Shown here: piece by piece, positions 1-19,119 of the stretch
Numbering within the stretch: position 1 is the first letter of the stretch
Layout: every line of letters starts with the position of its first letter
Source of the DNA: a virus
Taxonomy: Duplodnaviria > Heunggongvirae > Uroviricota > Caudoviricetes
Virus record (IMG/VR): IMGVR_UViG_2529292923_000023
DNA length: 19,119 nucleotides
Reading direction: 5' to 3' (one strand)
Translations under genes and position numbers: made by a program
The notes under the pieces: generated by a model
The model's input: the letters and a program-made list of their open reading frames with translations, nothing else
The model's database searches: none
What the model was told of the DNA's origin: nothing

Positions 1-1260
1 ATGCCAAAACTCACAGATATGCAGATCCGCGCATGGATAAAGGCGGGAGACAGATTTGATGGCAAGGCAGACGGCAACGGCCTTTATATTTGCTACCCCA
101 AAAACTACACAGCCCCGTTCTGGCGATTCCGCTATAAGCTCGCAGGAAAGCAGCGGGCTATGGTTATAGGCTCTTACTCCGAACTGTCACTATCAAAAGC
201 CAGAGAAACAGCAAAAGAGCTGTCAGCCAGAGTTGCTCTTGGCTATGACGTAGCAGCAGAGAAACAGGAACGAAAAGCTGAAGCACTGGCAAAAATGGAG
301 GCTGAGAAAAACGCCATGCGTGTTTCAGATCTGGCCTCCGAATACTTCGAGCGCCAGATACTTCCGAGATGGAAACATCCCGATATCCTTCGCCGGAGAA
401 TTGATAAGGATATTAACCCCTGCATTGGGCATATGAAGGTAGAGGACGTTAAGCCACGCCACATTGACGACATGTTGAAAGGTATCGTTGACCGAGGAGC
501 ACCAACGATAGCAACAGATGTATTACGCTGGACACGCCGTATCTTTGACTACGGGATAAAACGCCACGCTCTGGAGATAAACCCTTGTTCAGCGTTTGAA
601 GTATCTGATGCTGGTGGTAAAGAGGTTTCCCGCGACCGTTGGCTAACTCGCGATGAGCTTATCAGGCTATTCGAGGCTATGCGCACCGCAAAAGGATTCA
701 GCCGCCAGAACGAACTGACATTTAAGCTATTGCTGGCACTATGCGTTCGTAAGATGGAGTTATGCGCCGCACGATGGGAAGAGTTTGATTTAGATGGTGC
801 GGTATGGCATTTGCCGGAAGAACGCAGCAAAAACGGAGACCCTATTGATATACCTCTACCTTCCCCAGCCGTTGAATGGTTGAGAGAGCTACACACCTTT
901 TCATGTAATAGCGCATGGGTGCTTCCAGCCAGGAAGATGCAAAACAGAATGATCCCACATATTCAGGAAAGCACTTTGCCCGTAGCACTGGCTAAGGTTC
1001 GCGCCGAAATGCCGGATGTGCCTAATTTCACGATTCACGACTTCCGACGCACCGCACGTACTCATTTAGCAGCGTTGGGTGTTGATCCTGTCGTGGCGGA
1101 ACGATGCCTCAATCATCGCATTAAGGGCGTAGAGGGGATTTATAACCGCCATCAGTATTTTGATGAGCGTAAAGCAGCACTGGCACAGTGGGCTGATCTG
1201 CTGGTGGCACTGGAAAGCGGAAAAGACTACAACGTAACGCCTCTCAGAAGGGCGAACTAA
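1..1260 (+). CDS. int: Tyrosine recombinase/integrase, P4-type (window begins at its start codon; attL/tRNA target would lie upstream, outside the window)
   Basis: 419-aa ORF. N-terminal arm-binding region typical of P4-family integrases (LTDMQIRAW...GNGLYI...WRFRYKLAGK). C-terminal catalytic region with HDFRRTARTHL (His-x-x-Arg) and a Tyr near the C-terminus (GIYNRHQY). Followed by an AlpA/Vis gene as in P4-like elements. Confidence 0.9.
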   Translation: MPKLTDMQIRAWIKAGDRFDGKADGNGLYICYPKNYTAPFWRFRYKLAGKQRAMVIGSYSELSLSKARETAKELSARVALGYDVAAEKQERKAEALAKMEAEKNAMRVSDLASEYFERQILPRWKHPDILRRRIDKDINPCIGHMKVEDVKPRHIDDMLKGIVDRGAPTIATDVLRWTRRIFDYGIKRHALEINPCSAFEVSDAGGKEVSRDRWLTRDELIRLFEAMRTAKGFSRQNELTFKLLLALCVRKMELCAARWEEFDLDGAVWHLPEERSKNGDPIDIPLPSPAVEWLRELHTFSCNSAWVLPARKMQNRMIPHIQESTLPVALAKVRAEMPDVPNFTIHDFRRTARTHLAALGVDPVVAERCLNHRIKGVEGIYNRHQYFDERKAALAQWADLLVALESGKDYNVTPLRRAN

Positions 1261-1355
1261 CTGAATAGATTGAGCCTAGCTCGACGGGGCGAAAAGCGGG
1301 AAGCCTTACCGCCTGGCTCAATCACAAAATAAGGCGCAGCGTAAAAGGTGACGCA

Positions 1356-2321
1356 ATGAACGACTCTCATGAAACAACAGTGGTGCATAGAAATTTATGG
1401 CAGGAATCAGGTATTCCACCTTTGGACTACTGCACGATAGAGCGAGCATCAAAATTATTAAATTGTGAAATTGATGATATATGGCATTGGAAAGATAGAC
1501 TACATATAGACTTTTATGTCTATGCTGACTTTCTTGATTTCATTGAATCTGATGCCACCATCCACTTCAAAAAAGATGCTAATTTTATAACTGATTTATT
1601 ACTTATGTACCCAGAAGAAGTAAGGTTTACATTTCCTTTTCTTATTACCAGCGCAAGCAACGAAGTTTATATCCCAGCATCTGAAAGCGGTGCTTATGAG
1701 CTATTTTATGCACATAAACCACTGACAGTTGAAGACAGCGACAATAAAAATGTTTTTGAACAAATTGGCAAAAACTCTTTTATTGTAAGAAAATCAATTG
1801 CATGTGGATTGTTGCGTGTACGCGGTAGAACAACACGACATTATCATTCACAAGAATGTGGAGAACCATATGTGCGACTTGAAGCAACATTTGATTGTGA
1901 TCTATATAAATTCAAAATGCAAAGTTCCCAAATTCACCTGAGTAGCCTGTCAGATAAAAACATTTATATAACAAAGGCTGATTTAGAATACCTTCATGAC
2001 GCAAAGGTTAATGGAAGTTTTGACGCAGCTAAGAGCAAAAAACGATACGAAATGGCGGTAGAACAGGAACTAATACCTGAAATAAAAAATAGCAACCATA
2101 ATGCCGAGAGACATGCTGAAAACAGGGAAAAACTTTTCAAATCTGCAATATATCTTTTGTCAAAGTATCCTGATGAATGCCGTGGCAAAAAGAAAGAAAT
2201 AAGCCCTGAGAAGTGGCGGGATTGCATAGTGGCTCATAAAGACGAAATTCCACCGTTAGCAATCACAAATGAAGATGTGATTTTGAGACACTTACGTGCT
2301 GCCGCCAACGGTAAGGGGTAG
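1356..2321 (+). CDS. Hypothetical protein, AT-rich cargo gene (321 aa), unknown function
   Basis: Intact ORF with AAGGTG Shine-Dalgarno 8 nt upstream of ATG. Visibly lower GC than flanking int and alpA. Followed by a strong intrinsic terminator, so monocistronic. No recognisable motif; placement between int and alpA matches the position of accessory/cargo genes in P4-like islands. Confidence 0.6.
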   Translation: MNDSHETTVVHRNLWQESGIPPLDYCTIERASKLLNCEIDDIWHWKDRLHIDFYVYADFLDFIESDATIHFKKDANFITDLLLMYPEEVRFTFPFLITSASNEVYIPASESGAYELFYAHKPLTVEDSDNKNVFEQIGKNSFIVRKSIACGLLRVRGRTTRHYHSQECGEPYVRLEATFDCDLYKFKMQSSQIHLSSLSDKNIYITKADLEYLHDAKVNGSFDAAKSKKRYEMAVEQELIPEIKNSNHNAERHAENREKLFKSAIYLLSKYPDECRGKKKEISPEKWRDCIVAHKDEIPPLAITNEDVILRHLRAAANGKG

Positions 2322-2337
2322 AGTAGCTAACTATTCA

Positions 2338-2365
2338 GGCACAGTATCATTACTGTGCCTTTTTA
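2338..2365 (+). terminator. Rho-independent terminator after the 321-aa cargo gene
   Basis: GGCACAGTA-tcatt-TACTGTGCC perfect 9-bp stem followed by TTTTTATT. Confidence 0.6.
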
Positions 2366-2435
2366 TTGTTCATATATGTACAGATACTTCCTCCCGTAAC
2401 GAAGCAACAACTATCGCTAAGAGGTTACGGGAAGC

Positions 2436-2639
2436 ATGAACACCGACACTATTCCTACAAAAGGCTATATCAGACGCTTCCGCCTGGCTGAATTGCTGGG
2501 CGTTAGTGTATCCACCATCGACCGTAAAGTAAGAAACGGTTCACTACCACGTCCGGTAAAGCTGGGAGAAAAAATAACTGCGTTTGATGCGGTTGAGATT
2601 CACAACTGGCTGGCAGAACGCCGCGGGAAGGTGGCCTGA
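2436..2639 (+). CDS. alpA: AlpA/Vis-family transcriptional regulator / excisionase-like HTH protein
   Basis: 67 aa; the motif LPRPVKLGEKITAFDAVEIHNWL matches the AlpA/P4 Vis family signature (FPRPVKI..R.VGW...I..WL). Position directly after the integrase-proximal cargo gene. An 8-bp inverted repeat (CCCGTAAC at 2393-2400, GTTACGGG at 2424-2431) lies in the leader. Confidence 0.8.
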   Translation: MNTDTIPTKGYIRRFRLAELLGVSVSTIDRKVRNGSLPRPVKLGEKITAFDAVEIHNWLAERRGKVA

Positions 2640-3070
2640 TGGAAAAGAAAAACCGCCCATTACAGGCGGCTAATTCAGATATTCGCGTATCTGATGTTAC
2701 GCCCCTGACAAAATCCCTTCAAGCACCAAAGCGCACACCGAAAAAGCATCGTGCCAGAGTCTATATGCTGCGTACTGGTATAGAGGGATGGACAGAAAAT
2801 GACATTCTTCGCTACTGCCGTCTGTCTTCTGGTCGTAACTATGCAACAGAGTTAGAACGCCAGCTTGGAATCACTCTGGAGCGTATCGACGAAAAGAATC
2901 CTGATGGTATCGGAACACACCTTCGCTACCGTTTCTCCTGCCGTGGTGATGTTCTGAAAGTGATCACTCATGTTAACCATCTTGCGAACATAAATGATCA
3001 CAACGGACTTTCTCAGCAGGAAATTGCCGACATTCTGAAACTCTACCCGAACGCGTTTAACGCCGCCTAA
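2639..3070 (+). CDS. Hypothetical protein (143 aa)
   Basis: ATG overlaps the alpA stop (ATGA-type coupling); same-strand operon context; no recognisable motif. Confidence 0.55.
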   Translation: MEKKNRPLQAANSDIRVSDVTPLTKSLQAPKRTPKKHRARVYMLRTGIEGWTENDILRYCRLSSGRNYATELERQLGITLERIDEKNPDGIGTHLRYRFSCRGDVLKVITHVNHLANINDHNGLSQQEIADILKLYPNAFNAA

Positions 3071-3082
3071 CGGAGACTGAAA

Positions 3083-3916
3083 ATGAACATCGAAAAAAGC
3101 AGATTAATTTCTGAGGCCGCCCCTCATCTGAACGCCTCTCTGGGCACAATTAACGGTAATGAATTTGCCGCAATTGTCCCGGTTATTCCTGGTCATATCG
3201 GTGGGCGTGAAACCAATATTGTTAGCGCAAAAGCGTTACACAAAGCGTTGGGCGTGGGAAAAGACTTCTCTACATGGATCACTGATCGCATCTCTGAATA
3301 TGACTTCACCATTGGGCACGATTACTCAGTCCATAAAACAATTTCCCCAAATTTGGGGAAAAGCCCGAATGGCGCGGCTTACAGCAAGATAAAGCACTCT
3401 GGCAGACCCGGCAAAGACTATCTGTTAAGTGTCGGAATGGCGAAAGAACTGGCAATGATCGAACGCAATGATCAGGGTCGCGCTATCCGCCGTTATTTCA
3501 TCCAGTGCGAGGAAGAATTACAGCGTACCGTGCCTGAAATCGCCGCCCGCTATCGTCGCCAGCTAAAAGCCCGTATTAGTGCCGCAAACAACTTTAAGCC
3601 AATGTGCGATGCGCTGAATATGGCCCGTGCCGAGATGGGGAAAATGACGCAGCAACACCACTACACAAACGAGAGCAATATGATTTCTCGTATCGTTCTT
3701 GGTGGGCTAACTGCTAAGCAGTGGGCGCGGATAAATGGCTATTCTGGCGAACCTCGCGACCATATGAACGCAGAACAGCTTGAGCACCTCTCATATCTCG
3801 AAAGCACCAATATCACGTTAATTGATATGGGCATGGAATATGAGCAGCGCAAAGGAGAACTCACCCGCCTGTCGCAACGCTGGCTCGCCAAGCGTCTGGA
3901 GGCGCTCAATGTCTAA
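3083..3916 (+). CDS. Phage antirepressor-like protein (AntA/AntB-type N-terminal domain with C-terminal KilA-C-like region)
   Basis: 277 aa; GGAGA Shine-Dalgarno; the segment NIVSAKALHKALGVGKDFSTWITDRISEYDFTIGHDY resembles the AntA antirepressor domain signature recalled from phage Ant proteins. Confidence 0.65.
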   Translation: MNIEKSRLISEAAPHLNASLGTINGNEFAAIVPVIPGHIGGRETNIVSAKALHKALGVGKDFSTWITDRISEYDFTIGHDYSVHKTISPNLGKSPNGAAYSKIKHSGRPGKDYLLSVGMAKELAMIERNDQGRAIRRYFIQCEEELQRTVPEIAARYRRQLKARISAANNFKPMCDALNMARAEMGKMTQQHHYTNESNMISRIVLGGLTAKQWARINGYSGEPRDHMNAEQLEHLSYLESTNITLIDMGMEYEQRKGELTRLSQRWLAKRLEALNV

Positions 3917-4088
3917 GCCAACAGGAACACCACAACCACAAAAACGCTACAAAGATGCCCACGGAGCACTCGTTACTGTCGAAAGCGTGTCTCACAACCG
4001 AGTGACGTTTTATCGCGACGGGTATCAATCGCCATGCGTACAACCGCTGGCGCGTTTCATGAAGGAGTTCGCGGAGGTTAACCAATGA
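3909..4088 (+). CDS. Small hypothetical protein (59 aa), possibly a DUF4222-like phage protein
   Basis: In-frame ATG at 3909 overlapping the upstream stop (ATGTCTAA); the ORF track's longer 3822 start lies inside the upstream gene. Motif VTVESVSHNRVTFYRDGY is reminiscent of small prophage DUF proteins. Confidence 0.5.
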   Translation: MSKPTGTPQPQKRYKDAHGALVTVESVSHNRVTFYRDGYQSPCVQPLARFMKEFAEVNQ

Positions 4089-5152
4089 TACCCGTCCAGA
4101 AGAAGACATTTTCACTGGCTGGTATGTCGCCAAAATCCAGCAATATGACGGCAAAGTCAGGCATTAATACAGCAGATACAAGCAAAGTTTATCATTTGCT
4201 GGTGGTCGGAACGGATGCCTTAACCATACCAGAAATCTCGGGCGATGATATTAGCATTGAGAAGGTCAGCGGCTGCGCCAGAAAATTTCTGGTCGTAGAT
4301 GATGTCTTCCGCTCGCGTAGTGACTCCACAAAAACCTTCATCCGCGCGCGTGACGTTAACGAAATGAGCGCGATGTACTGTGCATCTGGTGCTTCCAATA
4401 GCGAGTTTTCGGAGTCCATAAAAAAGAGCTTGCCGTTATGCGGCAACACGGTTTATGGTTATAAGGCACCTCATAAAACGGGTGCCGGGATTGGCGTCCT
4501 GGTAAATCGAATGGCGACATATGACGCGCCGAGCGTCTTTTTTTATGTCGTAGGTCTGACTCACCCATTTTTTGGGCGTTGGTGTATAATCCAGCGCCTT
4601 TGTCAATCAATGGTGGCTCAGGCAGGGGCTTCTTCGGAAGCGCCGGTATCCATTCGAGCCGGTTACGCCAACCCTGTCTGGGCTACCACCAGCGAAATTG
4701 GCGTTTCCGGTGGTAGCGTTACATGCTATCGAATGGAGGCTGCCACATGCTGGCTACTACCCCTACCCAAAAACCGCAATTTATCTGGATTATCGCCGCA
4801 GTTCGCCGCGATTGCCCGACAATTACCGCCAGAATTCATCATATTGCTGCCGAGTCTGAACGCGATGCTCGCCGTTCTCTGGTGCGCGATCACGTCTGCT
4901 TTTTTGCTGGTCGTATCCGCATGGAGGTGGCACATGATTAAAACCTACGATGTGCATATGGATCCCCTCGAACGCACAAGCCAGATCATCACACTGACAG
5001 AAGTGATTAACGACATTCTGGTGAGCAACTCTCCCTCACGAGACGAAAGACTGAAGGCGTTACTCGCGATATTGGATCTCGCCGTTCGTGACGTTCATTT
5101 CCTGCTGGAAGGTGGCGAAATGCCAGTAAAAACGGGGGCAACCAATGAATAA
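4085..5152 (+). CDS. Long stop-free ORF (355 aa), probably composite: a possible N-terminal coding part, an internal likely non-coding structured region, and a real small 3' gene (MIKTYD..., start 4934)
   Basis: ATGA overlap with the upstream stop supports the 4085 start. Between about 4560 and 4930 this frame uses rare codons (CTA CTA CCC CTA, TTA, CGA, AGG) and gives W/C-rich implausible peptide, while a different frame (4747-4941) has good codon usage and a GGAGG Shine-Dalgarno. The ATG at 4934 also has a GGAGG Shine-Dalgarno. True gene structure is uncertain. Confidence 0.3.
4747..4941 (+). CDS. Small hypothetical protein (64 aa)
   Basis: GGAGG 7 nt upstream of ATG; enterobacterial-like codon usage (CGC, CTG, GAT, GCC); stop overlaps the next small gene's start region. 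Confidence 0.35.
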   Translation: MLATTPTQKPQFIWIIAAVRRDCPTITARIHHIAAESERDARRSLVRDHVCFFAGRIRMEVAHD

Positions 5153-5339
5153 CTCAATTAATACCCCTCGCCTTACGTCCGCACTTCAATTAATCGAGCA
5201 AGCAGCGGCTGTCCTGGTTGCTGTCAGTCTTTCGGCTGAAGAAATGGACGCTACTGATGTCGTGGATGCGATTAAAGCGTGCTCATCTTTGGTTAACGAT
5301 GCCCGTGCAGAGCTGGTAATTCTTGGGGGTGAAAAATGA
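5145..5339 (+). CDS. Small hypothetical protein (64 aa)
   Basis: ORF with upstream GGGGG Shine-Dalgarno-like run; start overlaps the preceding stop; part of a co-directional coupled operon upstream of the primase. Confidence 0.55.
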   Translation: MNNSINTPRLTSALQLIEQAAAVLVAVSLSAEEMDATDVVDAIKACSSLVNDARAELVILGGEK

Positions 5340-5599
5340 ATATCAACTTAATTTATCGTCATCCGTGTGAGCTGGAAATTGAATCATTGCTGAGCCGTGA
5401 AGAACCATATCCAGACACATTCACTCTTGCAGATCGCACGACTGAACGGCTTACCAGAGCGCGCACAGGTCTGGTTCATGTGATGAATGAGATTCTTCCA
5501 TCGGTGGGAGGGGAACAGGCGACAGTAATCACTAGCTGGCTACAAAAAGTTACCTCTCTGATAGATATCAGTTTAATCGATGCGGAGAGTGCGAAATGA
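5336..5599 (+). CDS. Small hypothetical protein (87 aa)
   Basis: ATGA overlap with the upstream gene; GGGGGTGA Shine-Dalgarno. Confidence 0.55.
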   Translation: MNINLIYRHPCELEIESLLSREEPYPDTFTLADRTTERLTRARTGLVHVMNEILPSVGGEQATVITSWLQKVTSLIDISLIDAESAK

Positions 5600-5817
5600 C
5601 CAACATCCAGCTCATTGAAGCGCAATGTCGCATCGAACAGGTTCAGACTGTTTTAGGGTTCTGGCTTGAAGGGGCCAGCCCCAGCAACAGAGACAAGTTA
5701 ATGATTGGCGCGGTTATGTCACTGCTCAATGGCGTACCAGAAGCTATTCAGGAAGCAGACGAATTGTTGGGCAAATATGAGTTACAGAATCATTCAGGCG
5801 AGGCGAAACATGAATAA
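5596..5817 (+). CDS. Small hypothetical protein (73 aa)
   Basis: ATGA overlap with the upstream gene; GGAGAG Shine-Dalgarno. Confidence 0.55.
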   Translation: MTNIQLIEAQCRIEQVQTVLGFWLEGASPSNRDKLMIGAVMSLLNGVPEAIQEADELLGKYELQNHSGEAKHE

Positions 5818-6412
5818 TTTCTTAACTTTCCAGGCAGAAGCAACGCCTGACGGCGTAAACATCATGCACCGCAGCAACGATGGCATGACAGAACGCGTTG
5901 AGACCGTCTCATATATTGATGCCGTAAATCGTCTGGATGCCGGGGATTATGACGATAAACCAGATGAAGGTATGTCAATACATCTCGCTATTGCCGATGG
6001 CGGCAACCAGGGATATTTCGATTACACATCACAGCATAACGTCATTATGTGGAGATGGTTGATCGCAACAGTATTCATGCTGGAAATGAGAGAGGAAAAC
6101 GGCACTGTCAGCATCATTGATGATACTGGCAATCCTTCCGAAGTGGCTGTTTATTCCAACGGCATCGTCGCCATGCCGCTGTATCCAGTAGCAGAGCGCC
6201 TCGCTATGGCAAACAACATTGAGGGCGCGATGATAGAACGTTTTGGCATCGAGTCTGGCACAGAACGCTCCATCATTTTCTACAGAGCCATGATGGATGT
6301 GGAACAAGGAGCACTGACTCCATTTGGTCGTGAAACGCTTGCTGAACTTCACAACAGCTTTATAGCTGAACTGAATGAAAACGGCATGCCATCGGAACCA
6401 GTGACGCACTGA
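5810..6412 (+). CDS. Hypothetical protein (200 aa from ATG 5810; ORF track gives a longer 5705 start inside the upstream gene)
   Basis: ATG at 5810 preceded by a GAGG Shine-Dalgarno and overlapping the upstream stop by 8 nt; acidic protein with no recognisable motif. Confidence 0.55.
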   Translation: MNNFLTFQAEATPDGVNIMHRSNDGMTERVETVSYIDAVNRLDAGDYDDKPDEGMSIHLAIADGGNQGYFDYTSQHNVIMWRWLIATVFMLEMREENGTVSIIDDTGNPSEVAVYSNGIVAMPLYPVAERLAMANNIEGAMIERFGIESGTERSIIFYRAMMDVEQGALTPFGRETLAELHNSFIAELNENGMPSEPVTH

Positions 6413-6422
6413 GGATGGAACC

Positions 6423-6764
6423 ATGATTACTAAAAATTTCCGACTGAATGCGCTGGCAAATAAGTATGCGTCAGCACTGTATAACCACATTACCTCCACC
6501 AGCGGCGGGGACTATTTCATGATTGATGCGGACGGAGAGGCCGTACGTGTGGAAATCGTCAATGGAGTAAAAGGCGTTCGCAGCCTGATCGATAGTTACG
6601 CACTGGCAGCCATGAAAGTGTTCTACCCGCAGTGGGAAACCGTGGGGATCGAGCTTCTTGATCGTTGCGTCACTAAGGACAGATTGACTGACGTCGGGCG
6701 TGAGATATGGCAAAGCATGGTTAATGACATGGGCGCAACTGTAGCGGGAGGTTCTCATGCGTGA
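6423..6764 (+). CDS. Hypothetical protein (113 aa)
   Basis: GAGGA Shine-Dalgarno 7 nt upstream of ATG; operon context. Confidence 0.6.
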   Translation: MITKNFRLNALANKYASALYNHITSTSGGDYFMIDADGEAVRVEIVNGVKGVRSLIDSYALAAMKVFYPQWETVGIELLDRCVTKDRLTDVGREIWQSMVNDMGATVAGGSHA

Positions 6765-7128
6765 AAATGCAGAAATGGCGCTTAGCTCCGCAATCGGAGA
6801 GCAGGTGGCAAAGATTGCTGGTGCTGTGTGGATTCATAACCTTCATTCTACTGGTGAAGAGAAAATGGCAATTCAGACGCCAGAGGGACGCACTATTACT
6901 ACATCTCTGAAGCCGTCAGATGTTTGTGATCTGATTTGCGCATTCATGTACCCAGCAATGAGGACTGTCCACGGCGATAAGTGGAAACTTGCGACAACCG
7001 CTGAATTTGATATGTGGCTAAACAATGATGGCATGCTGACTGATTACGGAATAACCAAGTGGCAGATGCTGGTTAGCCATATCGCAAACGCTATAGACCA
7101 CGTGGGGTACGGTGATGCGAAACATTGA
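6757..7128 (+). CDS. Hypothetical protein (123 aa)
   Basis: GGGAGG Shine-Dalgarno; start overlaps the upstream stop; immediately precedes and overlaps the primase gene. Confidence 0.6.
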   Translation: MRENAEMALSSAIGEQVAKIAGAVWIHNLHSTGEEKMAIQTPEGRTITTSLKPSDVCDLICAFMYPAMRTVHGDKWKLATTAEFDMWLNNDGMLTDYGITKWQMLVSHIANAIDHVGYGDAKH

Positions 7129-9871
7129 TCTTATCCGTCAGGTTATCAGTGCGTCTGAAAACAACTGGCCTCATGTGCTGGGCTGCCTGAACATAAATGT
7201 CCCTGACTCTCCGCGCCGTCATGCTCCCTGCCCTGCATGTGGGGGCAAAGATCGATTCCGGTTCGATGACAACGGGCGCGGTAGCTTCATCTGTAATCAG
7301 TGCGGCGCTGGTGATGGGCTGGATTTAATTAAACGCGTAAATAACTGCGACACAACAGAGGCGGCGCTGCTTGCCGCTGATGTTCTGGGTATTGATTACC
7401 GGACAACGGAAACACCAGAAGCCACCAGCCAGAAACGGGAACAACTGGAAACCGAGCGCCAGCAACGCGAACAGGAGCGCCTGAAAAGGGCGGAGAAGGA
7501 CGAACAACAAAGACGGGATACGTTTTCCCGTCAGTTTGATGACATGCGCAGAAAGGCTGTAAACGGCAAATCTGATTATCTGGTTGCGAAAGGGGTAGGT
7601 GATTTTACATTCCCCGTGTTGCCCGATGGATCTCTGTTGCTGGCGCTGGTGGATAAATCCGGCGCAGTCACAGCAGCACAGACTATTACCTCACATGGTG
7701 AAAAAAGACTCCTGACAGGTTCAGCAAAGCGGGGGGCATATCACGCCATAAACGCACCAGAAACAACACAGAGCATCTTAATCGCAGAAGGGCTGGCAAC
7801 GGCATTATCTGCCCATTTAATTCGTCCAGAGGCGCTGACAGTGGCGGCGATTGATGCCGGGAACCTGTTATATGTCGCCCAGGTACTGCGGGATAAATTT
7901 CCTTCAGCACAAATCATCATTGCTGCGGATAACGACCACAGCGAAGGAAGACAAAACACGGGGAGAATAGCAGCAGAAAAAGCAGCTTTATCTGTTTCTG
8001 GATGGGTGGCATTACCCCCGACAGGTCACAAAGCAGACTGGAATGATTACCACCAAAAACACGGCATTAAATGCGCCACAGAAGCGTTCAATAAGTCAAT
8101 GTACCAACCACAGGGTAATGGCGTGAAACAGGAGCCACAGACCATTGAGGGAAGCGATTTTAAGGTTATGGATACCGACCCACTGAAACCAAGAATAGAA
8201 AGCCGCGAGGATGGTATTTATTGGGTATCTCCGAGAGCTGACAGCCAGAGTGGAGAAATCATCAATAACGAAAGCTGGTTATGTTCTCCGTTAAGCGTTA
8301 TCGGTACTGGCAGAGACGATAAAGACCAGTATCTCATTCTTCGCTGGCTGTCGTTTGGTTCTGAAACGCCGACAACCGCTGCCATTCCACTGGCTGATAT
8401 TGGTGAACGTGAAGGATGGCGCACACTTAAAGCTGGTGGGGTAAATGTCACGACCAAAAGCAGCCTCAGAGCAATACTGGCAGACTGGCTACAACGCAGT
8501 GGCTCTCGTGAATTGTGGCGTGTTGCTCATGCCACTGGCTGGCAATGCGGAGCGTACATCATGCCTGATGGGGAAATCATCGGAACACCTGAAAATCCTG
8601 TGCTGTTCAGCGGGAGAAGCTCAGCCGCAGCCGGATATACCGTCTCAGGGAGCGCGCAAAGCTGGCGTGATAACGTGGCGCGTCTGGCCTTTGGTAACTA
8701 TTCAATGATGACCGGGATCGGCGCAGCACTGGCAGCACCATTGATTGGGCTGGTGGGCGCTGACGGGTTCGGCATTCATTTCTATGAGCAGTCGAGCGCA
8801 GGTAAGACCACCACGGCAAACGTGGCGAGCAGCTTATACGGCAACCCTGATTTACTGCGGCTGACGTGGTACGGAACCGCGCTGGGGCTGGCAAATGAGG
8901 CCGCCGCCCACAATGACGGACTAATGCCGCTTGATGAAGTTGGTCAGGGCGCTGATCCTGTCAGCGTTTCACAGTCTGCCTATGCGTTATTTAACGGTGT
9001 AGGGAAACTGCAAGGCGCTAAAGATGGTGGAAACCGGGATCTAAAACGCTGGCGTACAGTGGCAATCAGCACCGGAGAAATGGATTTAGAAACATTTATC
9101 GCTACTTCCGGGCGAAAAACCAAAGCCGGGCAACTGGTGCGACTGCTGAATATTCCGTTGAGTAAAGCAGTACGCTTTCACGATTACCAGAACGGAAAAC
9201 AGCACGCAGACGCACTGAAAGACGCTTACCAGCATCACCATGGCGCAGCCGGGCGTGAGTGGATTAAATGGCTGGCAGACCACCAGCAACAGGCTATTAA
9301 AACTGTTCGTGATTGCGAAAGCAGATGGAGAAGCCTGATCCCACCCGATTATGGTGAGCAGGTTCACCGTGTAGCCGCGCGATTTGCCATTCTGGAGGCC
9401 GCATTGTTGTTAGGCGAGGTTGTAACAGGCTGGGATGCTCAGACATGCCGTGATGCGATACAGCACAGCTATAACGCATGGTTGCGCGAGTTCGGCACAG
9501 GTAACAAAGAGCATCAGCAGATTATTGAACAAACGGAGGCATTTCTTAATGCCTATGGGCTTAGCCGTTTTGCACCATTTCCATACAGCCCGGCAGATTT
9601 GCCCATCAAAGATTTAGCCGGATACCGTCAGCGTGGAGAACATGACGAAAGCCCAATGATTTTCTACACATTCCCGGCCACATTTGAAAAGGAGATCGCA
9701 TGTGGTTTCAACGCAAAACAGTTTGCTGAAGTGTTGAAAAAAGCCGGGATGCTAACCCCACCAAACAGCGGTCGTGGATACCAAAGAAAATCACCACGTA
9801 TTCAGGGACGACAAATAAACGTTTATGTACTCAATTACCAGCCAGGAGATTATAACTCATCTGAAGAATGA
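7115..9871 (+). CDS. P4 alpha-like primase-helicase (zinc-ribbon + Toprim + DUF927/D5-type P-loop NTPase)
   Basis: 918 aa from ATG 7115 (the ORF-track start at 7112 is a GTG). N-terminal CPACGG...CNQCG zinc-binding motif. Toprim-like acidic motifs (IAEGLATA; IIIAADNDH). Walker A (SSAGKTTTANV) and Walker B-like (LMPLDEVG) in the C-terminal half. An iteron-type origin lies directly downstream. Confidence 0.9.
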   Translation: MRNIDLIRQVISASENNWPHVLGCLNINVPDSPRRHAPCPACGGKDRFRFDDNGRGSFICNQCGAGDGLDLIKRVNNCDTTEAALLAADVLGIDYRTTETPEATSQKREQLETERQQREQERLKRAEKDEQQRRDTFSRQFDDMRRKAVNGKSDYLVAKGVGDFTFPVLPDGSLLLALVDKSGAVTAAQTITSHGEKRLLTGSAKRGAYHAINAPETTQSILIAEGLATALSAHLIRPEALTVAAIDAGNLLYVAQVLRDKFPSAQIIIAADNDHSEGRQNTGRIAAEKAALSVSGWVALPPTGHKADWNDYHQKHGIKCATEAFNKSMYQPQGNGVKQEPQTIEGSDFKVMDTDPLKPRIESREDGIYWVSPRADSQSGEIINNESWLCSPLSVIGTGRDDKDQYLILRWLSFGSETPTTAAIPLADIGEREGWRTLKAGGVNVTTKSSLRAILADWLQRSGSRELWRVAHATGWQCGAYIMPDGEIIGTPENPVLFSGRSSAAAGYTVSGSAQSWRDNVARLAFGNYSMMTGIGAALAAPLIGLVGADGFGIHFYEQSSAGKTTTANVASSLYGNPDLLRLTWYGTALGLANEAAAHNDGLMPLDEVGQGADPVSVSQSAYALFNGVGKLQGAKDGGNRDLKRWRTVAISTGEMDLETFIATSGRKTKAGQLVRLLNIPLSKAVRFHDYQNGKQHADALKDAYQHHHGAAGREWIKWLADHQQQAIKTVRDCESRWRSLIPPDYGEQVHRVAARFAILEAALLLGEVVTGWDAQTCRDAIQHSYNAWLREFGTGNKEHQQIIEQTEAFLNAYGLSRFAPFPYSPADLPIKDLAGYRQRGEHDESPMIFYTFPATFEKEIACGFNAKQFAEVLKKAGMLTPPNSGRGYQRKSPRIQGRQINVYVLNYQPGDYNSSEE

Positions 9872-9893
9872 GCTTCTTCATGTGCGTAGAAAA

Positions 9894-10007
9894 GGTGTTG
9901 GTTCAGTTGGTTCAGTTGGTTCAATTTGTAAAGAGTATTGTTTTATAAGGATTTTATTCTTTTTATTGAACCAACACTGAACCAACAACACGGTATTTTG
10001 AACCAAC
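9894..10007. repeat. Iteron cluster 1 (putative ori): 3 tandem GTTGGTTCA (9897-9923), AT-rich spacer, 3 TGAACCAAC (9967-9975, 9978-9986, 9999-10007)
   Basis: Direct reading of the repeats; classic iteron/AT-rich unwinding-element architecture immediately 3' of the primase-helicase gene. Confidence 0.75.
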
Positions 10008-10327
10008 ACAATGTGACTGAATTGATGCGCACAACACCTGGCTGGCATCAGAGAGTGTTTTACGAGACTTTCGTAAAATCCTGTGTACAAGGGCGTGACG
10101 TTTTTGAAAGTGAGCACTACGAAATTTTCGTAGTTCAAAAAACAGCCTCTGAGAAGTTGTTATGCCTGTTCAGCAAACCATCCGCATAGCTGATCGCGAA
10201 TCAAATTACCAATGGAGCCAGAAGCAAGGGCAGAACTGAAAAGCGCCTGCCGTGAAGAGTAATGCGATACCATAAATATAGTTTTTAGAGTCCATAAAAA
10301 ACCTGTCAAAACCTGACACACAGAACG

Positions 10328-10360
10328 ATGCCACCAGCTACTGAGCGGTGGCATTTTTTT
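10328..10360 (+). terminator. Rho-independent terminator (likely ends the primase/ori transcript)
   Basis: ATGCCACC-agctactgagc-GGTGGCAT stem followed by TTTTTTT. Confidence 0.6.
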
Positions 10361-10422
10361 GTGCTATTTGTTTCATATTTTGCAATTACGATGATGAATA
10401 TTGCGATTTGTGAAACCATAAT

Positions 10423-10442
10423 AACTGTTGTTTTATACAGTT
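10423..10442. promoter_or_regulatory. LexA-like SOS box (AACTGTTGTTTTATACAGTT) overlapping the putative promoter of the downstream cassette
   Basis: CTGT-N8-ACAG with AT-rich spacer and the same symmetric AACTGT/ACAGTT flanks as the dinD box at 18095-18114; sits 14 bp upstream of the 53-aa ORF start, just after the terminator. Confidence 0.4.
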
Positions 10443-10455
10443 CTAAGGGGGCGTT

Positions 10456-10617
10456 ATGGCTATTTCAGTAAAGCCGGTATTGATAAGTGAGAAGCAAATG
10501 GAAGCGATAAAGAAAATTCAGGAAGAGCAGCGTAAAAAATCAGGAATTGGAGTAGCGCCAACTCTGCATGAAATTGCACGAGGGTTAATAGATAAGGCGC
10601 TGGCAGGCTGTATGTGA
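10456..10617 (+). CDS. Small protein (53 aa), possible ribbon-helix-helix (Arc/CopG-like) regulator or antitoxin; below the ORF-track size cutoff
   Basis: AAGGGGG Shine-Dalgarno 5 nt upstream of ATG. Predicted beta-strand (PVLIS), helix (EKQMEAIKKIQEEQ), Gly turn, helix (TLHEIARGLIDKAL) pattern. First gene of the cassette. Confidence 0.45.
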   Translation: MAISVKPVLISEKQMEAIKKIQEEQRKKSGIGVAPTLHEIARGLIDKALAGCM

Positions 10618-10633
10618 AAATGGATGGCATCGC

Positions 10634-11095
10634 ATGGAACTAAAATTTATTGATAACCCTGTGCGATTACAGGCCTTTCTTAACGAGCCAGGCAATACCG
10701 AAAATATTGTTGAGCCGGGGCACACGTACTACATCAAGCCTGATGCGGTATATCTCGGCATCTACGAAGGATTAGTGCTGGCTGGCGTTCATGAAGTGCG
10801 TAACTTCTGGCATAGCGTTGTTGAATGCCATGCGGTGTACGACCCCGGATTCCGTGGTGAATATGCACTGCAAGGGCATCGATTATTCTGCAAATGGCTT
10901 CTCGAAAACTCACCATTCCTTAACAGCATCACCATGGTTCCTGACACCACCAAATACGGACGGGCAATTATCCGTTTGCTTGGCGCTACCCGTGTTGGTC
11001 ACCTTGATGATGCTTATATCAGATGTGGTAAACCCGTCGGCGTAACGCTTTATCAGTTAACTCGGCAACAATATAAGGAATTCAGCGAATGTTAA
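10634..11095 (+). CDS. Hypothetical protein (153 aa), Cys/His-containing, unknown function
   Basis: ORF 16 bp after the 53-aa gene; overlaps the next gene start (coupled); no recognisable motif. Confidence 0.6.
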   Translation: MELKFIDNPVRLQAFLNEPGNTENIVEPGHTYYIKPDAVYLGIYEGLVLAGVHEVRNFWHSVVECHAVYDPGFRGEYALQGHRLFCKWLLENSPFLNSITMVPDTTKYGRAIIRLLGATRVGHLDDAYIRCGKPVGVTLYQLTRQQYKEFSEC

Positions 11096-11766
11096 TTACC
11101 CATATAGCTCATAAACATCTCAATCGTGCCGTATACGAAAAAGGCGGTGATGGTGGTGCCTCTAAAGCTCAGGCGAAGGCCCAGCAGCAGGCAATTGATT
11201 TGCAGCGCGAGCAGTGGAATACGGTGATGAATAATCTCAAGCCGTATGCAGAAGTCGGATTGCCTGCTTTACAACAACTGCAAGGACTGATGACTCTGGA
11301 AGGGCAGAATAAAGCCGCGAATGATTTCTTTGGTTCTGGTTTATATAAAACACAGGCAGATCAGGCCCGTTATCAGAACCTTGTCTCAGCAGAAGCTACC
11401 GGGGGGCTTGGCTCAACAGCTACCAGTAACCAGTTATCTTCCATTGCGCCCATGCTTTATAACAATTGGCTCAGTGGGCAAATGCAAAATTATGGAAACC
11501 TGCTAAATGTCGGGATGAATGCGGCATCAGGGCAGGCAACGGCAGGGCAAAACTACGCCAATAATACCGGACAACTCTTGCAGGGGCTTGGCGCTATTCG
11601 TGCAGGTCAGGCGCAGCAGCCATCCAGTCTTGCGCGTGGTATTGGTGGGGCAGCATCAGGCGCTTTAGCGGGTGCGCAACTTGGTTCCGTTGTTCCTGGA
11701 ATAGGAACTGCGGCCGGCGCTATTGGTGGTGGGCTTATTGGTCTTGTTGGGGGGCTTGGATTCTAA
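11089..11766 (+). CDS. Hypothetical Gln/Ala/Gly-rich protein (225 aa) with glycine-zipper C-terminus; possible phage ejection/internal virion protein (P22 gp7-like by size and position)
   Basis: No cysteine; low-complexity Q/A/N/G composition; C-terminal GxxxG-rich hydrophobic tail (GAIGGGLIGLVGGLGF); translationally coupled to neighbours. Confidence 0.65.
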   Translation: MLITHIAHKHLNRAVYEKGGDGGASKAQAKAQQQAIDLQREQWNTVMNNLKPYAEVGLPALQQLQGLMTLEGQNKAANDFFGSGLYKTQADQARYQNLVSAEATGGLGSTATSNQLSSIAPMLYNNWLSGQMQNYGNLLNVGMNAASGQATAGQNYANNTGQLLQGLGAIRAGQAQQPSSLARGIGGAASGALAGAQLGSVVPGIGTAAGAIGGGLIGLVGGLGF

Positions 11767-13187
11767 TGGCGACATGGCAACTTGGCGGGCTGCCTAGCAT
11801 GGCACCGCAAAATGATAATGCTCCTCGTTCTTCCGTTCCTCAGCCTGTGCAGTATCAGCAGCAGCCAAACGTAGGTTTAATGGCGCTACAGGGGCTAAGA
11901 GGCGTTGCTGAGATTAATCAGCAGGCACGTCAACAACAGCGTAAATCAGAGTTTCAGAAAGCATATGCCGGGGCTTTTGAGTCTGGAGACAGAAACAAAA
12001 TGCGCAGTCTTATTTCTGAGTATCCAGAAGAATTTGAAAGCGTTCAGAAAGGGATGGGCTTTATTGATGACGACCAGAGAAATTCTATTGGTCATCTTGC
12101 GACTAGTGCTCAAATCGCATCTTCGCTCGGAACTGGGGCATTTGGAAAATTCATAGCAGATAACGAAGATGAAATGCGTCGCTTGGGAATTTCTCCTGAG
12201 TCTGTTGCCGAAATGCATGTTAATGATCCACAGGGATTCCAGCGGCTTGCTGGTAGTATGGCACTGTTTTCTCTCGGTCATGAGAAGTATTTCGATATCA
12301 AAGATCAAATGGAAGGTCGGGATATTGAGCGAGGCAGGCTGGCAGAGACAATCCGCAGCAATCAGGCTGGCGAAGCACTTCAGGCGAGAGGGCAGGATAT
12401 TAGCCGAGCAAATGCGTTAACGTCAGCATATGCACCAACAGCAGCAATGCAGAATTACAATCAGTACGCTCAAATGTTAAAGGCGGATCCAGAGGGGGCG
12501 GCGGCATTTGCGGCAGCGGCTGGAATTAATACAAACGCCAAAAAATTAATGAGTGTTAGAGAAAACGATGATGGCACTGTCACAAAATACTACACAGACG
12601 GAAGTGAAGAGCAGGGAAAACTAAACCAGCCAATATCTGGAGATGGGTTTCGTCCAATAGCTTTGCCAACAGCCCAAAAGATCATGGAAAAGTCGCCAGA
12701 AGGGGCTAAAAAAGCTGCTGGATTTGCATACAGGGTTAGGGATGCTCTTGATTCAATAGATACACTGAAAGACCAGCTTAGCCCACAGCGAGTGGCGATC
12801 ATTAATAATGCTTTGGGTAATGGGACGCTGGCTAACTTAACGCTCAGCCCAACAGAGCAGCAATACGTTGTTAATGCTAATGACGCAATAATGGCAATAC
12901 TCCGTCAGGAAACAGGGGCAGCTATCGTACCTGCTGAAATGTCAAAATATTATCAAATGTATTTCCCTCAGCCTGGCGACTCCACAAAAACCATTGATAC
13001 CAAGCGCCGGAAGATGGAAAACCAGTTCAATTCGCTGAAAGCTGCTTCTGGTCGAGCTTATGATGCTTTGCGGGTTATTTCAGCAGTTGACAGAGGAACG
13101 TCTTCTTCGTCGCAGACATTGCCGCAATCTGAGCAGGTATCACAGCCAGCAGCCAGCAGTAACTTTTCTTCACTATGGGGTGATTAA
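11766..13187 (+). CDS. Hypothetical Gln/Ala-rich protein (473 aa); possible phage ejection/internal virion protein (P22 gp20-like by size and position)
   Basis: TAATG start overlap; no cysteine in 473 residues; Q-rich N-terminus; long ORF with good codon usage. Confidence 0.7.
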   Translation: MATWQLGGLPSMAPQNDNAPRSSVPQPVQYQQQPNVGLMALQGLRGVAEINQQARQQQRKSEFQKAYAGAFESGDRNKMRSLISEYPEEFESVQKGMGFIDDDQRNSIGHLATSAQIASSLGTGAFGKFIADNEDEMRRLGISPESVAEMHVNDPQGFQRLAGSMALFSLGHEKYFDIKDQMEGRDIERGRLAETIRSNQAGEALQARGQDISRANALTSAYAPTAAMQNYNQYAQMLKADPEGAAAFAAAAGINTNAKKLMSVRENDDGTVTKYYTDGSEEQGKLNQPISGDGFRPIALPTAQKIMEKSPEGAKKAAGFAYRVRDALDSIDTLKDQLSPQRVAIINNALGNGTLANLTLSPTEQQYVVNANDAIMAILRQETGAAIVPAEMSKYYQMYFPQPGDSTKTIDTKRRKMENQFNSLKAASGRAYDALRVISAVDRGTSSSSQTLPQSEQVSQPAASSNFSSLWGD

Positions 13188-15292
13188 TGGCTAAAGCATG
13201 GAAAGATGTTATCGCCTCTCCACAGTATCAGGCGTTAGCACCAGAACAAAAAGCGCAGGCTCAGGAGCAATACTTCAATGAAGTCGTTGCCCCGCAAGCC
13301 GGAGAAAGTGTAGAGCAGGCTAAGCAGGCTTTTTATGCTGCCTATCCACTACCATCAACGAATGAAATAGACCGATCCCAATCAGCAACTCAAAATATTC
13401 AACATACATCATCTGATAATTCTCTTGCGTCAGGGTATGCAAAGTTAGCTACTCAGCAAAGAGAGGGGCTTGAGCGTTCAGCAGAACAGGGAGCCAGTCT
13501 TGGGGCTGCGATGCGCGATGCTATAACAGGCGAAAGCCGAATGACTTCAGAGATGGAGAGACTGCAAAATGTCGCCTCTGCCCCAGAATTGAACTCACTA
13601 AGCATGGATGCCCTAAAGGCTGGATGGTCCCAACTTTTCGGCTCTGACGCGTCTCAGGAAAAGATTCTTCAGGGAATGGGGGCGACATTAAGGCAGGATG
13701 AGAAGGGGAATACTATCGTTTCTCTGCCATCAGGTGATTATGCCCTGAACAAGCCGGGTTTATCACCGCAAGACCTGACTTCGTTTCTTGCTAATGCGTT
13801 GGCGTTTACACCAGCGGGCAGGGCTGGAACGGTGCTTGGTGCCATAGGAAAATCAGCAGCTACAGATTTAGCACTACAGGGAGCCACCAGCCTTGCTGGT
13901 GGAGAAGATATTGATCCGTTACAAACGGTAATTTCTGCTGGCATTGGTGGTATTGGTAAGGGGCTGGAAAATACAGCGAGTGCGGTTTCGAGGGCTGTTC
14001 GTGGTGATATGTCGCCTGAAGCAAAGGCTGCTGTCGACTTTGCATCGGAAAGAAATCTGCCGTTAATGACCAGTGACATGCTGAAAGATAAAACCTTTAT
14101 GCAGAGTCAGGCTCAGACATTAGGCGAAAGAGTTCCTTTTTTTGGAACCGGTAAGAATCGGCTGAATCAACAACAAGCACGAGAAAATTTAGTCAGAACA
14201 TTTAGCGATGGTCTGGGTGGCATTTCTGATAAACAGCTTTATGAATCTGCGACTAAAGGGCAACAAAAATTCATTGAGGCAGCAGGAAAGCGATATAACC
14301 GCATAATTGACGCTATGGGGGATACCCCTGTCGATCTCTCAAACACGGTAAAAGCTATCGACAATCAGATTGCCGTGTTAAGCCGCCCGGGCAAATCTCA
14401 GGATAGAGCCGCGGTAAAAGTCTTGCAGCAATTTAAAGACGATATCACCAGCGGACCAAATGACCTGCGCCTGGCGAGGGAAAACAGAACCGATCTTCGA
14501 AAGCGATTTATTGCGTCATCTGACACTGTTGATAAAGATACGCTCCAGAAAGCCAGCGATATTATCTACAAGGCATATACGGCGGATATGAAAAAAGCCG
14601 TAGCCAAAAATCTTGGAGCAGACGAAGCCATTAATATGGCAAGGGTTGATCGCTCATGGTCTAAATTCAATAACATGATGGGAAGAACGCGCGTTCAAAA
14701 GGCAATAGCCAGCGGCAAGGCCACGCCTGAGGATGTAACAAAACTCGTTTTTAGCCAAAGCCCATCAGAACGTTCTCAGCTTTACAGGCTTCTGGATGAC
14801 AATGGTAGGCAAAACGCACGAGCAGCCATAGTTCAGAATGCTGTAGATAAGGCGACTGATCCGTCTGGAAATATCAGTGTTGAGAAGTTTATTAATGCGT
14901 TACACCGGAACAGGAAGCAATCAGCAACTTTCTTTAAAGGCGTACATGGGAAGGAACTGGACGGCGTTATTAAATACCTCAACGATACAAGACACGCGGC
15001 AAAAGCGAACGTTCAAAACTTAAATGGTCAGCAGCTTTATGGATTGTTAGTTGGTGGTGGCATCATAAACGCAGCAGTATTAGCGGGGATGCTAAAAACG
15101 GCTGCGTTTGTTGTTCCTGCTGCTGGTGCCGTAGGCGGAGCAGCGAAGGCATACGAAACCCCTGTTATACGAAATGCCTTGTTACGTCTGGCAAATACGC
15201 CAAAAGGTAGCACAGCATATGACAGAGCGATCAGTACGGTCACACAATCGCTCACCAGAGTCGCACAGGCATCACAAAAAGAAGCTCAATAA
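13187..15292 (+). CDS. Hypothetical Gln/Ala-rich protein (701 aa) with hydrophobic Gly/Ala-rich C-terminal segment; possible phage ejection/internal virion protein (P22 gp16-like by size and position)
   Basis: TAATG start overlap; no cysteine in 701 residues; C-terminal LLVGGGIINAAVLAGMLKTAAFVVPAAGAVGGAAKAY membrane-like segment. Confidence 0.75.
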   Translation: MAKAWKDVIASPQYQALAPEQKAQAQEQYFNEVVAPQAGESVEQAKQAFYAAYPLPSTNEIDRSQSATQNIQHTSSDNSLASGYAKLATQQREGLERSAEQGASLGAAMRDAITGESRMTSEMERLQNVASAPELNSLSMDALKAGWSQLFGSDASQEKILQGMGATLRQDEKGNTIVSLPSGDYALNKPGLSPQDLTSFLANALAFTPAGRAGTVLGAIGKSAATDLALQGATSLAGGEDIDPLQTVISAGIGGIGKGLENTASAVSRAVRGDMSPEAKAAVDFASERNLPLMTSDMLKDKTFMQSQAQTLGERVPFFGTGKNRLNQQQARENLVRTFSDGLGGISDKQLYESATKGQQKFIEAAGKRYNRIIDAMGDTPVDLSNTVKAIDNQIAVLSRPGKSQDRAAVKVLQQFKDDITSGPNDLRLARENRTDLRKRFIASSDTVDKDTLQKASDIIYKAYTADMKKAVAKNLGADEAINMARVDRSWSKFNNMMGRTRVQKAIASGKATPEDVTKLVFSQSPSERSQLYRLLDDNGRQNARAAIVQNAVDKATDPSGNISVEKFINALHRNRKQSATFFKGVHGKELDGVIKYLNDTRHAAKANVQNLNGQQLYGLLVGGGIINAAVLAGMLKTAAFVVPAAGAVGGAAKAYETPVIRNALLRLANTPKGSTAYDRAISTVTQSLTRVAQASQKEAQ

Positions 15293-15296
15293 CTGG

Positions 15297-15319
15297 TTAG
15301 CCATGGATGGCTAATTTTT
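15297..15319. terminator. Hairpin terminator between convergent genes (TTAGCC-atggat-GGCTAA + TTTTT)
   Basis: 6-bp stem, 6-nt loop, T-run on + strand; lies between the stop of the 701-aa gene and the stop of the minus-strand membrane gene. Confidence 0.45.
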
Positions 15320-15661
15320 GTTCTTTGCTCTCATCCATAGGTAAAGAAGGGAAAGAACAAGACAAAAAACAGAGAATAGATAACCTACCTCATATGGTGC
15401 GCCAAAAAAATTAGCCATTGATACGGGCAAAAAAGCTGAAGCGATCAAAATTGAAAGGCAAAAAATAAGCCCAGTAATATAGTTTATTAAATTCTTAAAT
15501 GAGAAACGTTTTGCTTGATTTACGGTCTTAACGAACGATCGCTTAACGACGGATAAAAGCAAATAGATGGCGACAGTTGCTAATGCCCCTTTCCACCAGT
15601 CTGGATATAGTTTTGCGACAATCAGACCAAGGAAAACCATGATGACAGCCTGAGCATTCAC
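15311..15661 (-). CDS. AT-rich polytopic small membrane protein (about 116 aa from GTG at 15661; the ORF allows an upstream ATG at 15730)
   Basis: Strong AAGGGAGGG Shine-Dalgarno 5 nt upstream of the GTG at 15659-15661; three to four hydrophobic helices; markedly AT-rich relative to neighbours; convergent with the cassette. Confidence 0.55.
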   Translation of the reverse strand: MNAQAVIMVFLGLIVAKLYPDWWKGALATVAIYLLLSVVKRSFVKTVNQAKRFSFKNLINYITGLIFCLSILIASAFLPVSMANFFGAPYEVGYLFSVFCLVLSLLYLWMRAKNKN

Positions 15662-15846
15662 ACCAACCCTCCCTTTAGCTTTGTTTAGAATGGCAATCAT
15701 CATATATCCAAGACATGGCATTTGGTACATAGCTTGGGTCGGGATTTCAAATCCGATCCCCGTTGATGGGGCCGTTACAGTACGCGCATATCCTCTTTAT
15801 GTGAAACAGGAAGATTTTTCTGATATCACTGCCACAGCAAAACACC

Positions 15847-16156
15847 AATTTCGTGACCAGTACGCGCGCGAGGGGTATCAGTTGCAAAAAATTTTGCAAC
15901 TGCGTCCGACCAGTACGCACACGATGGCGGGGAGCACCATAAAACTGTTCTCTACATAAGACAGAGTGGTGGTGATGTGTTGATTATCGGCGTATATGCG
16001 CACAGGACGCGCTATGACGATGTTTTATGCGGGTACACCAATCACATGTATCTGGTGTGATCAATCGCGTTACATGACATCTCATGTTGTGCTGGTGATT
16101 ATCACGACGTTCTGAATCTGGCCTTTGCCTGATATTTTGCGACAAGTACGCGCGCG
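15847..16156. repeat. Non-coding region carrying a 24-bp repeat family (AATTTCGTGACCAGTACGCGCGCG-like; copies at 15847-15870 and 16134-16156, a third at 17743-17766) plus degenerate copies and palindromes
   Basis: Direct reading; three near-identical copies sharing the TACGCGCGCG core; imperfect palindrome CAGTTGCAAAA-AA-TTTTGCAACTG at about 15879-15902. Confidence 0.5.
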
Positions 16157-16184
16157 TAGCATCGACAGCATACACATTGGATAT

Positions 16185-16385
16185 TCATTTTGTGACCAAT
16201 GCGATAAGTAGCGGGATAAGAATTGATAAAATCAACAGGACGATGATCCACTTTTGATTCTCGTCCATCTTATCTGCTAGGCGACGCTCCATTCCGTGCA
16301 TATCACCGCGAATGGCAATCATCTCATTGCGAACATCCGAGAAGTGGTTGGCTTGATGTTCAATGTGTGGCGTTCTGCCTTTCAT
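16185..16385 (-). CDS. Small C-tail-anchored membrane protein, XhlA-like (66 aa)
   Basis: GAGGA Shine-Dalgarno upstream; charged helical N-terminal part followed by one C-terminal transmembrane segment (WIIVLLILSILIPLLIALV), the architecture of XhlA/holin-like small proteins. Confidence 0.5.
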   Translation of the reverse strand: MKGRTPHIEHQANHFSDVRNEMIAIRGDMHGMERRLADKMDENQKWIIVLLILSILIPLLIALVTK

Positions 16386-16464
16386 GTCTGATCCTCACCT
16401 ATCGTCACCACCTGATGGTGTATAAAGGTATTAGCCCAAGCAGCTTTCCAATGGGCACTCATGT

Positions 16465-16920
16465 TTATACGCTGACCTTACAATCAATCACCGCTTTTAA
16501 CTTTTCAGCATTGCTTCCCTGACGCTTCCACGCGCTGTAAATATCTTTATCCCACGCTTTACCAGCTTTTGTTTGATAGCCTGCTTCATTGATCCGTTCA
16601 GCTATCACACGCCCATTATCAAATCCCTGTTGGATGGTATCGGCAATGATCTTCATAACTGCCGTTTCGTTATATGGTTTTGGTGGGATGTTCGGCTTTC
16701 CGGCAATAAGCGACGCAGCGGCTTTTTCCATGCGCTCCACCAGCCCAAGCATTCGTGAATCAATAGACTTTTCCGGCTGCCCCAGCTTCATGCGAATCGC
16801 ATCAACAAGCCAAGAGGTTTTATCTCCTCCAGAAGCGAGAACAGACCGATTAAACTCATCCTGCAATTCAGATGGGATGCGGAACGCGATCAGATTAGAT
16901 TTGCTCATTGCAAAGACCAT
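16465..16920 (-). CDS. Ribbon-helix-helix (Arc/Mnt-like) transcriptional regulator (151 aa; alternative start at 16908)
   Basis: N-terminal SNLIAFRIPSELQDEFNRSVLASGGDKTSWLVDAIRM fits the Arc-family RHH pattern (beta-strand, helix, Gly turn, helix); palindromic operator-like sites immediately upstream; divergent from the PerC-like gene. Confidence 0.6.
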   Translation of the reverse strand: MVFAMSKSNLIAFRIPSELQDEFNRSVLASGGDKTSWLVDAIRMKLGQPEKSIDSRMLGLVERMEKAAASLIAGKPNIPPKPYNETAVMKIIADTIQQGFDNGRVIAERINEAGYQTKAGKAWDKDIYSAWKRQGSNAEKLKAVIDCKVSV

Positions 16921-16937
16921 ATCAGTGAGTAATATCC

Positions 16938-16969
16938 ATACAGTATACCACTGTATAACACTGTTATAC
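16938..16969. promoter_or_regulatory. Two overlapping palindromes (ATACAGT-atacc-ACTGTAT and GTATAACA-c-TGTTATAC) in the RHH regulator's promoter region; putative operators
   Basis: Perfect inverted repeats read directly; positioned 18-50 bp upstream of the RHH gene start on the minus strand. Confidence 0.4.
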
Positions 16970-17022
16970 GCTCAAATATCAGCCAGAAAATAACAGACCA
17001 ATCACAAATCTATCGCTGTGTT

Positions 17023-17143
17023 GTTGGTTCAGAGCTGGGCTGTGTTGGTTCAAAATGAGTTGATGTTGGTTCAATATTTTAGAAAAAACACAATAAAAAC
17101 AACGCTCTTTACAAATTGAACCAACTGAACCAACTGAACCAAC
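17023..17143. repeat. Iteron cluster 2 (crr-like): 3 GTTGGTTCA (17023-17031, 17044-17052, 17065-17073), AT-rich spacer, 3 tandem TGAACCAAC (17117-17143); inverted copy of cluster 1
   Basis: The reverse complement of 17102-17147 is essentially identical over about 46 bp to 9890-9935 (AAAGGTGTTGGTTCAGTTGGTTCAGTTGGTTCAATTTGTAAAGAG), with continued but diverged similarity beyond. Confidence 0.75.
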
Positions 17144-17179
17144 ACCTTTTTGCTTATCTATATAATCTGAGAGGCAGAA

Positions 17180-17467
17180 ATGATAAAGGACAGGAAAGCT
17201 GAAGAGCTGGAGTCAAAAGGGCTATACCGGAGAGCTGCCGCACGATGGGCAGAAGTCATGATGCTGGCAGATGGCGATAAAGAACGTGAACATGCAGCAA
17301 ACAGACGCTCTGAATGTATCCGTAAGGCGGCACGCCCACCAGCAACTACAGACAGATTCGGAGATTTAAGACAGGCAGTTAAGCGGACTCATTCGGCTCT
17401 TGGTATGGATGAGGAAGCGAGAGGGTACTTCAGGCGTTATCGCGATAAAGATTGCCAGAGACAGTAA
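17180..17467 (+). CDS. PerC-family transcriptional regulator-like protein (95 aa)
   Basis: N-terminal AEELESKGLYRRAAARWAEV matches the PerC/Pch family signature (ELE.KGLWRRAA.RW); GAGAGG Shine-Dalgarno; a TATAAT hexamer at 17161-17166 just downstream of the iterons. Confidence 0.65.
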   Translation: MIKDRKAEELESKGLYRRAAARWAEVMMLADGDKEREHAANRRSECIRKAARPPATTDRFGDLRQAVKRTHSALGMDEEARGYFRRYRDKDCQRQ

Positions 17468-17973
17468 TGCTCTCTCTGTTTTGGCAAATTACCCCTCACT
17501 TTGAAGGGATCGGAGCTATAAAAATGGTGTTATCCGGAATCCTCAAATTGAGGATTGTGGAAGAATCAATGGGTTAGGTCATCGTGCAAATTTGCACTCT
17601 GCCAGCCAACGCAATTTCTCGTTGGCGGAAATATCAGGTATTTACTGAACGAACGGTCTACCAGTCTGTTCAGTTACCAGTTGCACATGGCTGTTTCATG
17701 TGAGAACGGAGGTTTTTTTCGGACATCGCTATTGGGTACAGCAATTTCACGAGCAATACGCGCGCGCAGGACAACAAGCCTGAACATGGTTACACACCTC
17801 GATCCTGAGGGATGTAGACAATGGCTTCTGACCAAAGCACCCGAAAAAACCGTGTACATAAGGGTGTACATAATCAAAAATCGCATTAGAAAGAAACCAG
17901 CCACAATGCGGCATTAAAGCCAACACTCTACAAACAGATTCAAACGCCAATTCTTACTTTTCAGCCTTCACAA

Positions 17974-18004
17974 ATGCCGCCCACTCAAACAGAGCGGCAT
18001 TTTT
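17974..18004 (+). terminator. Possible rho-independent terminator (ATGCCGC-loop-GCGGCAT + TTTTT)
   Basis: 7-bp stem with 13-nt loop and T-run; no convincing upstream CDS, so it may end a small RNA or a read-through transcript. Confidence 0.4.
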
Positions 18005-18094
18005 CTTCCCCGCAACTTCAATTCTGTTTTGCGTGCCTGCTCCAGATTTTGCGATGTTTTTTTGCCCAGCGCAGTGAGAACGTGAGATACTCAC

Positions 18095-18114
18095 AACTGT
18101 ATATAAACACAGTT
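18095..18114. promoter_or_regulatory. LexA (SOS) box AACTGTATATAAACACAGTT upstream of the dinD-like gene
   Basis: Perfect CTGT-N8-ACAG with AT spacer matching the LexA consensus TACTGTATATATATACAGTA; overlaps a TATAAA -10-like hexamer; about 45 bp upstream of the ATG. Confidence 0.8.
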
Positions 18115-18157
18115 GTAGACTTACTTTCCTTGCAATCGATATCACATGGAGTGGGCA

Positions 18158-19119
<962 letters not shown>

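What the first reader, a model, noticed from the sequence alone, without database searches (positions are those of the whole stretch)
1356..2365. AT-rich monocistronic cargo gene wedged between integrase and alpA
The 321-aa ORF has clearly lower GC than its neighbours, its own Shine-Dalgarno, and a strong terminator, and it sits at an integrase-proximal position where P4-like islands carry variable accessory genes, often anti-phage. The protein has no motif I can recognise.
Basis: partly seen in the sequence, partly recalled or inferred. Interest (0 to 1): 0.5.

Follow-up and report, generated by a model that had tools for sequence, protein, structure and literature searches.

The report
Swappable cargo gene in satellite's int–alpA slot
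The AT-rich 321-codon gene is real. It occupies an exchangeable cargo slot between the integrase and alpA genes of an E. coli phage-satellite island, where a conserved structured RNA leader supplies the ribosome site and start codon for whichever gene sits there. Its product belongs to a large uncharacterised protein family whose function, most likely binding a phage protein, remains untested.

Summary
ORF 1356-2321 (321 aa) lies between a P4-type integrase and alpA, has the lowest GC in the window (0.37 against 0.47-0.50) and is followed by a conserved terminator. "Monocistronic" and "its own SD" do not hold. No promoter-like site lies between int and the ORF. The Rfam int-alpA RNA (1269-1335), the SD and the ATG are backbone sequence shared by unrelated occupants.

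The slot is variable. E. coli islands at the same yicC site carry four sequence-unrelated gene families there, each with its own terminator. One strain with identical int DNA and identical AlpA has a version of this gene whose middle domain is only 40% identical.

The gene belongs to a family of about 603 clusters with no Pfam, NCBIfam, PDB-sequence or family-wide PADLOC match. Every informative context is int-X-alpA. The protein has an acidic AlpA/MerR-like winged-helix N-domain, a hypervariable β-rich middle and a C-terminal 75 aa under strong purifying selection. No enzymatic domain was found.

My best reading is an exchangeable satellite cargo protein that binds a phage or other mobile-element protein stoichiometrically. 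The main rival is an Stl-like helper sensor that controls alpA. Anti-phage activity is untested. I rate it a new variant of a known kind, interest 0.55.

The parts
1..1260 (+). P4-type tyrosine integrase. It forms the left flank of the slot and is probably the first gene of an int-X operon.
   Evidence: Pfam Arm-DNA-bind_3, Phage_int_M and Phage_integrase. It is 86-92% identical across genera while the slot gene diverges. The island sits between yicC and dinD.
1269..1335 (+). int-alpA RNA motif (Rfam RF02996), a three-way junction. It is a conserved leader upstream of whichever gene occupies the slot.
   Evidence: 60.6 bits against a gathering score of 35.8. The motif precedes X-family, DUF6387 and 293-aa occupants alike. 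99% of cells are paired and 6 pairs change on both sides, with 0 of 500 shuffles reaching that. MFE -32.4 kcal/mol, z = -2.9.
1339..1358 (+). Mini-hairpin GCGT/ACGC with the SD (AAGGTG, 1345-1350) in its loop, followed by the ATG. This is the last conserved backbone sequence before the variable cassette.
   Evidence: Alignment A8 is conserved up to and including the ATG for unrelated occupants and diverges immediately after it. Salmonella and Pectobacterium have the stem as ATGC/GCAT. I read the stem changes from the alignment by eye and did not count them with a tool.
1356..2321 (+). Slot gene X (321 aa), an uncharacterised family.
   Evidence: ORF. 48 close homologues. 603 clusters at E<=1e-3 among 1.84 billion representatives. 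No Pfam, NCBIfam, PHROG or PDB-sequence match. AF2 model pLDDT 81.6, pTM 0.68.
1413..1529 (+). X N-domain (aa ~20-58), a MerR/Xis/AlpA-type winged helix with net charge -4.
1530..2093 (+). X middle region (aa 59-246). It is β-rich and hypervariable, with a disordered loop at aa 96-114.
2094..2318 (+). X C-domain (aa 247-321), helical, under strong purifying selection.
   Evidence: 75-91% aa identity across E. coli, Salmonella, Enterobacter, Pantoea and Pectobacterium, with dS saturated and omega 0.02-0.15. pLDDT 92-98.
2337..2370 (+). Intrinsic terminator of the cassette: a 10-bp stem, 4-nt loop and T-run.
   Evidence: Scan. The hairpin is kept by compensatory changes in other X alleles. Unrelated occupants bring different terminator hairpins.
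2393..2431 (+). Inverted repeat or hairpin in the alpA leader (CCCGTAAC, 23 nt, GTTACGGG) that encloses the alpA SD. It is the first conserved backbone sequence to the right of the cassette.
   Evidence: Conserved whatever the occupant. 95% of cells are paired, 2 pairs change on both sides and several pairs are U-G; this is weak covariation, with 13 of 500 shuffles as high. Fold z = -5.0 for 2322-2445.
2436..2639 (+). alpA, the right flank of the slot. [quoted passage not shown]
   Evidence: PF05930 at 2.2e-08. Its role in EcCIMP1 and EcCICFT073 comes from PMC11773190 and PMC6092414.

Best explanation
Gene X is an exchangeable accessory cassette, consisting of an ORF and its own terminator. 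It sits in a fixed expression slot of an EcCIMP1-like/P4-like phage satellite integrated next to yicC.

The backbone provides the int gene, the int-alpA structured RNA leader, the SD and the ATG. The cassette is therefore probably transcribed together with int in the integrated state and is insulated from alpA by its terminator. Cassettes and alleles are swapped between related islands by recombination in the conserved flanks.

The product is a soluble, acidic, non-enzymatic protein in three parts:
- an AlpA/MerR-like winged-helix N-domain that lacks the usual basic DNA-contact residues;
- a fast-diverging β-rich middle domain;
- a conserved helical C-domain.

I infer that it acts by stoichiometric protein binding. 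The variable middle would recognise a diversifying phage or rival-element protein. The conserved ends would engage a constant partner or oligomerise. The net effect would be interference with, or defence against, phages.

Shown: the slot architecture, its variability, allele replacement, the domain layout and the selection pattern. Inferred: co-transcription with int, protein binding and the anti-phage outcome.
For: Slot and cassette boundaries:
- Conserved sequence runs up to the ATG on the left and resumes about 45 nt before the alpA ATG on the right, for unrelated occupants.
- The int-alpA RNA precedes X-family, DUF6387 and 293-aa genes.

Variability:
- Census of 5,426 complete E. coli genomes: X321 in 76, X316 in 41, X281 in 37, the 293-aa family in 21, the 216-aa cassette in 110 and DUF6387 in 3-4.
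- The non-family occupants give no hit to the family HMM.

Swapping:
- ETEC1721 has int dS = 0.00 and the same AlpA accession, but the X middle domain is 40% identical with dS 0.92.
- The same X lineage in Enterobacter sits beside an integrase only 64% identical, at a different attachment site.

Foreign composition:
- All occupants have GC 0.30-0.43 against 0.50 for the backbone.

Protein:
- No enzymatic or known domain.
- pI 4.7-6.1, and the N-domain is neutral to acidic.
- The only fold hits are MerR/Xis/AlpA winged helices.
- The conserved-variable-conserved pattern comes with omega 0.02-0.15 in the C-domain.

Precedent:
- 6 of 8 randomly chosen unknown loci in P4 hotspots were anti-phage (PMC13586616).
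- Tai proteins are hotspot-encoded binders of phage tail proteins (PMC11364771).
Against: - No phenotype data exist.
- There is no family-wide match to any PADLOC model.
- Middle-domain omega stays below 1, so positive selection is not demonstrated.
- The family is strictly tied to the int-X-alpA position across deep divergence and three attachment sites. That is also what a core regulator would show.
- No promoter was mapped, so expression in the integrated state is assumed.
- EcCIMP1, the experimentally studied relative, has only a roughly 67-aa gene in this slot. Its superinfection-immunity phenotype was not mapped to that gene.
Confidence: 0.45

Rival explanations
1. X is the satellite's helper-phage sensor, functionally analogous to SaPI Stl. 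Through its AlpA-like N-domain or its conserved C-domain it holds alpA expression, AlpA itself or Int in check. Its hypervariable middle domain binds a helper-phage protein and releases the block. Allelic diversity would then reflect helper specificity.
For: - Every informative context of the family is int-X-alpA, including distant members (E about 1e-12 to 1e-20) and three attachment sites: yicC, next to a PQQ dehydrogenase gene, and next to der.
- The N-domain has the same fold class as AlpA and Xis.
- The layout of conserved ends around a variable centre resembles Stl.
- The literature states that a global repressor in Gram-negative PICIs is 'unclear' and that alpA is induced by the helper through an unknown route (PMC6092414; PMC11773190).
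Against: - Islands with the same AlpA protein accession and the same alpA leader carry unrelated genes in the slot: DUF6387, the 293-aa family or the 216-aa cassette. X is therefore dispensable for the module.
- X is co-directional with alpA and separated from it by a terminator, not divergently transcribed as stl is.
- The putative recognition helix has no basic residues (xDDLLxxA) and the N-domain charge is -4, against +6 for AlpA.
- The island already carries a P4-type CI/C4 immunity RNA.
Confidence: 0.2
2. X is a host-directed accessory regulator or fitness factor, in the way the PerC/RgdR-type regulators carried by Gram-negative PICIs are. It would use its winged-helix domain to alter host gene expression and would have no role in phage conflict.
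For: - The N-terminal winged helix has a MerR/AlpA-type fold.
- Gram-negative PICIs commonly carry regulators as cargo, and this island has a PerC homologue at 17180-17467.
- The gene is probably expressed from the integrated island.
Against: - The HTH is acidic and has no basic recognition helix.
- Extreme allelic turnover of the middle domain on an otherwise identical backbone is more typical of antagonistic co-evolution than of a regulator with fixed host targets.
- No DNA-binding family model matches. HTH_17 hits 1 of 103 members at E = 0.005.
Confidence: 0.12
3. X is an anti-defence or establishment factor, for example an acidic DNA or protein mimic. It would protect the incoming satellite or its helper from host restriction or other immunity.
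For: - The family is acidic, with pI 4.7-6.1. The middle domains of many alleles carry net charge -17 to -22.
- The gene lies near one end of the element, next to int.
Against: - The window's own allele is only mildly acidic, with the middle domain at -5.
- There are no homologues in 50,697 phage records.
- Co-expression with int implies expression in the established state rather than at entry.
Confidence: 0.07

Closest known systems
Accessory and defence hotspots of phage satellites and prophages: the P4 psu-int hotspot, P2 hotspots and PICI accessory regions (Rousset 2022, PMC9122126; PMC13586616; PMC10085698)
   Same: Conserved flanks with interchangeable, compositionally foreign genes in related elements. 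Cargo is carried by a helper-dependent island. The region between the integrase and the regulator is already named as a PICI accessory location.
   Different: Here the slot is a single-gene site. A conserved structured RNA leader supplies the SD and the start codon, and the left breakpoint falls at the ATG. None of the occupants matches a known defence family. One protein family dominates the slot across genera.
EcCIMP1, an E. coli PICI mobilised by the P22-like phage Kapi1 (PMC11773190)
   Same: The backbone gene set is the same: int, alpA directly downstream, an antirepressor, an Ash-family ORF, a primase, 'DNA transfer' genes and PerC. A gene lies between int and alpA in both.
   Different: EcCIMP1 integrates between proA and yagU. 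Its slot gene, EcCIMP1_002, is only about 67 aa and had been mis-annotated as UvrB. I did not compare the two islands at sequence level.
SaPI/PICI Stl (Rpr) master repressors
   Same: The gene sits next to int. It has an N-terminal HTH-type domain followed by a highly divergent region, which in Stl binds helper-phage proteins.
   Different: X is co-directional with the regulated operon and terminator-insulated from it. Its HTH is acidic. Unrelated genes replace it in islands with the same AlpA. No sequence or whole-protein fold similarity was found.
MerR / Xis / AlpA (HTH_17) winged-helix domains
   Different: Sequence models do not match. The putative recognition helix lacks basic residues. 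The domain is followed by a β-rich domain, not a MerR coiled coil.
Tai (tail assembly inhibition) proteins of prophages, P4-like satellites and PICIs (PMC11364771)
   Same: Small, non-enzymatic, highly divergent single proteins encoded in mobile-element hotspots that act by binding a phage structural protein. This is the mode of action I propose for X.
   Different: Tai homologues are mostly phage-borne, whereas X has no tblastn hit in 50,697 phage records. In PICIs, tai lies downstream of pri, not between int and alpA. I made no direct sequence comparison with Tai proteins.
int-alpA RNA motif (Rfam RF02996)
   Same: The element at 1269-1335 is a full-length match above the gathering score.
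   Different: Rfam types it as an sRNA gene. Here it sits as a 5' leader immediately upstream of the SD of interchangeable cargo ORFs. I did not find that context described in the searched literature.

Membership tests
Satellite/prophage accessory (cargo) hotspot | Conserved flanking genes with non-homologous content in related elements | tested here: met
   Four sequence-unrelated occupant families lie between near-identical int and alpA at the yicC site. Census.
Satellite/prophage accessory (cargo) hotspot | Atypical base composition relative to the backbone | tested here: met
   GC 0.369 and GC3 0.29 against 0.50 for the backbone. All occupants have GC 0.30-0.43.
Satellite/prophage accessory (cargo) hotspot | Autonomous moron-type unit with its own promoter and terminator | tested here: inconclusive
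   Each occupant has its own terminator. No promoter-like site was found, and the SD and ATG belong to the backbone. The promoter scan is a crude consensus match.
Satellite/prophage accessory (cargo) hotspot | Dispensable for the element's own life cycle | not testable with these tools
   Inferred only from replacement by unrelated genes in islands with the same AlpA. A deletion experiment is needed.
Known anti-phage defence families (PADLOC-DB v2) | Significant, family-wide match to a defence-protein model | tested here: not met
   The only hit is PDC-S31 at E = 0.002 (15.6 bits), non-collinear, for 1 of 103 members. The other slot occupants give none.
Known anti-phage defence families | Protection against phage when expressed | not testable with these tools
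   A plaque or EOP assay is required.
SaPI Stl-like master repressor | Encoded next to int and divergently transcribed from the operon it represses | tested here: not met
   The gene is adjacent to int, but it is co-directional with alpA and separated from it by a terminator.
SaPI Stl-like master repressor | N-terminal DNA-binding HTH | tested here: inconclusive
   The fold is a winged helix. However, net charge is -4 and the putative recognition helix has no basic residues.
SaPI Stl-like master repressor | Present in every element of the lineage, because it is essential for quiescence | tested here: not met
   Unrelated genes occupy the slot in islands with the same AlpA accession and the same alpA leader.
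SaPI Stl-like master repressor | Derepression through binding of a helper-phage protein | not testable with these tools
   Biochemistry or genetics is needed.
MerR / HTH_17 / AlpA-Xis winged-helix superfamily (N-domain only) | Winged-helix fold | tested here: met
MerR / HTH_17 / AlpA-Xis winged-helix superfamily (N-domain only) | Match to the sequence profiles PF12728, PF05930 or PF00376 | tested here: not met
   The query has no hit. HTH_17 matches 1 of 103 members at E = 0.005.
Rfam RF02996 int-alpA RNA (leader at 1269-1335) | Covariance-model score above the gathering threshold, with structure supported by covariation | tested here: met
   60.6 bits against 35.8. 99% of cells paired and 6 pairs changed on both sides, 0 of 500 shuffles as high.
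Gram-negative PICI (EcCIMP1-like) as the host element | int, alpA and primase in order, about 15 kb, no capsid, tail or lysis genes, helper-dependent mobilisation | tested here: inconclusive
   int, alpA and a TOPRIM/DUF927 primase are present in order. The island also carries P22-type ejection-protein genes. Mobilisation cannot be tested here.

The most novel reading that the evidence does not exclude
The X family could be the missing helper-sensing component of Gram-negative PICI/P4-like satellites. In this reading it is an acidic pseudo-AlpA protein whose swappable middle domain recognises a helper-phage protein and whose conserved C-domain gates AlpA or Int. The other slot occupants would be non-homologous analogues, as unrelated Stl proteins are in SaPIs.

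A related reading concerns the leader. The int-alpA RNA, together with the shared SD and ATG, could be a dedicated cis-regulatory platform that makes any inserted ORF helper- or state-responsive.
Probability: 0.2. Interest if true: 0.8.

Novelty: new variant of a known kind. Interest (0 to 1): 0.55.

Why it matters
Satellite and prophage hotspots have been productive sources of new anti-phage systems. This one is a compact single-gene slot, present in several hundred of the 5,426 complete E. coli genomes searched. All its occupants are uncharacterised. That gives a short, well-delimited list of candidates to test: four X alleles, the 293-aa family, the 216-aa cassette and DUF6387.

Two further points follow. 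First, the work assigns a concrete genomic role to an orphan Rfam motif. The int-alpA RNA sits as a shared 5' leader supplying the SD and ATG for interchangeable cargo genes. Second, it defines a family of about 600 clusters with a conserved-variable-conserved architecture, which lends itself to domain-swap experiments on specificity.

If the minority reading is right, the family would bear on an open question: how Gram-negative PICIs sense their helper phage.

Tried and rejected
- **Sequence libraries.** Pfam, PHROGs, NCBIfam and PADLOC on the query, on 103 or 149 family members and on the other slot occupants gave nothing usable. The single PDC-S31 hit (E = 0.002) is non-collinear and not shared by the family, so I rejected it.
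- **PDB sequence profile search.** No hits even at E = 10.
- **tblastn against phages.** No match.
- **tblastn against plasmids.** The hits were a mislabelled chromosome, two Klebsiella circles of about 22 kb that look like excised satellites, and a Klebsiella chromosomal protein sharing only the N-terminal 40 aa.
- **The search for related loci.** The distant alignment A3 failed because it has no conserved stretch. Alignment A2 returned only 5 loci.
- **A shared N-domain in the 293-aa family and DUF6387.** They look similar by eye, but the N-domain HMM gives only 2-4 bits, so I rejected the idea.
- **A C-domain zinc site (C275/C290/H294).** C290 is not conserved in the 281-aa allele, so I dropped it.
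- **C-domain conservation as a side effect of conserved DNA, such as an alpA promoter.** Rejected, because dS is saturated while dN is 0.06-0.24.
- **Identical 3' ends joined to different N-termini.** This was my own earlier reading, and it was an artefact. The '>=99%' class includes matches to the 48-nt alpA leader alone. I have withdrawn it.
- **Literature.** I found no description of this protein family or of the leader's cargo context.

Full report
**1. The observation**

The window is part of an E. coli chromosomal island inserted between yicC and dinD. ORF 1356-2321 (+) encodes 321 aa.

Its left neighbour is a P4-type tyrosine integrase at 1-1260. Its right neighbour is AlpA at 2436-2639.

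The ORF's GC is 0.369 and its GC3 is 0.29. int is 0.50 and alpA is 0.505. The ORF lies about 3 SD below the mean of all 966-nt windows, and no non-overlapping window is lower.

An SD (AAGGTG) ends 5 nt before the ATG. A 10-bp hairpin with a T-run follows at 2337-2360.

The gene is real. It has 48 close homologues. Its last 75 codons have omega 0.02-0.15 with saturated synonymous divergence.

**2.

No promoter-like site lies between int and the ORF. In sister islands the slot gene starts 12-19 nt after the int stop or overlaps it. "Monocistronic" is therefore unsupported, and an int-X operon is more likely.

The spacer between int and X is not anonymous. Positions 1269-1335 are a full-length match to Rfam RF02996, the int-alpA RNA (60.6 bits against a gathering score of 35.8). 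It forms a three-way junction with 99% of cells paired and six pairs changed on both sides.

**3. The slot**

I aligned islands from the same yicC site. The sequence is conserved through the RNA motif, a small hairpin that presents the SD in its loop, and the ATG itself. It diverges from the first codon onward.

On the right, conservation resumes about 45 nt before the alpA ATG. It resumes at an inverted repeat, CCCGTAAC/GTTACGGG, that encloses the alpA SD. Each occupant brings its own terminator.

The occupants fall into two groups. Members of this family occur as 321-, 316-, 281- and 307-aa versions. Three sequence-unrelated genes also occur: a 293-aa family, a 216-aa cassette and a DUF6387 protein. 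The apparent N-terminal resemblance of the unrelated genes is not significant.

The Rfam motif precedes X-family, DUF6387 and 293-aa genes alike.

| Occupant | Complete E. coli genomes (of 5,426) |
|---|---|
| X321 (this allele) | 76 |
| X316 | 41 |
| X281 | 37 |
| 293-aa family | 21 |
| 216-aa cassette | 110 |
| DUF6387 | 3-4 |

All occupants have GC 0.30-0.43.

Strain ETEC1721 has int DNA identical to the window (dS 0.00) and the same AlpA accession. Its X middle domain is nevertheless only 40% identical, with dS 0.92. In Enterobacter, the same X lineage sits next to an integrase only 64% identical, at a different site.

Content therefore changes by replacement, not by in-situ drift. The slot is a genuine cargo site.

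**4. The protein family**

A profile search of 1.84 billion cluster representatives finds 603 clusters at E <= 1e-3 and 163 at E <= 1e-10. Nearly all the listed hits are 270-350 aa.

None of 103 members has a significant match to any Pfam family, and none of 149 matches any NCBIfam model. There is no PDB sequence relative. There is no homologue in 50,697 phage records.

Every context with enough flank is int-X-alpA. This holds in E. coli, Salmonella, Pantoea, Pectobacterium and Enterobacter. It also holds for distant members next to a PQQ-dehydrogenase gene.

The alignments show three parts:
- a moderately conserved N-terminal region of about 40 aa;
- a hypervariable middle, 19-24% identical between alleles while Int is 86-92% identical;
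- a C-terminal 75 aa that is 75-91% identical across genera.

An AF2 model built on a 149-sequence alignment reaches pLDDT 81.6. The N- and C-domains score above 90.

The proteins are acidic, with pI 4.7-6.1. The N-domain carries net charge -4, against +6 for AlpA. Its putative recognition helix has no basic residues. Classical DNA binding is therefore doubtful.

**5. Mechanism**

Several features point to a stoichiometric binder:
- there is no catalytic domain;
- the ends are conserved and the centre is variable;
- alleles are replaced on otherwise identical backbones;
- the gene sits in a satellite cargo site.

In this model the middle domain tracks a diversifying partner, most plausibly a phage protein. 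The conserved ends provide a constant function.

Three precedents make this reasonable. PICI accessory genes occur between int and the regulator (PMC10085698). Most randomly chosen unknown loci in P4 hotspots proved to be anti-phage (PMC13586616). Tai proteins act by binding tail components (PMC11364771).

I put this reading at 0.45.

The main rival, at 0.2, is an Stl-like helper sensor that controls alpA. It fits the strict synteny and an acknowledged gap in Gram-negative PICI biology (PMC6092414; PMC11773190). Four things weaken it:
- unrelated genes occupy the slot in islands with the same AlpA and the same alpA leader;
- the gene is co-directional with alpA and insulated from it by a terminator;
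- its HTH is acidic;
- the island already has a P4-type CI/C4 RNA.

Host-directed regulation (0.12) and anti-defence (0.07) are not excluded.

**6. Comparison and novelty**

The element resembles the experimentally characterised PICI EcCIMP1. Both have int, alpA, an antirepressor, an Ash-family ORF, a primase, DNA-transfer genes and PerC. EcCIMP1's helper is the P22-like phage Kapi1. Its slot gene, however, is a roughly 67-aa ORF.

Cargo hotspots in satellites are known. Three things are new here, as far as the searched literature shows:
- the single-gene slot architecture, with a structured RNA leader that supplies the SD and ATG;
- a dominant, uncharacterised family of about 600 clusters in that slot;
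- the complete absence of known defence families among the occupants.

I rate it a new variant of a known kind, interest 0.55.

**7. Caveats**

- Function is wholly inferred.
- The promoter scans are crude.
- The census uses megablast and so gives lower bounds.
- Covariation for the alpA-leader hairpin is weak.
- One of my interim readings was wrong and has been withdrawn.

Noticed in passing
window 4466-4543 and 4606-4693 (+), inside ORF 4085-5152: Rfam isrK (67 bits) and the C4/P4-CI-type antisense RNA (79.5 bits) lie inside the ORF annotated as 'Ash family protein'. The Pfam Phage_ASH match (aa 124-232, nt 4454-4781) coincides with them. The island therefore has a P4-type RNA immunity region, and the 'Ash' protein call may partly be a translation of RNA genes. 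The same RNA pair occurs in sister islands.
   Followed up: partly
window 10634-15292 (+): There is a cluster of P22-type virion and ejection-protein genes: DUF2824 (PHROG head morphogenesis), gp7, an injectosome translocase (Pfam Inj_translocase) and a 701-aa DNA-transfer protein. A sister record annotates the last of these as gp16-family. The satellite has no capsid, tail or lysis genes. This suggests it supplies its own ejection proteins to a P22-like helper, as with the EcCIMP1/Kapi1 pair.
   Followed up: partly
window 2393-2431 (+): A conserved inverted repeat or hairpin (CCCGTAAC, 23 nt, GTTACGGG) encloses the alpA SD and ends 4 nt before the alpA ATG. It is kept whatever the slot occupant, with U-G pairs and two changes on both sides. 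It could be a translational control element or a protein-binding site. No conserved alpA promoter is visible in the roughly 45 nt of shared upstream sequence.
   Followed up: partly
window 17180-17467 (+): A PerC-family regulator (PF06069, 3e-33). The EcCIMP1 homologue was reported to silence LEE1 expression in Citrobacter rodentium.
   Followed up: no
window 18451-19113 (-): An IS21 IstB-like ATPase ORF (PF01695, 7e-101) lies at the right end of the window. An insertion sequence has landed in or next to the island.
   Followed up: no
window 9600-10600: A second AT-rich stretch (GC about 0.40-0.42) lies between the primase gene and the DUF2824 gene. It contains only short ORFs and could be a replication origin or another cargo or regulatory region.
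   Followed up: no
L026/L027/L029 1366-2486 (E. coli islands at the same site): The commonest alternative occupant (110 genomes) is a 216-aa ORF that overlaps the int stop codon. About 470 nt with no annotated gene follow it before alpA. The int-alpA RNA is absent in these islands.
   Followed up: partly
L032 (CP031371.2, Klebsiella pneumoniae, 21,845-bp circular 'plasmid'): This record carries a distant X homologue (23% identity), alpA, an antirepressor, DUF4222 and the isrK and C4 RNAs. It looks like an excised, circularised satellite assembled as a plasmid.
   Followed up: partly
L033 5995-6816 (Klebsiella chromosomal fragment labelled as a plasmid): A 273-aa hypothetical protein shares only the N-terminal region of about 40 aa with X (51% identity). 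It lies between housekeeping genes with no int or alpA nearby. The N-domain therefore also occurs outside satellites.
   Followed up: no
window 2639-3070 (+): The gene immediately after alpA (143 aa, 'PM1773 family' in some RefSeq records) overlaps the alpA stop codon. It is conserved in most of these islands and has no Pfam or PHROG match.
   Followed up: no

Follow-up and report, generated by a model that had tools for sequence, protein, structure and literature searches.

A predicted C4/CI-type antisense immunity RNA module nested in a 355-codon open reading frame upstream of a primase operon

Related immunity systems and the layout of the locus

In satellite phage P4, the immunity determinants PLE, seqA, t1, cI/seqB, seqC, and kil are nested in eta. 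The P4 terminators t1 and t4 were reportedly dealt with by Briani et al. in 2000. CI, seqA, and seqC of P4 are described in PMC4825925, in which IsrK appears as a structural homologue of SeqA. According to PMC10111431, CI is encoded within eta, and translation of Eta from an upstream late promoter prevents termination; the Rfam models C4 and isrK detect relatives of CI and seqA in PICIs (PMC10111431).

The immI operon of phages P1 and P7 (c4, icd, ant) belongs to the same Rfam family, and the comparison with it was made via the shared Rfam model. According to the literature, the c4 precursor is a substrate of RNase P, and c4 RNA masks a ribosome-binding site: its a' and b' pair with a1/b1 and a2/b2, the downstream site lying over the ribosome-binding site of icd, as in the DNA studied here. 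Co-variation of these short sites shifts specificity and is the basis of P1/P7 heteroimmunity; the sites co-vary likewise in relatives of our locus. The operon controlled in P1/P7 is that of the antirepressor, whereas here it is that of replication, with antA lying upstream of the module and outside its control. The isrK–orf45 (STnc1160)–anrP region of Salmonella Gifsy-1 has a leader of the same type (Rfam isrK). Transcription there partly ends at the leader terminator and partly continues past it; the longer transcript is the source of a processed RNA of ~80 nt, which lies inside a translated ORF conserved in nucleotides and not in amino acids (PMC4825925). Activation of long-transcript translation by the short IsrK RNA has been demonstrated in Gifsy-1, and, unlike in our locus, an antirepressor gene lies downstream (PMC4825925).

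We analyzed a 19,119-nt stretch of a Caudoviricetes record (IMGVR_UViG_2529292923_000023), hereafter the window. As judged from its sequence, the region upstream of the primase operon encodes an antisense immunity RNA of the phage P1 C4/satellite P4 CI family, with predicted target sites, promoter, and terminator nested in a long open frame. Similar sequence was found in 2,908 of 5,426 complete E. coli genomes, i.e., in about half. The features are as follows.

4085–5152, plus strand: 355-codon Eta/'Ash'-like ORF (ORF list; PF10554; alignment with P4 Eta)
4430–4459, plus strand: putative leader promoter, equivalent of P4 PLE; −35 TTGCCG at 4430–4435, 18-nt spacer, −10 TATGGT at 4454–4459, start near G4466
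4466–4544, plus strand: leader RNA of isrK/P4 seqA type, with hairpin 1, hairpin 2, a1, and an intrinsic terminator
4491–4497, plus strand: target b1, UUGGCGU, in the loop of leader hairpin 2; complement of b'
4507–4514, plus strand: target a1, UCGAAUGG, single-stranded in the leader; complement of a'
4523–4537 (stem) and 4538–4544 (U-run, TTTTTTT), plus strand: predicted intrinsic (Rho-independent) leader terminator (terminator scan)
4585–4590, plus strand: TATAAT hexamer
4606–4693, plus strand: predicted antisense immunity RNA of C4/P4 CI type (Rfam RF01695)
4611–4627/4672–4688, plus strand: closing stem of C4, 17 bp
4628–4641, plus strand: C4 helix 2, GCUUC-UUCG-GAAGC
4642–4646/4659–4663, plus strand: C4 helix 3, carrying the a' loop
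4649–4657, plus strand: a' loop of the second C4 hairpin (helix 3), UCCAUUCGA
4665–4671, plus strand: b' junction of C4, ACGCCAA
4682–4717, plus strand: tail/antitail hairpin; the 3' arm of C4, GCUACCACC (4682–4690), pairs with GGUGGUAGC (4709–4717)
4698–4704, plus strand: target b2, UUGGCGU, at the tip of the tail/antitail hairpin; complement of b'
4729–4737, plus strand: target a2, UCGAAUGGA, overlapping the Shine-Dalgarno sequence GGAGG (4735–4739) of kil/icd
4747–4941, plus strand: Kil/Icd-like gene, 64 codons (NF033153 match; homology to P4 Kil)
4753–4761, plus strand: third copy, GCTACTACC, equal to codons 3–5 (Ala-Thr-Thr) of kil/icd

The order of the parts was the same as in P4, including the Rfam matches to isrK and C4. 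The P4 record X02534 aligned with 4607–4768, i.e., C4 and the downstream target, at 71% nucleotide identity. In both elements, a long ORF runs over promoter, leader, and RNA gene, and the module lies upstream of an alpha-type primase operon. The specificity sequences differ: b' and a' are UUCUCAC and UCCUGUGAA in P4, vs. ACGCCAA and UCCAUUCGA in the window. The leader-to-C4 spacing is 115 nt in P4 and 160 nt in the window, and the long ORF has ~199 and 355 codons, respectively. The ATG of kil lies at +55 after C4 in P4 and at +54 in the window; being 1 nt closer, it places kil out of frame with the long ORF, which therefore continues into the next gene, so that the in-frame nesting of Kil in Eta is not reproduced here. 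The long ORF of P4 is coupled directly to an alpA homologue; in the window, the coupling partner is a DUF4222 gene that follows antA.

The C4-type RNA, its leader, and its target sites

The Rfam model RF01695 (C4) matched 4606–4693 on the plus strand with 79.5 bits (gathering threshold 45), over model positions 1–87 of 87. The 88-nt segment folded at −47.2 kcal/mol (z = −5.8 vs. shuffles), and its predicted minimum-energy fold was identical to the family structure, a long closing stem around two hairpins. Among 52 distinct sequences, 99.5% of the cells were paired and 18 of the 27 pairs had compensatory (double) changes; none of 500 shuffles was as good. As read from the letters, the 3' end has an acceptor-like stem followed by an ACCACCA tail. 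ARAGORN called no tRNA or tmRNA at C4, and this identity was dropped for the structure. An earlier note on this DNA had suggested a structured small RNA upstream of the primase, and the above-threshold C4 match together with the alignment to P4 CI bears this out for an RNA that is itself predicted. The note had named folding and covariance across homologous elements as checks, and both gave positive results for C4 and for the tail/antitail hairpin described below. The tetraloop hairpin GCTTC-TTCG-GAAGC that it had pointed out exists and co-varies; it is helix 2 of C4 and lies at 4628–4641, not at 4636–4649. By analogy with its homologues, the C4 of the window is predicted to yield a stable RNA of ~77–79 nt, released by RNase P, that would act in trans as the immunity factor.

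Upstream, the leader matched RF01394 (isrK) at 4466–4543 on the plus strand with 67.1 bits (threshold 50). The c4-a1b1 model RF03163 overlapped it weakly (17.9 bits, below the threshold of 46.7); among relatives, the threshold was reached by locus L005 (48.5 bits), and locus L006 (44.6 bits) and P4 (44.1 bits) were just short of it. The leader alone folded no better than shuffles (z = −0.8). In every subfamily, promoter-like hexamers lay immediately before the isrK-like 5' end; examples are TTGATT-17-TACACT and, in P4, TTGCCT/TATAGT, and the P4 record carries a −10 annotation at the equivalent position. The hexamers of the window match the consensus at 8 of 12 positions and were not listed by a simple consensus scan; their positional conservation suggests that 4430–4459 is probably a constitutive promoter, the equivalent of P4 PLE.

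The TATAAT hexamer noticed earlier at about 4585 is present at 4585–4590, and its occurrence is not beyond chance: it was found in 3 of 58 contexts. It probably does not serve as the RNA's promoter and was rejected in that role for this non-conservation. An independent C4 gene driven by TATAAT would account for a perfect −10 hexamer 16–21 nt 5' of C4, and in the P4 record, too, a −10-like hexamer is marked immediately 5' of the CI RNA. Such a gene is nevertheless unlikely, since the hexamer is without a usable −35 and absent from the promoter scan list, since a 38-nt deletion removes it in locus L004 and leaves the module intact, and since the gap between terminator and C4 is only ~24 nt in many relatives. 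In Salmonella, moreover, the isrK promoter is required for the CI-like RNA (PMC4825925). The putative leader promoter is the more probable source of the RNA.

In the complementarity search, a2 matched the C4 loop a' with perfect complementarity over 9 nt. The sequence TCGAATGG occurred only twice in the 19 kb, both times flanking C4, and two of the three TTGGCGT sites flanked C4 in the same order. Three close relatives with almost identical flanks showed three-way co-variation of a1/a'/a2 and b1/b'/b2. Across ~58 related contexts, the same sets co-varied in at least 15 specificities, counts that overstate the number of events because the related loci are not phylogenetically independent. For these comparisons, the b1 offsets in the leader were taken from the complementarity search, and anchors based on exact 7-mer repeats were inconsistent and discarded. 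In at least 50 related contexts, a2 lay at +35/36 after C4 and terminated in GGAG(G). In the window, it overlaps the GGAGG that sits 7 nt before the ATG (4747) of the Icd-like gene, so that a2 covers the putative Kil/Icd-like ribosome-binding site, and control by pairing is predicted. The logic of P4 seqA/seqB/seqC, in which a central sequence can pair with a site on either side, had been anticipated in the earlier note, and the complementarity and co-variation of the a and b sites agree with it. The triad named there (CTACCACC/GGTGGTAG/GCTACTACC) was the wrong one: the actual triad consists of a' and b' of C4, a1 and b1 of the leader, and a2 and b2 by the kil/icd ribosome-binding site.

The protein encoded at 4747–4941 matched NCBIfam NF033153 (phage_ICD_like) with 71.4 bits (cut-off 25) and was 46% identical to P4 Kil (E = 7e-11). 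Its gene had the best codon adaptation of the region (0.79). RefSeq annotates 4723–4941 as Icd-like. By homology, this gene would be the first one controlled by the RNA and the head of an operon running to the primase (7112–9871).

The tail/antitail hairpin folded at −19.7 kcal/mol (z = −3.7) and has an inner helix of 3 bp (4694–4696/4705–4707) below b2. This hairpin and the lower base pairs of the C4 closing stem are mutually exclusive. In almost every locus it sat at the same place, +16 after C4, and its arms occurred in many compensatory combinations; among 37 distinct sequences, 97.7% of the cells were paired and 7 of the 12 pairs were compensatory, vs. 33–53% paired when the partner was slid. 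The stem of 8–9 bp described earlier at 4688–4695/4713–4720 corresponds to this element and does co-vary, its arms being GCTACCACC (4682–4690) and GGTGGTAGC (4709–4717). The third copy also exists, at 4753–4761 instead of 4751–4759, as codons of kil/icd. The positions of these two features and of the tetraloop hairpin had been off by 2–8 nt.

Pairing of the third copy with the antitail was 9/9 only in the lineage of the window and 5–6/9, the chance level, in most other loci; it was rejected as a target site because its pairing is unconserved outside this lineage. These data bear on a working switch made of the earlier triad, in which GGUGGUAGC (4709–4717) would pair either with the C4 tail (4682–4690) or with kil codons 3–5 (4753–4761), the second pairing looping out the ribosome-binding site and the AUG and thereby tuning kil translation. 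Even with both pairings complete at 9/9 in the window and the first helix conserved and co-varying, we regard this switch as highly improbable: most other loci, P4 included, fall to 5–6/9 for the second pairing, the third copy, being part of invariant coding sequence, gives no covariation signal, and the minimum-energy fold of 4694–4765 leaves the second pairing unused. The a/b pairing of the P4/P1 type is the reading retained.

The classical a/b model does not explain what the tail/antitail hairpin does. The hairpin co-varies, and it and the C4 closing stem compete for one strand; it may be an element of its own. It could correspond to the atypical CI-dependent terminator of P4, or it could switch between the mature immunity RNA and a target displaying b2. 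We tentatively put forward, as a possibility less likely than not, that the hairpin is a functional element outside the a/b model and that, in +54 lineages such as that of the window, the long ORF may be kept open across kil in a second frame. If the long ORF is indeed kept open there, with kil starting 1 nt earlier, the stretch would be genuinely double-coding.

The 355-codon open reading frame

The long ORF starts at an ATGA overlap with the stop of the DUF4222 gene, 3' of a Shine-Dalgarno sequence GGAGG (4073–4077). It runs through promoter, leader, terminator, C4, a2/b2, and kil, and then in frame with a 72-codon gene (4934–5152). The ATG at 4747 is in a different frame from that of the ORF starting at 4085, so kil is not an in-frame C-terminal part of the long ORF. 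Residues 116–220 aligned with the P4 Eta ORF (E = 1e-18). Pfam Phage_ASH (PF10554) matched with 105 bits vs. 26 over aa 124–232, corresponding to nt 4454–4780. This match spans exactly the promoter, isrK leader, C4, and a2 stretch, and therefore the conservation of Phage_ASH is largely RNA conservation. In RefSeq, the stretch goes under the name 'ash family protein', in some cases marked as a pseudogene and in others joined to Icd; the RefSeq records examined carried no RNA feature annotation at this place.

The fixed frame was open over −120 to +45 in 57 of 65 related contexts; the two other sense frames were open in 3 and 9 of them, and the antisense frames in 7, 2, and 1. Over −200 to +100, it was open in 47 of the 65 contexts, vs. 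0 for antisense. It persisted through variable loops, spacers, and phase-restoring indels, and in locus L004 the long ORF was kept despite deletions of 1 nt and 38 nt. The seven main classes of leader-to-C4 spacing (76, 103, 106, 115, 121, 151, and 160 nt) were all equal modulo 3. By this comparison of loci, the putative 355-codon frame is real and is held open across the module, as P4 Eta is over the CI RNA gene; the earlier remark that such an ORF would be hard to explain by chance thus proved sound.

At the protein level, the long ORF looks weakly constrained. In its N-terminal part, pN/pS was 0.4–0.7 with substitutions over all codon positions, and the N- and C-terminal parts differed completely between elements. 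Codon adaptation was 0.69 in the N-terminal part, 0.73 in the RNA module, and 0.61 in the stretch over kil, compared with 0.76 ± 0.03 for in-frame chunks of the large genes of the window and 0.69 ± 0.04 for off-frame chunks; the rare codons reported earlier for the stop-free stretch were therefore roughly right. It is extremely improbable that the region just encodes a working 355-aa 'Ash family' protein with incidental RNA-like stems. Such a protein would be in line with the good Shine-Dalgarno sequence and ATGA overlap, the full-length RefSeq CDSs in loci L003 and L004, the conserved frame, and the PF10554 match itself, but this match is confined to the RNA module, whose stems co-vary as RNA and whose loop and target sites change in concert, with free variation of the encoded amino acids. 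The off-frame-like codon use, the N-terminal substitution pattern, and the unlike termini point the same way.

The opposite explanation, that the RNA module alone is real, the long ORF being due to chance or an annotation artefact and Phage_ASH being translated RNA, is also improbable. The weak protein-level constraint, the poor codon use, and the pseudogene mark in one RefSeq genome are compatible with it, and within C4 the conservation of the RNA alone could account for one stop-free frame; however, the frame is open far past the conserved RNA and through its variable parts, with indels always restoring the phase. In addition, the ORF start shows coupling to the gene before it, and P4 Eta translation is reported as functional (PMC10111431). 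The conserved frame argues for translation of the long ORF, which by analogy with P4 would affect termination. The earlier note had set the RNA and the 355-aa ORF against each other as alternatives, a full-length protein counting as refutation of the RNA; there is evidence for both, as for eta and cI in P4, and that inference is therefore invalid.

Proposed mode of action and its meaning

We consider it highly probable that the locus is a P4-like island immunity module controlling entry to the replication (primase) operon, its function being assigned by homology. The layout and base-pairing potential behind the third of the following steps were established in this analysis, while the other steps follow the homologues. 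First, transcription from the promoter just 5' of 4466 would produce the leader (4466–4544) with b1, a1, and the intrinsic terminator. Second, read-through transcripts would include the 88-nt C4/CI RNA (4606–4693), and a cut by RNase P at the 5' side with trimming at the 3' ACCACCA end would leave a stable RNA of ~78 nt. Third, the a' loop and b' junction would pair with b2/a2 just downstream and mask the Kil/Icd-like ribosome-binding site; with this site masked, the Kil/Icd-like gene and the translationally coupled genes through the primase are proposed to be kept silent. Fourth, a' and b' would also pair with b1/a1 in the leader, so that the stop at the leader terminator is favoured and the RNA limits its own synthesis. 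Fifth, the entire module would lie within the frame of 355 codons, whose translation would be coupled to that of the genes before it; after induction, transcription from an upstream promoter would bring ribosomes in this frame across the target sites, terminator, and C4, and the block would be overridden, as has been shown for P4 Eta.

The RNA immunity system of P4/P1 type found here is of an already described kind, and it adds little new biology; the window carries another copy of the switch guarding the replication genes of a satellite-like island. The practical value lies in annotation, since the Pfam family behind the 'ash' label coincides with the promoter, leader, C4, and targets. The naturally occurring a/b variants, of which there are many, are a ready-made collection of orthogonal antisense pairs, and the locus illustrates clearly how one set of bases can serve both as regulatory RNA gene and as translated frame.

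C4 antisense RNA and its complementary targets

The search of the window against Rfam gave three matches exceeding the curated thresholds (C4, isrK, and int-alpA RNA). The comparison with the CI RNA of satellite P4, proposed in the earlier note from the sequence alone, was borne out by the C4 match and by an alignment of P4 (record X02534) with window 4607–4768 at 71% identity. The P4 record carries the same Rfam pair, isrK and C4, in unchanged order, and its match to the window falls within the 'put. ash gene' of the 1980s annotation. The alignment and the shared Rfam matches argue for homology with P4 CI RNA, beyond analogy.

Features of the immunity module in the window
4085–5152, + strand: open reading frame of 355 codons
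4466–4543, + strand: isrK leader (RF01394), 67.1 bits vs. threshold 50
4491–4497: b1, UUGGCGU
4507–4514: a1, UCGAAUGG, complement of a', in the isrK-like leader
4606–4693, + strand: C4 antisense RNA (RF01695), 79.5 bits vs. threshold 45
4649–4657: a', UCCAUUCGA, loop of C4 hairpin 2, exact complement of a1 and a2
4665–4671: b', ACGCCAA, C4 junction, complement of b1 and b2
4698–4704: b2, UUGGCGU
4729–4737: a2, UCGAAUGGA, complement of a', downstream of C4
4747–4941, + strand: Kil/Icd-like gene of 64 codons, starting with ATG

Folded alone, the 88-nt C4 stretch gave the exact family structure (−47.2 kcal/mol, z = −5.8). Its second helix is the UUCG tetraloop hairpin of the earlier note (GCTTC-TTCG-GAAGC), located at 4628–4641 and not at 4636–4649; all strings listed there were present, some of them 2–8 nt from the positions assigned. 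Related loci were collected by a helix 3 pattern scan of IMG/VR followed by a search with a covariance model built from six C4 sequences, which found 69 C4 copies. The covariance analysis suggested earlier likewise supported the RNA: the structure held in 99.5% of cells, with compensatory changes in 18 of 27 pairs. Some viral contigs carried two or three tandem C4 modules, 360–660 nt apart and each with its own a/b specificity (L030, − strand, 9709–9796, 10365–10452 and 11021–11108; also L022, L023, L071, L009, and L063); in L063, both modules were traversed by one stop-free frame.

The seqA/seqB/seqC logic of P4 put forward in the earlier note holds, but the true triad consists of a'/b' against a1/b1 and a2/b2. 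The a-site 8-mer had no further occurrence in the 19 kb and the b-site 7-mer only one. The a2 site overlaps a GGAGG (4735–4739) situated 7 nt upstream of the ATG at 4747. The window and its close relatives L003 and L004 have almost identical flanks and a diverged centre, in which the a site and the b site have each changed in concert across their three copies, following the logic of P1/P7 heteroimmunity and of P4 seqA/seqB/seqC. Practically all 58 unique 88-nt contexts had b1 and a1 upstream, b2 at +5, and a2 at +35/36 ending in a Shine-Dalgarno sequence, with at least 15 different specificities.

Specificities of the window and two close relatives (b/b'; a/a')
Window: UUGGCGU/ACGCCAA; UCGAAUGG/UCCAUUCGA
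L003: UUCGCAG/CUGCGAA; GUACAAGGA/UCCUUGUAC
L004: UUGGCCU/AGGCCAA; CAAUCAAGGA/UCCUUGAUUG

In the leader, b1 lies within the loop of the second hairpin and a1 within the single-stranded linker ahead of the terminator; the Rfam model 'a1, b1 targets of C4' gave a weak match overlapping the isrK match. A conserved −35/−10 pair ends 6 nt before the first base of the leader (TTGCCG-18-TATGGT in the window; TTGCCT/TATAGT in P4, whose record marks a −10 there; TTGATT-17-TACACT in another subfamily). Since the window hexamers are weak and the pair was not picked up by a simple promoter scan of the window, it is regarded as a candidate leader promoter. The TATAAT of the earlier note is present at 4585–4590 but is not a conserved signal: it occurred in 3 of 58 contexts, and a 38-nt deletion removes it in L004 with the module intact. 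In the predicted fold of the unprocessed transcript 4466–4765 (−133 kcal/mol, z = −6.2), a1/b1 of the leader pair in cis with a'/b' of C4, which recalls the inactive 'structure A' of Gifsy-1 isrK-orf45 RNA.

Hairpin at the 3' end of C4

The segment GCTACCACC (4682–4690) is complementary to GGTGGTAGC (4709–4717), the 8–9 bp stem of the earlier note. The first strand, GCUACCACC, belongs to the C4 closing stem as its 3' side and pairs there with UGGUGGC... at 4611–4617; the second, GGUGGUAGC, is an additional downstream partner. In nearly every locus this tail/antitail hairpin sits at a constant offset (+16), and its two strands occur in many compensatory combinations. When 37 distinct sequences were aligned, pairing held in 97.7% of cells and 7 of 12 pairs showed double changes; with the partner slid, 33–53% of cells paired. 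The stem is thus real and conserved, but it is no seqA/seqC-type target, and it is mutually exclusive with the lower C4 closing stem. The inner 3-bp helix co-varies too, with b2 at the tip, resembling b1 in the leader hairpin loop. The third copy, GCTACTACC (4753–4761), corresponds to codons 3–5 of kil/icd and was rejected as a conserved partner: pairing with the antitail was 9/9 only in the window lineage and 5–6/9 in most others, including P4.

Compensatory tail/antitail pairs
P4: GCUAUCGCC/GGCGAUAGC
Related locus: UUCACCACC/GGUGGUGAA
Related locus: GUCACCACC/GGUGGUGAC
Related locus: GCCGCUCUC/GGGAGCGGU

The hairpin may serve for display of b2, for 3'-end formation or, because a U-rich stretch often comes after it, as a C4-dependent stop signal. 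Examples of this stretch (columns 53–60 of alignment A3) are AGUUUUUC and, in P4, GUUAUUUG (L002, about 1612–1619); the window version (4718–4725), GUUACAUG, is poor in U. Hairpin and U-rich stretch together may form a weak or factor-dependent terminator. For P4, Briani and co-workers reportedly described, in 2000, a terminator of atypical form, t4, located downstream of cI.

Open frame across the module and kil/icd

The 355-codon frame starts in an ATGA overlap with the DUF4222 stop, 7 nt after a GGAGG. The Pfam family Phage_ASH (PF10554) matched residues 124–232 (nt 4454–4780), a span coinciding exactly with candidate promoter, leader, C4, and b2/a2; the 'Ash' protein family is essentially a translated RNA module. 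Residues 116–220 align with the P4 long ORF ending in Kil. RefSeq treats this ORF as a pseudogene (locus L001), a full CDS (L003, L004), or a 183–185-aa 'Icd-like' fusion (L005, L006); the records of these five loci have no RNA feature at the module position.

The earlier note held the frame hard to explain by chance, and the related loci agree. Across 65 unique contexts, the conserved sense frame (first base of C4 plus one) was open from −120 to +45 around C4 in 57, vs. 3 and 9 for the other sense frames and 7, 2, and 1 for the antisense frames; from −200 to +100, it was open in 47/65, vs. 0 antisense. The main leader-to-C4 distances (76, 103, 106, 115, 121, 151, and 160 nt) all leave the same remainder when divided by 3, and L004 preserves the frame across a 1-nt and a 38-nt deletion. 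These patterns are difficult to account for unless an open frame is under selection. RNA and ORF, earlier presented as either/or, are both supported. The product itself looks weakly constrained, since pN/pS in the N-terminal 115 codons was 0.4–0.7 with substitutions at all codon positions, codon use resembles off-frame sequence, and different elements have unrelated N- and C-terminal parts. An open but weakly constrained frame fits P4 Eta, within which CI is encoded; translation of Eta, which occurs from an upstream late promoter only and is coupled to the preceding gene, prevents termination (PMC10111431). It also fits Gifsy-1 orf45, conserved in nucleotide but not in amino-acid sequence.

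The kil/icd gene matched the Icd-like model (71.4 bits vs. 25), its product is 46% identical to P4 Kil, and its codon adaptation is the best in the area. Its ATG lies at +54 after C4, one base closer than in P4 (+55), and therefore the long ORF crosses kil out of frame. In the window it stays open across kil and then joins the 72-codon gene in frame; other +54 loci (L003, L004, L036, L010/L064, and L014) are open through kil too. This suggests that 4747–4941 and its +54 counterparts may be double-coding; codon adaptation of the second frame was poor (0.61).

Gene neighbourhood and proposed regulation

The module is surrounded by a one-directional gene train. Small genes follow the long ORF; the kil/icd stop overlaps the start region of the 72-codon gene (ATG 4934, with another GGAGG upstream), from which the train runs on to the primase.

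Other features of the window
1–1260: integrase
1269–1335, + strand: int-alpA RNA motif (RF02996), 60.6 bits vs. threshold 35.8
2436–2639: AlpA-type regulator
3083–3916: AntA-type protein
3909–4088: DUF4222 gene
7112–9871: P4 alpha-type primase, downstream of the small genes
11766–13187, + strand: match to the P22 injectosome translocase family (PF16928)

The int-alpA motif directly adjoins the integrase stop, ahead of a 321-codon ORF, and is unrelated to the immunity module. Directly 3' of the primase (10634–15292, + strand) lie a DUF2824 gene, the translocase-family gene, and a 701-codon ORF, an unusual cargo beside a P4-like replication module. Several E. coli strains carry chromosomal islands 100% identical to the stretch, and of 5,426 complete genomes, 1,261 contained similar sequence according to megablast and 2,908 according to sensitive blastn.

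The earlier observation is largely real and named the right system; its functional triad, promoter, and 'either/or' framing need correcting. Novelty is low because the system is already well described and detected by Rfam, and a 2023 paper noted that ORFs of this kind in phage-inducible chromosomal islands contain matches to C4 and isrK (PMC10111431). Three smaller features may be novel or so far insufficiently described: the tail/antitail hairpin with its co-variation, the indels that preserve phase, and the passage of the long ORF across kil out of frame.

The sequences themselves show the parts and their order, the terminator, a conserved open frame, and a base-pairing potential that co-varies. 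By comparison with P1/P7, P4, and Gifsy-1, a transcript would start at the leader promoter and be processed by RNase P to an RNA of about 78 nt. This RNA would repress kil/icd and the coupled replication genes by covering the ribosome-binding site and by causing premature termination, and would be autoregulated at the leader terminator, while translation of the long ORF on upstream transcripts would override the block.

Follow-up and report, generated by a model that had tools for sequence, protein, structure and literature searches.

The two iteron blocks of the window (the whole stretch of 19,119 bp that was analysed) are probably, at a confidence of roughly 60%, the two modules of an EcCIMP1-type PICI replication origin, split from each other and predicted to be bound by the element's own primase-helicase. 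The arrangement is perhaps best compared, by analogy, with the two-site ori/crr system of P4.

Judged by its genes and boundaries, the window is an integrated EcCIMP1-type PICI. The genes int, alpA, antA, ash/icd, the primase gene, the ejection genes and perC all lie on an island between yicC and dinD, and int (1-1260), alpA (2436-2639) and the primase gene (7112-9871) form a rightward unit, as in PICIs. The tyrosine integrase encoded at 1-1260 is the sole recombinase detected. The ejection proteins are the only phage-like genes, a full structural or lysis set being absent. In L001, a locus collinear with the window over positions 1-18384, a 24-nt direct repeat (92% identical, at 6221 and 24152, 17,931 bp apart) brackets the island, so that repeats of the attachment-site type bound 17.9 kb, as expected for a PICI. 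The candidate attR core in the window is at 17851-17874, which places the right end of the island about 0.7 kb beyond module 2. A near-identical primase is encoded by an element at thrW-proA, adjoining MarR and Vat, which is the context described for EcCIMP1 (PMC11773190); this links the element in the window to a PICI for which mobilisation by Kapi1 has been demonstrated (PMC11773190).

The 9-mer GTTGGTTCA occurs in 12 exact copies in the 19,119 bp, all of them inside the two blocks (9897-10007 and 17023-17143). In agreement with the coordinates and the 3+3 count of the preliminary description, both accurate, each block holds three copies per orientation: 9897, 9906 and 9915 (+) with 9967, 9978 and 9999 (-) in block 1, and 17023, 17044 and 17065 (+) with 17117, 17126 and 17135 (-) in block 2. 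When up to one mismatch is allowed there are 20 matches, compared with 4.75 ± 2.29 expected, and none of 200 shuffles reached this number. Each block consists of three tandem iterons, a 43-bp AT-rich spacer and three dispersed inverted iterons, block 2 being the reverse complement of block 1; the dispersed iterons are spaced by 11+21 bp in block 1 and by 21+21 bp in block 2. Module 1 (9890-10010, plus strand), which starts 26 nt past the primase stop, has its tandem iterons at 9897-9923, its spacer at 9924-9966 and its dispersed iterons at 9967-10007, and the corresponding parts of module 2 (17023-17150, minus strand) are at 17117-17143, 17074-17116 and 17023-17073. The longest inverted repeat of the window pairs 9890-9944 with 17096-17150 (55 nt, 96% complementary, 7151 nt apart), and the second longest (38 nt, 82%) pairs the dispersed-iteron halves of the two blocks. 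The reverse complementarity over about 46 nearly identical bp reported earlier was reproduced, since the alignment of block 1 with reverse-complemented block 2 contains 46 identical columns in a row, exactly the string that had been quoted. Both spacers have a G+C content of about 16-21%; by nearest-neighbour energy, the window has no 43-mer less stable than that of block 1, and that of block 2 ranks 118th of 19,077.

The primase-helicase encoded directly upstream of module 1 (7112-9871, plus strand) is a pri-rep fusion of 919 aa with Pfam matches to Zn_Ribbon_Prim, Toprim_3 and DUF927, corresponding to a zinc ribbon and Toprim primase domain and a DUF927 helicase, followed by a C-terminal region (approximately residues 651-919). 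The top solved-structure match of the C-terminal model (pLDDT 75.6) is the SCCmec Cch helicase 5dgk (E 4e-4, TM 0.50), and the Cch1 NCBIfam profile matches the protein weakly, far below its cut-off. Among relatives, the iteron type tracks the C-terminal ~130 residues of the primase: over positions 791-919, identity is 74% in pairs sharing the same iteron and 57% in pairs with different iterons, a difference which holds after regression on the rest of the protein and was reached in none of 2000 label permutations, a test which, like the Fisher test on spacers below, takes no account of phylogenetic relatedness. The iteron is moreover the same in module 1 and module 2 of every relative, even where its sequence differs, and each of the seven other iteron variants changes in both modules together. 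This agrees with the P4-like two-site arrangement proposed in the preliminary description, and the sequence comparisons support the blocks being origin-type and belonging to the primase.

PICI and SaPI origins have been described by Fillol-Salom et al. 2018 (PMC6092414) and Qiao et al. 2022 (PMC9371898). In EcCICFT073, pri-rep together with ori drives autonomous replication, and the origin region was validated (PMC6092414), while SaPI origins have an AT-rich centre with 6-12 oppositely oriented iterons around it, which are recognised by a winged-helix domain within the Rep C-terminal domain (PMC9371898). Each of the ~115-bp modules matches this published layout (PMC6092414, PMC9371898), opposed sets of three (+) and three (-) iterons lying on either side of an AT-rich stretch in both. 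PICI and SaPI origins lie, like module 1, directly 3' of pri/rep, with opposed short iterons around an AT-rich stretch; module 2 of the window is found 7.15 kb downstream and not immediately 3' of the primase gene. These elements initiate with a self-loading helicase that reads the origin through its C-terminal domain; in our case, the C-terminal model resembles Cch.

An origin module is located directly after the primase stop in the 54 related loci scanned, and both modules are present in every locus whose whole region was readable; relatives with a single block, named in the preliminary description as evidence against it, were thus not encountered among these. Only module 1 was seen in 11 related loci, within 10 kb of sequence that stops short of their right ends. 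The two modules are adjacent, no more than ~340 bp from the primase stop, in 22 loci of other genera and in four further PICI types of E. coli, so that module 2 of the adjacent-type relatives is also close 3' of the primase gene. The ~225-bp iteron region of EcCICFT073 falls within the same distance and has a comparable multi-set layout. All five of the EcCIMP1-type elements from E. coli that were examined differ in this from EcCICFT073 and these four types: on the far side of the cargo operon, at a distance of 6-8.5 kb, each has its module 2 as a complete, inverted copy with an AT spacer. Besides the window these are four elements at four attachment sites, with modules 6.0-8.5 kb apart. Not counting these four, 12 loci including the window have their modules split by 0.3-9.0 kb of varied cargo, which separates them in the E. 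coli lineage of the window and in at least six other clades, and module 2 is inverted in all cases, adjacent or split. No such split is described in the PICI/SaPI origin literature that we searched, and neither origin nor iterons are mentioned in the EcCIMP1 paper (PMC11773190). The earlier proposal that the pair encloses the whole accessory cassette does not hold as a general rule, as most relatives have adjacent blocks with homologous cargo outside them.

In the window, the modules enclose a rightward cargo operon of five ORFs (10456-15292, plus strand), namely a small ORF (10456-10617), a DUF2824 gene (10634-11095, Pfam) and three P22-type ejection genes assigned from Pfam and PHROG ('DNA transfer protein') evidence: gp7 (11089-11766), gp20 (11766-13187) and a gp16-like gene (13187-15292). 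The operon has 86-96% nucleotide matches to Sf6-, P22- and Kapi1-type phages. It is followed by variable small genes on the minus strand (15311-16385), without a match in Pfam or PADLOC, which include a hotspot of replacement within E. coli (window 16165-16498). In other strains, the interval contains genes annotated as ImmA/IrrE or Abi, and in L002 the ImmA/IrrE gene sits in the replaced stretch. The content between the conserved iteron blocks does vary between related elements, a comparison proposed in the preliminary description, and the breakpoints of replacement within E. coli are mostly inside the interval (11926, 15310, 16165 and 16498), except that two comparisons have one at module 2's left edge.

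The preliminary description had also suggested that the 7.1-kb segment may be inverted, excised or amplified by recombination between the blocks. A 55-nt, 96% inverted repeat could indeed support occasional RecA-dependent inversion, and strains do differ in the cargo between the blocks. A synthetic inverted junction, however, gave a joined match in none of the 552 matching complete E. coli genomes, while the native left and right junctions occur in 361 and 231 genomes, respectively: in the E. coli population, the segment keeps one orientation. A segment between inverted repeats can in any case flip, and not excise or amplify. No recombinase, invertase or resolvase family was found by Pfam among the eight cargo ORFs, nor any recombinase family among the ORFs of 10456-17467 scanned with Pfam, PHROG, PADLOC and NCBIfam. 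The placement of most breakpoints inside the interval rather than at the blocks, the absence of concerted evolution between the blocks and the lack of a target-site duplication adjoining the repeats also speak against this explanation, which we regard as extremely unlikely; as a population-level switch, it is close to refuted. Mu G/Gin, P1 C/Cin and Salmonella Hin resemble the window in that short inverted repeats bracket a segment of several kb, but the window has no serine invertase gene, and its repeats are iteron arrays and not of the gix/hix type. The one orientation among isolates and the missing serine invertase gene do not fit a site-specific invertible segment. A composite transposon or IS-bounded segment does not fit either, as there is no transposase in the interval and comparison of the flanks GAGCTTCTTCATGTGCGTAG and TGCTTATCTATATAATCTGA revealed no shared duplication.

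The alignment of the modules indicates that module 2 is an old conserved paralogue and not a recent copy, since module 2 is 62% alike across loci and modules 1 and 2 are 42% alike within a locus, with no sign of concerted evolution. Conservation within module 2 is 87% for the iteron columns, compared with 62% for the columns between iterons. Five E. coli elements, from four attachment sites, as well as the Leclercia and Cedecea relatives have all six of its 9-mers without a mismatch, and in L085 and L087 the similarity to the window picks up again at precisely 17022, the left edge of the module, so that replacement of the flank leaves module 2 as a surviving island of similarity. These observations, with its persistence through flank swaps, its presence in every island readable end to end and the fact that its iterons change in step with those of module 1 at shifts of specificity, make it improbable that module 2 is left over, without a function, from an old duplication or rearrangement of the origin and has been carried along with the cargo. 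The stricter conservation of module 1 (98% identity in iteron columns, compared with 87%) and the low helper-mediated transfer reported for EcCIMP1 (PMC11773190) are what would speak for a relic.

A second alternative is that module 2 is a control locus of initiator-binding sites and not a site of initiation, which would either titrate or 'handcuff' the initiator or let the primase-helicase regulate the divergent promoters of perC and of the small regulator gene to its left. Module 1 by itself has the full published layout (PMC6092414, PMC9371898), and module 2 could therefore be dispensable for initiation. It lies inside a 259-bp intergenic region between divergent genes, and its location in a promoter-bearing region of this kind would allow for a mainly regulatory role. 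Immediately outside it is a gene of the PerC family (17180-17467, plus strand; Pfam PerC, E 3e-33), the EcCIMP1 homologue of which has been characterised (PMC11773190). The overlap with the promoter of the PerC-like gene claimed in the preliminary description is upheld by the geometry, in that a perfect TATAAT (17161-17166) is found 18 bp past the last iteron and its -35 position falls on that iteron; on the other hand, a consensus promoter scan of 16800-17300 found no promoter, and perC is often away from module 2 in relatives. On the inner side, a small leftward gene (16465-16920, minus strand), with operator-like repeats of its own at 16940-16975, is the usual neighbour of module 2, abutting it in most split loci according to tblastn and ORF maps. 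Its product reads as a putative DNA-binding protein with a ribbon-helix-helix-like N-terminus, and had no match in the curated families of Pfam, PHROG, PADLOC and NCBIfam. Furthermore, module 2 has a GC-rich spacer in 15 adjacent-type loci, where melting would be unlikely. Against a control locus, module 2 keeps its AT-rich spacer and the ATTTGTAAAGA motif in every split locus and so resembles a complete origin unit and not a bare array of binding sites. The right-hand gene also differs between genera, so that no single promoter accounts for its conservation. Overall, we consider a control locus unlikely.

The AT-rich spacer is in fact linked to the split arrangement, being found in module 2 of 12/12 split loci compared with 7/22 adjacent ones (Fisher p = 1.4e-4, relatedness again being left out of account). 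Orthologues of the AT-type module 2 are present in the 11 other split loci and the 4 sampled E. coli elements, yet L004, the nearest relative of the window by primase, has a GC-type module 2. This conflict between the type of the second module and the tree of the primases points to a mosaic history, and the route from adjacent to split modules may be read in more than one way.

P4 replication needs both ori and crr in cis, as is also annotated in the P4 record. As in the window, these are two separate cis sites that share an iteron and lie kilobases from each other, the distance being 4.7 kb in P4; crr is directly 3' of alpha as module 1 is of the primase-helicase gene, and its ~120-bp units are laid out like the blocks described here, with an A/T-rich gap between two tandem iterons and inverted ones. 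The primase domains are homologous, the N-terminus being 33% identical to residues 5-339 of P4 alpha (E 2e-41), although residues 8-362 are the sole stretch that aligns with it. In their helicase and origin-binding parts the two proteins are not related, these being DUF927/Cch-like here and D5_N/DUF5906/Pox_D5 in P4, so that homology to a P4-type initiator does not extend throughout the primase, D5-type helicase and C-terminal type-I iteron binding domain. The iteron sequences differ as well, and P4 crr consists of two direct repeats beside alpha with ori as a different array, whereas the sites in the window are mirror-image copies. Initiator-binding repeats at a second, non-melting site are also known from plasmids (P1 incC/incA, F incB/incC, R6K gamma with alpha/beta). 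Such auxiliary iteron loci act at a distance via initiator-mediated DNA pairing or looping, and the extra arrays of P1 incA and F incC restrain replication by titration or 'handcuffing' of the initiator. The P1 and F loci are, however, bare iteron arrays without an AT-rich unit of their own, the R6K alpha/beta are single sites, and plasmid initiators are of the RepA type and not primase-helicases.

For the split PICI origin that we favour, induction by a helper phage would be followed by binding of the primase-helicase, with its C-terminal domain, to the iterons in module 1 and module 2. The protein would then melt an AT-rich spacer and load itself as the replicative helicase, like the SaPI Rep proteins, with module 2 either cooperating remotely with module 1 via initiator-mediated looping, as for P4 crr and ori, or firing as a second origin. 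A stronger version, which we hold only tentatively as a possibility, is that EcCIMP1-type satellites and several independent lineages of other Enterobacterales have a truly bipartite origin, in which initiation requires the primase-helicase to join two complete mirror-image units 6-9 kb apart, like ori and crr of P4. With the DNA-binding and helicase parts of the initiator unrelated to those of P4, such a long-range origin would have arisen by convergence. Two essential cis sites would then enclose and lock in the cargo bay of these satellites, and only second units that are self-sufficient, with an AT spacer, would be movable, which would explain why all 12 split loci have one.

The 9-mer GTTGGTTCA occurs exactly 12 times in the window, always within two blocks, which agrees with the preliminary description of the blocks and of their positions. 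Block 1 (module 1, 9890-10010) carries exact copies at 9897, 9906 and 9915 on the plus strand and at 9967, 9978 and 9999 on the minus strand, and block 2 (module 2, 17023-17150) at 17023, 17044 and 17065 (plus) and at 17117, 17126 and 17135 (minus). With up to one mismatch, 20 copies are found against an expectation of 4.75 ± 2.29, a number that none of 200 shuffles reaches. Positions 9890-9944 and 17096-17150 form the longest inverted repeat of the window (55 nt, 96% complementary), the second-longest being made up of the remaining halves of the two blocks. When block 1 is aligned to the reverse complement of block 2, 46 bases in a row are identical, and this stretch corresponds to conserved motifs, namely the iteron triplet and CAATTTGTAAAGA. 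In each block, a 43-bp spacer (approximately 16–21% G+C) separates three tandem 9-mers from three dispersed inverted ones; the spacer of block 1 is the least stable 43-mer across all 19 kb, and that of block 2 ranks 118 of 19,077.

Iteron origins of PICIs are known, and have been described as one compact iteron/AT-rich unit located after pri-rep. EcCICFT073's pri-rep-ori stretch drives plasmid replication (PMC6092414), and SaPI origins contain 6–12 iterons around an AT-rich centre, with opposite orientations on each side (PMC9371898). Block 1, which starts 26 nt past the primase stop, fits this description exactly, and block 2 is an inverted version of this PICI-type unit.

Positions 1-18384 are collinear (99.7% identity) with the ~17.9-kb yicC-dinD island of E. 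coli strain 755, which is flanked by a 24-nt direct repeat. The genes are, in order, an integrase, a hypothetical protein, AlpA, an AntA-type antirepressor, an ash/icd-like region, small ORFs and the 919-aa Toprim+DUF927 primase-helicase, followed by block 1, DUF2824, the P22-type ejection genes gp7, gp20 and gp16, variable leftward small genes, block 2 and a PerC-family gene. EcCIMP1 has this same gene make-up; it is a PICI whose excision and transfer with the P22-like phage Kapi1 have been shown, in a paper that makes no mention of an origin or of iterons (PMC11773190). An element located at thrW-proA beside MarR and Vat, which is the context of EcCIMP1, has a primase 3' end 99.3% identical to that of the window. 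The primase of the window is carried by 373 of 5426 complete E. coli genomes. Nearly identical primases are found (L084-L087) at no fewer than four E. coli sites (yicC/dinD, within srkA, thrW-proA and beside intF) in elements with different integrases, which shows that the integration module is exchanged as a unit. The window is collinear with the reference island and dinD up to 18384, and an IS21-family element inserted in dinD begins at 18385 (IstB at 18451-19113, minus strand).

The left part of the island also contains Rfam matches at gathering level to int-alpA RNA (1269-1335), isrK (4466-4543) and C4 antisense RNA (4606-4693), the last two inside a long ORF (4085-5152) that carries the annotation 'ash family protein'. 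Two 9-nt sites complementary to C4 follow the C4 match (4709-4717 and 4729-4737), an arrangement like that of c4, icd and ant in the P1/P7 immI region. Antisense control by C4 of the cargo operon was considered and rejected, since no C4-complementary site was found downstream of module 1. A 22-nt motif, AGTTTTyrGAGTCCATAAAAAA, is present upstream of the isrK/C4 region (4404-4425) and again at 10280-10301, where ~450 bp without coding sequence separate module 1 from the cargo operon, with a weaker copy at 10123-10144. It has no complementarity to C4, and might serve both places as a promoter or as a site for a regulator.

The initiator candidate is the primase (7112..9871, plus strand). Its N-terminus is homologous to P4 alpha (33% identity over ~350 residues, E 2e-41), and the best solved relative of a structure model of residues 651-919 (pLDDT 75.6) is the SCCmec Cch helicase, with which a weak Cch1 profile match agrees. 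In SaPIs, it is a winged-helix domain within the C-terminal domain of Rep that reads the iterons, and Rep loads itself as a helicase (PMC9371898). Seven other iteron variants occur among the relatives (e.g. GTTGTCTCA, GTCGGTTCA and TAACCCGY), and the two modules of an element always match. Like GTTGTCTCA, TAACCCGC is predicted to be non-cognate for the primase of the window and to be read by others. How alike two primases are in residues 791-919 follows the iteron they go with, whatever the similarity of the rest of the protein: loci with TAACCCGT are 84–86% identical in residues 651-790 but only 54–62% in 791-919, and for three loci keeping GTTGGTTCA the values are 68–71% and 79%, respectively. 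The residual difference over 1378 pairs amounts to 0.108, which is reached by none of 2000 label permutations (these ignore kinship).

The likeness to the P4 ori/crr system proposed in the preliminary description holds in part. According to the annotated P4 record, crr lies directly 3' of alpha and consists of two 120-bp direct repeats, each made up of a tandem pair of iterons, an A/T-rich gap and iterons in inverted orientation, and ori is located 4.7 kb away from it. The layout and the two-site arrangement are strikingly similar, and the primase domains are homologous. The parts of the initiator that read the origin are unrelated, the rest of the primase being DUF927 in the window and D5_N/DUF5906/Pox_D5 in P4. 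The element would function like P4 in outline without belonging to the P4 family.

The arrangement of the modules was compared among 77 loci that code for related primases, taken from a single genome for each species and each scanned for its own repeat. In 22 loci both modules are adjacent, within ~310 bp of the primase stop, the first always running tandem(+)–spacer–dispersed and the second dispersed–spacer–tandem(-). Unrelated cargo lies between the same two modules in 12 loci, including the window, module 2 being inverted in all of them, with separations of 0.34, 0.57, 1.1, 2.25, 4.8, 5.9, 6.2, 6.8, 7.1, 7.2, 8.4, 8.8 and 9.0 kb. A further 11 loci have one module in the 10 kb examined per locus, a span in which no attachment-site or right-end repeat was found; these loci are counted neither for nor against a second module. 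On the primase tree, split loci fall into six or more clades, nested among adjacent-type relatives. Four more E. coli elements with the primase of the window, occupying four attachment sites, carry 6+6 exact iterons at distances of 6.0, 7.6, 8.2 and 8.5 kb. The modules are adjacent, and iterons are absent from the rest of the island, in four further PICI types of E. coli, among them capsid-forming ones and an EcCIEDL933-like island, and in EcCICFT073 the ~225 bp that follow the primase stop contain ~11 iterons, arranged as several sets of opposite orientation. Taken together, this suggests that two mirror-image modules normally make up the PICI origin unit. Published elements show the two-module structure; we found it described as such nowhere in the literature searched, nor did the searchable literature yield a description of a natural split by cargo on the kilobase scale. 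An adjacent arrangement for the primase of the window was sought in E. coli with a cargo-deleted query, which gave a joined match in 0 of 551 genomes; the one apparent adjacent case (ET729) is a degraded element without most of the primase.

The spacer of module 2 is AT-rich in all 12 split loci compared with 7 of the 22 adjacent ones (Fisher p = 1.4e-4, ignoring kinship). In the other 15 adjacent loci it is GC-rich and carries the motif GCCGCGCCA, which is also present in EcCICFT073. A GC-rich motif, GCCGCGCCAnnnCTGG, is found in L083 (12170-12215) and in the module 2 spacers of 15 adjacent-type loci, L004, L005, L006, L040 and L045 among them, and is shared with the origin region of EcCICFT073 despite the different primase family and iteron of the latter. 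The Yersinia pekkanenii locus (L034) has three double-module origins in direct orientation, with iteron clusters at -5712, -1130 and +51 as counted from locus position 13866 and distances of 4.6 and 1.2 kb between copies. A primase 3' fragment is repeated there, and one matching protein of the species is named as containing an HNH-endonuclease domain (P0114); this looks like a tandem duplication of part of the origin region.

Among split loci, the iteron columns of module 2 are 87% identical and the columns between iterons 62%, compared with 98% and 57% for module 1. Outside the iterons, module 2 is 62% identical across loci, while modules 1 and 2 are 42% identical within a locus and 43% across loci. 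The near equality of the last two values rules out recent duplication or gene conversion of the blocks, and since module 2 copies from different loci are more alike than the two modules of one locus, the modules are old paralogues maintained without gene conversion. In two E. coli elements with replaced neighbouring genes, similarity to the window resumes precisely at 17022, the last base before module 2. It is hard to square this conservation pattern with module 2 being a functionless relic, which we consider improbable.

The preliminary description had also suggested that the 7.1-kb segment could invert, be excised or be amplified through the repeats. A synthetic left junction of the inverted form, made by fusing 9300-9944 to the reverse-complemented 16450-17095, was searched for in the 5426 complete E. 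coli genomes, and was joined in 0 of 552 matching ones; the native left and right junctions, used as controls, were found in 361 and 231 genomes of the same collection, respectively. No invertase or transposase family was detected among eight cargo ORFs scanned against Pfam, and no target-site duplication by the repeats was found. Cargo content does vary among related elements, both in the unrelated cargo of split loci and in replacements within E. coli, where the breakpoints are mainly internal (11926, 15310, 16165 and 16498). The blocks are therefore not general crossovers for cargo exchange, only the left edge of module 2 (17022) coinciding with a breakpoint, in 2 of 4 comparisons. On these grounds the segment is not an invertible or excisable cassette, and inversion through the blocks, effectively excluded at the population level, is extremely unlikely.

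The ejection genes of the window (10634-15292: DUF2824, gp7, gp20, gp16) are of P22/Sf6 type, with 86–96% nucleotide identity to phage copies. In same-primase E. coli elements other alleles take their place (a longer, transglycosylase-type gp16 in L084 and L087) or part of the set is missing (neither DUF2824 nor gp7 in L086), which suggests matching to different helpers. The interval 16165-16498 is a hotspot of gene replacement in E. coli, occupied in strain cq9 by 1.35 kb with an ImmA/IrrE metallopeptidase gene; other strains have an Abi-family gene within the cargo interval. The version in the window has no PADLOC match, and searches of the small variable genes for defence systems and families gave no matches. 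A ~23-nt motif, ATTTCGTGACCAGTACGCGCGCG, occurs in three direct copies that over 23 nt share 83–87% identity with the reference copy. Two are situated among the variable leftward genes (15842-15870 and 16128-16156, the latter abutting the hotspot) and one between perC and the candidate attR (17738-17766). The leftward gene at 16465-16920, whose N-terminus reads as ribbon-helix-helix, is preceded just upstream by operator-like repeats at 16940-16975 (ACAGTATAC, CACTGTATAAC and ACTGTTATAC). In other genera, triple repeats of another sequence occupy this position beside the homologues (e.g. TGTAAGACAG in L040 and L022), suggesting a putative autoregulated repressor with lineage-specific operators.

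The main rival reading, which we regard as rather unlikely, is that module 2 is a control or operator site. A perfect TATAAT lies 18 bp past its last iteron, although the consensus scan scores no promoter in 9700-10700 or 16800-17300, a result that also goes against the proposed overlap of block 2 with the promoter of the PerC-like gene. The reading we favour (probability of about 0.6) is that both blocks are origin modules bound by the initiator, module 1 being the primary site and module 2 taking part in replication. Melting and helicase loading would occur mainly at module 1, and the conserved module 2 would join in either by looping to module 1, as with P4 crr, or by firing alone.

The split recurs across genera and is present in every EcCIMP1-type E. 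coli element examined; in those of the window type the modules are 6–8.5 kb apart and enclose both the ejection genes matched to the helper and a hotspot of variable genes. The results discard the tempting but wrong reading of the segment as an invertible cassette, and the pairing of iteron modules, together with the primase C-terminus that goes with them, offers a way of delimiting and typing the poorly annotated 'Type C' PICIs. Should the distant module be required, these elements would constitute, alongside P4 ori/crr, a natural system for long-range origin cooperation by a self-loading helicase, and its position would limit how cargo is gained or lost.

Follow-up and report, generated by a model that had tools for sequence, protein, structure and literature searches.

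Ejection-protein genes of P22 type in a phage satellite of Escherichia coli: a proposed DNA-delivery module

Why should a mobile element without a gene for a capsid or a tail encode the ejection proteins of a podovirus? The question is raised by a 19,119-nucleotide stretch of DNA (the window; IMG/VR virus record IMGVR_UViG_2529292923_000023, Caudoviricetes). The original prediction, made from the sequence alone, noticed a three-protein cassette in it and offered three readings: a satellite supplying its own ejection proteins, a decoy or exclusion function, or a rearranged prophage remnant. The first of these is the best supported. We propose, with somewhat more confidence than doubt, that helper capsids take up ejection proteins encoded by the satellite, which then deliver the island DNA.

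A complete island of the PICI family

Comparison with E. coli 755 and with the empty K-12 site, by which the ends were set, indicates that the host element is a complete ~18.1-kb E. coli island of the PICI family, inserted after yicC. It begins 188 bp before the window starts, immediately after the yicC stop codon, and its right end is at 17851–17943, with the chromosomal junction at ~17943. A 24-bp repeat (CGTGTACATAAGGGTGTACATAAT) at 17851–17874 is found again ~107 bp in from the left end. The island holds an integrase, AlpA, AntA, Ash, a DUF927 primase, an iteron origin, the cassette, variable cargo and PerC. Neither the window nor the entire island of closely related annotated genomes yielded a gene for capsid, portal, terminase, tail or lysis functions, so the predicted lack of virion genes stands, apart from a 107-bp non-coding piece of a small-terminase gene (terS) at 4233–4339.

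The tyrosine integrase (419 aa; 1–1260, plus strand) matches Pfam Arm-DNA-bind_3, Phage_int_M and Phage_integrase. The first cargo hotspot, 3' of it, carries a 321-aa ORF (1356–2321, plus strand) with no Pfam or NCBIfam match and a weak PADLOC match; in JP538 and further satellites, different genes stand in place of segment 1242–2448. Further along the plus strand are an AlpA-family regulator (2436–2639; Pfam Phage_AlpA, 2.2e-8), an AntA/AntB-type antirepressor-like protein (3083–3916; Pfam AntA, 2.7e-21), an Ash-family ORF of 355 aa (4085–5152; Pfam Phage_ASH, 3.1e-30) and a primase/replicase with Zn-ribbon, Toprim and DUF927 domains in Pfam (7112–9871), which is 99.3% identical in protein sequence to that of Escherichia sp. 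satellite L009. The Ash domain is limited to residues 124–232, and the N-terminal extension of this ORF overlaps the terS-derived block.

A repeat search and direct reading revealed three copies of GTTGGTTCA with 9-bp spacing, an AT-rich spacer and three inverted copies of TGAACCAAC at 9895–10010, a putative replication origin by its resemblance to the origin architecture of PICIs and SaPIs. A second iteron set (17024–17140), the mirror image of the first, lies immediately upstream of the gene for a PerC-family regulator (17180–17467, plus strand; Pfam PerC, 3.1e-33). To the left of it, the second cargo region contains a 151-aa ORF with weak matches only (16465–16920, minus strand), beside which JP538 has an inserted Abi gene.

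The ejection cassette

The cassette consists of four overlapping ORFs in one orientation, of 153, 225, 473 and 701 aa (10634–11095, 11089–11766, 11766–13187 and 13187–15292, plus strand), homologous to P22 gp14 (DUF2824), gp7, gp20 and gp16 with Pfam/PHROG E values of 1e-58 to 1e-161. Their order, 14-7-20-16, is that of P22, Kapi1 and N7. Judged from these matches, the four genes are related to their P22 counterparts at the level of orthologues, in agreement with the resemblance proposed for the three larger proteins and with the suggestion that the 153-aa gene before them corresponds to gene 14. A PDB sequence search gave no match for any cassette protein. The interval 10423–15292 given in the original prediction does hold these four ORFs, and also a conserved 53-aa ORF, s53 (10456–10617, plus strand), which was not mentioned there.

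s53 has no family match, and it comes first in the cassette in every satellite variant; it lies between the primase and the ejection genes in 10 of 10 contexts, and its homologues head the corresponding cassette in Citrobacter and Serratia. EcCIMP1 and JP538 carry s53 unchanged. Terminator-like hairpins with T-runs precede s53 (10319–10363, plus strand), dividing the replication region from the cassette, and follow the gp16 stop codon directly (15295–15326, plus strand; 9-bp stem). In the sequence, the genes form a single operon between terminators, led by the satellite-specific 53-aa ORF and placed 3' of the primase and origin. Promoter scans gave no clear sigma-70 promoter for it.

As had been noted, the 225-, 473- and 701-aa proteins lack cysteine (0 of 1399 residues, against 51 of 3349, or 1.5%, in 14 other ORFs of the window; P ~5e-10, assuming residue independence). 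The gp7, gp20 and gp16 proteins of P22 have 0, 0 and 0 cysteines and those of Kapi1 and N7 have 1, 0 and 0, so the absence is a family trait and not peculiar to the island. The proteins are rich in G, A, Q, N and S, the gp7-like one having G 16%, A 15%, Q 11% and N 8%, much as described. Of the two membrane-like tails that had been claimed, the one on the 225-aa protein is terminal (Gly/Ala-rich, hydropathy peak at 205–223); the hydrophobic stretch of the 701-aa protein (617–635) is close to its C-terminus, not at it, which makes the claim approximately correct. The 473-aa protein has no hydrophobic tail by hydropathy. None of the three has an N-terminal hydrophobic segment in the hydropathy profile, and no signal peptide is apparent.

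The gp14-like protein (Pfam, 1.5e-61; PHROG 651, 1e-66) is 84% identical to gp14 of Kapi1 and 23% to that of P22. Its AlphaFold2 model (pLDDT 93) is predicted to have a GNAT acetyltransferase fold, with SpeG-type GNATs as Foldseek matches (E 1e-8, TM 0.74–0.78). The gp7-like protein (PF25688 P22_gp7, 6.6e-73) shares 55–58% identity with gp7 of Kapi1, N7 and P22, and both its E|KGG processing-site region and residues 21–154 are conserved. In the gp20-like protein (PF16928 Inj_translocase, 3e-58, residues 34–213; PHROG 917, 1.7e-112, full length) the first ~210 aa are conserved, unlike the divergent C-terminal half; its closest phage protein is that of APSE (52%), and Sf6 and P22 align over residues 1–213 only. 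The gp16-like protein (PHROG 770 'DNA transfer protein', 1e-161, full length; precomputed PF26808 Phage_P22_gp16) shares 30% identity with P22 gp16 across ~480 aa and keeps the C-terminal motif RNALLRLANTPKGSTAYDRA in the alignment. Its gene is a mosaic, with the first ~56 codons 96.5% identical in DNA to Sf6 gene 13 and a body that is 67% identical to phage N7/HZ41 in tblastn. In T7, the internal proteins gp14, gp15 and gp16 form a pore in the outer membrane, a tunnel across the periplasm and a hub at the inner membrane (PMC8954989). On this model, the gp7-type protein would be the outer-membrane-proximal part of a conduit, the gp20-type protein its periplasmic tube and the gp16-type protein its inner-membrane end.

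Satellite context and selection

The closest characterised relative of the island is EcCIMP1, the PICI of E. coli MP1 (Pick, Stadel & Raivio, ISME J 2025; PMC11773190; GenBank OR778291). Experiments showed that EcCIMP1 excises only upon induction of a P22-like helper, requires AlpA, the master activator of excision and transfer, together with its own integrase, and is transduced by Kapi1, at a very low level (~5e3 per ml) and with no effect on Kapi1 titres. It increases the immunity of Kapi1 lysogens to Kapi1, and no known defence system was found in it. The authors label its cassette 'hypothetical, DNA transfer-like', with a possible role in packaging (all PMC11773190).

The cassette is neither new nor rare, contrary to what had been supposed: a 2025 paper described the EcCIMP1 family and labelled these genes 'DNA transfer' on its map, and the cassette turns up in about 5% of complete E. 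coli genomes. The whole cassette is present in 181 of 5426 complete E. coli genomes, the segment from the origin through s53 and gp14 to gp7 in 253 and the island's gp20/gp16 allele in 299. All close copies inspected sit in satellites; for distant homologues, 13 of 15 loci are in ordinary P22-like prophages. Related satellites occur in Citrobacter and Serratia. One architecture, with either of two integrases and with cassette alleles in new combinations, occupies two attachment sites, yicC/dinD and thrW. A rearranged prophage remnant was rejected on these grounds, as the island is complete and bounded, uses two integration sites and has a backbone near-identical to that of a mobilised PICI.

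The cassette is under purifying selection, with dN/dS of 0.12 for gp7, 0.30 for gp20, 0.155 for gp16 (171 substitutions) and 0.13 for s53 (versus MSB1_8G), compared with 0.16 for the primase. The gp16 ORF is intact in five of five copies checked. PGAP marks some copies as partial, and the gp16 copy that it calls 'partial' is a full 701-codon ORF; some other satellite cassettes are broken by IS3 or deletions. Some satellites hold only s53, gp20 and gp16, and the two- and four-gene versions both retain a matched gp20/gp16 pair.

terS-derived and pac-like sequences

What is new here is that the island holds non-coding pieces of helper terS that span the P22 pac site. The 107-bp block at 4233–4339 (minus strand), a candidate pac site, begins right where the P22 pac site is annotated (22-mer GAAGGTTTTTGTGGAGTCACTA) and is 87% identical to P22 positions 4–110 and 90.7–91.6% to terS genes of E. 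coli Lederbergvirus; 133 phage records match it. Its terS frame holds no ORF of at least 50 aa. The block keeps the same sharp borders in all 17 satellite loci and comes in three or more alleles that match different phage alleles. At 15810–15870 (plus strand) a degenerate P22-pac-like unit (GAAGATTTTTCTGATATCACT) is followed by a 26-nt motif (CCAATTTCGTGACCAGTACGCGCGCG) that resembles part of the Kapi1 terS gene, with further copies at 16131–16156 and 17741–17766 (plus strand). The motif had no match in 100 shuffles, and its core GCGACAAGTACGCG is identical to Kapi1 terS. Related satellites carry arrays of pac-like sites. The block and the arrays are independent signs of what looks like adaptation to P22-like helpers.

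A proposed route of DNA delivery

The cassette region is probably a module for DNA delivery in a PICI of EcCIMP1 type, whose helpers are P22-like podophages (Lederbergvirus). Upon helper induction, the island would replicate from its iteron origin, and headful packaging by the helper terminase would initiate at its terS-derived pac mimics. The helper scaffolding protein would recruit island gp7, gp20 and gp16 into helper procapsids through their conserved N-terminal and central parts, possibly assisted by the gp14-like GNAT-fold protein. In the next cell, these proteins would exit the virion first and form a trans-envelope conduit for island DNA. In P22, procapsid binding maps to gp7 residues 21–154 and to the N-terminal 314 aa of gp20 (PMC8402733), and mutations that escape SieA map to the gp20 C-terminus and gp16 (PMC10461980). 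By alignment, the conserved parts of the cassette are those that bind procapsids in P22, and the divergent ones, the gp20 C-terminus and gp16, are the sites of SieA escape.

The benefit of such a set is more speculative. P22 accepts foreign sets of ejection proteins with gp16 only 22–26% identical and forms working virions with them; gp16 and gp20 must match as a pair and gp7 is interchangeable, a requirement that satellites with only s53, gp20 and gp16 fit. EcCIMP1 and Kapi1 share 83, 57, 26 and 23.5% identity in gp14, gp7, gp20 and gp16, so the EcCIMP1 set is an alternative and not a spare copy. A matched gp20/gp16 pair unlike the helper's might free delivery from the helper allele. Particles might also gain entry to cells in which SieA-like proteins prevent injection of the P22 type; if so, the SieA-protected cells would be helper lysogens, the recipients a satellite needs most. 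This rationale is weak, since SieA excludes phages with very different ejection proteins and HK620-type proteins alone escape, in part. Several observations run against delivery in general: EcCIMP1 transfer is very low and leaves Kapi1 titres unchanged, some satellite cassettes are IS-disrupted or deleted, and the operon shows no clear sigma-70 promoter.

Both protein sets in one cell would give mixed capsids. P22 particles with mismatched gp16 and gp20, such as those with foreign gp16 alone or foreign gp20 alone, assemble but are non-infectious, and co-expression might therefore harm rather than help. Satellites commonly hamper their helpers, and others do so by redirecting capsid size. Island proteins might accordingly enter all capsids and poison helper virions, lowering helper spread, as the 23–26% identity of EcCIMP1 gp20/gp16 to those of Kapi1 would allow. 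We regard this as unlikely: Kapi1 titres after induction are not lowered by EcCIMP1, island-bearing capsids would be equally poisoned, and a poison would not need the complete matched set with gp14 and gp7 that is kept.

It is similarly improbable that the cassette, or part of it, acts in the resident cell by blocking the conduit of incoming P22-like phages. Such a function would explain the superinfection immunity seen with EcCIMP1, and PADLOC detects no known defence system in the cassette. However, no signal peptide is apparent in the three proteins, which in phage infection reach the envelope only via virion ejection, the operon occupies the 'late/morphogenesis' slot behind a terminator, and the conserved procapsid-binding parts would be left unexplained. 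The neighbouring slot, behind gp16, offers better candidates for exclusion: here a 139-aa protein with four hydrophobic segments (15311–15730, minus strand), in the position and orientation of P22 sieA and with no sequence similarity to SieA; in other satellites a secreted protein or a lipoprotein, the latter in EcCIMP1. Least of all do we expect a functionless prophage segment of P22-like origin (genes 14 to 16) captured by recombination and now passive or decaying: ejection-protein genes are recombination-prone mosaics, the cassette has DNA patches 86–96% identical to phages and some copies are disrupted or called partial, but the low dN/dS, the intact ORFs, the matched pair and the slot and s53 leader retained with different alleles across E. 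coli, Citrobacter and Serratia satellites all speak against it.

Comparison with known systems

The T7 gp14/gp15/gp16 ejectosome resembles the cassette in function only, with no detectable sequence similarity; the profile comparison that had been suggested did find it for the P22 proteins. The ejection modules of P22-like phages (P22 14-7-20-16, Sf6 gp11–13, Kapi1_055–058 and N7 ORF10–13) share with the cassette the families, their order, overlapping start and stop codons, freedom from cysteine, the conserved gp7 centre, gp20 N-terminal domain and gp16 C-terminal motif, and a small envelope-protein gene next on the opposite strand at the P22 sieA position. Those modules sit between the tail-needle and tailspike genes of the virion operon, whereas the island cassette has the satellite-specific 53-aa ORF and a replication origin in front. 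The island alleles are far from those of sequenced phages (closest gp16 67%, gp20 52%).

Classical Gram-negative PICIs (EcCICFT073, EcCIEDL933) and P4-like satellites have the same integrase, AlpA and primase backbone, PerC, Ash/Icd-like genes, defence-cargo hotspots and helper-dependent life cycle. The PICIs hijack cos-type lambdoid helpers via Rpp or capsid genes, and P4 relies on Sid, Psu, Delta and the P2 cos site; the island has none of these genes. Instead, it carries ejection proteins in the 'morphogenesis slot' and a pac mimic as candidate packaging signal.

EcCIMP1 differs from the island in its integrase and site (404 aa at tRNA-Thr thrW, versus 419 aa after yicC), in gp20 (439 versus 473 aa; 48% identity, N-terminus only), in an unrelated gp16 allele (906 aa with a lytic transglycosylase domain, versus 701 aa), in the slot after gp16 (a lipoprotein, versus the four-segment protein) and in a second alpA-like gene not seen in the window. 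The two share the order int, alpA, hypothetical, antA, DUF4222, ash, small ORFs, DUF927 primase, s53, DUF2824, gp7, gp20, gp16, cargo and perC, with 97.5% DNA identity over window positions 2629–11926, an identical s53 and 98–99% identity in gp14 and gp7, and both carry the terS-derived block and three Kapi1-terS-like motifs.

The cassette encodes P22-type ejection proteins

Downstream of a 53-aa leader ORF (s53), four genes lie on the same (+) strand with overlapping ends: a gp14-type gene (10634–11095, 153 aa), a gp7-type gene (11089–11766, 225 aa), a gp20-type gene (11766–13187, 473 aa) and a gp16-type gene (13187–15292, 701 aa). The 153-aa protein belongs to DUF2824, the family of P22 gp14 (Pfam, E = 1.5e-61). 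The 225-aa protein matches PF25688 (P22_gp7, E = 6.6e-73) and PHROG 598 (3e-70), and the 473-aa protein matches PF16928 (Inj_translocase, the P22 gp20 family) over residues 34–213 (3.1e-58) and PHROG 917 over its full length (1.7e-112). The 701-aa protein matches PHROG 770, ‘DNA transfer protein’, over its full length (1e-161) and is 30% identical to P22 gp16 over ~480 residues (blastp, 3e-53). The Pfam scan of this protein returned only noise, but the scanned copy of Pfam contains no gp16 model, so the gp16 assignment rests on PHROG, on blastp and on the precomputed annotation of an identical product, which carries PF26808 (Phage_P22_gp16). The 14-7-20-16 order, on one strand and with gene 14 immediately upstream, is common to P22, the P22-like phage Kapi1 and phage N7. 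The resemblance to P22 gp7, gp20 and gp16, which the original prediction had based on protein size and order, is correct: HMM searches and blastp match all three families, and a gene 14 homologue lies upstream. By sequence and synteny, the cassette proteins are members of the P22 ejection protein (E-protein) families. NCBIfam and PADLOC have no match for any of them, and the gp14-, gp20- and gp16-like sequences match no PDB chain. A T7-like ejectosome can be set aside, as no sequence similarity to one is detectable.

The 225-, 473- and 701-aa proteins contain no cysteine in 1399 residues, compared to 1.5% across 14 other ORFs of the window (chance probability ~5e-10, with residues taken as independent), and all three are rich in Gly, Ala, Gln, Asn and Ser. 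Both the Cys-free trio and its Gln/Ala/Asn/Gly richness had been noticed in the original prediction and are real. The description of two membrane-like tails given there is roughly right: the 225-aa protein ends in a hydrophobic Gly/Ala tail, and the 701-aa protein has a hydrophobic stretch at residues 617–635, close to its end. The gp7, gp20 and gp16 proteins contain 0, 0 and 0 cysteines in P22 and 1, 0 and 0 in Kapi1 and N7, and hence the lack of cysteine is a property of the family that is not peculiar to the island.

In sequence, the cassette alleles are far from those of sequenced phages. The gp14-type protein is 84% identical to Kapi1 gp14 and 23–24% identical to its P22 and N7 counterparts (gp14 comes in two deeply divergent types, Kapi1/satellite and P22/N7, at this level of identity). 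The gp7-type protein is 55–58% identical to those of P22, Kapi1 and N7. Similarity of the gp20-type protein is limited to the first ~210 residues (35–45%), and its best overall match is APSE (52%). The gp16-type protein is 67% identical to that of E. coli phages N7/HZ41 and ~30% identical to that of P22, while the first ~56 codons of its gene share 96.5% DNA identity with Sf6 gene 13, and the gene displays, to judge from these alignments, the mosaic pattern typical of ejection protein genes. The conserved parts are the centre of gp7, including the E|KGG processing region, the N-terminal domain of gp20 and a C-terminal motif of gp16; the C-terminal half of gp20 and most of gp16 are divergent. 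For the gp14-like protein, structure prediction gives a GNAT acetyltransferase fold with high confidence (pLDDT 93, pTM 0.86), and the predicted model is similar to SpeG-type structures (E = 1e-8, TM 0.74–0.78).

The island is a complete EcCIMP1-like satellite

Compared to the empty site of E. coli K-12, the island is ~18.1 kb long and extends from immediately behind the yicC stop codon to ~17943. Beyond its right end, dinD (18165 onward) is interrupted 220 bp into the gene, at 18384, by an IS21-family element, the IstB gene of which occupies 18451–19113 on the minus strand. In E. coli strain 755, which is 99.7% identical to window positions 1–18384, dinD is intact. The left part of the island consists of the integrase gene, a variable cargo ORF, alpA, a 143-aa ORF, the AntA and Ash genes and small ORFs. 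The middle part comprises a Zn-ribbon/Toprim/DUF927 primase gene, an iteron origin, a terminator, s53, the four cassette genes and another terminator, and the right part carries a small membrane protein gene on the opposite strand, cargo, a second iteron set and perC. No convincing promoter was found in a scan of the cassette operon. The first iteron set (9895–10010) is formed by three copies of GTTGGTTCA, an AT-rich spacer and three copies of TGAACCAAC; it is probably the replication origin, a function that we infer. The second set (17024–17140), directly upstream of perC, is its mirror image, and the two sets bracket the cassette and the cargo region.

Several further elements lie near the island ends and in the cargo regions. 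A 24-bp direct repeat, CGTGTACATArrGGTGTACATAAT, is found at 17851–17874 and, in a related locus (L024:3970–3993), ~107 bp inside the left end. It is not the core of the attachment site, because comparison with the empty K-12 site places the junctions elsewhere; it may be a binding site for a recombination protein. Between perC and the right end, 60 bp (17519–17578) share 85% identity with a stretch of the Kapi1 anti-repressor gene (Kapi1_032). Cargo hotspots are located after the integrase gene (1242–2448) and after the cassette (16165–16510), and their contents differ between islands: Abi, Fic, M78 peptidase, GmrSD with HEPN, RnlA/RnlB and DUF6387 genes occur across six related loci (L001, L027, L030, L034, L038 and L039).

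This organization is that of a phage-inducible chromosomal island (PICI): a size of ~10–20 kb, an integrase gene at one end, defined junctions, an AlpA gene after int (Phage_AlpA, 2.2e-8) and a primase/replicase with an adjacent candidate origin. As the original prediction held, capsid, portal, terminase and tail genes are absent by annotation; neither they nor lysis genes occur in the window or in annotated related islands. P22-type modules have portal, coat and genes 4, 10 and 26 upstream and the tailspike gene downstream, whereas the island cassette stands without these, outside any virion operon, and its upstream neighbours are the primase gene and the origin. A rearranged prophage remnant or prophage edge, one of the readings put forward originally, is rejected, as the island is complete, bounded and free of virion genes. 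Nor is the island a P4-like satellite: PGAP and Pfam annotation of four near-identical islands contains no Sid, Psu, Delta or Epsilon products, and the overlap is confined to Ash and Icd-like genes and a primase.

Window positions 2629–11926 are 97.5% identical to EcCIMP1, a PICI of E. coli MP1, and the island is a member of the published EcCIMP1-like family. It differs from EcCIMP1 in its integrase and integration site, its gp20/gp16 alleles and its cargo. EcCIMP1 excises only upon induction of its helper, Kapi1, requires alpA and its own integrase, is transduced by Kapi1 at a low frequency and makes Kapi1 lysogens more immune to superinfection (Pick, Stadel and Raivio, ISME J 2025; PMC11773190). 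From the 97.5% identity of the backbone, we infer induction, excision and specific helper transfer for the present island as well. Beyond PMC11773190, no further paper on the subject was found in the searchable literature. The finding is real and its original interpretation correct in outline, but it is less unusual than was first thought, since the family is both common and published.

The cassette is a widespread, selected module

Of 5426 complete E. coli genomes searched by megablast, 181 carry the whole cassette, 253 the segment from the origin through s53 and gp14 to gp7, and 299 the gp20/gp16 allele of the present island. Every close copy inspected (JP538, MP1, MSB1_8G, UTME-9, ETEC6334 and strain 755) has a satellite context, and the same is true of an Escherichia sp. 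species representative and of ten contexts of the exact s53 protein. A complete head/tail module beside the cassette in related genomes, which would have made the element a fragment of an ordinary prophage, had been proposed as a check; all inspected close copies sit in satellites instead. When species-representative genomes were scanned using a gp7 alignment, 15 loci were found, too small a number for judging taxonomic spread; 13 of them are ordinary P22-like prophages with a complete virion operon, and only one is a satellite. Homologues of s53 also stand at the head of the same cassette in satellites of Citrobacter and Serratia.

Two cassette types, one of 473 + 701 aa and one of 439 + 906 aa that includes an SLT domain, pair freely with either of two integrases and sites. 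Some satellites carry only s53, gp20 and gp16, without gp14 and gp7 (L004:13410–17159, L005:11127–16159 and L038:10001–14357). These two-gene variants fit P22 genetics, in which gp16 and gp20 have to match each other and gp7 can be exchanged on its own (PMC10461980). Between satellite copies, dN/dS is 0.155 for gp16 (171 substitutions), 0.30 for gp20, 0.12 for gp7 and 0.13 for s53, with 0.16 for the primase. On these sequence comparisons, the cassette belongs to the core of the satellite family and is under selection. In a minority of copies, IS3 or a deletion disrupts it.

In many genomes, PGAP marks an intact 701-codon gp16-type gene as an ‘incomplete’ pseudogene (e.g. at L001:22765–24870 in JP538), and it names some gp20 fragments ‘acyltransferase’. 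Among the satellite copies compared for dN/dS, the gp16-type gene labelled ‘partial’ has all 701 codons intact. The ‘incomplete’ and ‘acyltransferase’ labels are annotation artefacts that hide the cassette.

In a related satellite of Klebsiella michiganensis (L040:10001–13800), the s53 homologue is followed by different genes. One encodes a 605-aa protein (PHROG 7694) with a C-terminal region similar to injection transglycosylases or tape measure proteins, and another a 168-aa protein, the N-terminus of which is weakly similar to the small terminase protein TerS. The cassette slot may therefore hold other helper-derived delivery or packaging genes in relatives.

Candidate packaging signals derived from helper terminase genes

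A non-coding block of 107 bp on the minus strand (4233–4339) is derived from a P22-type small terminase gene, terS, and starts exactly at base 1 of the annotated packaging start site (pac) of P22 (E = 2e-28 to 8e-35). It is 87% identical to P22 and 90.7–91.6% identical to the E. coli phages CurroJimenez, Dewey, Louie, IME10 and HZ41, and it matches 133 phage records, nearly all annotated as terS. The sequence on either side bears no relation to terS, and no ORF of at least 50 aa includes the terS frame. The block has identical borders in 17 of 17 satellite loci, among which it is 84–100% identical, while its flanks are 97–98% identical; stretches of it are identical to either the E. coli phage or the P22 allele. 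That the block varies more than its flanks, and that parts of it correspond to different phage alleles, implies that sequence has repeatedly been exchanged with helper genes. A 22-mer in the block agrees with P22 pac at 16 of 22 positions and with the homologous 22-mer of E. coli phage terS genes at 18 of 22. It also fits the published pseudo-pac pattern (PMC10996546) at 16 of 17 positions, a motif match that by itself is not significant: across the window, the pattern has two matches with at most one mismatch versus 0.64 expected. The argument for pac function is for this reason based on the 107-bp homology and on arrays found in other satellites.

Citrobacter and Serratia satellites are without the long terS block and carry arrays of 4–10 diverse units (GAAGrTTTwT..G..rTCACTACGCGAG) in the same orientation just downstream of the cassette. 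Some of these units fit the published pseudo-pac pattern exactly, where none is expected by chance. Such pac-like arrays are located at L042:16341–16880, L043:15739–16147, L044:16321–16795 and L038:14820–15196. A second repeat family (..ATTTCGCGACAAGTACGCGCGCG) is interleaved with the array units, and its best copy is 92% identical to nucleotides 158–194 of Kapi1 terS. The present island contains three plus-strand copies of this second family, as a 26-nt Kapi1-terS-like motif (15845–15870, 16131–16156 and 17741–17766), as do all E. coli satellites checked, and a degenerate P22-pac-like unit at 15810–15838.

The terS block, the arrays and the 26-nt motifs are candidate packaging sites. Because Kapi1 TerS is unrelated to P22 gp3, the islands appear to carry signals for at least two terminase types, which would explain packaging by Kapi1. 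These pac mimics suggest, independently of the cassette, that the island is built for P22-like helpers, and they offer a concrete, testable answer to how EcCIMP1 is packaged, a route left open in the original study (PMC11773190). They also lead to the prediction that E. coli Lederbergviruses with a P22-type TerS, such as N7/HZ41, IME10 and CurroJimenez, are more efficient helpers than Kapi1. N7/HZ41 also carry the closest gp16.

The sieA-like slot

In the slot after gp16, where P22 has sieA, the island carries a minus-strand gene (15311–15730) for a 139-aa protein with four transmembrane segments. The protein agrees with SieA in position, strand and its four hydrophobic segments, but it has no PHROG match, no blastp similarity to P22 SieA and no FnRYPnEAnnFNK motif, and on sequence it is not SieA. 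Elsewhere the same slot is occupied by a secreted protein of 132 or 145 aa with the first 15 codons in common (L004:17219–17617 and L025:14899–15336) and, in EcCIMP1, by a 232-aa lipoprotein (L002:6632–7330). None of the slot proteins of the satellites resembles SieA in sequence. These interchangeable envelope proteins are candidates for the superinfection immunity associated with EcCIMP1. The cassette itself could in principle have a decoy or exclusion role, but this is unlikely, since its proteins have no N-terminal hydrophobic (signal-like) segment and the sieA-like slot provides better exclusion candidates.

Proposed role of the cassette and comparison with known systems

The P22 procapsid takes up ~12 copies of gp7, 12 of gp16 and 30 of gp20 via the scaffolding protein, the portal being dispensable, and the parts involved in procapsid binding are gp7 residues 21–154 and the N-terminal 314 residues of gp20 (PMC8402733). 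After adsorption, the E-proteins exit first and build a trans-envelope conduit, as established for P22. Whole E-protein sets of Sf6, L, HK620 and CUS-3, with gp16 proteins that are 22–26% identical, assemble into working P22 virions (PMC10461980). Injection is blocked by SieA; the mutations that overcome this block lie in the C-terminal regions of gp16 and gp20, and the HK620 proteins partly escape SieA (PMC10461980). The satellite proteins, with their conserved gp7 centre, gp20 N-terminus and gp16 motif and their divergent gp20 C-terminal half and gp16, fit this P22 frame. That the stretches which attach to procapsids in P22 are among the conserved ones gives indirect support to a presence of the island proteins in virions. 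The EcCIMP1 set is 83, 57, 26 and 23.5% identical to the gp14, gp7, gp20 and gp16 of Kapi1, which makes it an alternative to the helper set and not a spare one. The fit to P22, the retention of the pair in the two-gene variants and the alternative nature of the set argue for a model in which the cassette operon would be expressed once the helper is induced, helper procapsids would take up its products, and island-carrying particles would inject through island-specified proteins. We consider this course of events somewhat probable. The island E-proteins could instead strongly poison helper virions, but EcCIMP1 did not lower Kapi1 titres (PMC11773190), which argues against it.

If the island E-proteins do travel in helper capsids, the satellite rather than the phage would determine the entry step of transduction, including sensitivity to injection-blocking exclusion systems such as SieA. 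What the satellite would gain is a matter of speculation, and our suggestion is a rather doubtful one: independence from helper alleles and, possibly, access to cells in which P22-type injection is excluded. Who sets the entry step bears on forecasts of how islands with defence systems and virulence regulators (PerC) will spread; such islands are present in ~5% of the complete E. coli genomes, and Citrobacter and Serratia have them as well. The satellites further offer natural, very divergent E-protein sets for studying the assembly of the P22 conduit. As far as the searchable literature shows, three points are apparently new: that the cassette is a complete 14-7-20-16 ejection module and a selected core satellite function, that two-gene variants retain the matched pair, and that terS-derived pac mimics and arrays are present.

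Phage satellites steal or resize capsids, redirect terminases or bring their own heads. To our knowledge, no satellite has been shown to bring its own DNA injection machinery. We tentatively propose that EcCIMP1-type satellites may represent a distinct form of hijacking, in which the helper capsid and terminase would not be remodelled and the satellite would plug into P22-like helpers at two interchangeable points. At the first, cis-acting pac mimics (arrays in some genera) from different helper terS genes would allow packaging by several helper types. At the second, the virion conduit would be replaced by the satellite’s own matched gp20/gp16 set, with or without gp14 and gp7, and injection specified by the satellite would permit entry into cells, including helper lysogens, that exclude the helper’s own ejection proteins.

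Follow-up and report, generated by a model that had tools for sequence, protein, structure and literature searches.

The stretch of DNA analyzed here, 19,119 bp long and referred to throughout as the window, carries an integrative island that lies between yicC and dinD in Escherichia coli (locus L002). The island encodes an integrase, an AlpA-like HTH protein, an AntA/AntB antirepressor, an Ash-family product, several small open reading frames (ORFs), and a 919-aa zinc-ribbon/TOPRIM/DUF927 primase, whose gene is followed by a terminator stem at 10337-10352. Pfam and PHROG annotation revealed no capsid or terminase gene in the window, where several ORFs have no assigned function. We describe the island as satellite-like, and a satellite lifestyle is what its sequence predicts. 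The features that matter for the regulation of its next operon are as follows.

10337..10361, plus strand: intrinsic terminator of the upstream TOPRIM-DUF927 primase operon, a GC-rich stem (10337-10352) and then a T run
10370..10416, no strand assigned: imperfect inverted repeat GTTTCATATTTTGCAAT / ATTGCGATTTGTGAAAC, arranged as 17 nt-N13-17 nt
10394..10399, plus strand: -35-like hexamer ATGAAT, with 3/6 matches, 17 bp 5' of the -10 hexamer
10417..10422, plus strand: predicted -10 hexamer CATAAT, placed by an alignment of relatives
10423..10442, no strand assigned: candidate LexA (SOS) box AACTGTTGTTTTATACAGTT, at about -6 to +14 of the predicted promoter
10445..10451, plus strand: Shine-Dalgarno-like AAGGGGG for the first gene, read from the sequence
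10456..10617, plus strand: first gene, encoding a 53-aa ribbon-helix-helix protein, a predicted DNA-binding regulator
10634..11095, plus strand: DUF2824 protein (PF11039, E 1.5e-61; phrog_651, head morphogenesis)
11089..11766, plus strand: P22 gp7-like ejection protein (PF25688, E 6.6e-73)
11766..13187, plus strand: P22 gp20-like ejection protein, Inj_translocase (PF16928, E 3.1e-58)
13187..15292, plus strand: P22 gp16-like DNA transfer protein with a transglycosylase region (phrog_770, 29117, 29864)
15295..15326, plus strand: intrinsic terminator closing the operon, a nine-pair stem (15295-15316) and then a T run

The operon genes are tightly packed between the two terminators, and the products of the last four are virion-type proteins by homology only (to P22 gp7, gp20, and gp16 and to DUF2824 proteins). 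The first-pass annotation had placed a LexA-like box 14 bp before the first gene of an ejection-protein cassette. The distance is correct, as the ATG of that ORF stands at 10456; the gene itself does not encode an ejection protein, however, but the 53-aa ribbon-helix-helix protein. Homologs of the gp16-like protein in relatives carry the Pfam domains SLT and Phage_P22_gp16. No gp20 of the phage collection reaches 60% identity with the island gp20 (the nearest, at 52%, is that of the APSE phages of Hamiltonella), and the island gene stands beside a DUF2824 gene with approximately 90% DNA identity to the E. coli P22-like phages Kapi1, Louie, and 720R6, which indicates a mosaic cassette. Shorter cassettes, which contain the small ORF, gp20, and gp16 and lack DUF2824 and gp7, occur in L016-L018, L029, and L031. 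Work on P22 has found that very different ejection proteins can take the place of the phage's own in assembly and injection, while gp16 and gp20 are required as a matched pair (PMC10461980); the cassettes reduced to gp20 and gp16 match this published requirement, in which gp7 is exchangeable (PMC10461980).

Both borders of the operon are well marked. In relatives, the hairpin and T run of the upstream terminator are kept, and this element is predicted to insulate the cassette promoter from transcription of the primase operon. With terminators on both sides, the cassette appears to be a self-contained unit, and the box-bearing promoter is its only evident driver. A simple sigma-70 consensus scan of 9800-10700 returned no promoter, the -35 hexamer falling under the threshold, but a "no promoter" reading was rejected because a -10 hexamer at a fixed spacing from the box is conserved across all relatives. 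Among 65 canonical-box promoters, 63 have TATAAT directly 5' of the box, and CTGT follows the hexamer after two bases; the Buttiauxella version is TATTAT. The -35 region has the weak form nTGAnn, of which the TGA at hexamer positions 2-4 is retained in most relatives, and a purine-rich GGAGG or GGGGG occupies the Shine-Dalgarno place in all of them. The window departs from its relatives in one respect: the T-to-C change at the first -10 position, giving CATAAT, is private to it and found in none of them. This substitution is probably promoter weakening, and, compared with TATAAT, it may leave the window's copy with low expression. Even the closest E. coli genome matches to 10330-10620 fall short of full identity, at 99.7%.

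The first-pass annotation had also described the box as overlapping a plausible -10 region. A plausible -10 is indeed present beside the box, but the two do not overlap, since CATAAT at 10417-10422 abuts it. An alternative hexamer within the box, TATACA, was considered and rejected because it would leave no 5' untranslated region (UTR) for the ribosome-binding site of the ribbon-helix-helix gene. As the -10 abuts the box, the box would cover the predicted transcription start, from about -6 to +14. Promoter and start are here placed by conservation. In Salmonella, LexA-dependent genes have boxes near the start codon that overlap the transcription start (PMC8072944), a pattern that the box position over the predicted start fits.

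The 20-mer at 10423-10442, AACTGTTGTTTTATACAGTT, contains an exact CTGT-N8-ACAG core at 10425-10440, as the first-pass annotation had read it. The same core occurs at one other place in the window (18097-18112). This second site, AACTGTATATAAACACAGTT at 18095-18114, lies 32 bp 5' of the dinD start codon and differs from the K-12 dinD box (PMC3009722) at a single position, 14, where C replaces T; the AACTGT/ACAGTT ends are, as had been claimed, common to both. By dinucleotide shuffling, the chance expectation for this core in the window is 0.20, and two matches arose in 2 of 200 shuffles. The dinD gene of the window (18146-19113 region) ends after 84 codons, and a minus-strand IS21-family IstB gene lies 3' of it at 18451-19113 (Pfam IstB_IS21, E 3e-101). 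The shortened gene and the adjoining IstB indicate that dinD was apparently interrupted by an insertion sequence.

To score the box, as had been suggested at the outset, we used a symmetrized Berg-von Hippel heterology index (HI) with a matrix of 18 validated K-12 LexA boxes (PMC3009722); this matrix was custom-built for the analysis, so that its scores should not be set directly against published HIs. AACTGTTGTTTTATACAGTT has an HI of 7.94, inside the validated range and between sulA (7.30) and cho (8.02) or lexA (8.09). In leave-one-out scoring, the 18 validated boxes span HI 2.0-17.0, among which AACTGTTGTTTTATACAGTT ranks approximately 11th of 19, while the dinD box of the window has an HI of 4.70 on the same 18-box matrix. 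Compared with the validated uvrB box, AACTGTTTTTTTATCCAGTA, 3 of 20 positions differ, and one of these changes is toward the consensus. The LexA operator consensus is TACTG(TA)5CAGTA, with a palindromic core CTG-N10-CAG (PMC6590174), and a search of the window for the full consensus with up to 3 mismatches gave no match. That null result is explained by the 6 mismatches of AACTGTTGTTTTATACAGTT at low-information positions, so that a matrix score is required. For orientation, the PSOSP study reports that K-12 candidate boxes form a low-HI mode with a peak at 7.34, on a matrix that differs from ours (PMC12527982). In the same study, the minimum HI of SOS-dependent prophages averages 7.53 (PMC12527982), a value similar to the 7.9 obtained here, though again the matrices differ.

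Sites of this quality are rare in both random and real sequence. In 3 Mb of first-order Markov sequence modeled on the window, there were 0 sites at HI 8 or below and one at HI 9. Approximately 1 Mb of real sequence yielded seven noncassette sites at HI 9.5 or below, namely, dinD, four sites that make up tandem boxes in two other satellites, and one further site. Within the sampled parts of the islands, no other site reached HI 11 or below, save one inside the gp20-like gene. This LexA-like sequence, TGCTGGATTTGCATACAGGG at 12716-12735 (HI 10.6), is found in E. coli-type relatives (L001, L003, and L031) and is absent from other genera. Considered as a second LexA site, it was set aside as probably due to chance, given its restriction to E. 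coli-type cassettes.

Related loci were collected from species-representative genomes, protein-based look-ups, viral contigs, and a metagenome scan. The boxes at the same promoter position fall into five lineages.

Escherichia: (A/G)ACTGTTGTTTTATACAGTT
Citrobacter and Leclercia: nnCTGTATCGTTATACAGTG
Type L025/26: TACTGTATCGTTATCCAGTG
Serratia: TACTGTGTCTATATACAGTT
Buttiauxella: ACCTGTATAAACATACAGAG

CTGT-N8-(A/C)CAG is thus found in islands of at least four other genera, while spacer and flanks diverge. Positions 3-6 (CTGT), 13-14 (AT), and 16-18 (CAG) are invariant in the five lineages, and positions 1, 2, 7-12, 19, and 20 vary. The sole change at position 15 is A to C in L025/26, which turns ACAG into CCAG, an ending common in validated boxes. 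Invariance is concentrated in the eight core positions relative to the twelve others (Fisher P = 0.003 over five lineages), and the number of nucleotide types per position is inversely related to LexA information content (Spearman rho = -0.66, P = 0.0014), the pattern expected under selection for LexA binding. Citrobacter-type boxes are weaker, at HI 10-13. All 54 sampled loci with P22-type cargo have a canonical box, although many of these loci are near-identical, and independent support therefore amounts to the five lineages. The island loci with P22 cargo all share the arrangement of terminator, promoter, box, and small ORF. Phage-type loci have no promoter, box, or small ORF at this place, and their DUF2824 gene comes straight after another coding sequence, which we interpret as that of the tail needle. 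A canonical box also accompanies non-P22 cargo, a 223-aa protein without an assigned function, in four loci.

Core, spacing, score, promoter position, and cross-genus conservation together support the operator proposed in the first-pass annotation. We put at about 75% the probability that AACTGTTGTTTTATACAGTT is a functional LexA operator placed on the start of a single sigma-70 promoter that drives the ejection operon of a satellite-like island. In sequence terms, AACTGTTGTTTTATACAGTT would be an ordinary member of the gammaproteobacterial SOS-box class. It is like the E. coli uvrB operator and the dinD operator AACTGTATATAAATACAGTT in its 20-bp architecture, AACTGT left arm, and HI range. 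It is unlike chromosomal E. coli SOS operators in that it is predicted to control a horizontally acquired operon of virion proteins and not a repair gene.

A second regulatory element appears to lie just upstream. The inverted repeat has arms at 10370-10386 and 10400-10416 that are 76% complementary, and it extends from about -59 to -13, across the -35 region. Its motifs TTTCA, TTGCAAT, TTGCG, and TGAAA are invariant or nearly so both in the clade that contains the window and in a second clade with other cargo, referred to here as clade B. The 53-aa protein is predicted to form a beta-strand and then two helices, and its fold resembles solved ribbon-helix-helix proteins; searches of Pfam, PHROGs, and PDB sequences with this protein found no match, and only the fold comparison was informative. 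Its putative DNA-reading strand, VKPVL, is likewise invariant in both clades. The box was therefore rejected as the operator of the ribbon-helix-helix protein, since the DNA-reading strand is invariant in clades without the box. Because VKPVL and the upstream repeat are conserved together in both clades, the repeat is the better operator candidate, which leaves the box for LexA. We consider the 17-N13-17 palindrome a putative operator of this protein or of some other regulator. Dual control is likely on these grounds, with LexA acting at the start site and the ribbon-helix-helix protein, possibly an autorepressor, acting over the -35 region. The palindrome and the ribbon-helix-helix gene also suggest that removal of LexA alone may not give full expression.

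This arrangement leads to the alternative that survives best. LexA might bind the box but serve as a secondary brake, while the palindrome over the -35 is the main switch, operated either by the product of the operon's first gene or by some other factor from the island or a helper; in that case, SOS alone would not suffice for expression. The palindrome motifs are kept in both clades, including relatives without a canonical LexA box, the ribbon-helix-helix fold of the first gene's product is typical of small operator-binding repressors, and the -35 is weak, all of which speak for such a switch. Nevertheless, sigma-70 could plausibly work unassisted from a near-consensus -10 at a 17-bp spacing, and the fact that every P22-cargo locus strictly keeps the LexA core implies a fitness value for LexA control. 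We regard this alternative as rather unlikely, if well within reason; it overlaps the preferred explanation and does not exclude a LexA operator.

Clade B provides a further view of what is constrained at this promoter. Its members have the same promoter and small ORF with different cargo, which includes SLT-bearing internal-virion-like proteins, a baseplate-hub-like protein, TerS-like genes, and a T7 gp14-like protein. For instance, cargo among L028, L030, L019, and L022 includes an 898-aa SLT protein and a 575-aa internal-virion-like protein, as well as a transglycosylase-bearing protein of 605 aa and a baseplate-hub-like protein with a TerS-like gene after it. At the box position, clade B carries CTGTATAAATATCAGG, which has a LexA-like left half and the form CTG-N9-CAG, one base short of the canonical spacing. 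CTGTATAAATATCAGG is well conserved in clade B (39 loci), and 11 further loci have clearly degenerate versions of the box (e.g., CTTCAT... and TTGT...AGAG). In L019-L024, L027, L040, and L101-L134, it comes directly after TATAAT-NN, approximately 25 nt 5' of the small ORF, and it resembles a LexA box minus one base that is fused to the ribosome-binding site. Conservation of the N9 element in clade B implies some constraint at this place beyond canonical LexA binding, for which the 5' UTR or ribosome-binding site, residual half-site binding, and another factor are all candidates. Canonical LexA control thus looks specific to the branch that contains the window. Strong tandem LexA boxes occur elsewhere in clade B satellites that have lost the box at the cassette promoter: L030 has a pair at 2906-2947 (HI 5.9 and 10.6), located between ssb and a 346-aa gene, and L109 has a pair at 262-303 (HI 4.7 and 7.6). 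The operon to which LexA is wired seems to differ within this element family.

The related, noncanonical sequence at the box position in clade B, together with the DNA-binding protein encoded directly 3' of the box, might also be taken to mean that the box is the operator of some other protein (the ribbon-helix-helix protein or a helper-phage repressor) and that its likeness to a LexA site is coincidental. We find this improbable, as VKPVL is invariant across clades while CTGT-N8-ACAG spacing is found in only one of them, per-position conservation agrees with the LexA matrix, and a site of such quality, judged against validated boxes, is expected to bind LexA in an enterobacterial cell.

A role for the element as RNA, either as a 5'-UTR hairpin or as a signal in the initial transcribed region, is less credible still. 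The box does lie in the predicted 5' UTR, a hairpin of 5-7 bp is possible, and clade B conserves an equivalent UTR sequence, but the 5' UTRs fold no more stably than shuffled sequences (z from -1.0 to +1.0), and the stem bases are fixed as CTGT/ACAG without covariation. Moreover, no stable fold is predicted for the clade B sequence (-1 kcal/mol), and L025/26 breaks one pair of the palindrome yet keeps a LexA-compatible CCAG, which argues for LexA and against a hairpin. Finally, AT-rich intergenic DNA does yield palindromes, and shuffles of the window occasionally contain two such cores, but a chance palindrome without function is just as hard to credit, when none as good was found in the 3 Mb of random sequence and several genera keep the site at this promoter position while the spacer diverges.

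If the box is a LexA operator, the operon would be controlled as follows. In undamaged cells, LexA on the box, at about -6 to +14, would block RNA polymerase. Upon DNA damage, activated RecA would promote LexA self-cleavage, and the operon would be transcribed. The same SOS signal would induce P22-like helper prophages, and this shared trigger would place the satellite's ejection proteins in the cell during helper procapsid assembly. LexA binding and SOS induction of the operon are predictions from its sequence, and induction may occur independently of a helper, as the first-pass annotation had implied. Incorporation of the operon's proteins into helper virions is likewise what such timing would allow.

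The nearest functional analog appears to be SaPI operon I of Staphylococcus aureus, a LexA-regulated packaging and capsid-remodeling operon of a satellite (Ubeda et al. 2007, as cited in PMC3152322 and PMC6739421). An island's virion-assembly operon is there experimentally shown to be under host LexA, as is here predicted, and it answers the same SOS signal as helper prophages, as we likewise propose. There are also differences: the SaPI host is Gram positive and has a different LexA motif, the SaPI cargo consists of TerS and capsid-size proteins, whereas ours consists of ejection proteins, and the genes, judging by annotation, do not appear to be homologous. Pfam and PHROG annotation of the operon detected P22-type ejection proteins only and none of the SaPI operon I functions. 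With a different LexA motif and apparently unrelated genes, the likeness is one of functional analogy and not of family membership.

LexA boxes are well known in prophage genes, such as the Gifsy dinI homologs and replication genes of Salmonella (PMC8072944). As with the SOS genes of temperate phages, a mobile element is here predicted to borrow host LexA as a damage sensor. In temperate phages, however, LexA usually gates lysogeny exit or early functions, while the proteins predicted to be gated here are late and structural in type. The island operon is like the E-protein module of P22-like phages in gene order and families (7, 20, 16, and the DUF2824 gene), and it is unlike that module in having its own promoter, LexA box, and ribbon-helix-helix gene. 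Our literature search, in a library covering few subscription journals, found no description of the island family or of satellites that carry ejection proteins, and neither a review of ejection proteins nor the SieA paper mentions satellites, islands, or LexA.

We tentatively propose, as a possibility that falls well short of an even chance, that these islands form an undescribed enterobacterial satellite family in which a promoter and ribbon-helix-helix module drives interchangeable, helper-matched DNA-delivery cassettes and of which the P22-type branch is LexA wired. The cassettes of this putative family would comprise P22-type gp7/gp20/gp16, T7 gp14-like, SLT-bearing internal virion, and baseplate-hub-like proteins. 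Perhaps divergent, coadapted gp20 and gp16 are loaded into helper procapsids when SOS induces the helper, and branches with other cargo might have lost canonical LexA control or moved it; both suggestions are equally tentative. SieA superinfection exclusion can be overcome via changes in gp16 and gp20 (PMC10461980), and the cassettes with gp20 and gp16 only, the divergent gp20, and the approximately 90%-identical DUF2824 gene fit the picture of ejection-protein exchange drawn for P22 (PMC10461980). If the proposal is true, a possible benefit is that satellite particles bypass SieA-type exclusion, whose targets are gp16 and gp20 (PMC10461980), and so enter helper lysogens. More speculatively, a satellite's own gp20/gp16 pair, present at helper induction, could alter the entry properties of particles.

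These possibilities have consequences beyond the locus itself. The module of promoter and small ORF is present in 501 of 5,426 complete E. coli genomes (approximately 9%). If LexA gates the operon, then the SOS regulon gains an island carried by approximately 9% of complete E. coli genomes, and DNA-damaging antibiotics would cause cells to make membrane-active, peptidoglycan-cutting phage ejection proteins. The operon would also be a Gram-negative counterpart to SaPI operon I, with satellites of unrelated descent making convergent use of the host damage sensor to synchronize virion-related genes with helper induction. The operon also points to a satellite family that has DNA-ejection proteins as its distinctive cargo, and it raises, in a testable form, the question of why a satellite would bring its own ejection proteins.

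Closely similar gene sets are found at other chromosomal sites, behind other integrases (e.g., at the thrW tRNA gene of strain ABU 83972). In ABU 83972 (L001), the island with the cassette module lies between tRNA-Thr and a truncated integrase remnant beside vat, and the thrW site of the related strain CFT073 (L146), when examined for the island, was empty. The two strains therefore provide a pair of occupied and empty sites for defining the island ends. A gene for a PerC-family transcriptional activator stands at the accessory end of the window's island, at 17180-17467 (Pfam PerC, E 3e-33), and such a gene is shared among the related islands L001, L002, and L031.

Follow-up and report, generated by a model that had tools for sequence, protein, structure and literature searches.

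A gene for a small membrane protein in the sieA position of a P22-type ejection cassette on an Escherichia coli phage satellite: a candidate functional analogue of SieA

SieA, the superinfection-exclusion protein of phage P22, is located in the inner membrane and stops DNA injection, an effect confined to P22-like phages. Three types of SieA, designated A, B and C, have been described by Leavitt et al. 2024 (PMC10883804), and all known sieA types are located between genes 16 and 9 (PMC10883804). The types A to C are united by a conserved cytoplasmic C-terminal motif, FxRYPxEAxxFNK, and the mutations conferring SieA escape are located in the C-terminal regions of gp16 and of gp20; how one small SieA recognises very divergent gp16/gp20 conduits is unclear (PMC10883804). 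The region from gene 16 to the tailspike gene of the P22-like phages is a moron hotspot, the 'ant moron' (Villafane et al. 2008, PMC2629481). P22-type ejection genes are also carried by EcCIMP1, a PICI that the P22-like phage Kapi1 mobilises as its helper (Pick et al. 2025, PMC11773190). The satellite provides additional superinfection immunity against this helper, and a known defence system was not detected in it; the helper-dependent excision and packaging have been shown only for EcCIMP1 itself (PMC11773190).

The carrier island and the region behind gene 16

The stretch of DNA analysed here (the window) comprises the 19,119 nt of the IMG/VR record IMGVR_UViG_2529292923_000023. It represents an integrative island of about 18 kb, inserted between yicC and dinD and 99.9% identical to an island of E. 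coli strain 755. The genes follow each other in the order integrase, AlpA, AntA/B antirepressor, DUF4222, Ash, Icd-like, DUF927 primase-helicase and the P22 cassette. Capsid, tail and lysis genes are absent, and so are tailspike, arc and ant. Since the gene set is that of the EcCIMP1-like PICIs (about 18-20 kb, from int to the ejection proteins and PerC) and lacks capsid, tail and lysis genes, the window belongs to the EcCIMP1-like phage satellites of E. coli and is not a P22-like prophage. EcCIMP1 is the only experimentally studied relative of this island, and the proteins identical in the two include WP_000181940.1, WP_001024679.1 and WP_001018524.1.

The cassette is encoded on the plus strand and consists of DUF2824/gp14 (10634..11095), gp7 (11089..11766), gp20 (11766..13187) and a gp16-type ejection protein of 701 aa (13187..15292), which has 30% identity to P22 gp16. 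Behind it the gene for the membrane protein (15311..15661), a 66-aa ORF (16185..16385) and an RHH-like ORF of 151 aa (16465..16920) are encoded leftward on the minus strand, and a PerC gene closes the island. The preliminary description of this DNA had likened this layout to that of the gene 16 / sieA / mnt region of P22. This was correct: in the P22 record 14, 7, 20 and 16 run rightward and are followed by sieA, orf59a and mnt leftward, and the window matches both the order and the orientations. The membrane ORF thus takes the place of sieA, in convergent orientation to gene 16 and at a distance of 18 nt from it. In the P22-like prophages with a tailspike gene this place is the interval between the homologues of genes 16 and 9; the PICI of the window itself has no tailspike gene. 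The 66-aa ORF takes the position of orf59a and the RHH-like ORF that of mnt. No similarity was found between the 66-aa ORF and P22 orf59a, while the N-terminus of the 151-aa ORF resembles the ribbon-helix-helix part of P22 Mnt (27% over 37 aa, pairwise E=0.001).

Other points of the preliminary description concerning the neighbours were not confirmed. The 66-aa protein, which has a C-terminal hydrophobic helix, had been called XhlA-like; it has no Pfam match and matches only phrog_6324, a family of no known function. The membrane gene had been placed at the end of an operon with the RHH gene. It is separated from the 66-aa ORF by a gap of 523 nt in which neither a promoter nor a terminator could be assigned, and in other loci (P22-like prophages) its upstream neighbours differ, one of them being divergent. 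In a promoter search upstream of the membrane gene in the window and in the prophage locus L008, no sigma-70 consensus was found.

Most of this gap is occupied by a non-coding backbone element of the EcCIMP1-like PICIs (15737..16184, 448 nt, no strand assigned), located upstream of the membrane CDS. Four GCGCGTACT(G/T)GTC-like repeats and, at 15879-15902, a perfect 11-bp palindrome are present in it, and it is conserved in about 10% of the E. coli genomes, whichever gene comes next. A hidden gene was rejected on the basis of the lacking codon periodicity and of frame-breaking indels, and a structured RNA on the basis of the missing Rfam match and of fold z-scores of -0.2 and -1.8. The element was therefore judged non-coding, and the regulatory region for the slot may lie inside it. 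Between the element and the membrane CDS lies a leader of 75 nt (15662..15736, minus strand), which has 96-99% identity with sister islands whose downstream gene is unrelated, and which is absent from EcCIMP1, where no convergent gene is present. This leader is likely a 5' UTR or promoter-proximal region for whatever cargo fills the slot. On the other side of the membrane gene an intrinsic-terminator-like hairpin, GGTTAGCCATGGATGGCTAATT followed by a T-run (15295..15326, plus strand), fills the 18 nt that follow gene 16 and extends into the 3' end of the CDS of the membrane protein. It looks like the intrinsic terminator of the rightward ejection-gene operon, and the same arrangement is present in L008.

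The membrane protein gene and its product

The CDS of the membrane protein (15311..15661, minus strand) consists of 116 codons and a TAG stop, and starts with GTG at 15661, as the preliminary description had placed it. The Shine-Dalgarno sequence noted there as strong is AAAGGGAGGG (15667..15676, minus strand), 5 nt (TTGGT) upstream of the GTG. Its GGAGG core is conserved across genera: the arrangement GGAGG-TTG(G/A)T-GTG-AAT-GCT-CAG is kept in the E. coli, Edwardsiella and Yersinia loci, in which the upstream DNA is otherwise unrelated. In the distant relatives (34-38% identity) an ATG is found at the same start residue (MNxQ...). The longest ATG-initiated form of the ORF reaches 15730; the in-frame extension concerned also precedes unrelated genes in the sister islands, one of which has a canonical signal peptide (MNQLKRLVVSGLLFASFGANA) beginning from the same GTG. 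The longer in-frame ATG starts that RefSeq uses (129-139 aa) were therefore rejected, the extension being translated leader that is common to unrelated sister-island genes. The conserved Shine-Dalgarno sequence, the start residue of the distant relatives and the occurrence of the leader before unrelated genes together indicate that GTG 15661 is the start. The starts assigned in RefSeq are inconsistent (109, 116, 129 and 130 aa, annotated only as 'hypothetical protein'); thus the models of 109, 129 and 130 aa are wrongly started.

This inconsistency and the uninformative annotation could suggest a chance or decaying ORF with no function. Such an explanation is scarcely credible, since the pairwise dN/dS of the gene is 0.13-0.42 between loci of different genera. 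Identity within the family is 72-88% among Escherichia, Edwardsiella and Yersinia and falls to 34-38% in deeper relatives; the start, the helix pattern and the Shine-Dalgarno sequence are preserved. Of 5,426 complete E. coli genomes, 227 (about 4%) have the gene in full. Thus the ORF is a real, selected protein-coding gene under purifying selection and not a chance ORF.

The product had been described as a small multi-helix membrane protein, and four hydrophobic segments are found in the 116 residues (Kyte-Doolittle 19-residue means of 1.7-2.4). An AlphaFold2 model, of low confidence (pLDDT 65; 56 in an earlier run), also has four helices. The topology prediction that had been proposed as a check was made from hydropathy and a positive-inside count, and it gives four transmembrane segments with N-in/C-in orientation: TM1 at residues about 4-19, followed by a periplasmic loop PDWWKG; TM2 at residues 26-40, followed by a basic cytoplasmic loop (41-58); TM3 at residues 59-85, followed by a periplasmic loop GAPYEVG; and TM4 at residues 94-109, followed by a basic tail MRAKNKN. 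Loop 2 and the C-terminal tail together contain 8 Lys and Arg residues (9 with K40 at the cytoplasmic end of TM2) vs 1 in loops 1 and 3, and this bias indicates that the N-in/C-in topology, with two very short periplasmic turns, is the probable one. The protein is predicted to be located in the inner membrane. TM1 with the periplasm-facing KLYPDWW turn and TM3 are the best-conserved parts in the family and the APYEVG turn is nearly as well conserved, while the cytoplasmic loop and the tail are the least conserved.

GtrA and SMR proteins are small and have four helices. A protein of 116 aa with four helices resembles them, and P22-like phages carry gtr operons (P22 record; PMC2629481), so a small transporter or flippase in the size class of GtrA or SMR, acting for example in surface-polysaccharide modification during lysogenic conversion, has to be considered. 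However, Pfam and NCBIfam searches at E up to 10 gave no match to GtrA, to SMR or to any other transporter family, and gtrB- or gtrC-like partner genes were not found in the flanks. We regard this role as very improbable.

The gene was rightly noted as AT-rich: its GC is 0.379 vs 0.474 for both the window and gene 16. The homologues have 0.39-0.40, so that the membrane genes as a whole have 0.38-0.40 vs 0.47-0.49 for gp16.

The membrane protein belongs to an undescribed and very small family. When 1.84 billion cluster representatives were searched exhaustively with an HMM, 7 clusters were obtained; a word-indexed search gave 22 clusters, from Escherichia, Salmonella, Edwardsiella and Yersinia. 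No significant family was found for the protein in Pfam, PHROGs, NCBIfam or PADLOC; PADLOC returned none at all, the best sub-threshold match was phrog_38297 (E=0.085), and the NCBIfam matches were far below the cut-offs. The family is invisible to PADLOC-type defence finders. A sequence search of the PDB gave no match, and in a BFVD fold search with the low-confidence model only non-significant holin-like matches were obtained (best E=0.76). Neither tblastn nor blastn against 50,697 phage genomes gave a match to the gene, and a scan of one genome per species revealed no relative. Thus the gene is absent from the sequenced isolates, and was seen only in prophages, PICIs and IMG/VR contigs. Identity with an Imm-type exclusion protein was rejected, since the protein matches no other phage family.

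Relation to SieA and linkage to gene 16

Homology to P22 SieA was rejected on the combined evidence of BLASTP, hhalign with a positive control and PHROGs. BLASTP of the membrane protein vs P22 SieA gave E=0.77. The family profile in hhalign gave a probability of 0.3% vs SieA type A and 0.1% vs type B (E. coli HS / HS1), whereas the positive control, type A vs type B, gave 99.5% (E=1e-22). The PHROG annotated as 'SieA-like', phrog_7745, was matched by P22 SieA (9e-109) and by HS1 SieA (6.5e-21) and was not matched by the membrane protein at E up to 1. The Pfam copy searched lacks PF26849, and P22 SieA itself was unmatched there; the Pfam result is therefore no test for SieA. The motif FxRYPxEAxxFNK, present in P22 and HS1 SieA, was found nowhere in the alignment of the family, and the protein of the window ends with ...LLYLWMRAKNKN right after TM4. 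An hhalign alignment of RFSxxxLxNYIT with KFSxxxFENRIT of SieA, obtained from a shallow alignment at 2% probability, was gone with a deeper alignment and was treated as noise. Nor was the transmembrane profile of SieA found, in which a long cytoplasmic loop follows the first core segment and the segments number three in type A or four in types B and C. The comparison with SieA offered in the preliminary description thus holds for the position, the low GC (sieA 0.34-0.36; P22 sieA 0.337) and the small membrane character, and fails for homology.

The surroundings of the gene were compared in 25 loci: the window, 7 loci from assemblies and metagenomes, and 17 from IMG/VR. They comprise P22-like prophage loci with portal, coat, needle, Ant and tailspike genes (L005, L008, L023, L027-L034) and PICI loci with primase and PerC (the window, L004, L020-L022, L024-L026, L035, L036). 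In all 25 the membrane gene and a gp16 gene are convergent and 17-24 nt apart, and this gp16 belongs to one sequence type throughout, which is 58-99% identical to gp16 of the window and about 30% identical to P22 gp16. The linkage holds even where the membrane proteins share only 34-38% identity. In L023 both gp16 and the membrane gene are 99% identical to the PICI version and stand beside phage gp10 and needle genes, while gp20 and gp7 are only 47-54% identical. This contrast indicates that gp16 and the membrane gene move as a unit between satellite and phage.

Such strict linkage to one gp16 type, together with the transfer of the pair between PICI and P22-like phage, would also be explained if the membrane protein were a partner of the element's own gp16, that is an immunity protein or chaperone that protects the producing cell against this membrane-inserting type of gp16, or a factor needed for gp16 to work. 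It may be added on the same side that the most hydrophobic stretch of this gp16 type is C-terminal (residues about 617-655 in the window), unlike in P22 and HS1 gp16. However, phage N7, a viable isolate with a gp16 67% identical, and island FP4, with a gp16 92% identical, have the same gp16 type without the membrane gene and carry an unrelated gene in its place. Phage HZ41 is a further phage with this gp16 type. Moreover, the membrane gene is convergent with the late operon and stands behind the terminator-like hairpin, which argues against its co-expression with gp16. A role as gp16 partner is thus improbable.

The place directly after gene 16 behaves as a slot with one occupant per locus. 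It is taken by SieA type A in P22, by SieA type B in HS1 and by the present protein in the family loci, and two occupants together are found in none; the occupancy is mutually exclusive. In UPEC129 the alternative occupant is a chimeric four-TM protein sharing only the N-terminal hairpin of the family (hhalign 97%), in island FP4 a periplasmic protein with a signal peptide, in EcCIMP1 a lipoprotein, and in phage N7 a single-pass membrane protein, ORF14. All of these occupants are envelope proteins, and those whose GC was measured (N7 ORF14 excluded) are low in GC, 0.34-0.43. A series of low-GC envelope proteins is what would be expected for products that meet an incoming ejection conduit.

The same region could hold an envelope-acting moron with another role, such as a membrane-depolarising Abi effector, a small toxin/antitoxin-like protein or a host-fitness or envelope-stress factor, with no block of DNA entry. 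The stretch from gene 16 to the tailspike is a known moron hotspot (PMC2629481); the sister islands have Abi, ImmA/IrrE and TA genes adjoining the slot, and Abi, YafO toxin, ClpP and ImmA/IrrE genes occur near the sister loci. The protein also matches no characterised family. However, the nearby cargo varies freely, while the membrane gene is fixed about 18 nt after one gp16 type in each of the 25 loci, and it is only in the slot directly after gene 16 that envelope proteins are found consistently, as would be expected for an action on entering conduits. We consider cargo of this other kind unlikely, though it is an explanation of some weight. If the protein had no anti-phage activity, the finding would reduce to an ordinary orphan membrane moron.

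The position, the composition, the cellular compartment and the mutual exclusivity with sieA make it most economical to read the membrane protein as a candidate non-homologous functional analogue of SieA, which would block DNA delivery by P22-like phages by other means; this is the reading we prefer, and we regard it as about as likely as not. The argument is at its core one of guilt by position, and the position shared with sieA, together with the linkage in all 25 loci, is good evidence of that kind for an exclusion role. Against it, neither sequence nor profile nor fold connects the protein with SieA or with any characterised exclusion protein, and its predicted topology is unlike that of SieA.

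As an exclusion protein, it would be produced, as we assume, while the prophage or satellite is quiescent (integrated), and would block the genome delivery of incoming P22-like particles at the inner membrane. The ejected proteins of such particles would have to assemble the gp16/gp20 conduit there, and the membrane protein would engage this conduit from within the membrane or at its periplasmic face. The hydrophobic stretch at about 617-655 suggests that the C-terminal part of gp16 may be what is recognised, laterally or at the periplasmic face; the conservation of the periplasmic turns in the family is noted alongside. The timing of expression, the inner-membrane location, the exclusion activity and the target are in this scheme what we infer from the locus.

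A wider proposal is put forward tentatively. The family may represent a fourth, non-homologous class of injection blockers. Together with one gp16 lineage it would form a travelling module of two genes, 'entry plus exclusion', which P22-like phages and their PICI satellites exchange, and it would recognise the hydrophobic C-terminal part of the incoming gp16 in the membrane or at the periplasmic face. It might then be one in a series of interchangeable envelope proteins of the slot which would stand behind satellite immunity of the EcCIMP1 kind. Among the occupants of the slot, only SieA has been studied as to its mechanism, and an unrelated protein in the same slot, tied to one gp16 lineage, is a natural comparison for mapping the part of the conduit that is targeted.

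Comparison with known systems

The membrane protein shares with SieA the slot that directly follows gene 16 of a P22-type ejection cassette, in convergent orientation and with one occupant per locus. Both are small polytopic membrane proteins whose genes have a GC markedly below that of their neighbours, and both occur in P22-like prophages of Enterobacterales. They differ in length, 164-212 aa in SieA vs 116 aa here. SieA has a long cytoplasmic loop of roughly 50 aa, whereas the present protein is predicted to form a pair of tight helical hairpins with a basic loop of 18 aa between them, and the conserved motif of SieA is cytoplasmic, whereas the new family is conserved in TM1, the periplasmic turns and TM3. 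Unlike SieA, the family is found on PICI satellites as well, and the gp16 type to which it is linked shares only about 30% identity with that of P22.

With respect to the 'ant moron' / immI region, the segment 15311-16920 with the membrane gene, the small ORF and the RHH/Mnt-like gene is a version of this variable region. The copy in the window differs in being located in a satellite, where tailspike, arc and ant are absent and a PerC-family gene follows.

T4 Imm is a small envelope protein thought to stop genome entry after adsorption. HK97 gp15, Sie2009 of Tuc2009 and Ltp of TP-J34 (cited in PMC10883804) are likewise small envelope proteins of phages or prophages, thought to stop genome entry post-adsorption, and in this they are comparable to the role proposed here. 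The membrane protein has no significant PHROG, Pfam or PADLOC link to any of the four, and these differ in having other phage targets and other topologies.

The immunity proteins of the pore-forming colicins are small inner-membrane proteins with three or four TM segments, which recognise an incoming membrane-inserting protein laterally, inside the membrane, and thereby neutralise it. Each is specific for the one toxin type beside which it is encoded, and they protect against the own toxin type coming from siblings. The tight linkage of the membrane family to one gp16 type is similar, although the 'toxin' would in this case be the DNA-conduit protein of a phage; the analogy is mechanistic only, and homology is not expected.

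Finally, EcCIMP1 has in common with the window int, AlpA, AntA/B, DUF4222, Ash, Icd-like, the DUF927 primase, gp14-7-20-16 and PerC, as well as the 450-nt non-coding element. It differs in its integrase and att site (tRNA-Thr in EcCIMP1 vs yicC/dinD in the island of the window), in a gp16 type of 906 aa with a transglycosylase domain, and in a co-directional 232-aa lipoprotein gene after gp16. Since the membrane gene is absent from it, the immunity given by EcCIMP1 cannot be credited to the membrane protein and is a parallel rather than evidence. The slot after gp16, whose envelope proteins are interchangeable, is an obvious place to seek the cause of the immunity that this one member of the satellite family gives against its P22-like helper.

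Ejection-protein genes in the satellite

The island in the window is an EcCIMP1-like PICI, a phage satellite, and its backbone occupies positions 1-9871. Its P22-type ejection-protein cassette, gp14-gp7-gp20-gp16 (10634-15292), is complete, but the island has no capsid, tail or lysis genes. Presumably, the satellite loads its own ejection proteins into the particles made by the helper. The paper describing EcCIMP1 goes no further than calling the ejection genes 'DNA transfer' or possibly morphogenesis genes (PMC11773190).

The IMG/VR locus L023, a P22-like prophage, was compared with the window (L023 1239-7585 against 11089-15661). Its gp16 and membrane genes match those of the PICI at 99% identity and adjoin phage gp10 and needle genes, while its gp20 and gp7 are merely 47-54% identical to those of the window. 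The comparison indicates that gp16 together with the membrane gene is moved by recombination between satellites and P22-like phages.

Slot occupants, cargo and the island flank

In the sister islands L006 (3207-3563) and L019 (2072-2425) the slot after gp16 is filled by an alternative occupant, a chimera. Homology to the membrane-protein family (hhalign 97%) extends over its first ~42 residues (TM1-turn-TM2, MRGQAVIIILLGLIVAKLYP...), the remainder of the protein is unrelated to the family, and the accompanying gp16 is of a completely different type from that of the membrane-protein family. The family's N-terminal hairpin acts as a separable module.

In the sister elements, the segment running from the slot to the RHH/PerC end carries varying defence-like cargo, namely Abi-family proteins, ImmA/IrrE, YafO toxin and ClpP (L019 3247-4209; L006 4514-5377; the P22-like prophage L008 4039-5648; the PICI L004 4663-5643), and this stretch behaves as a cargo hotspot. 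A 321-aa ORF of low GC (0.37) adjoining the integrase (1356-2321) could likewise have a cargo or defence role; it belongs to no Pfam family and gave only a weak PADLOC match to PDC-S31 (E=0.002). At the island flank (18146-19113), the chromosomal dinD is interrupted after codon 84 by an IS21-family element, the istB-like ATPase of which lies on the minus strand (18451-19113); dinD is intact in E. coli strain 755.

Non-coding element and the RHH/PerC end

An unannotated element of ~450 nt (15737-16184) occurs, at 95-99% conservation, in 523-545 of 5,426 complete E. coli genomes, had no match among 50,697 phage records, and is also present in EcCIMP1, independently of which gene comes next. Within it are four GCGCGTACT(G/T)GTC-like repeats, together with a perfect palindrome, CAGTTGCAAAA-AA-TTTTGCAACTG (15879-15902). 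Its substitutions have no codon periodicity, indels of 1, 2, 11 and 50 nt are tolerated, and neither an Rfam match nor a convincing RNA fold was obtained. The element might represent an array of operators, a pac site or an ori.

A cluster of TGAACCAAC / GTTGGTTCA repeats (17019-17145) occupies the intergenic region where the RHH-like gene (end, 16920) diverges from the PerC gene (start, 17180). Three direct copies stand in tandem, spaced by 9 nt, and other copies are inverted; the repeats look like operator sites.

The 66-aa ORF at 16185-16385 had been described preliminarily as XhlA-like, a reading not borne out by the searches: it has no Pfam match, and its sole match is phrog_6324, of unknown function. 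The N-terminal part of the product is coiled and a hydrophobic helix is C-terminal. Its position is equivalent to that of P22 orf59a, but the two are unrelated.
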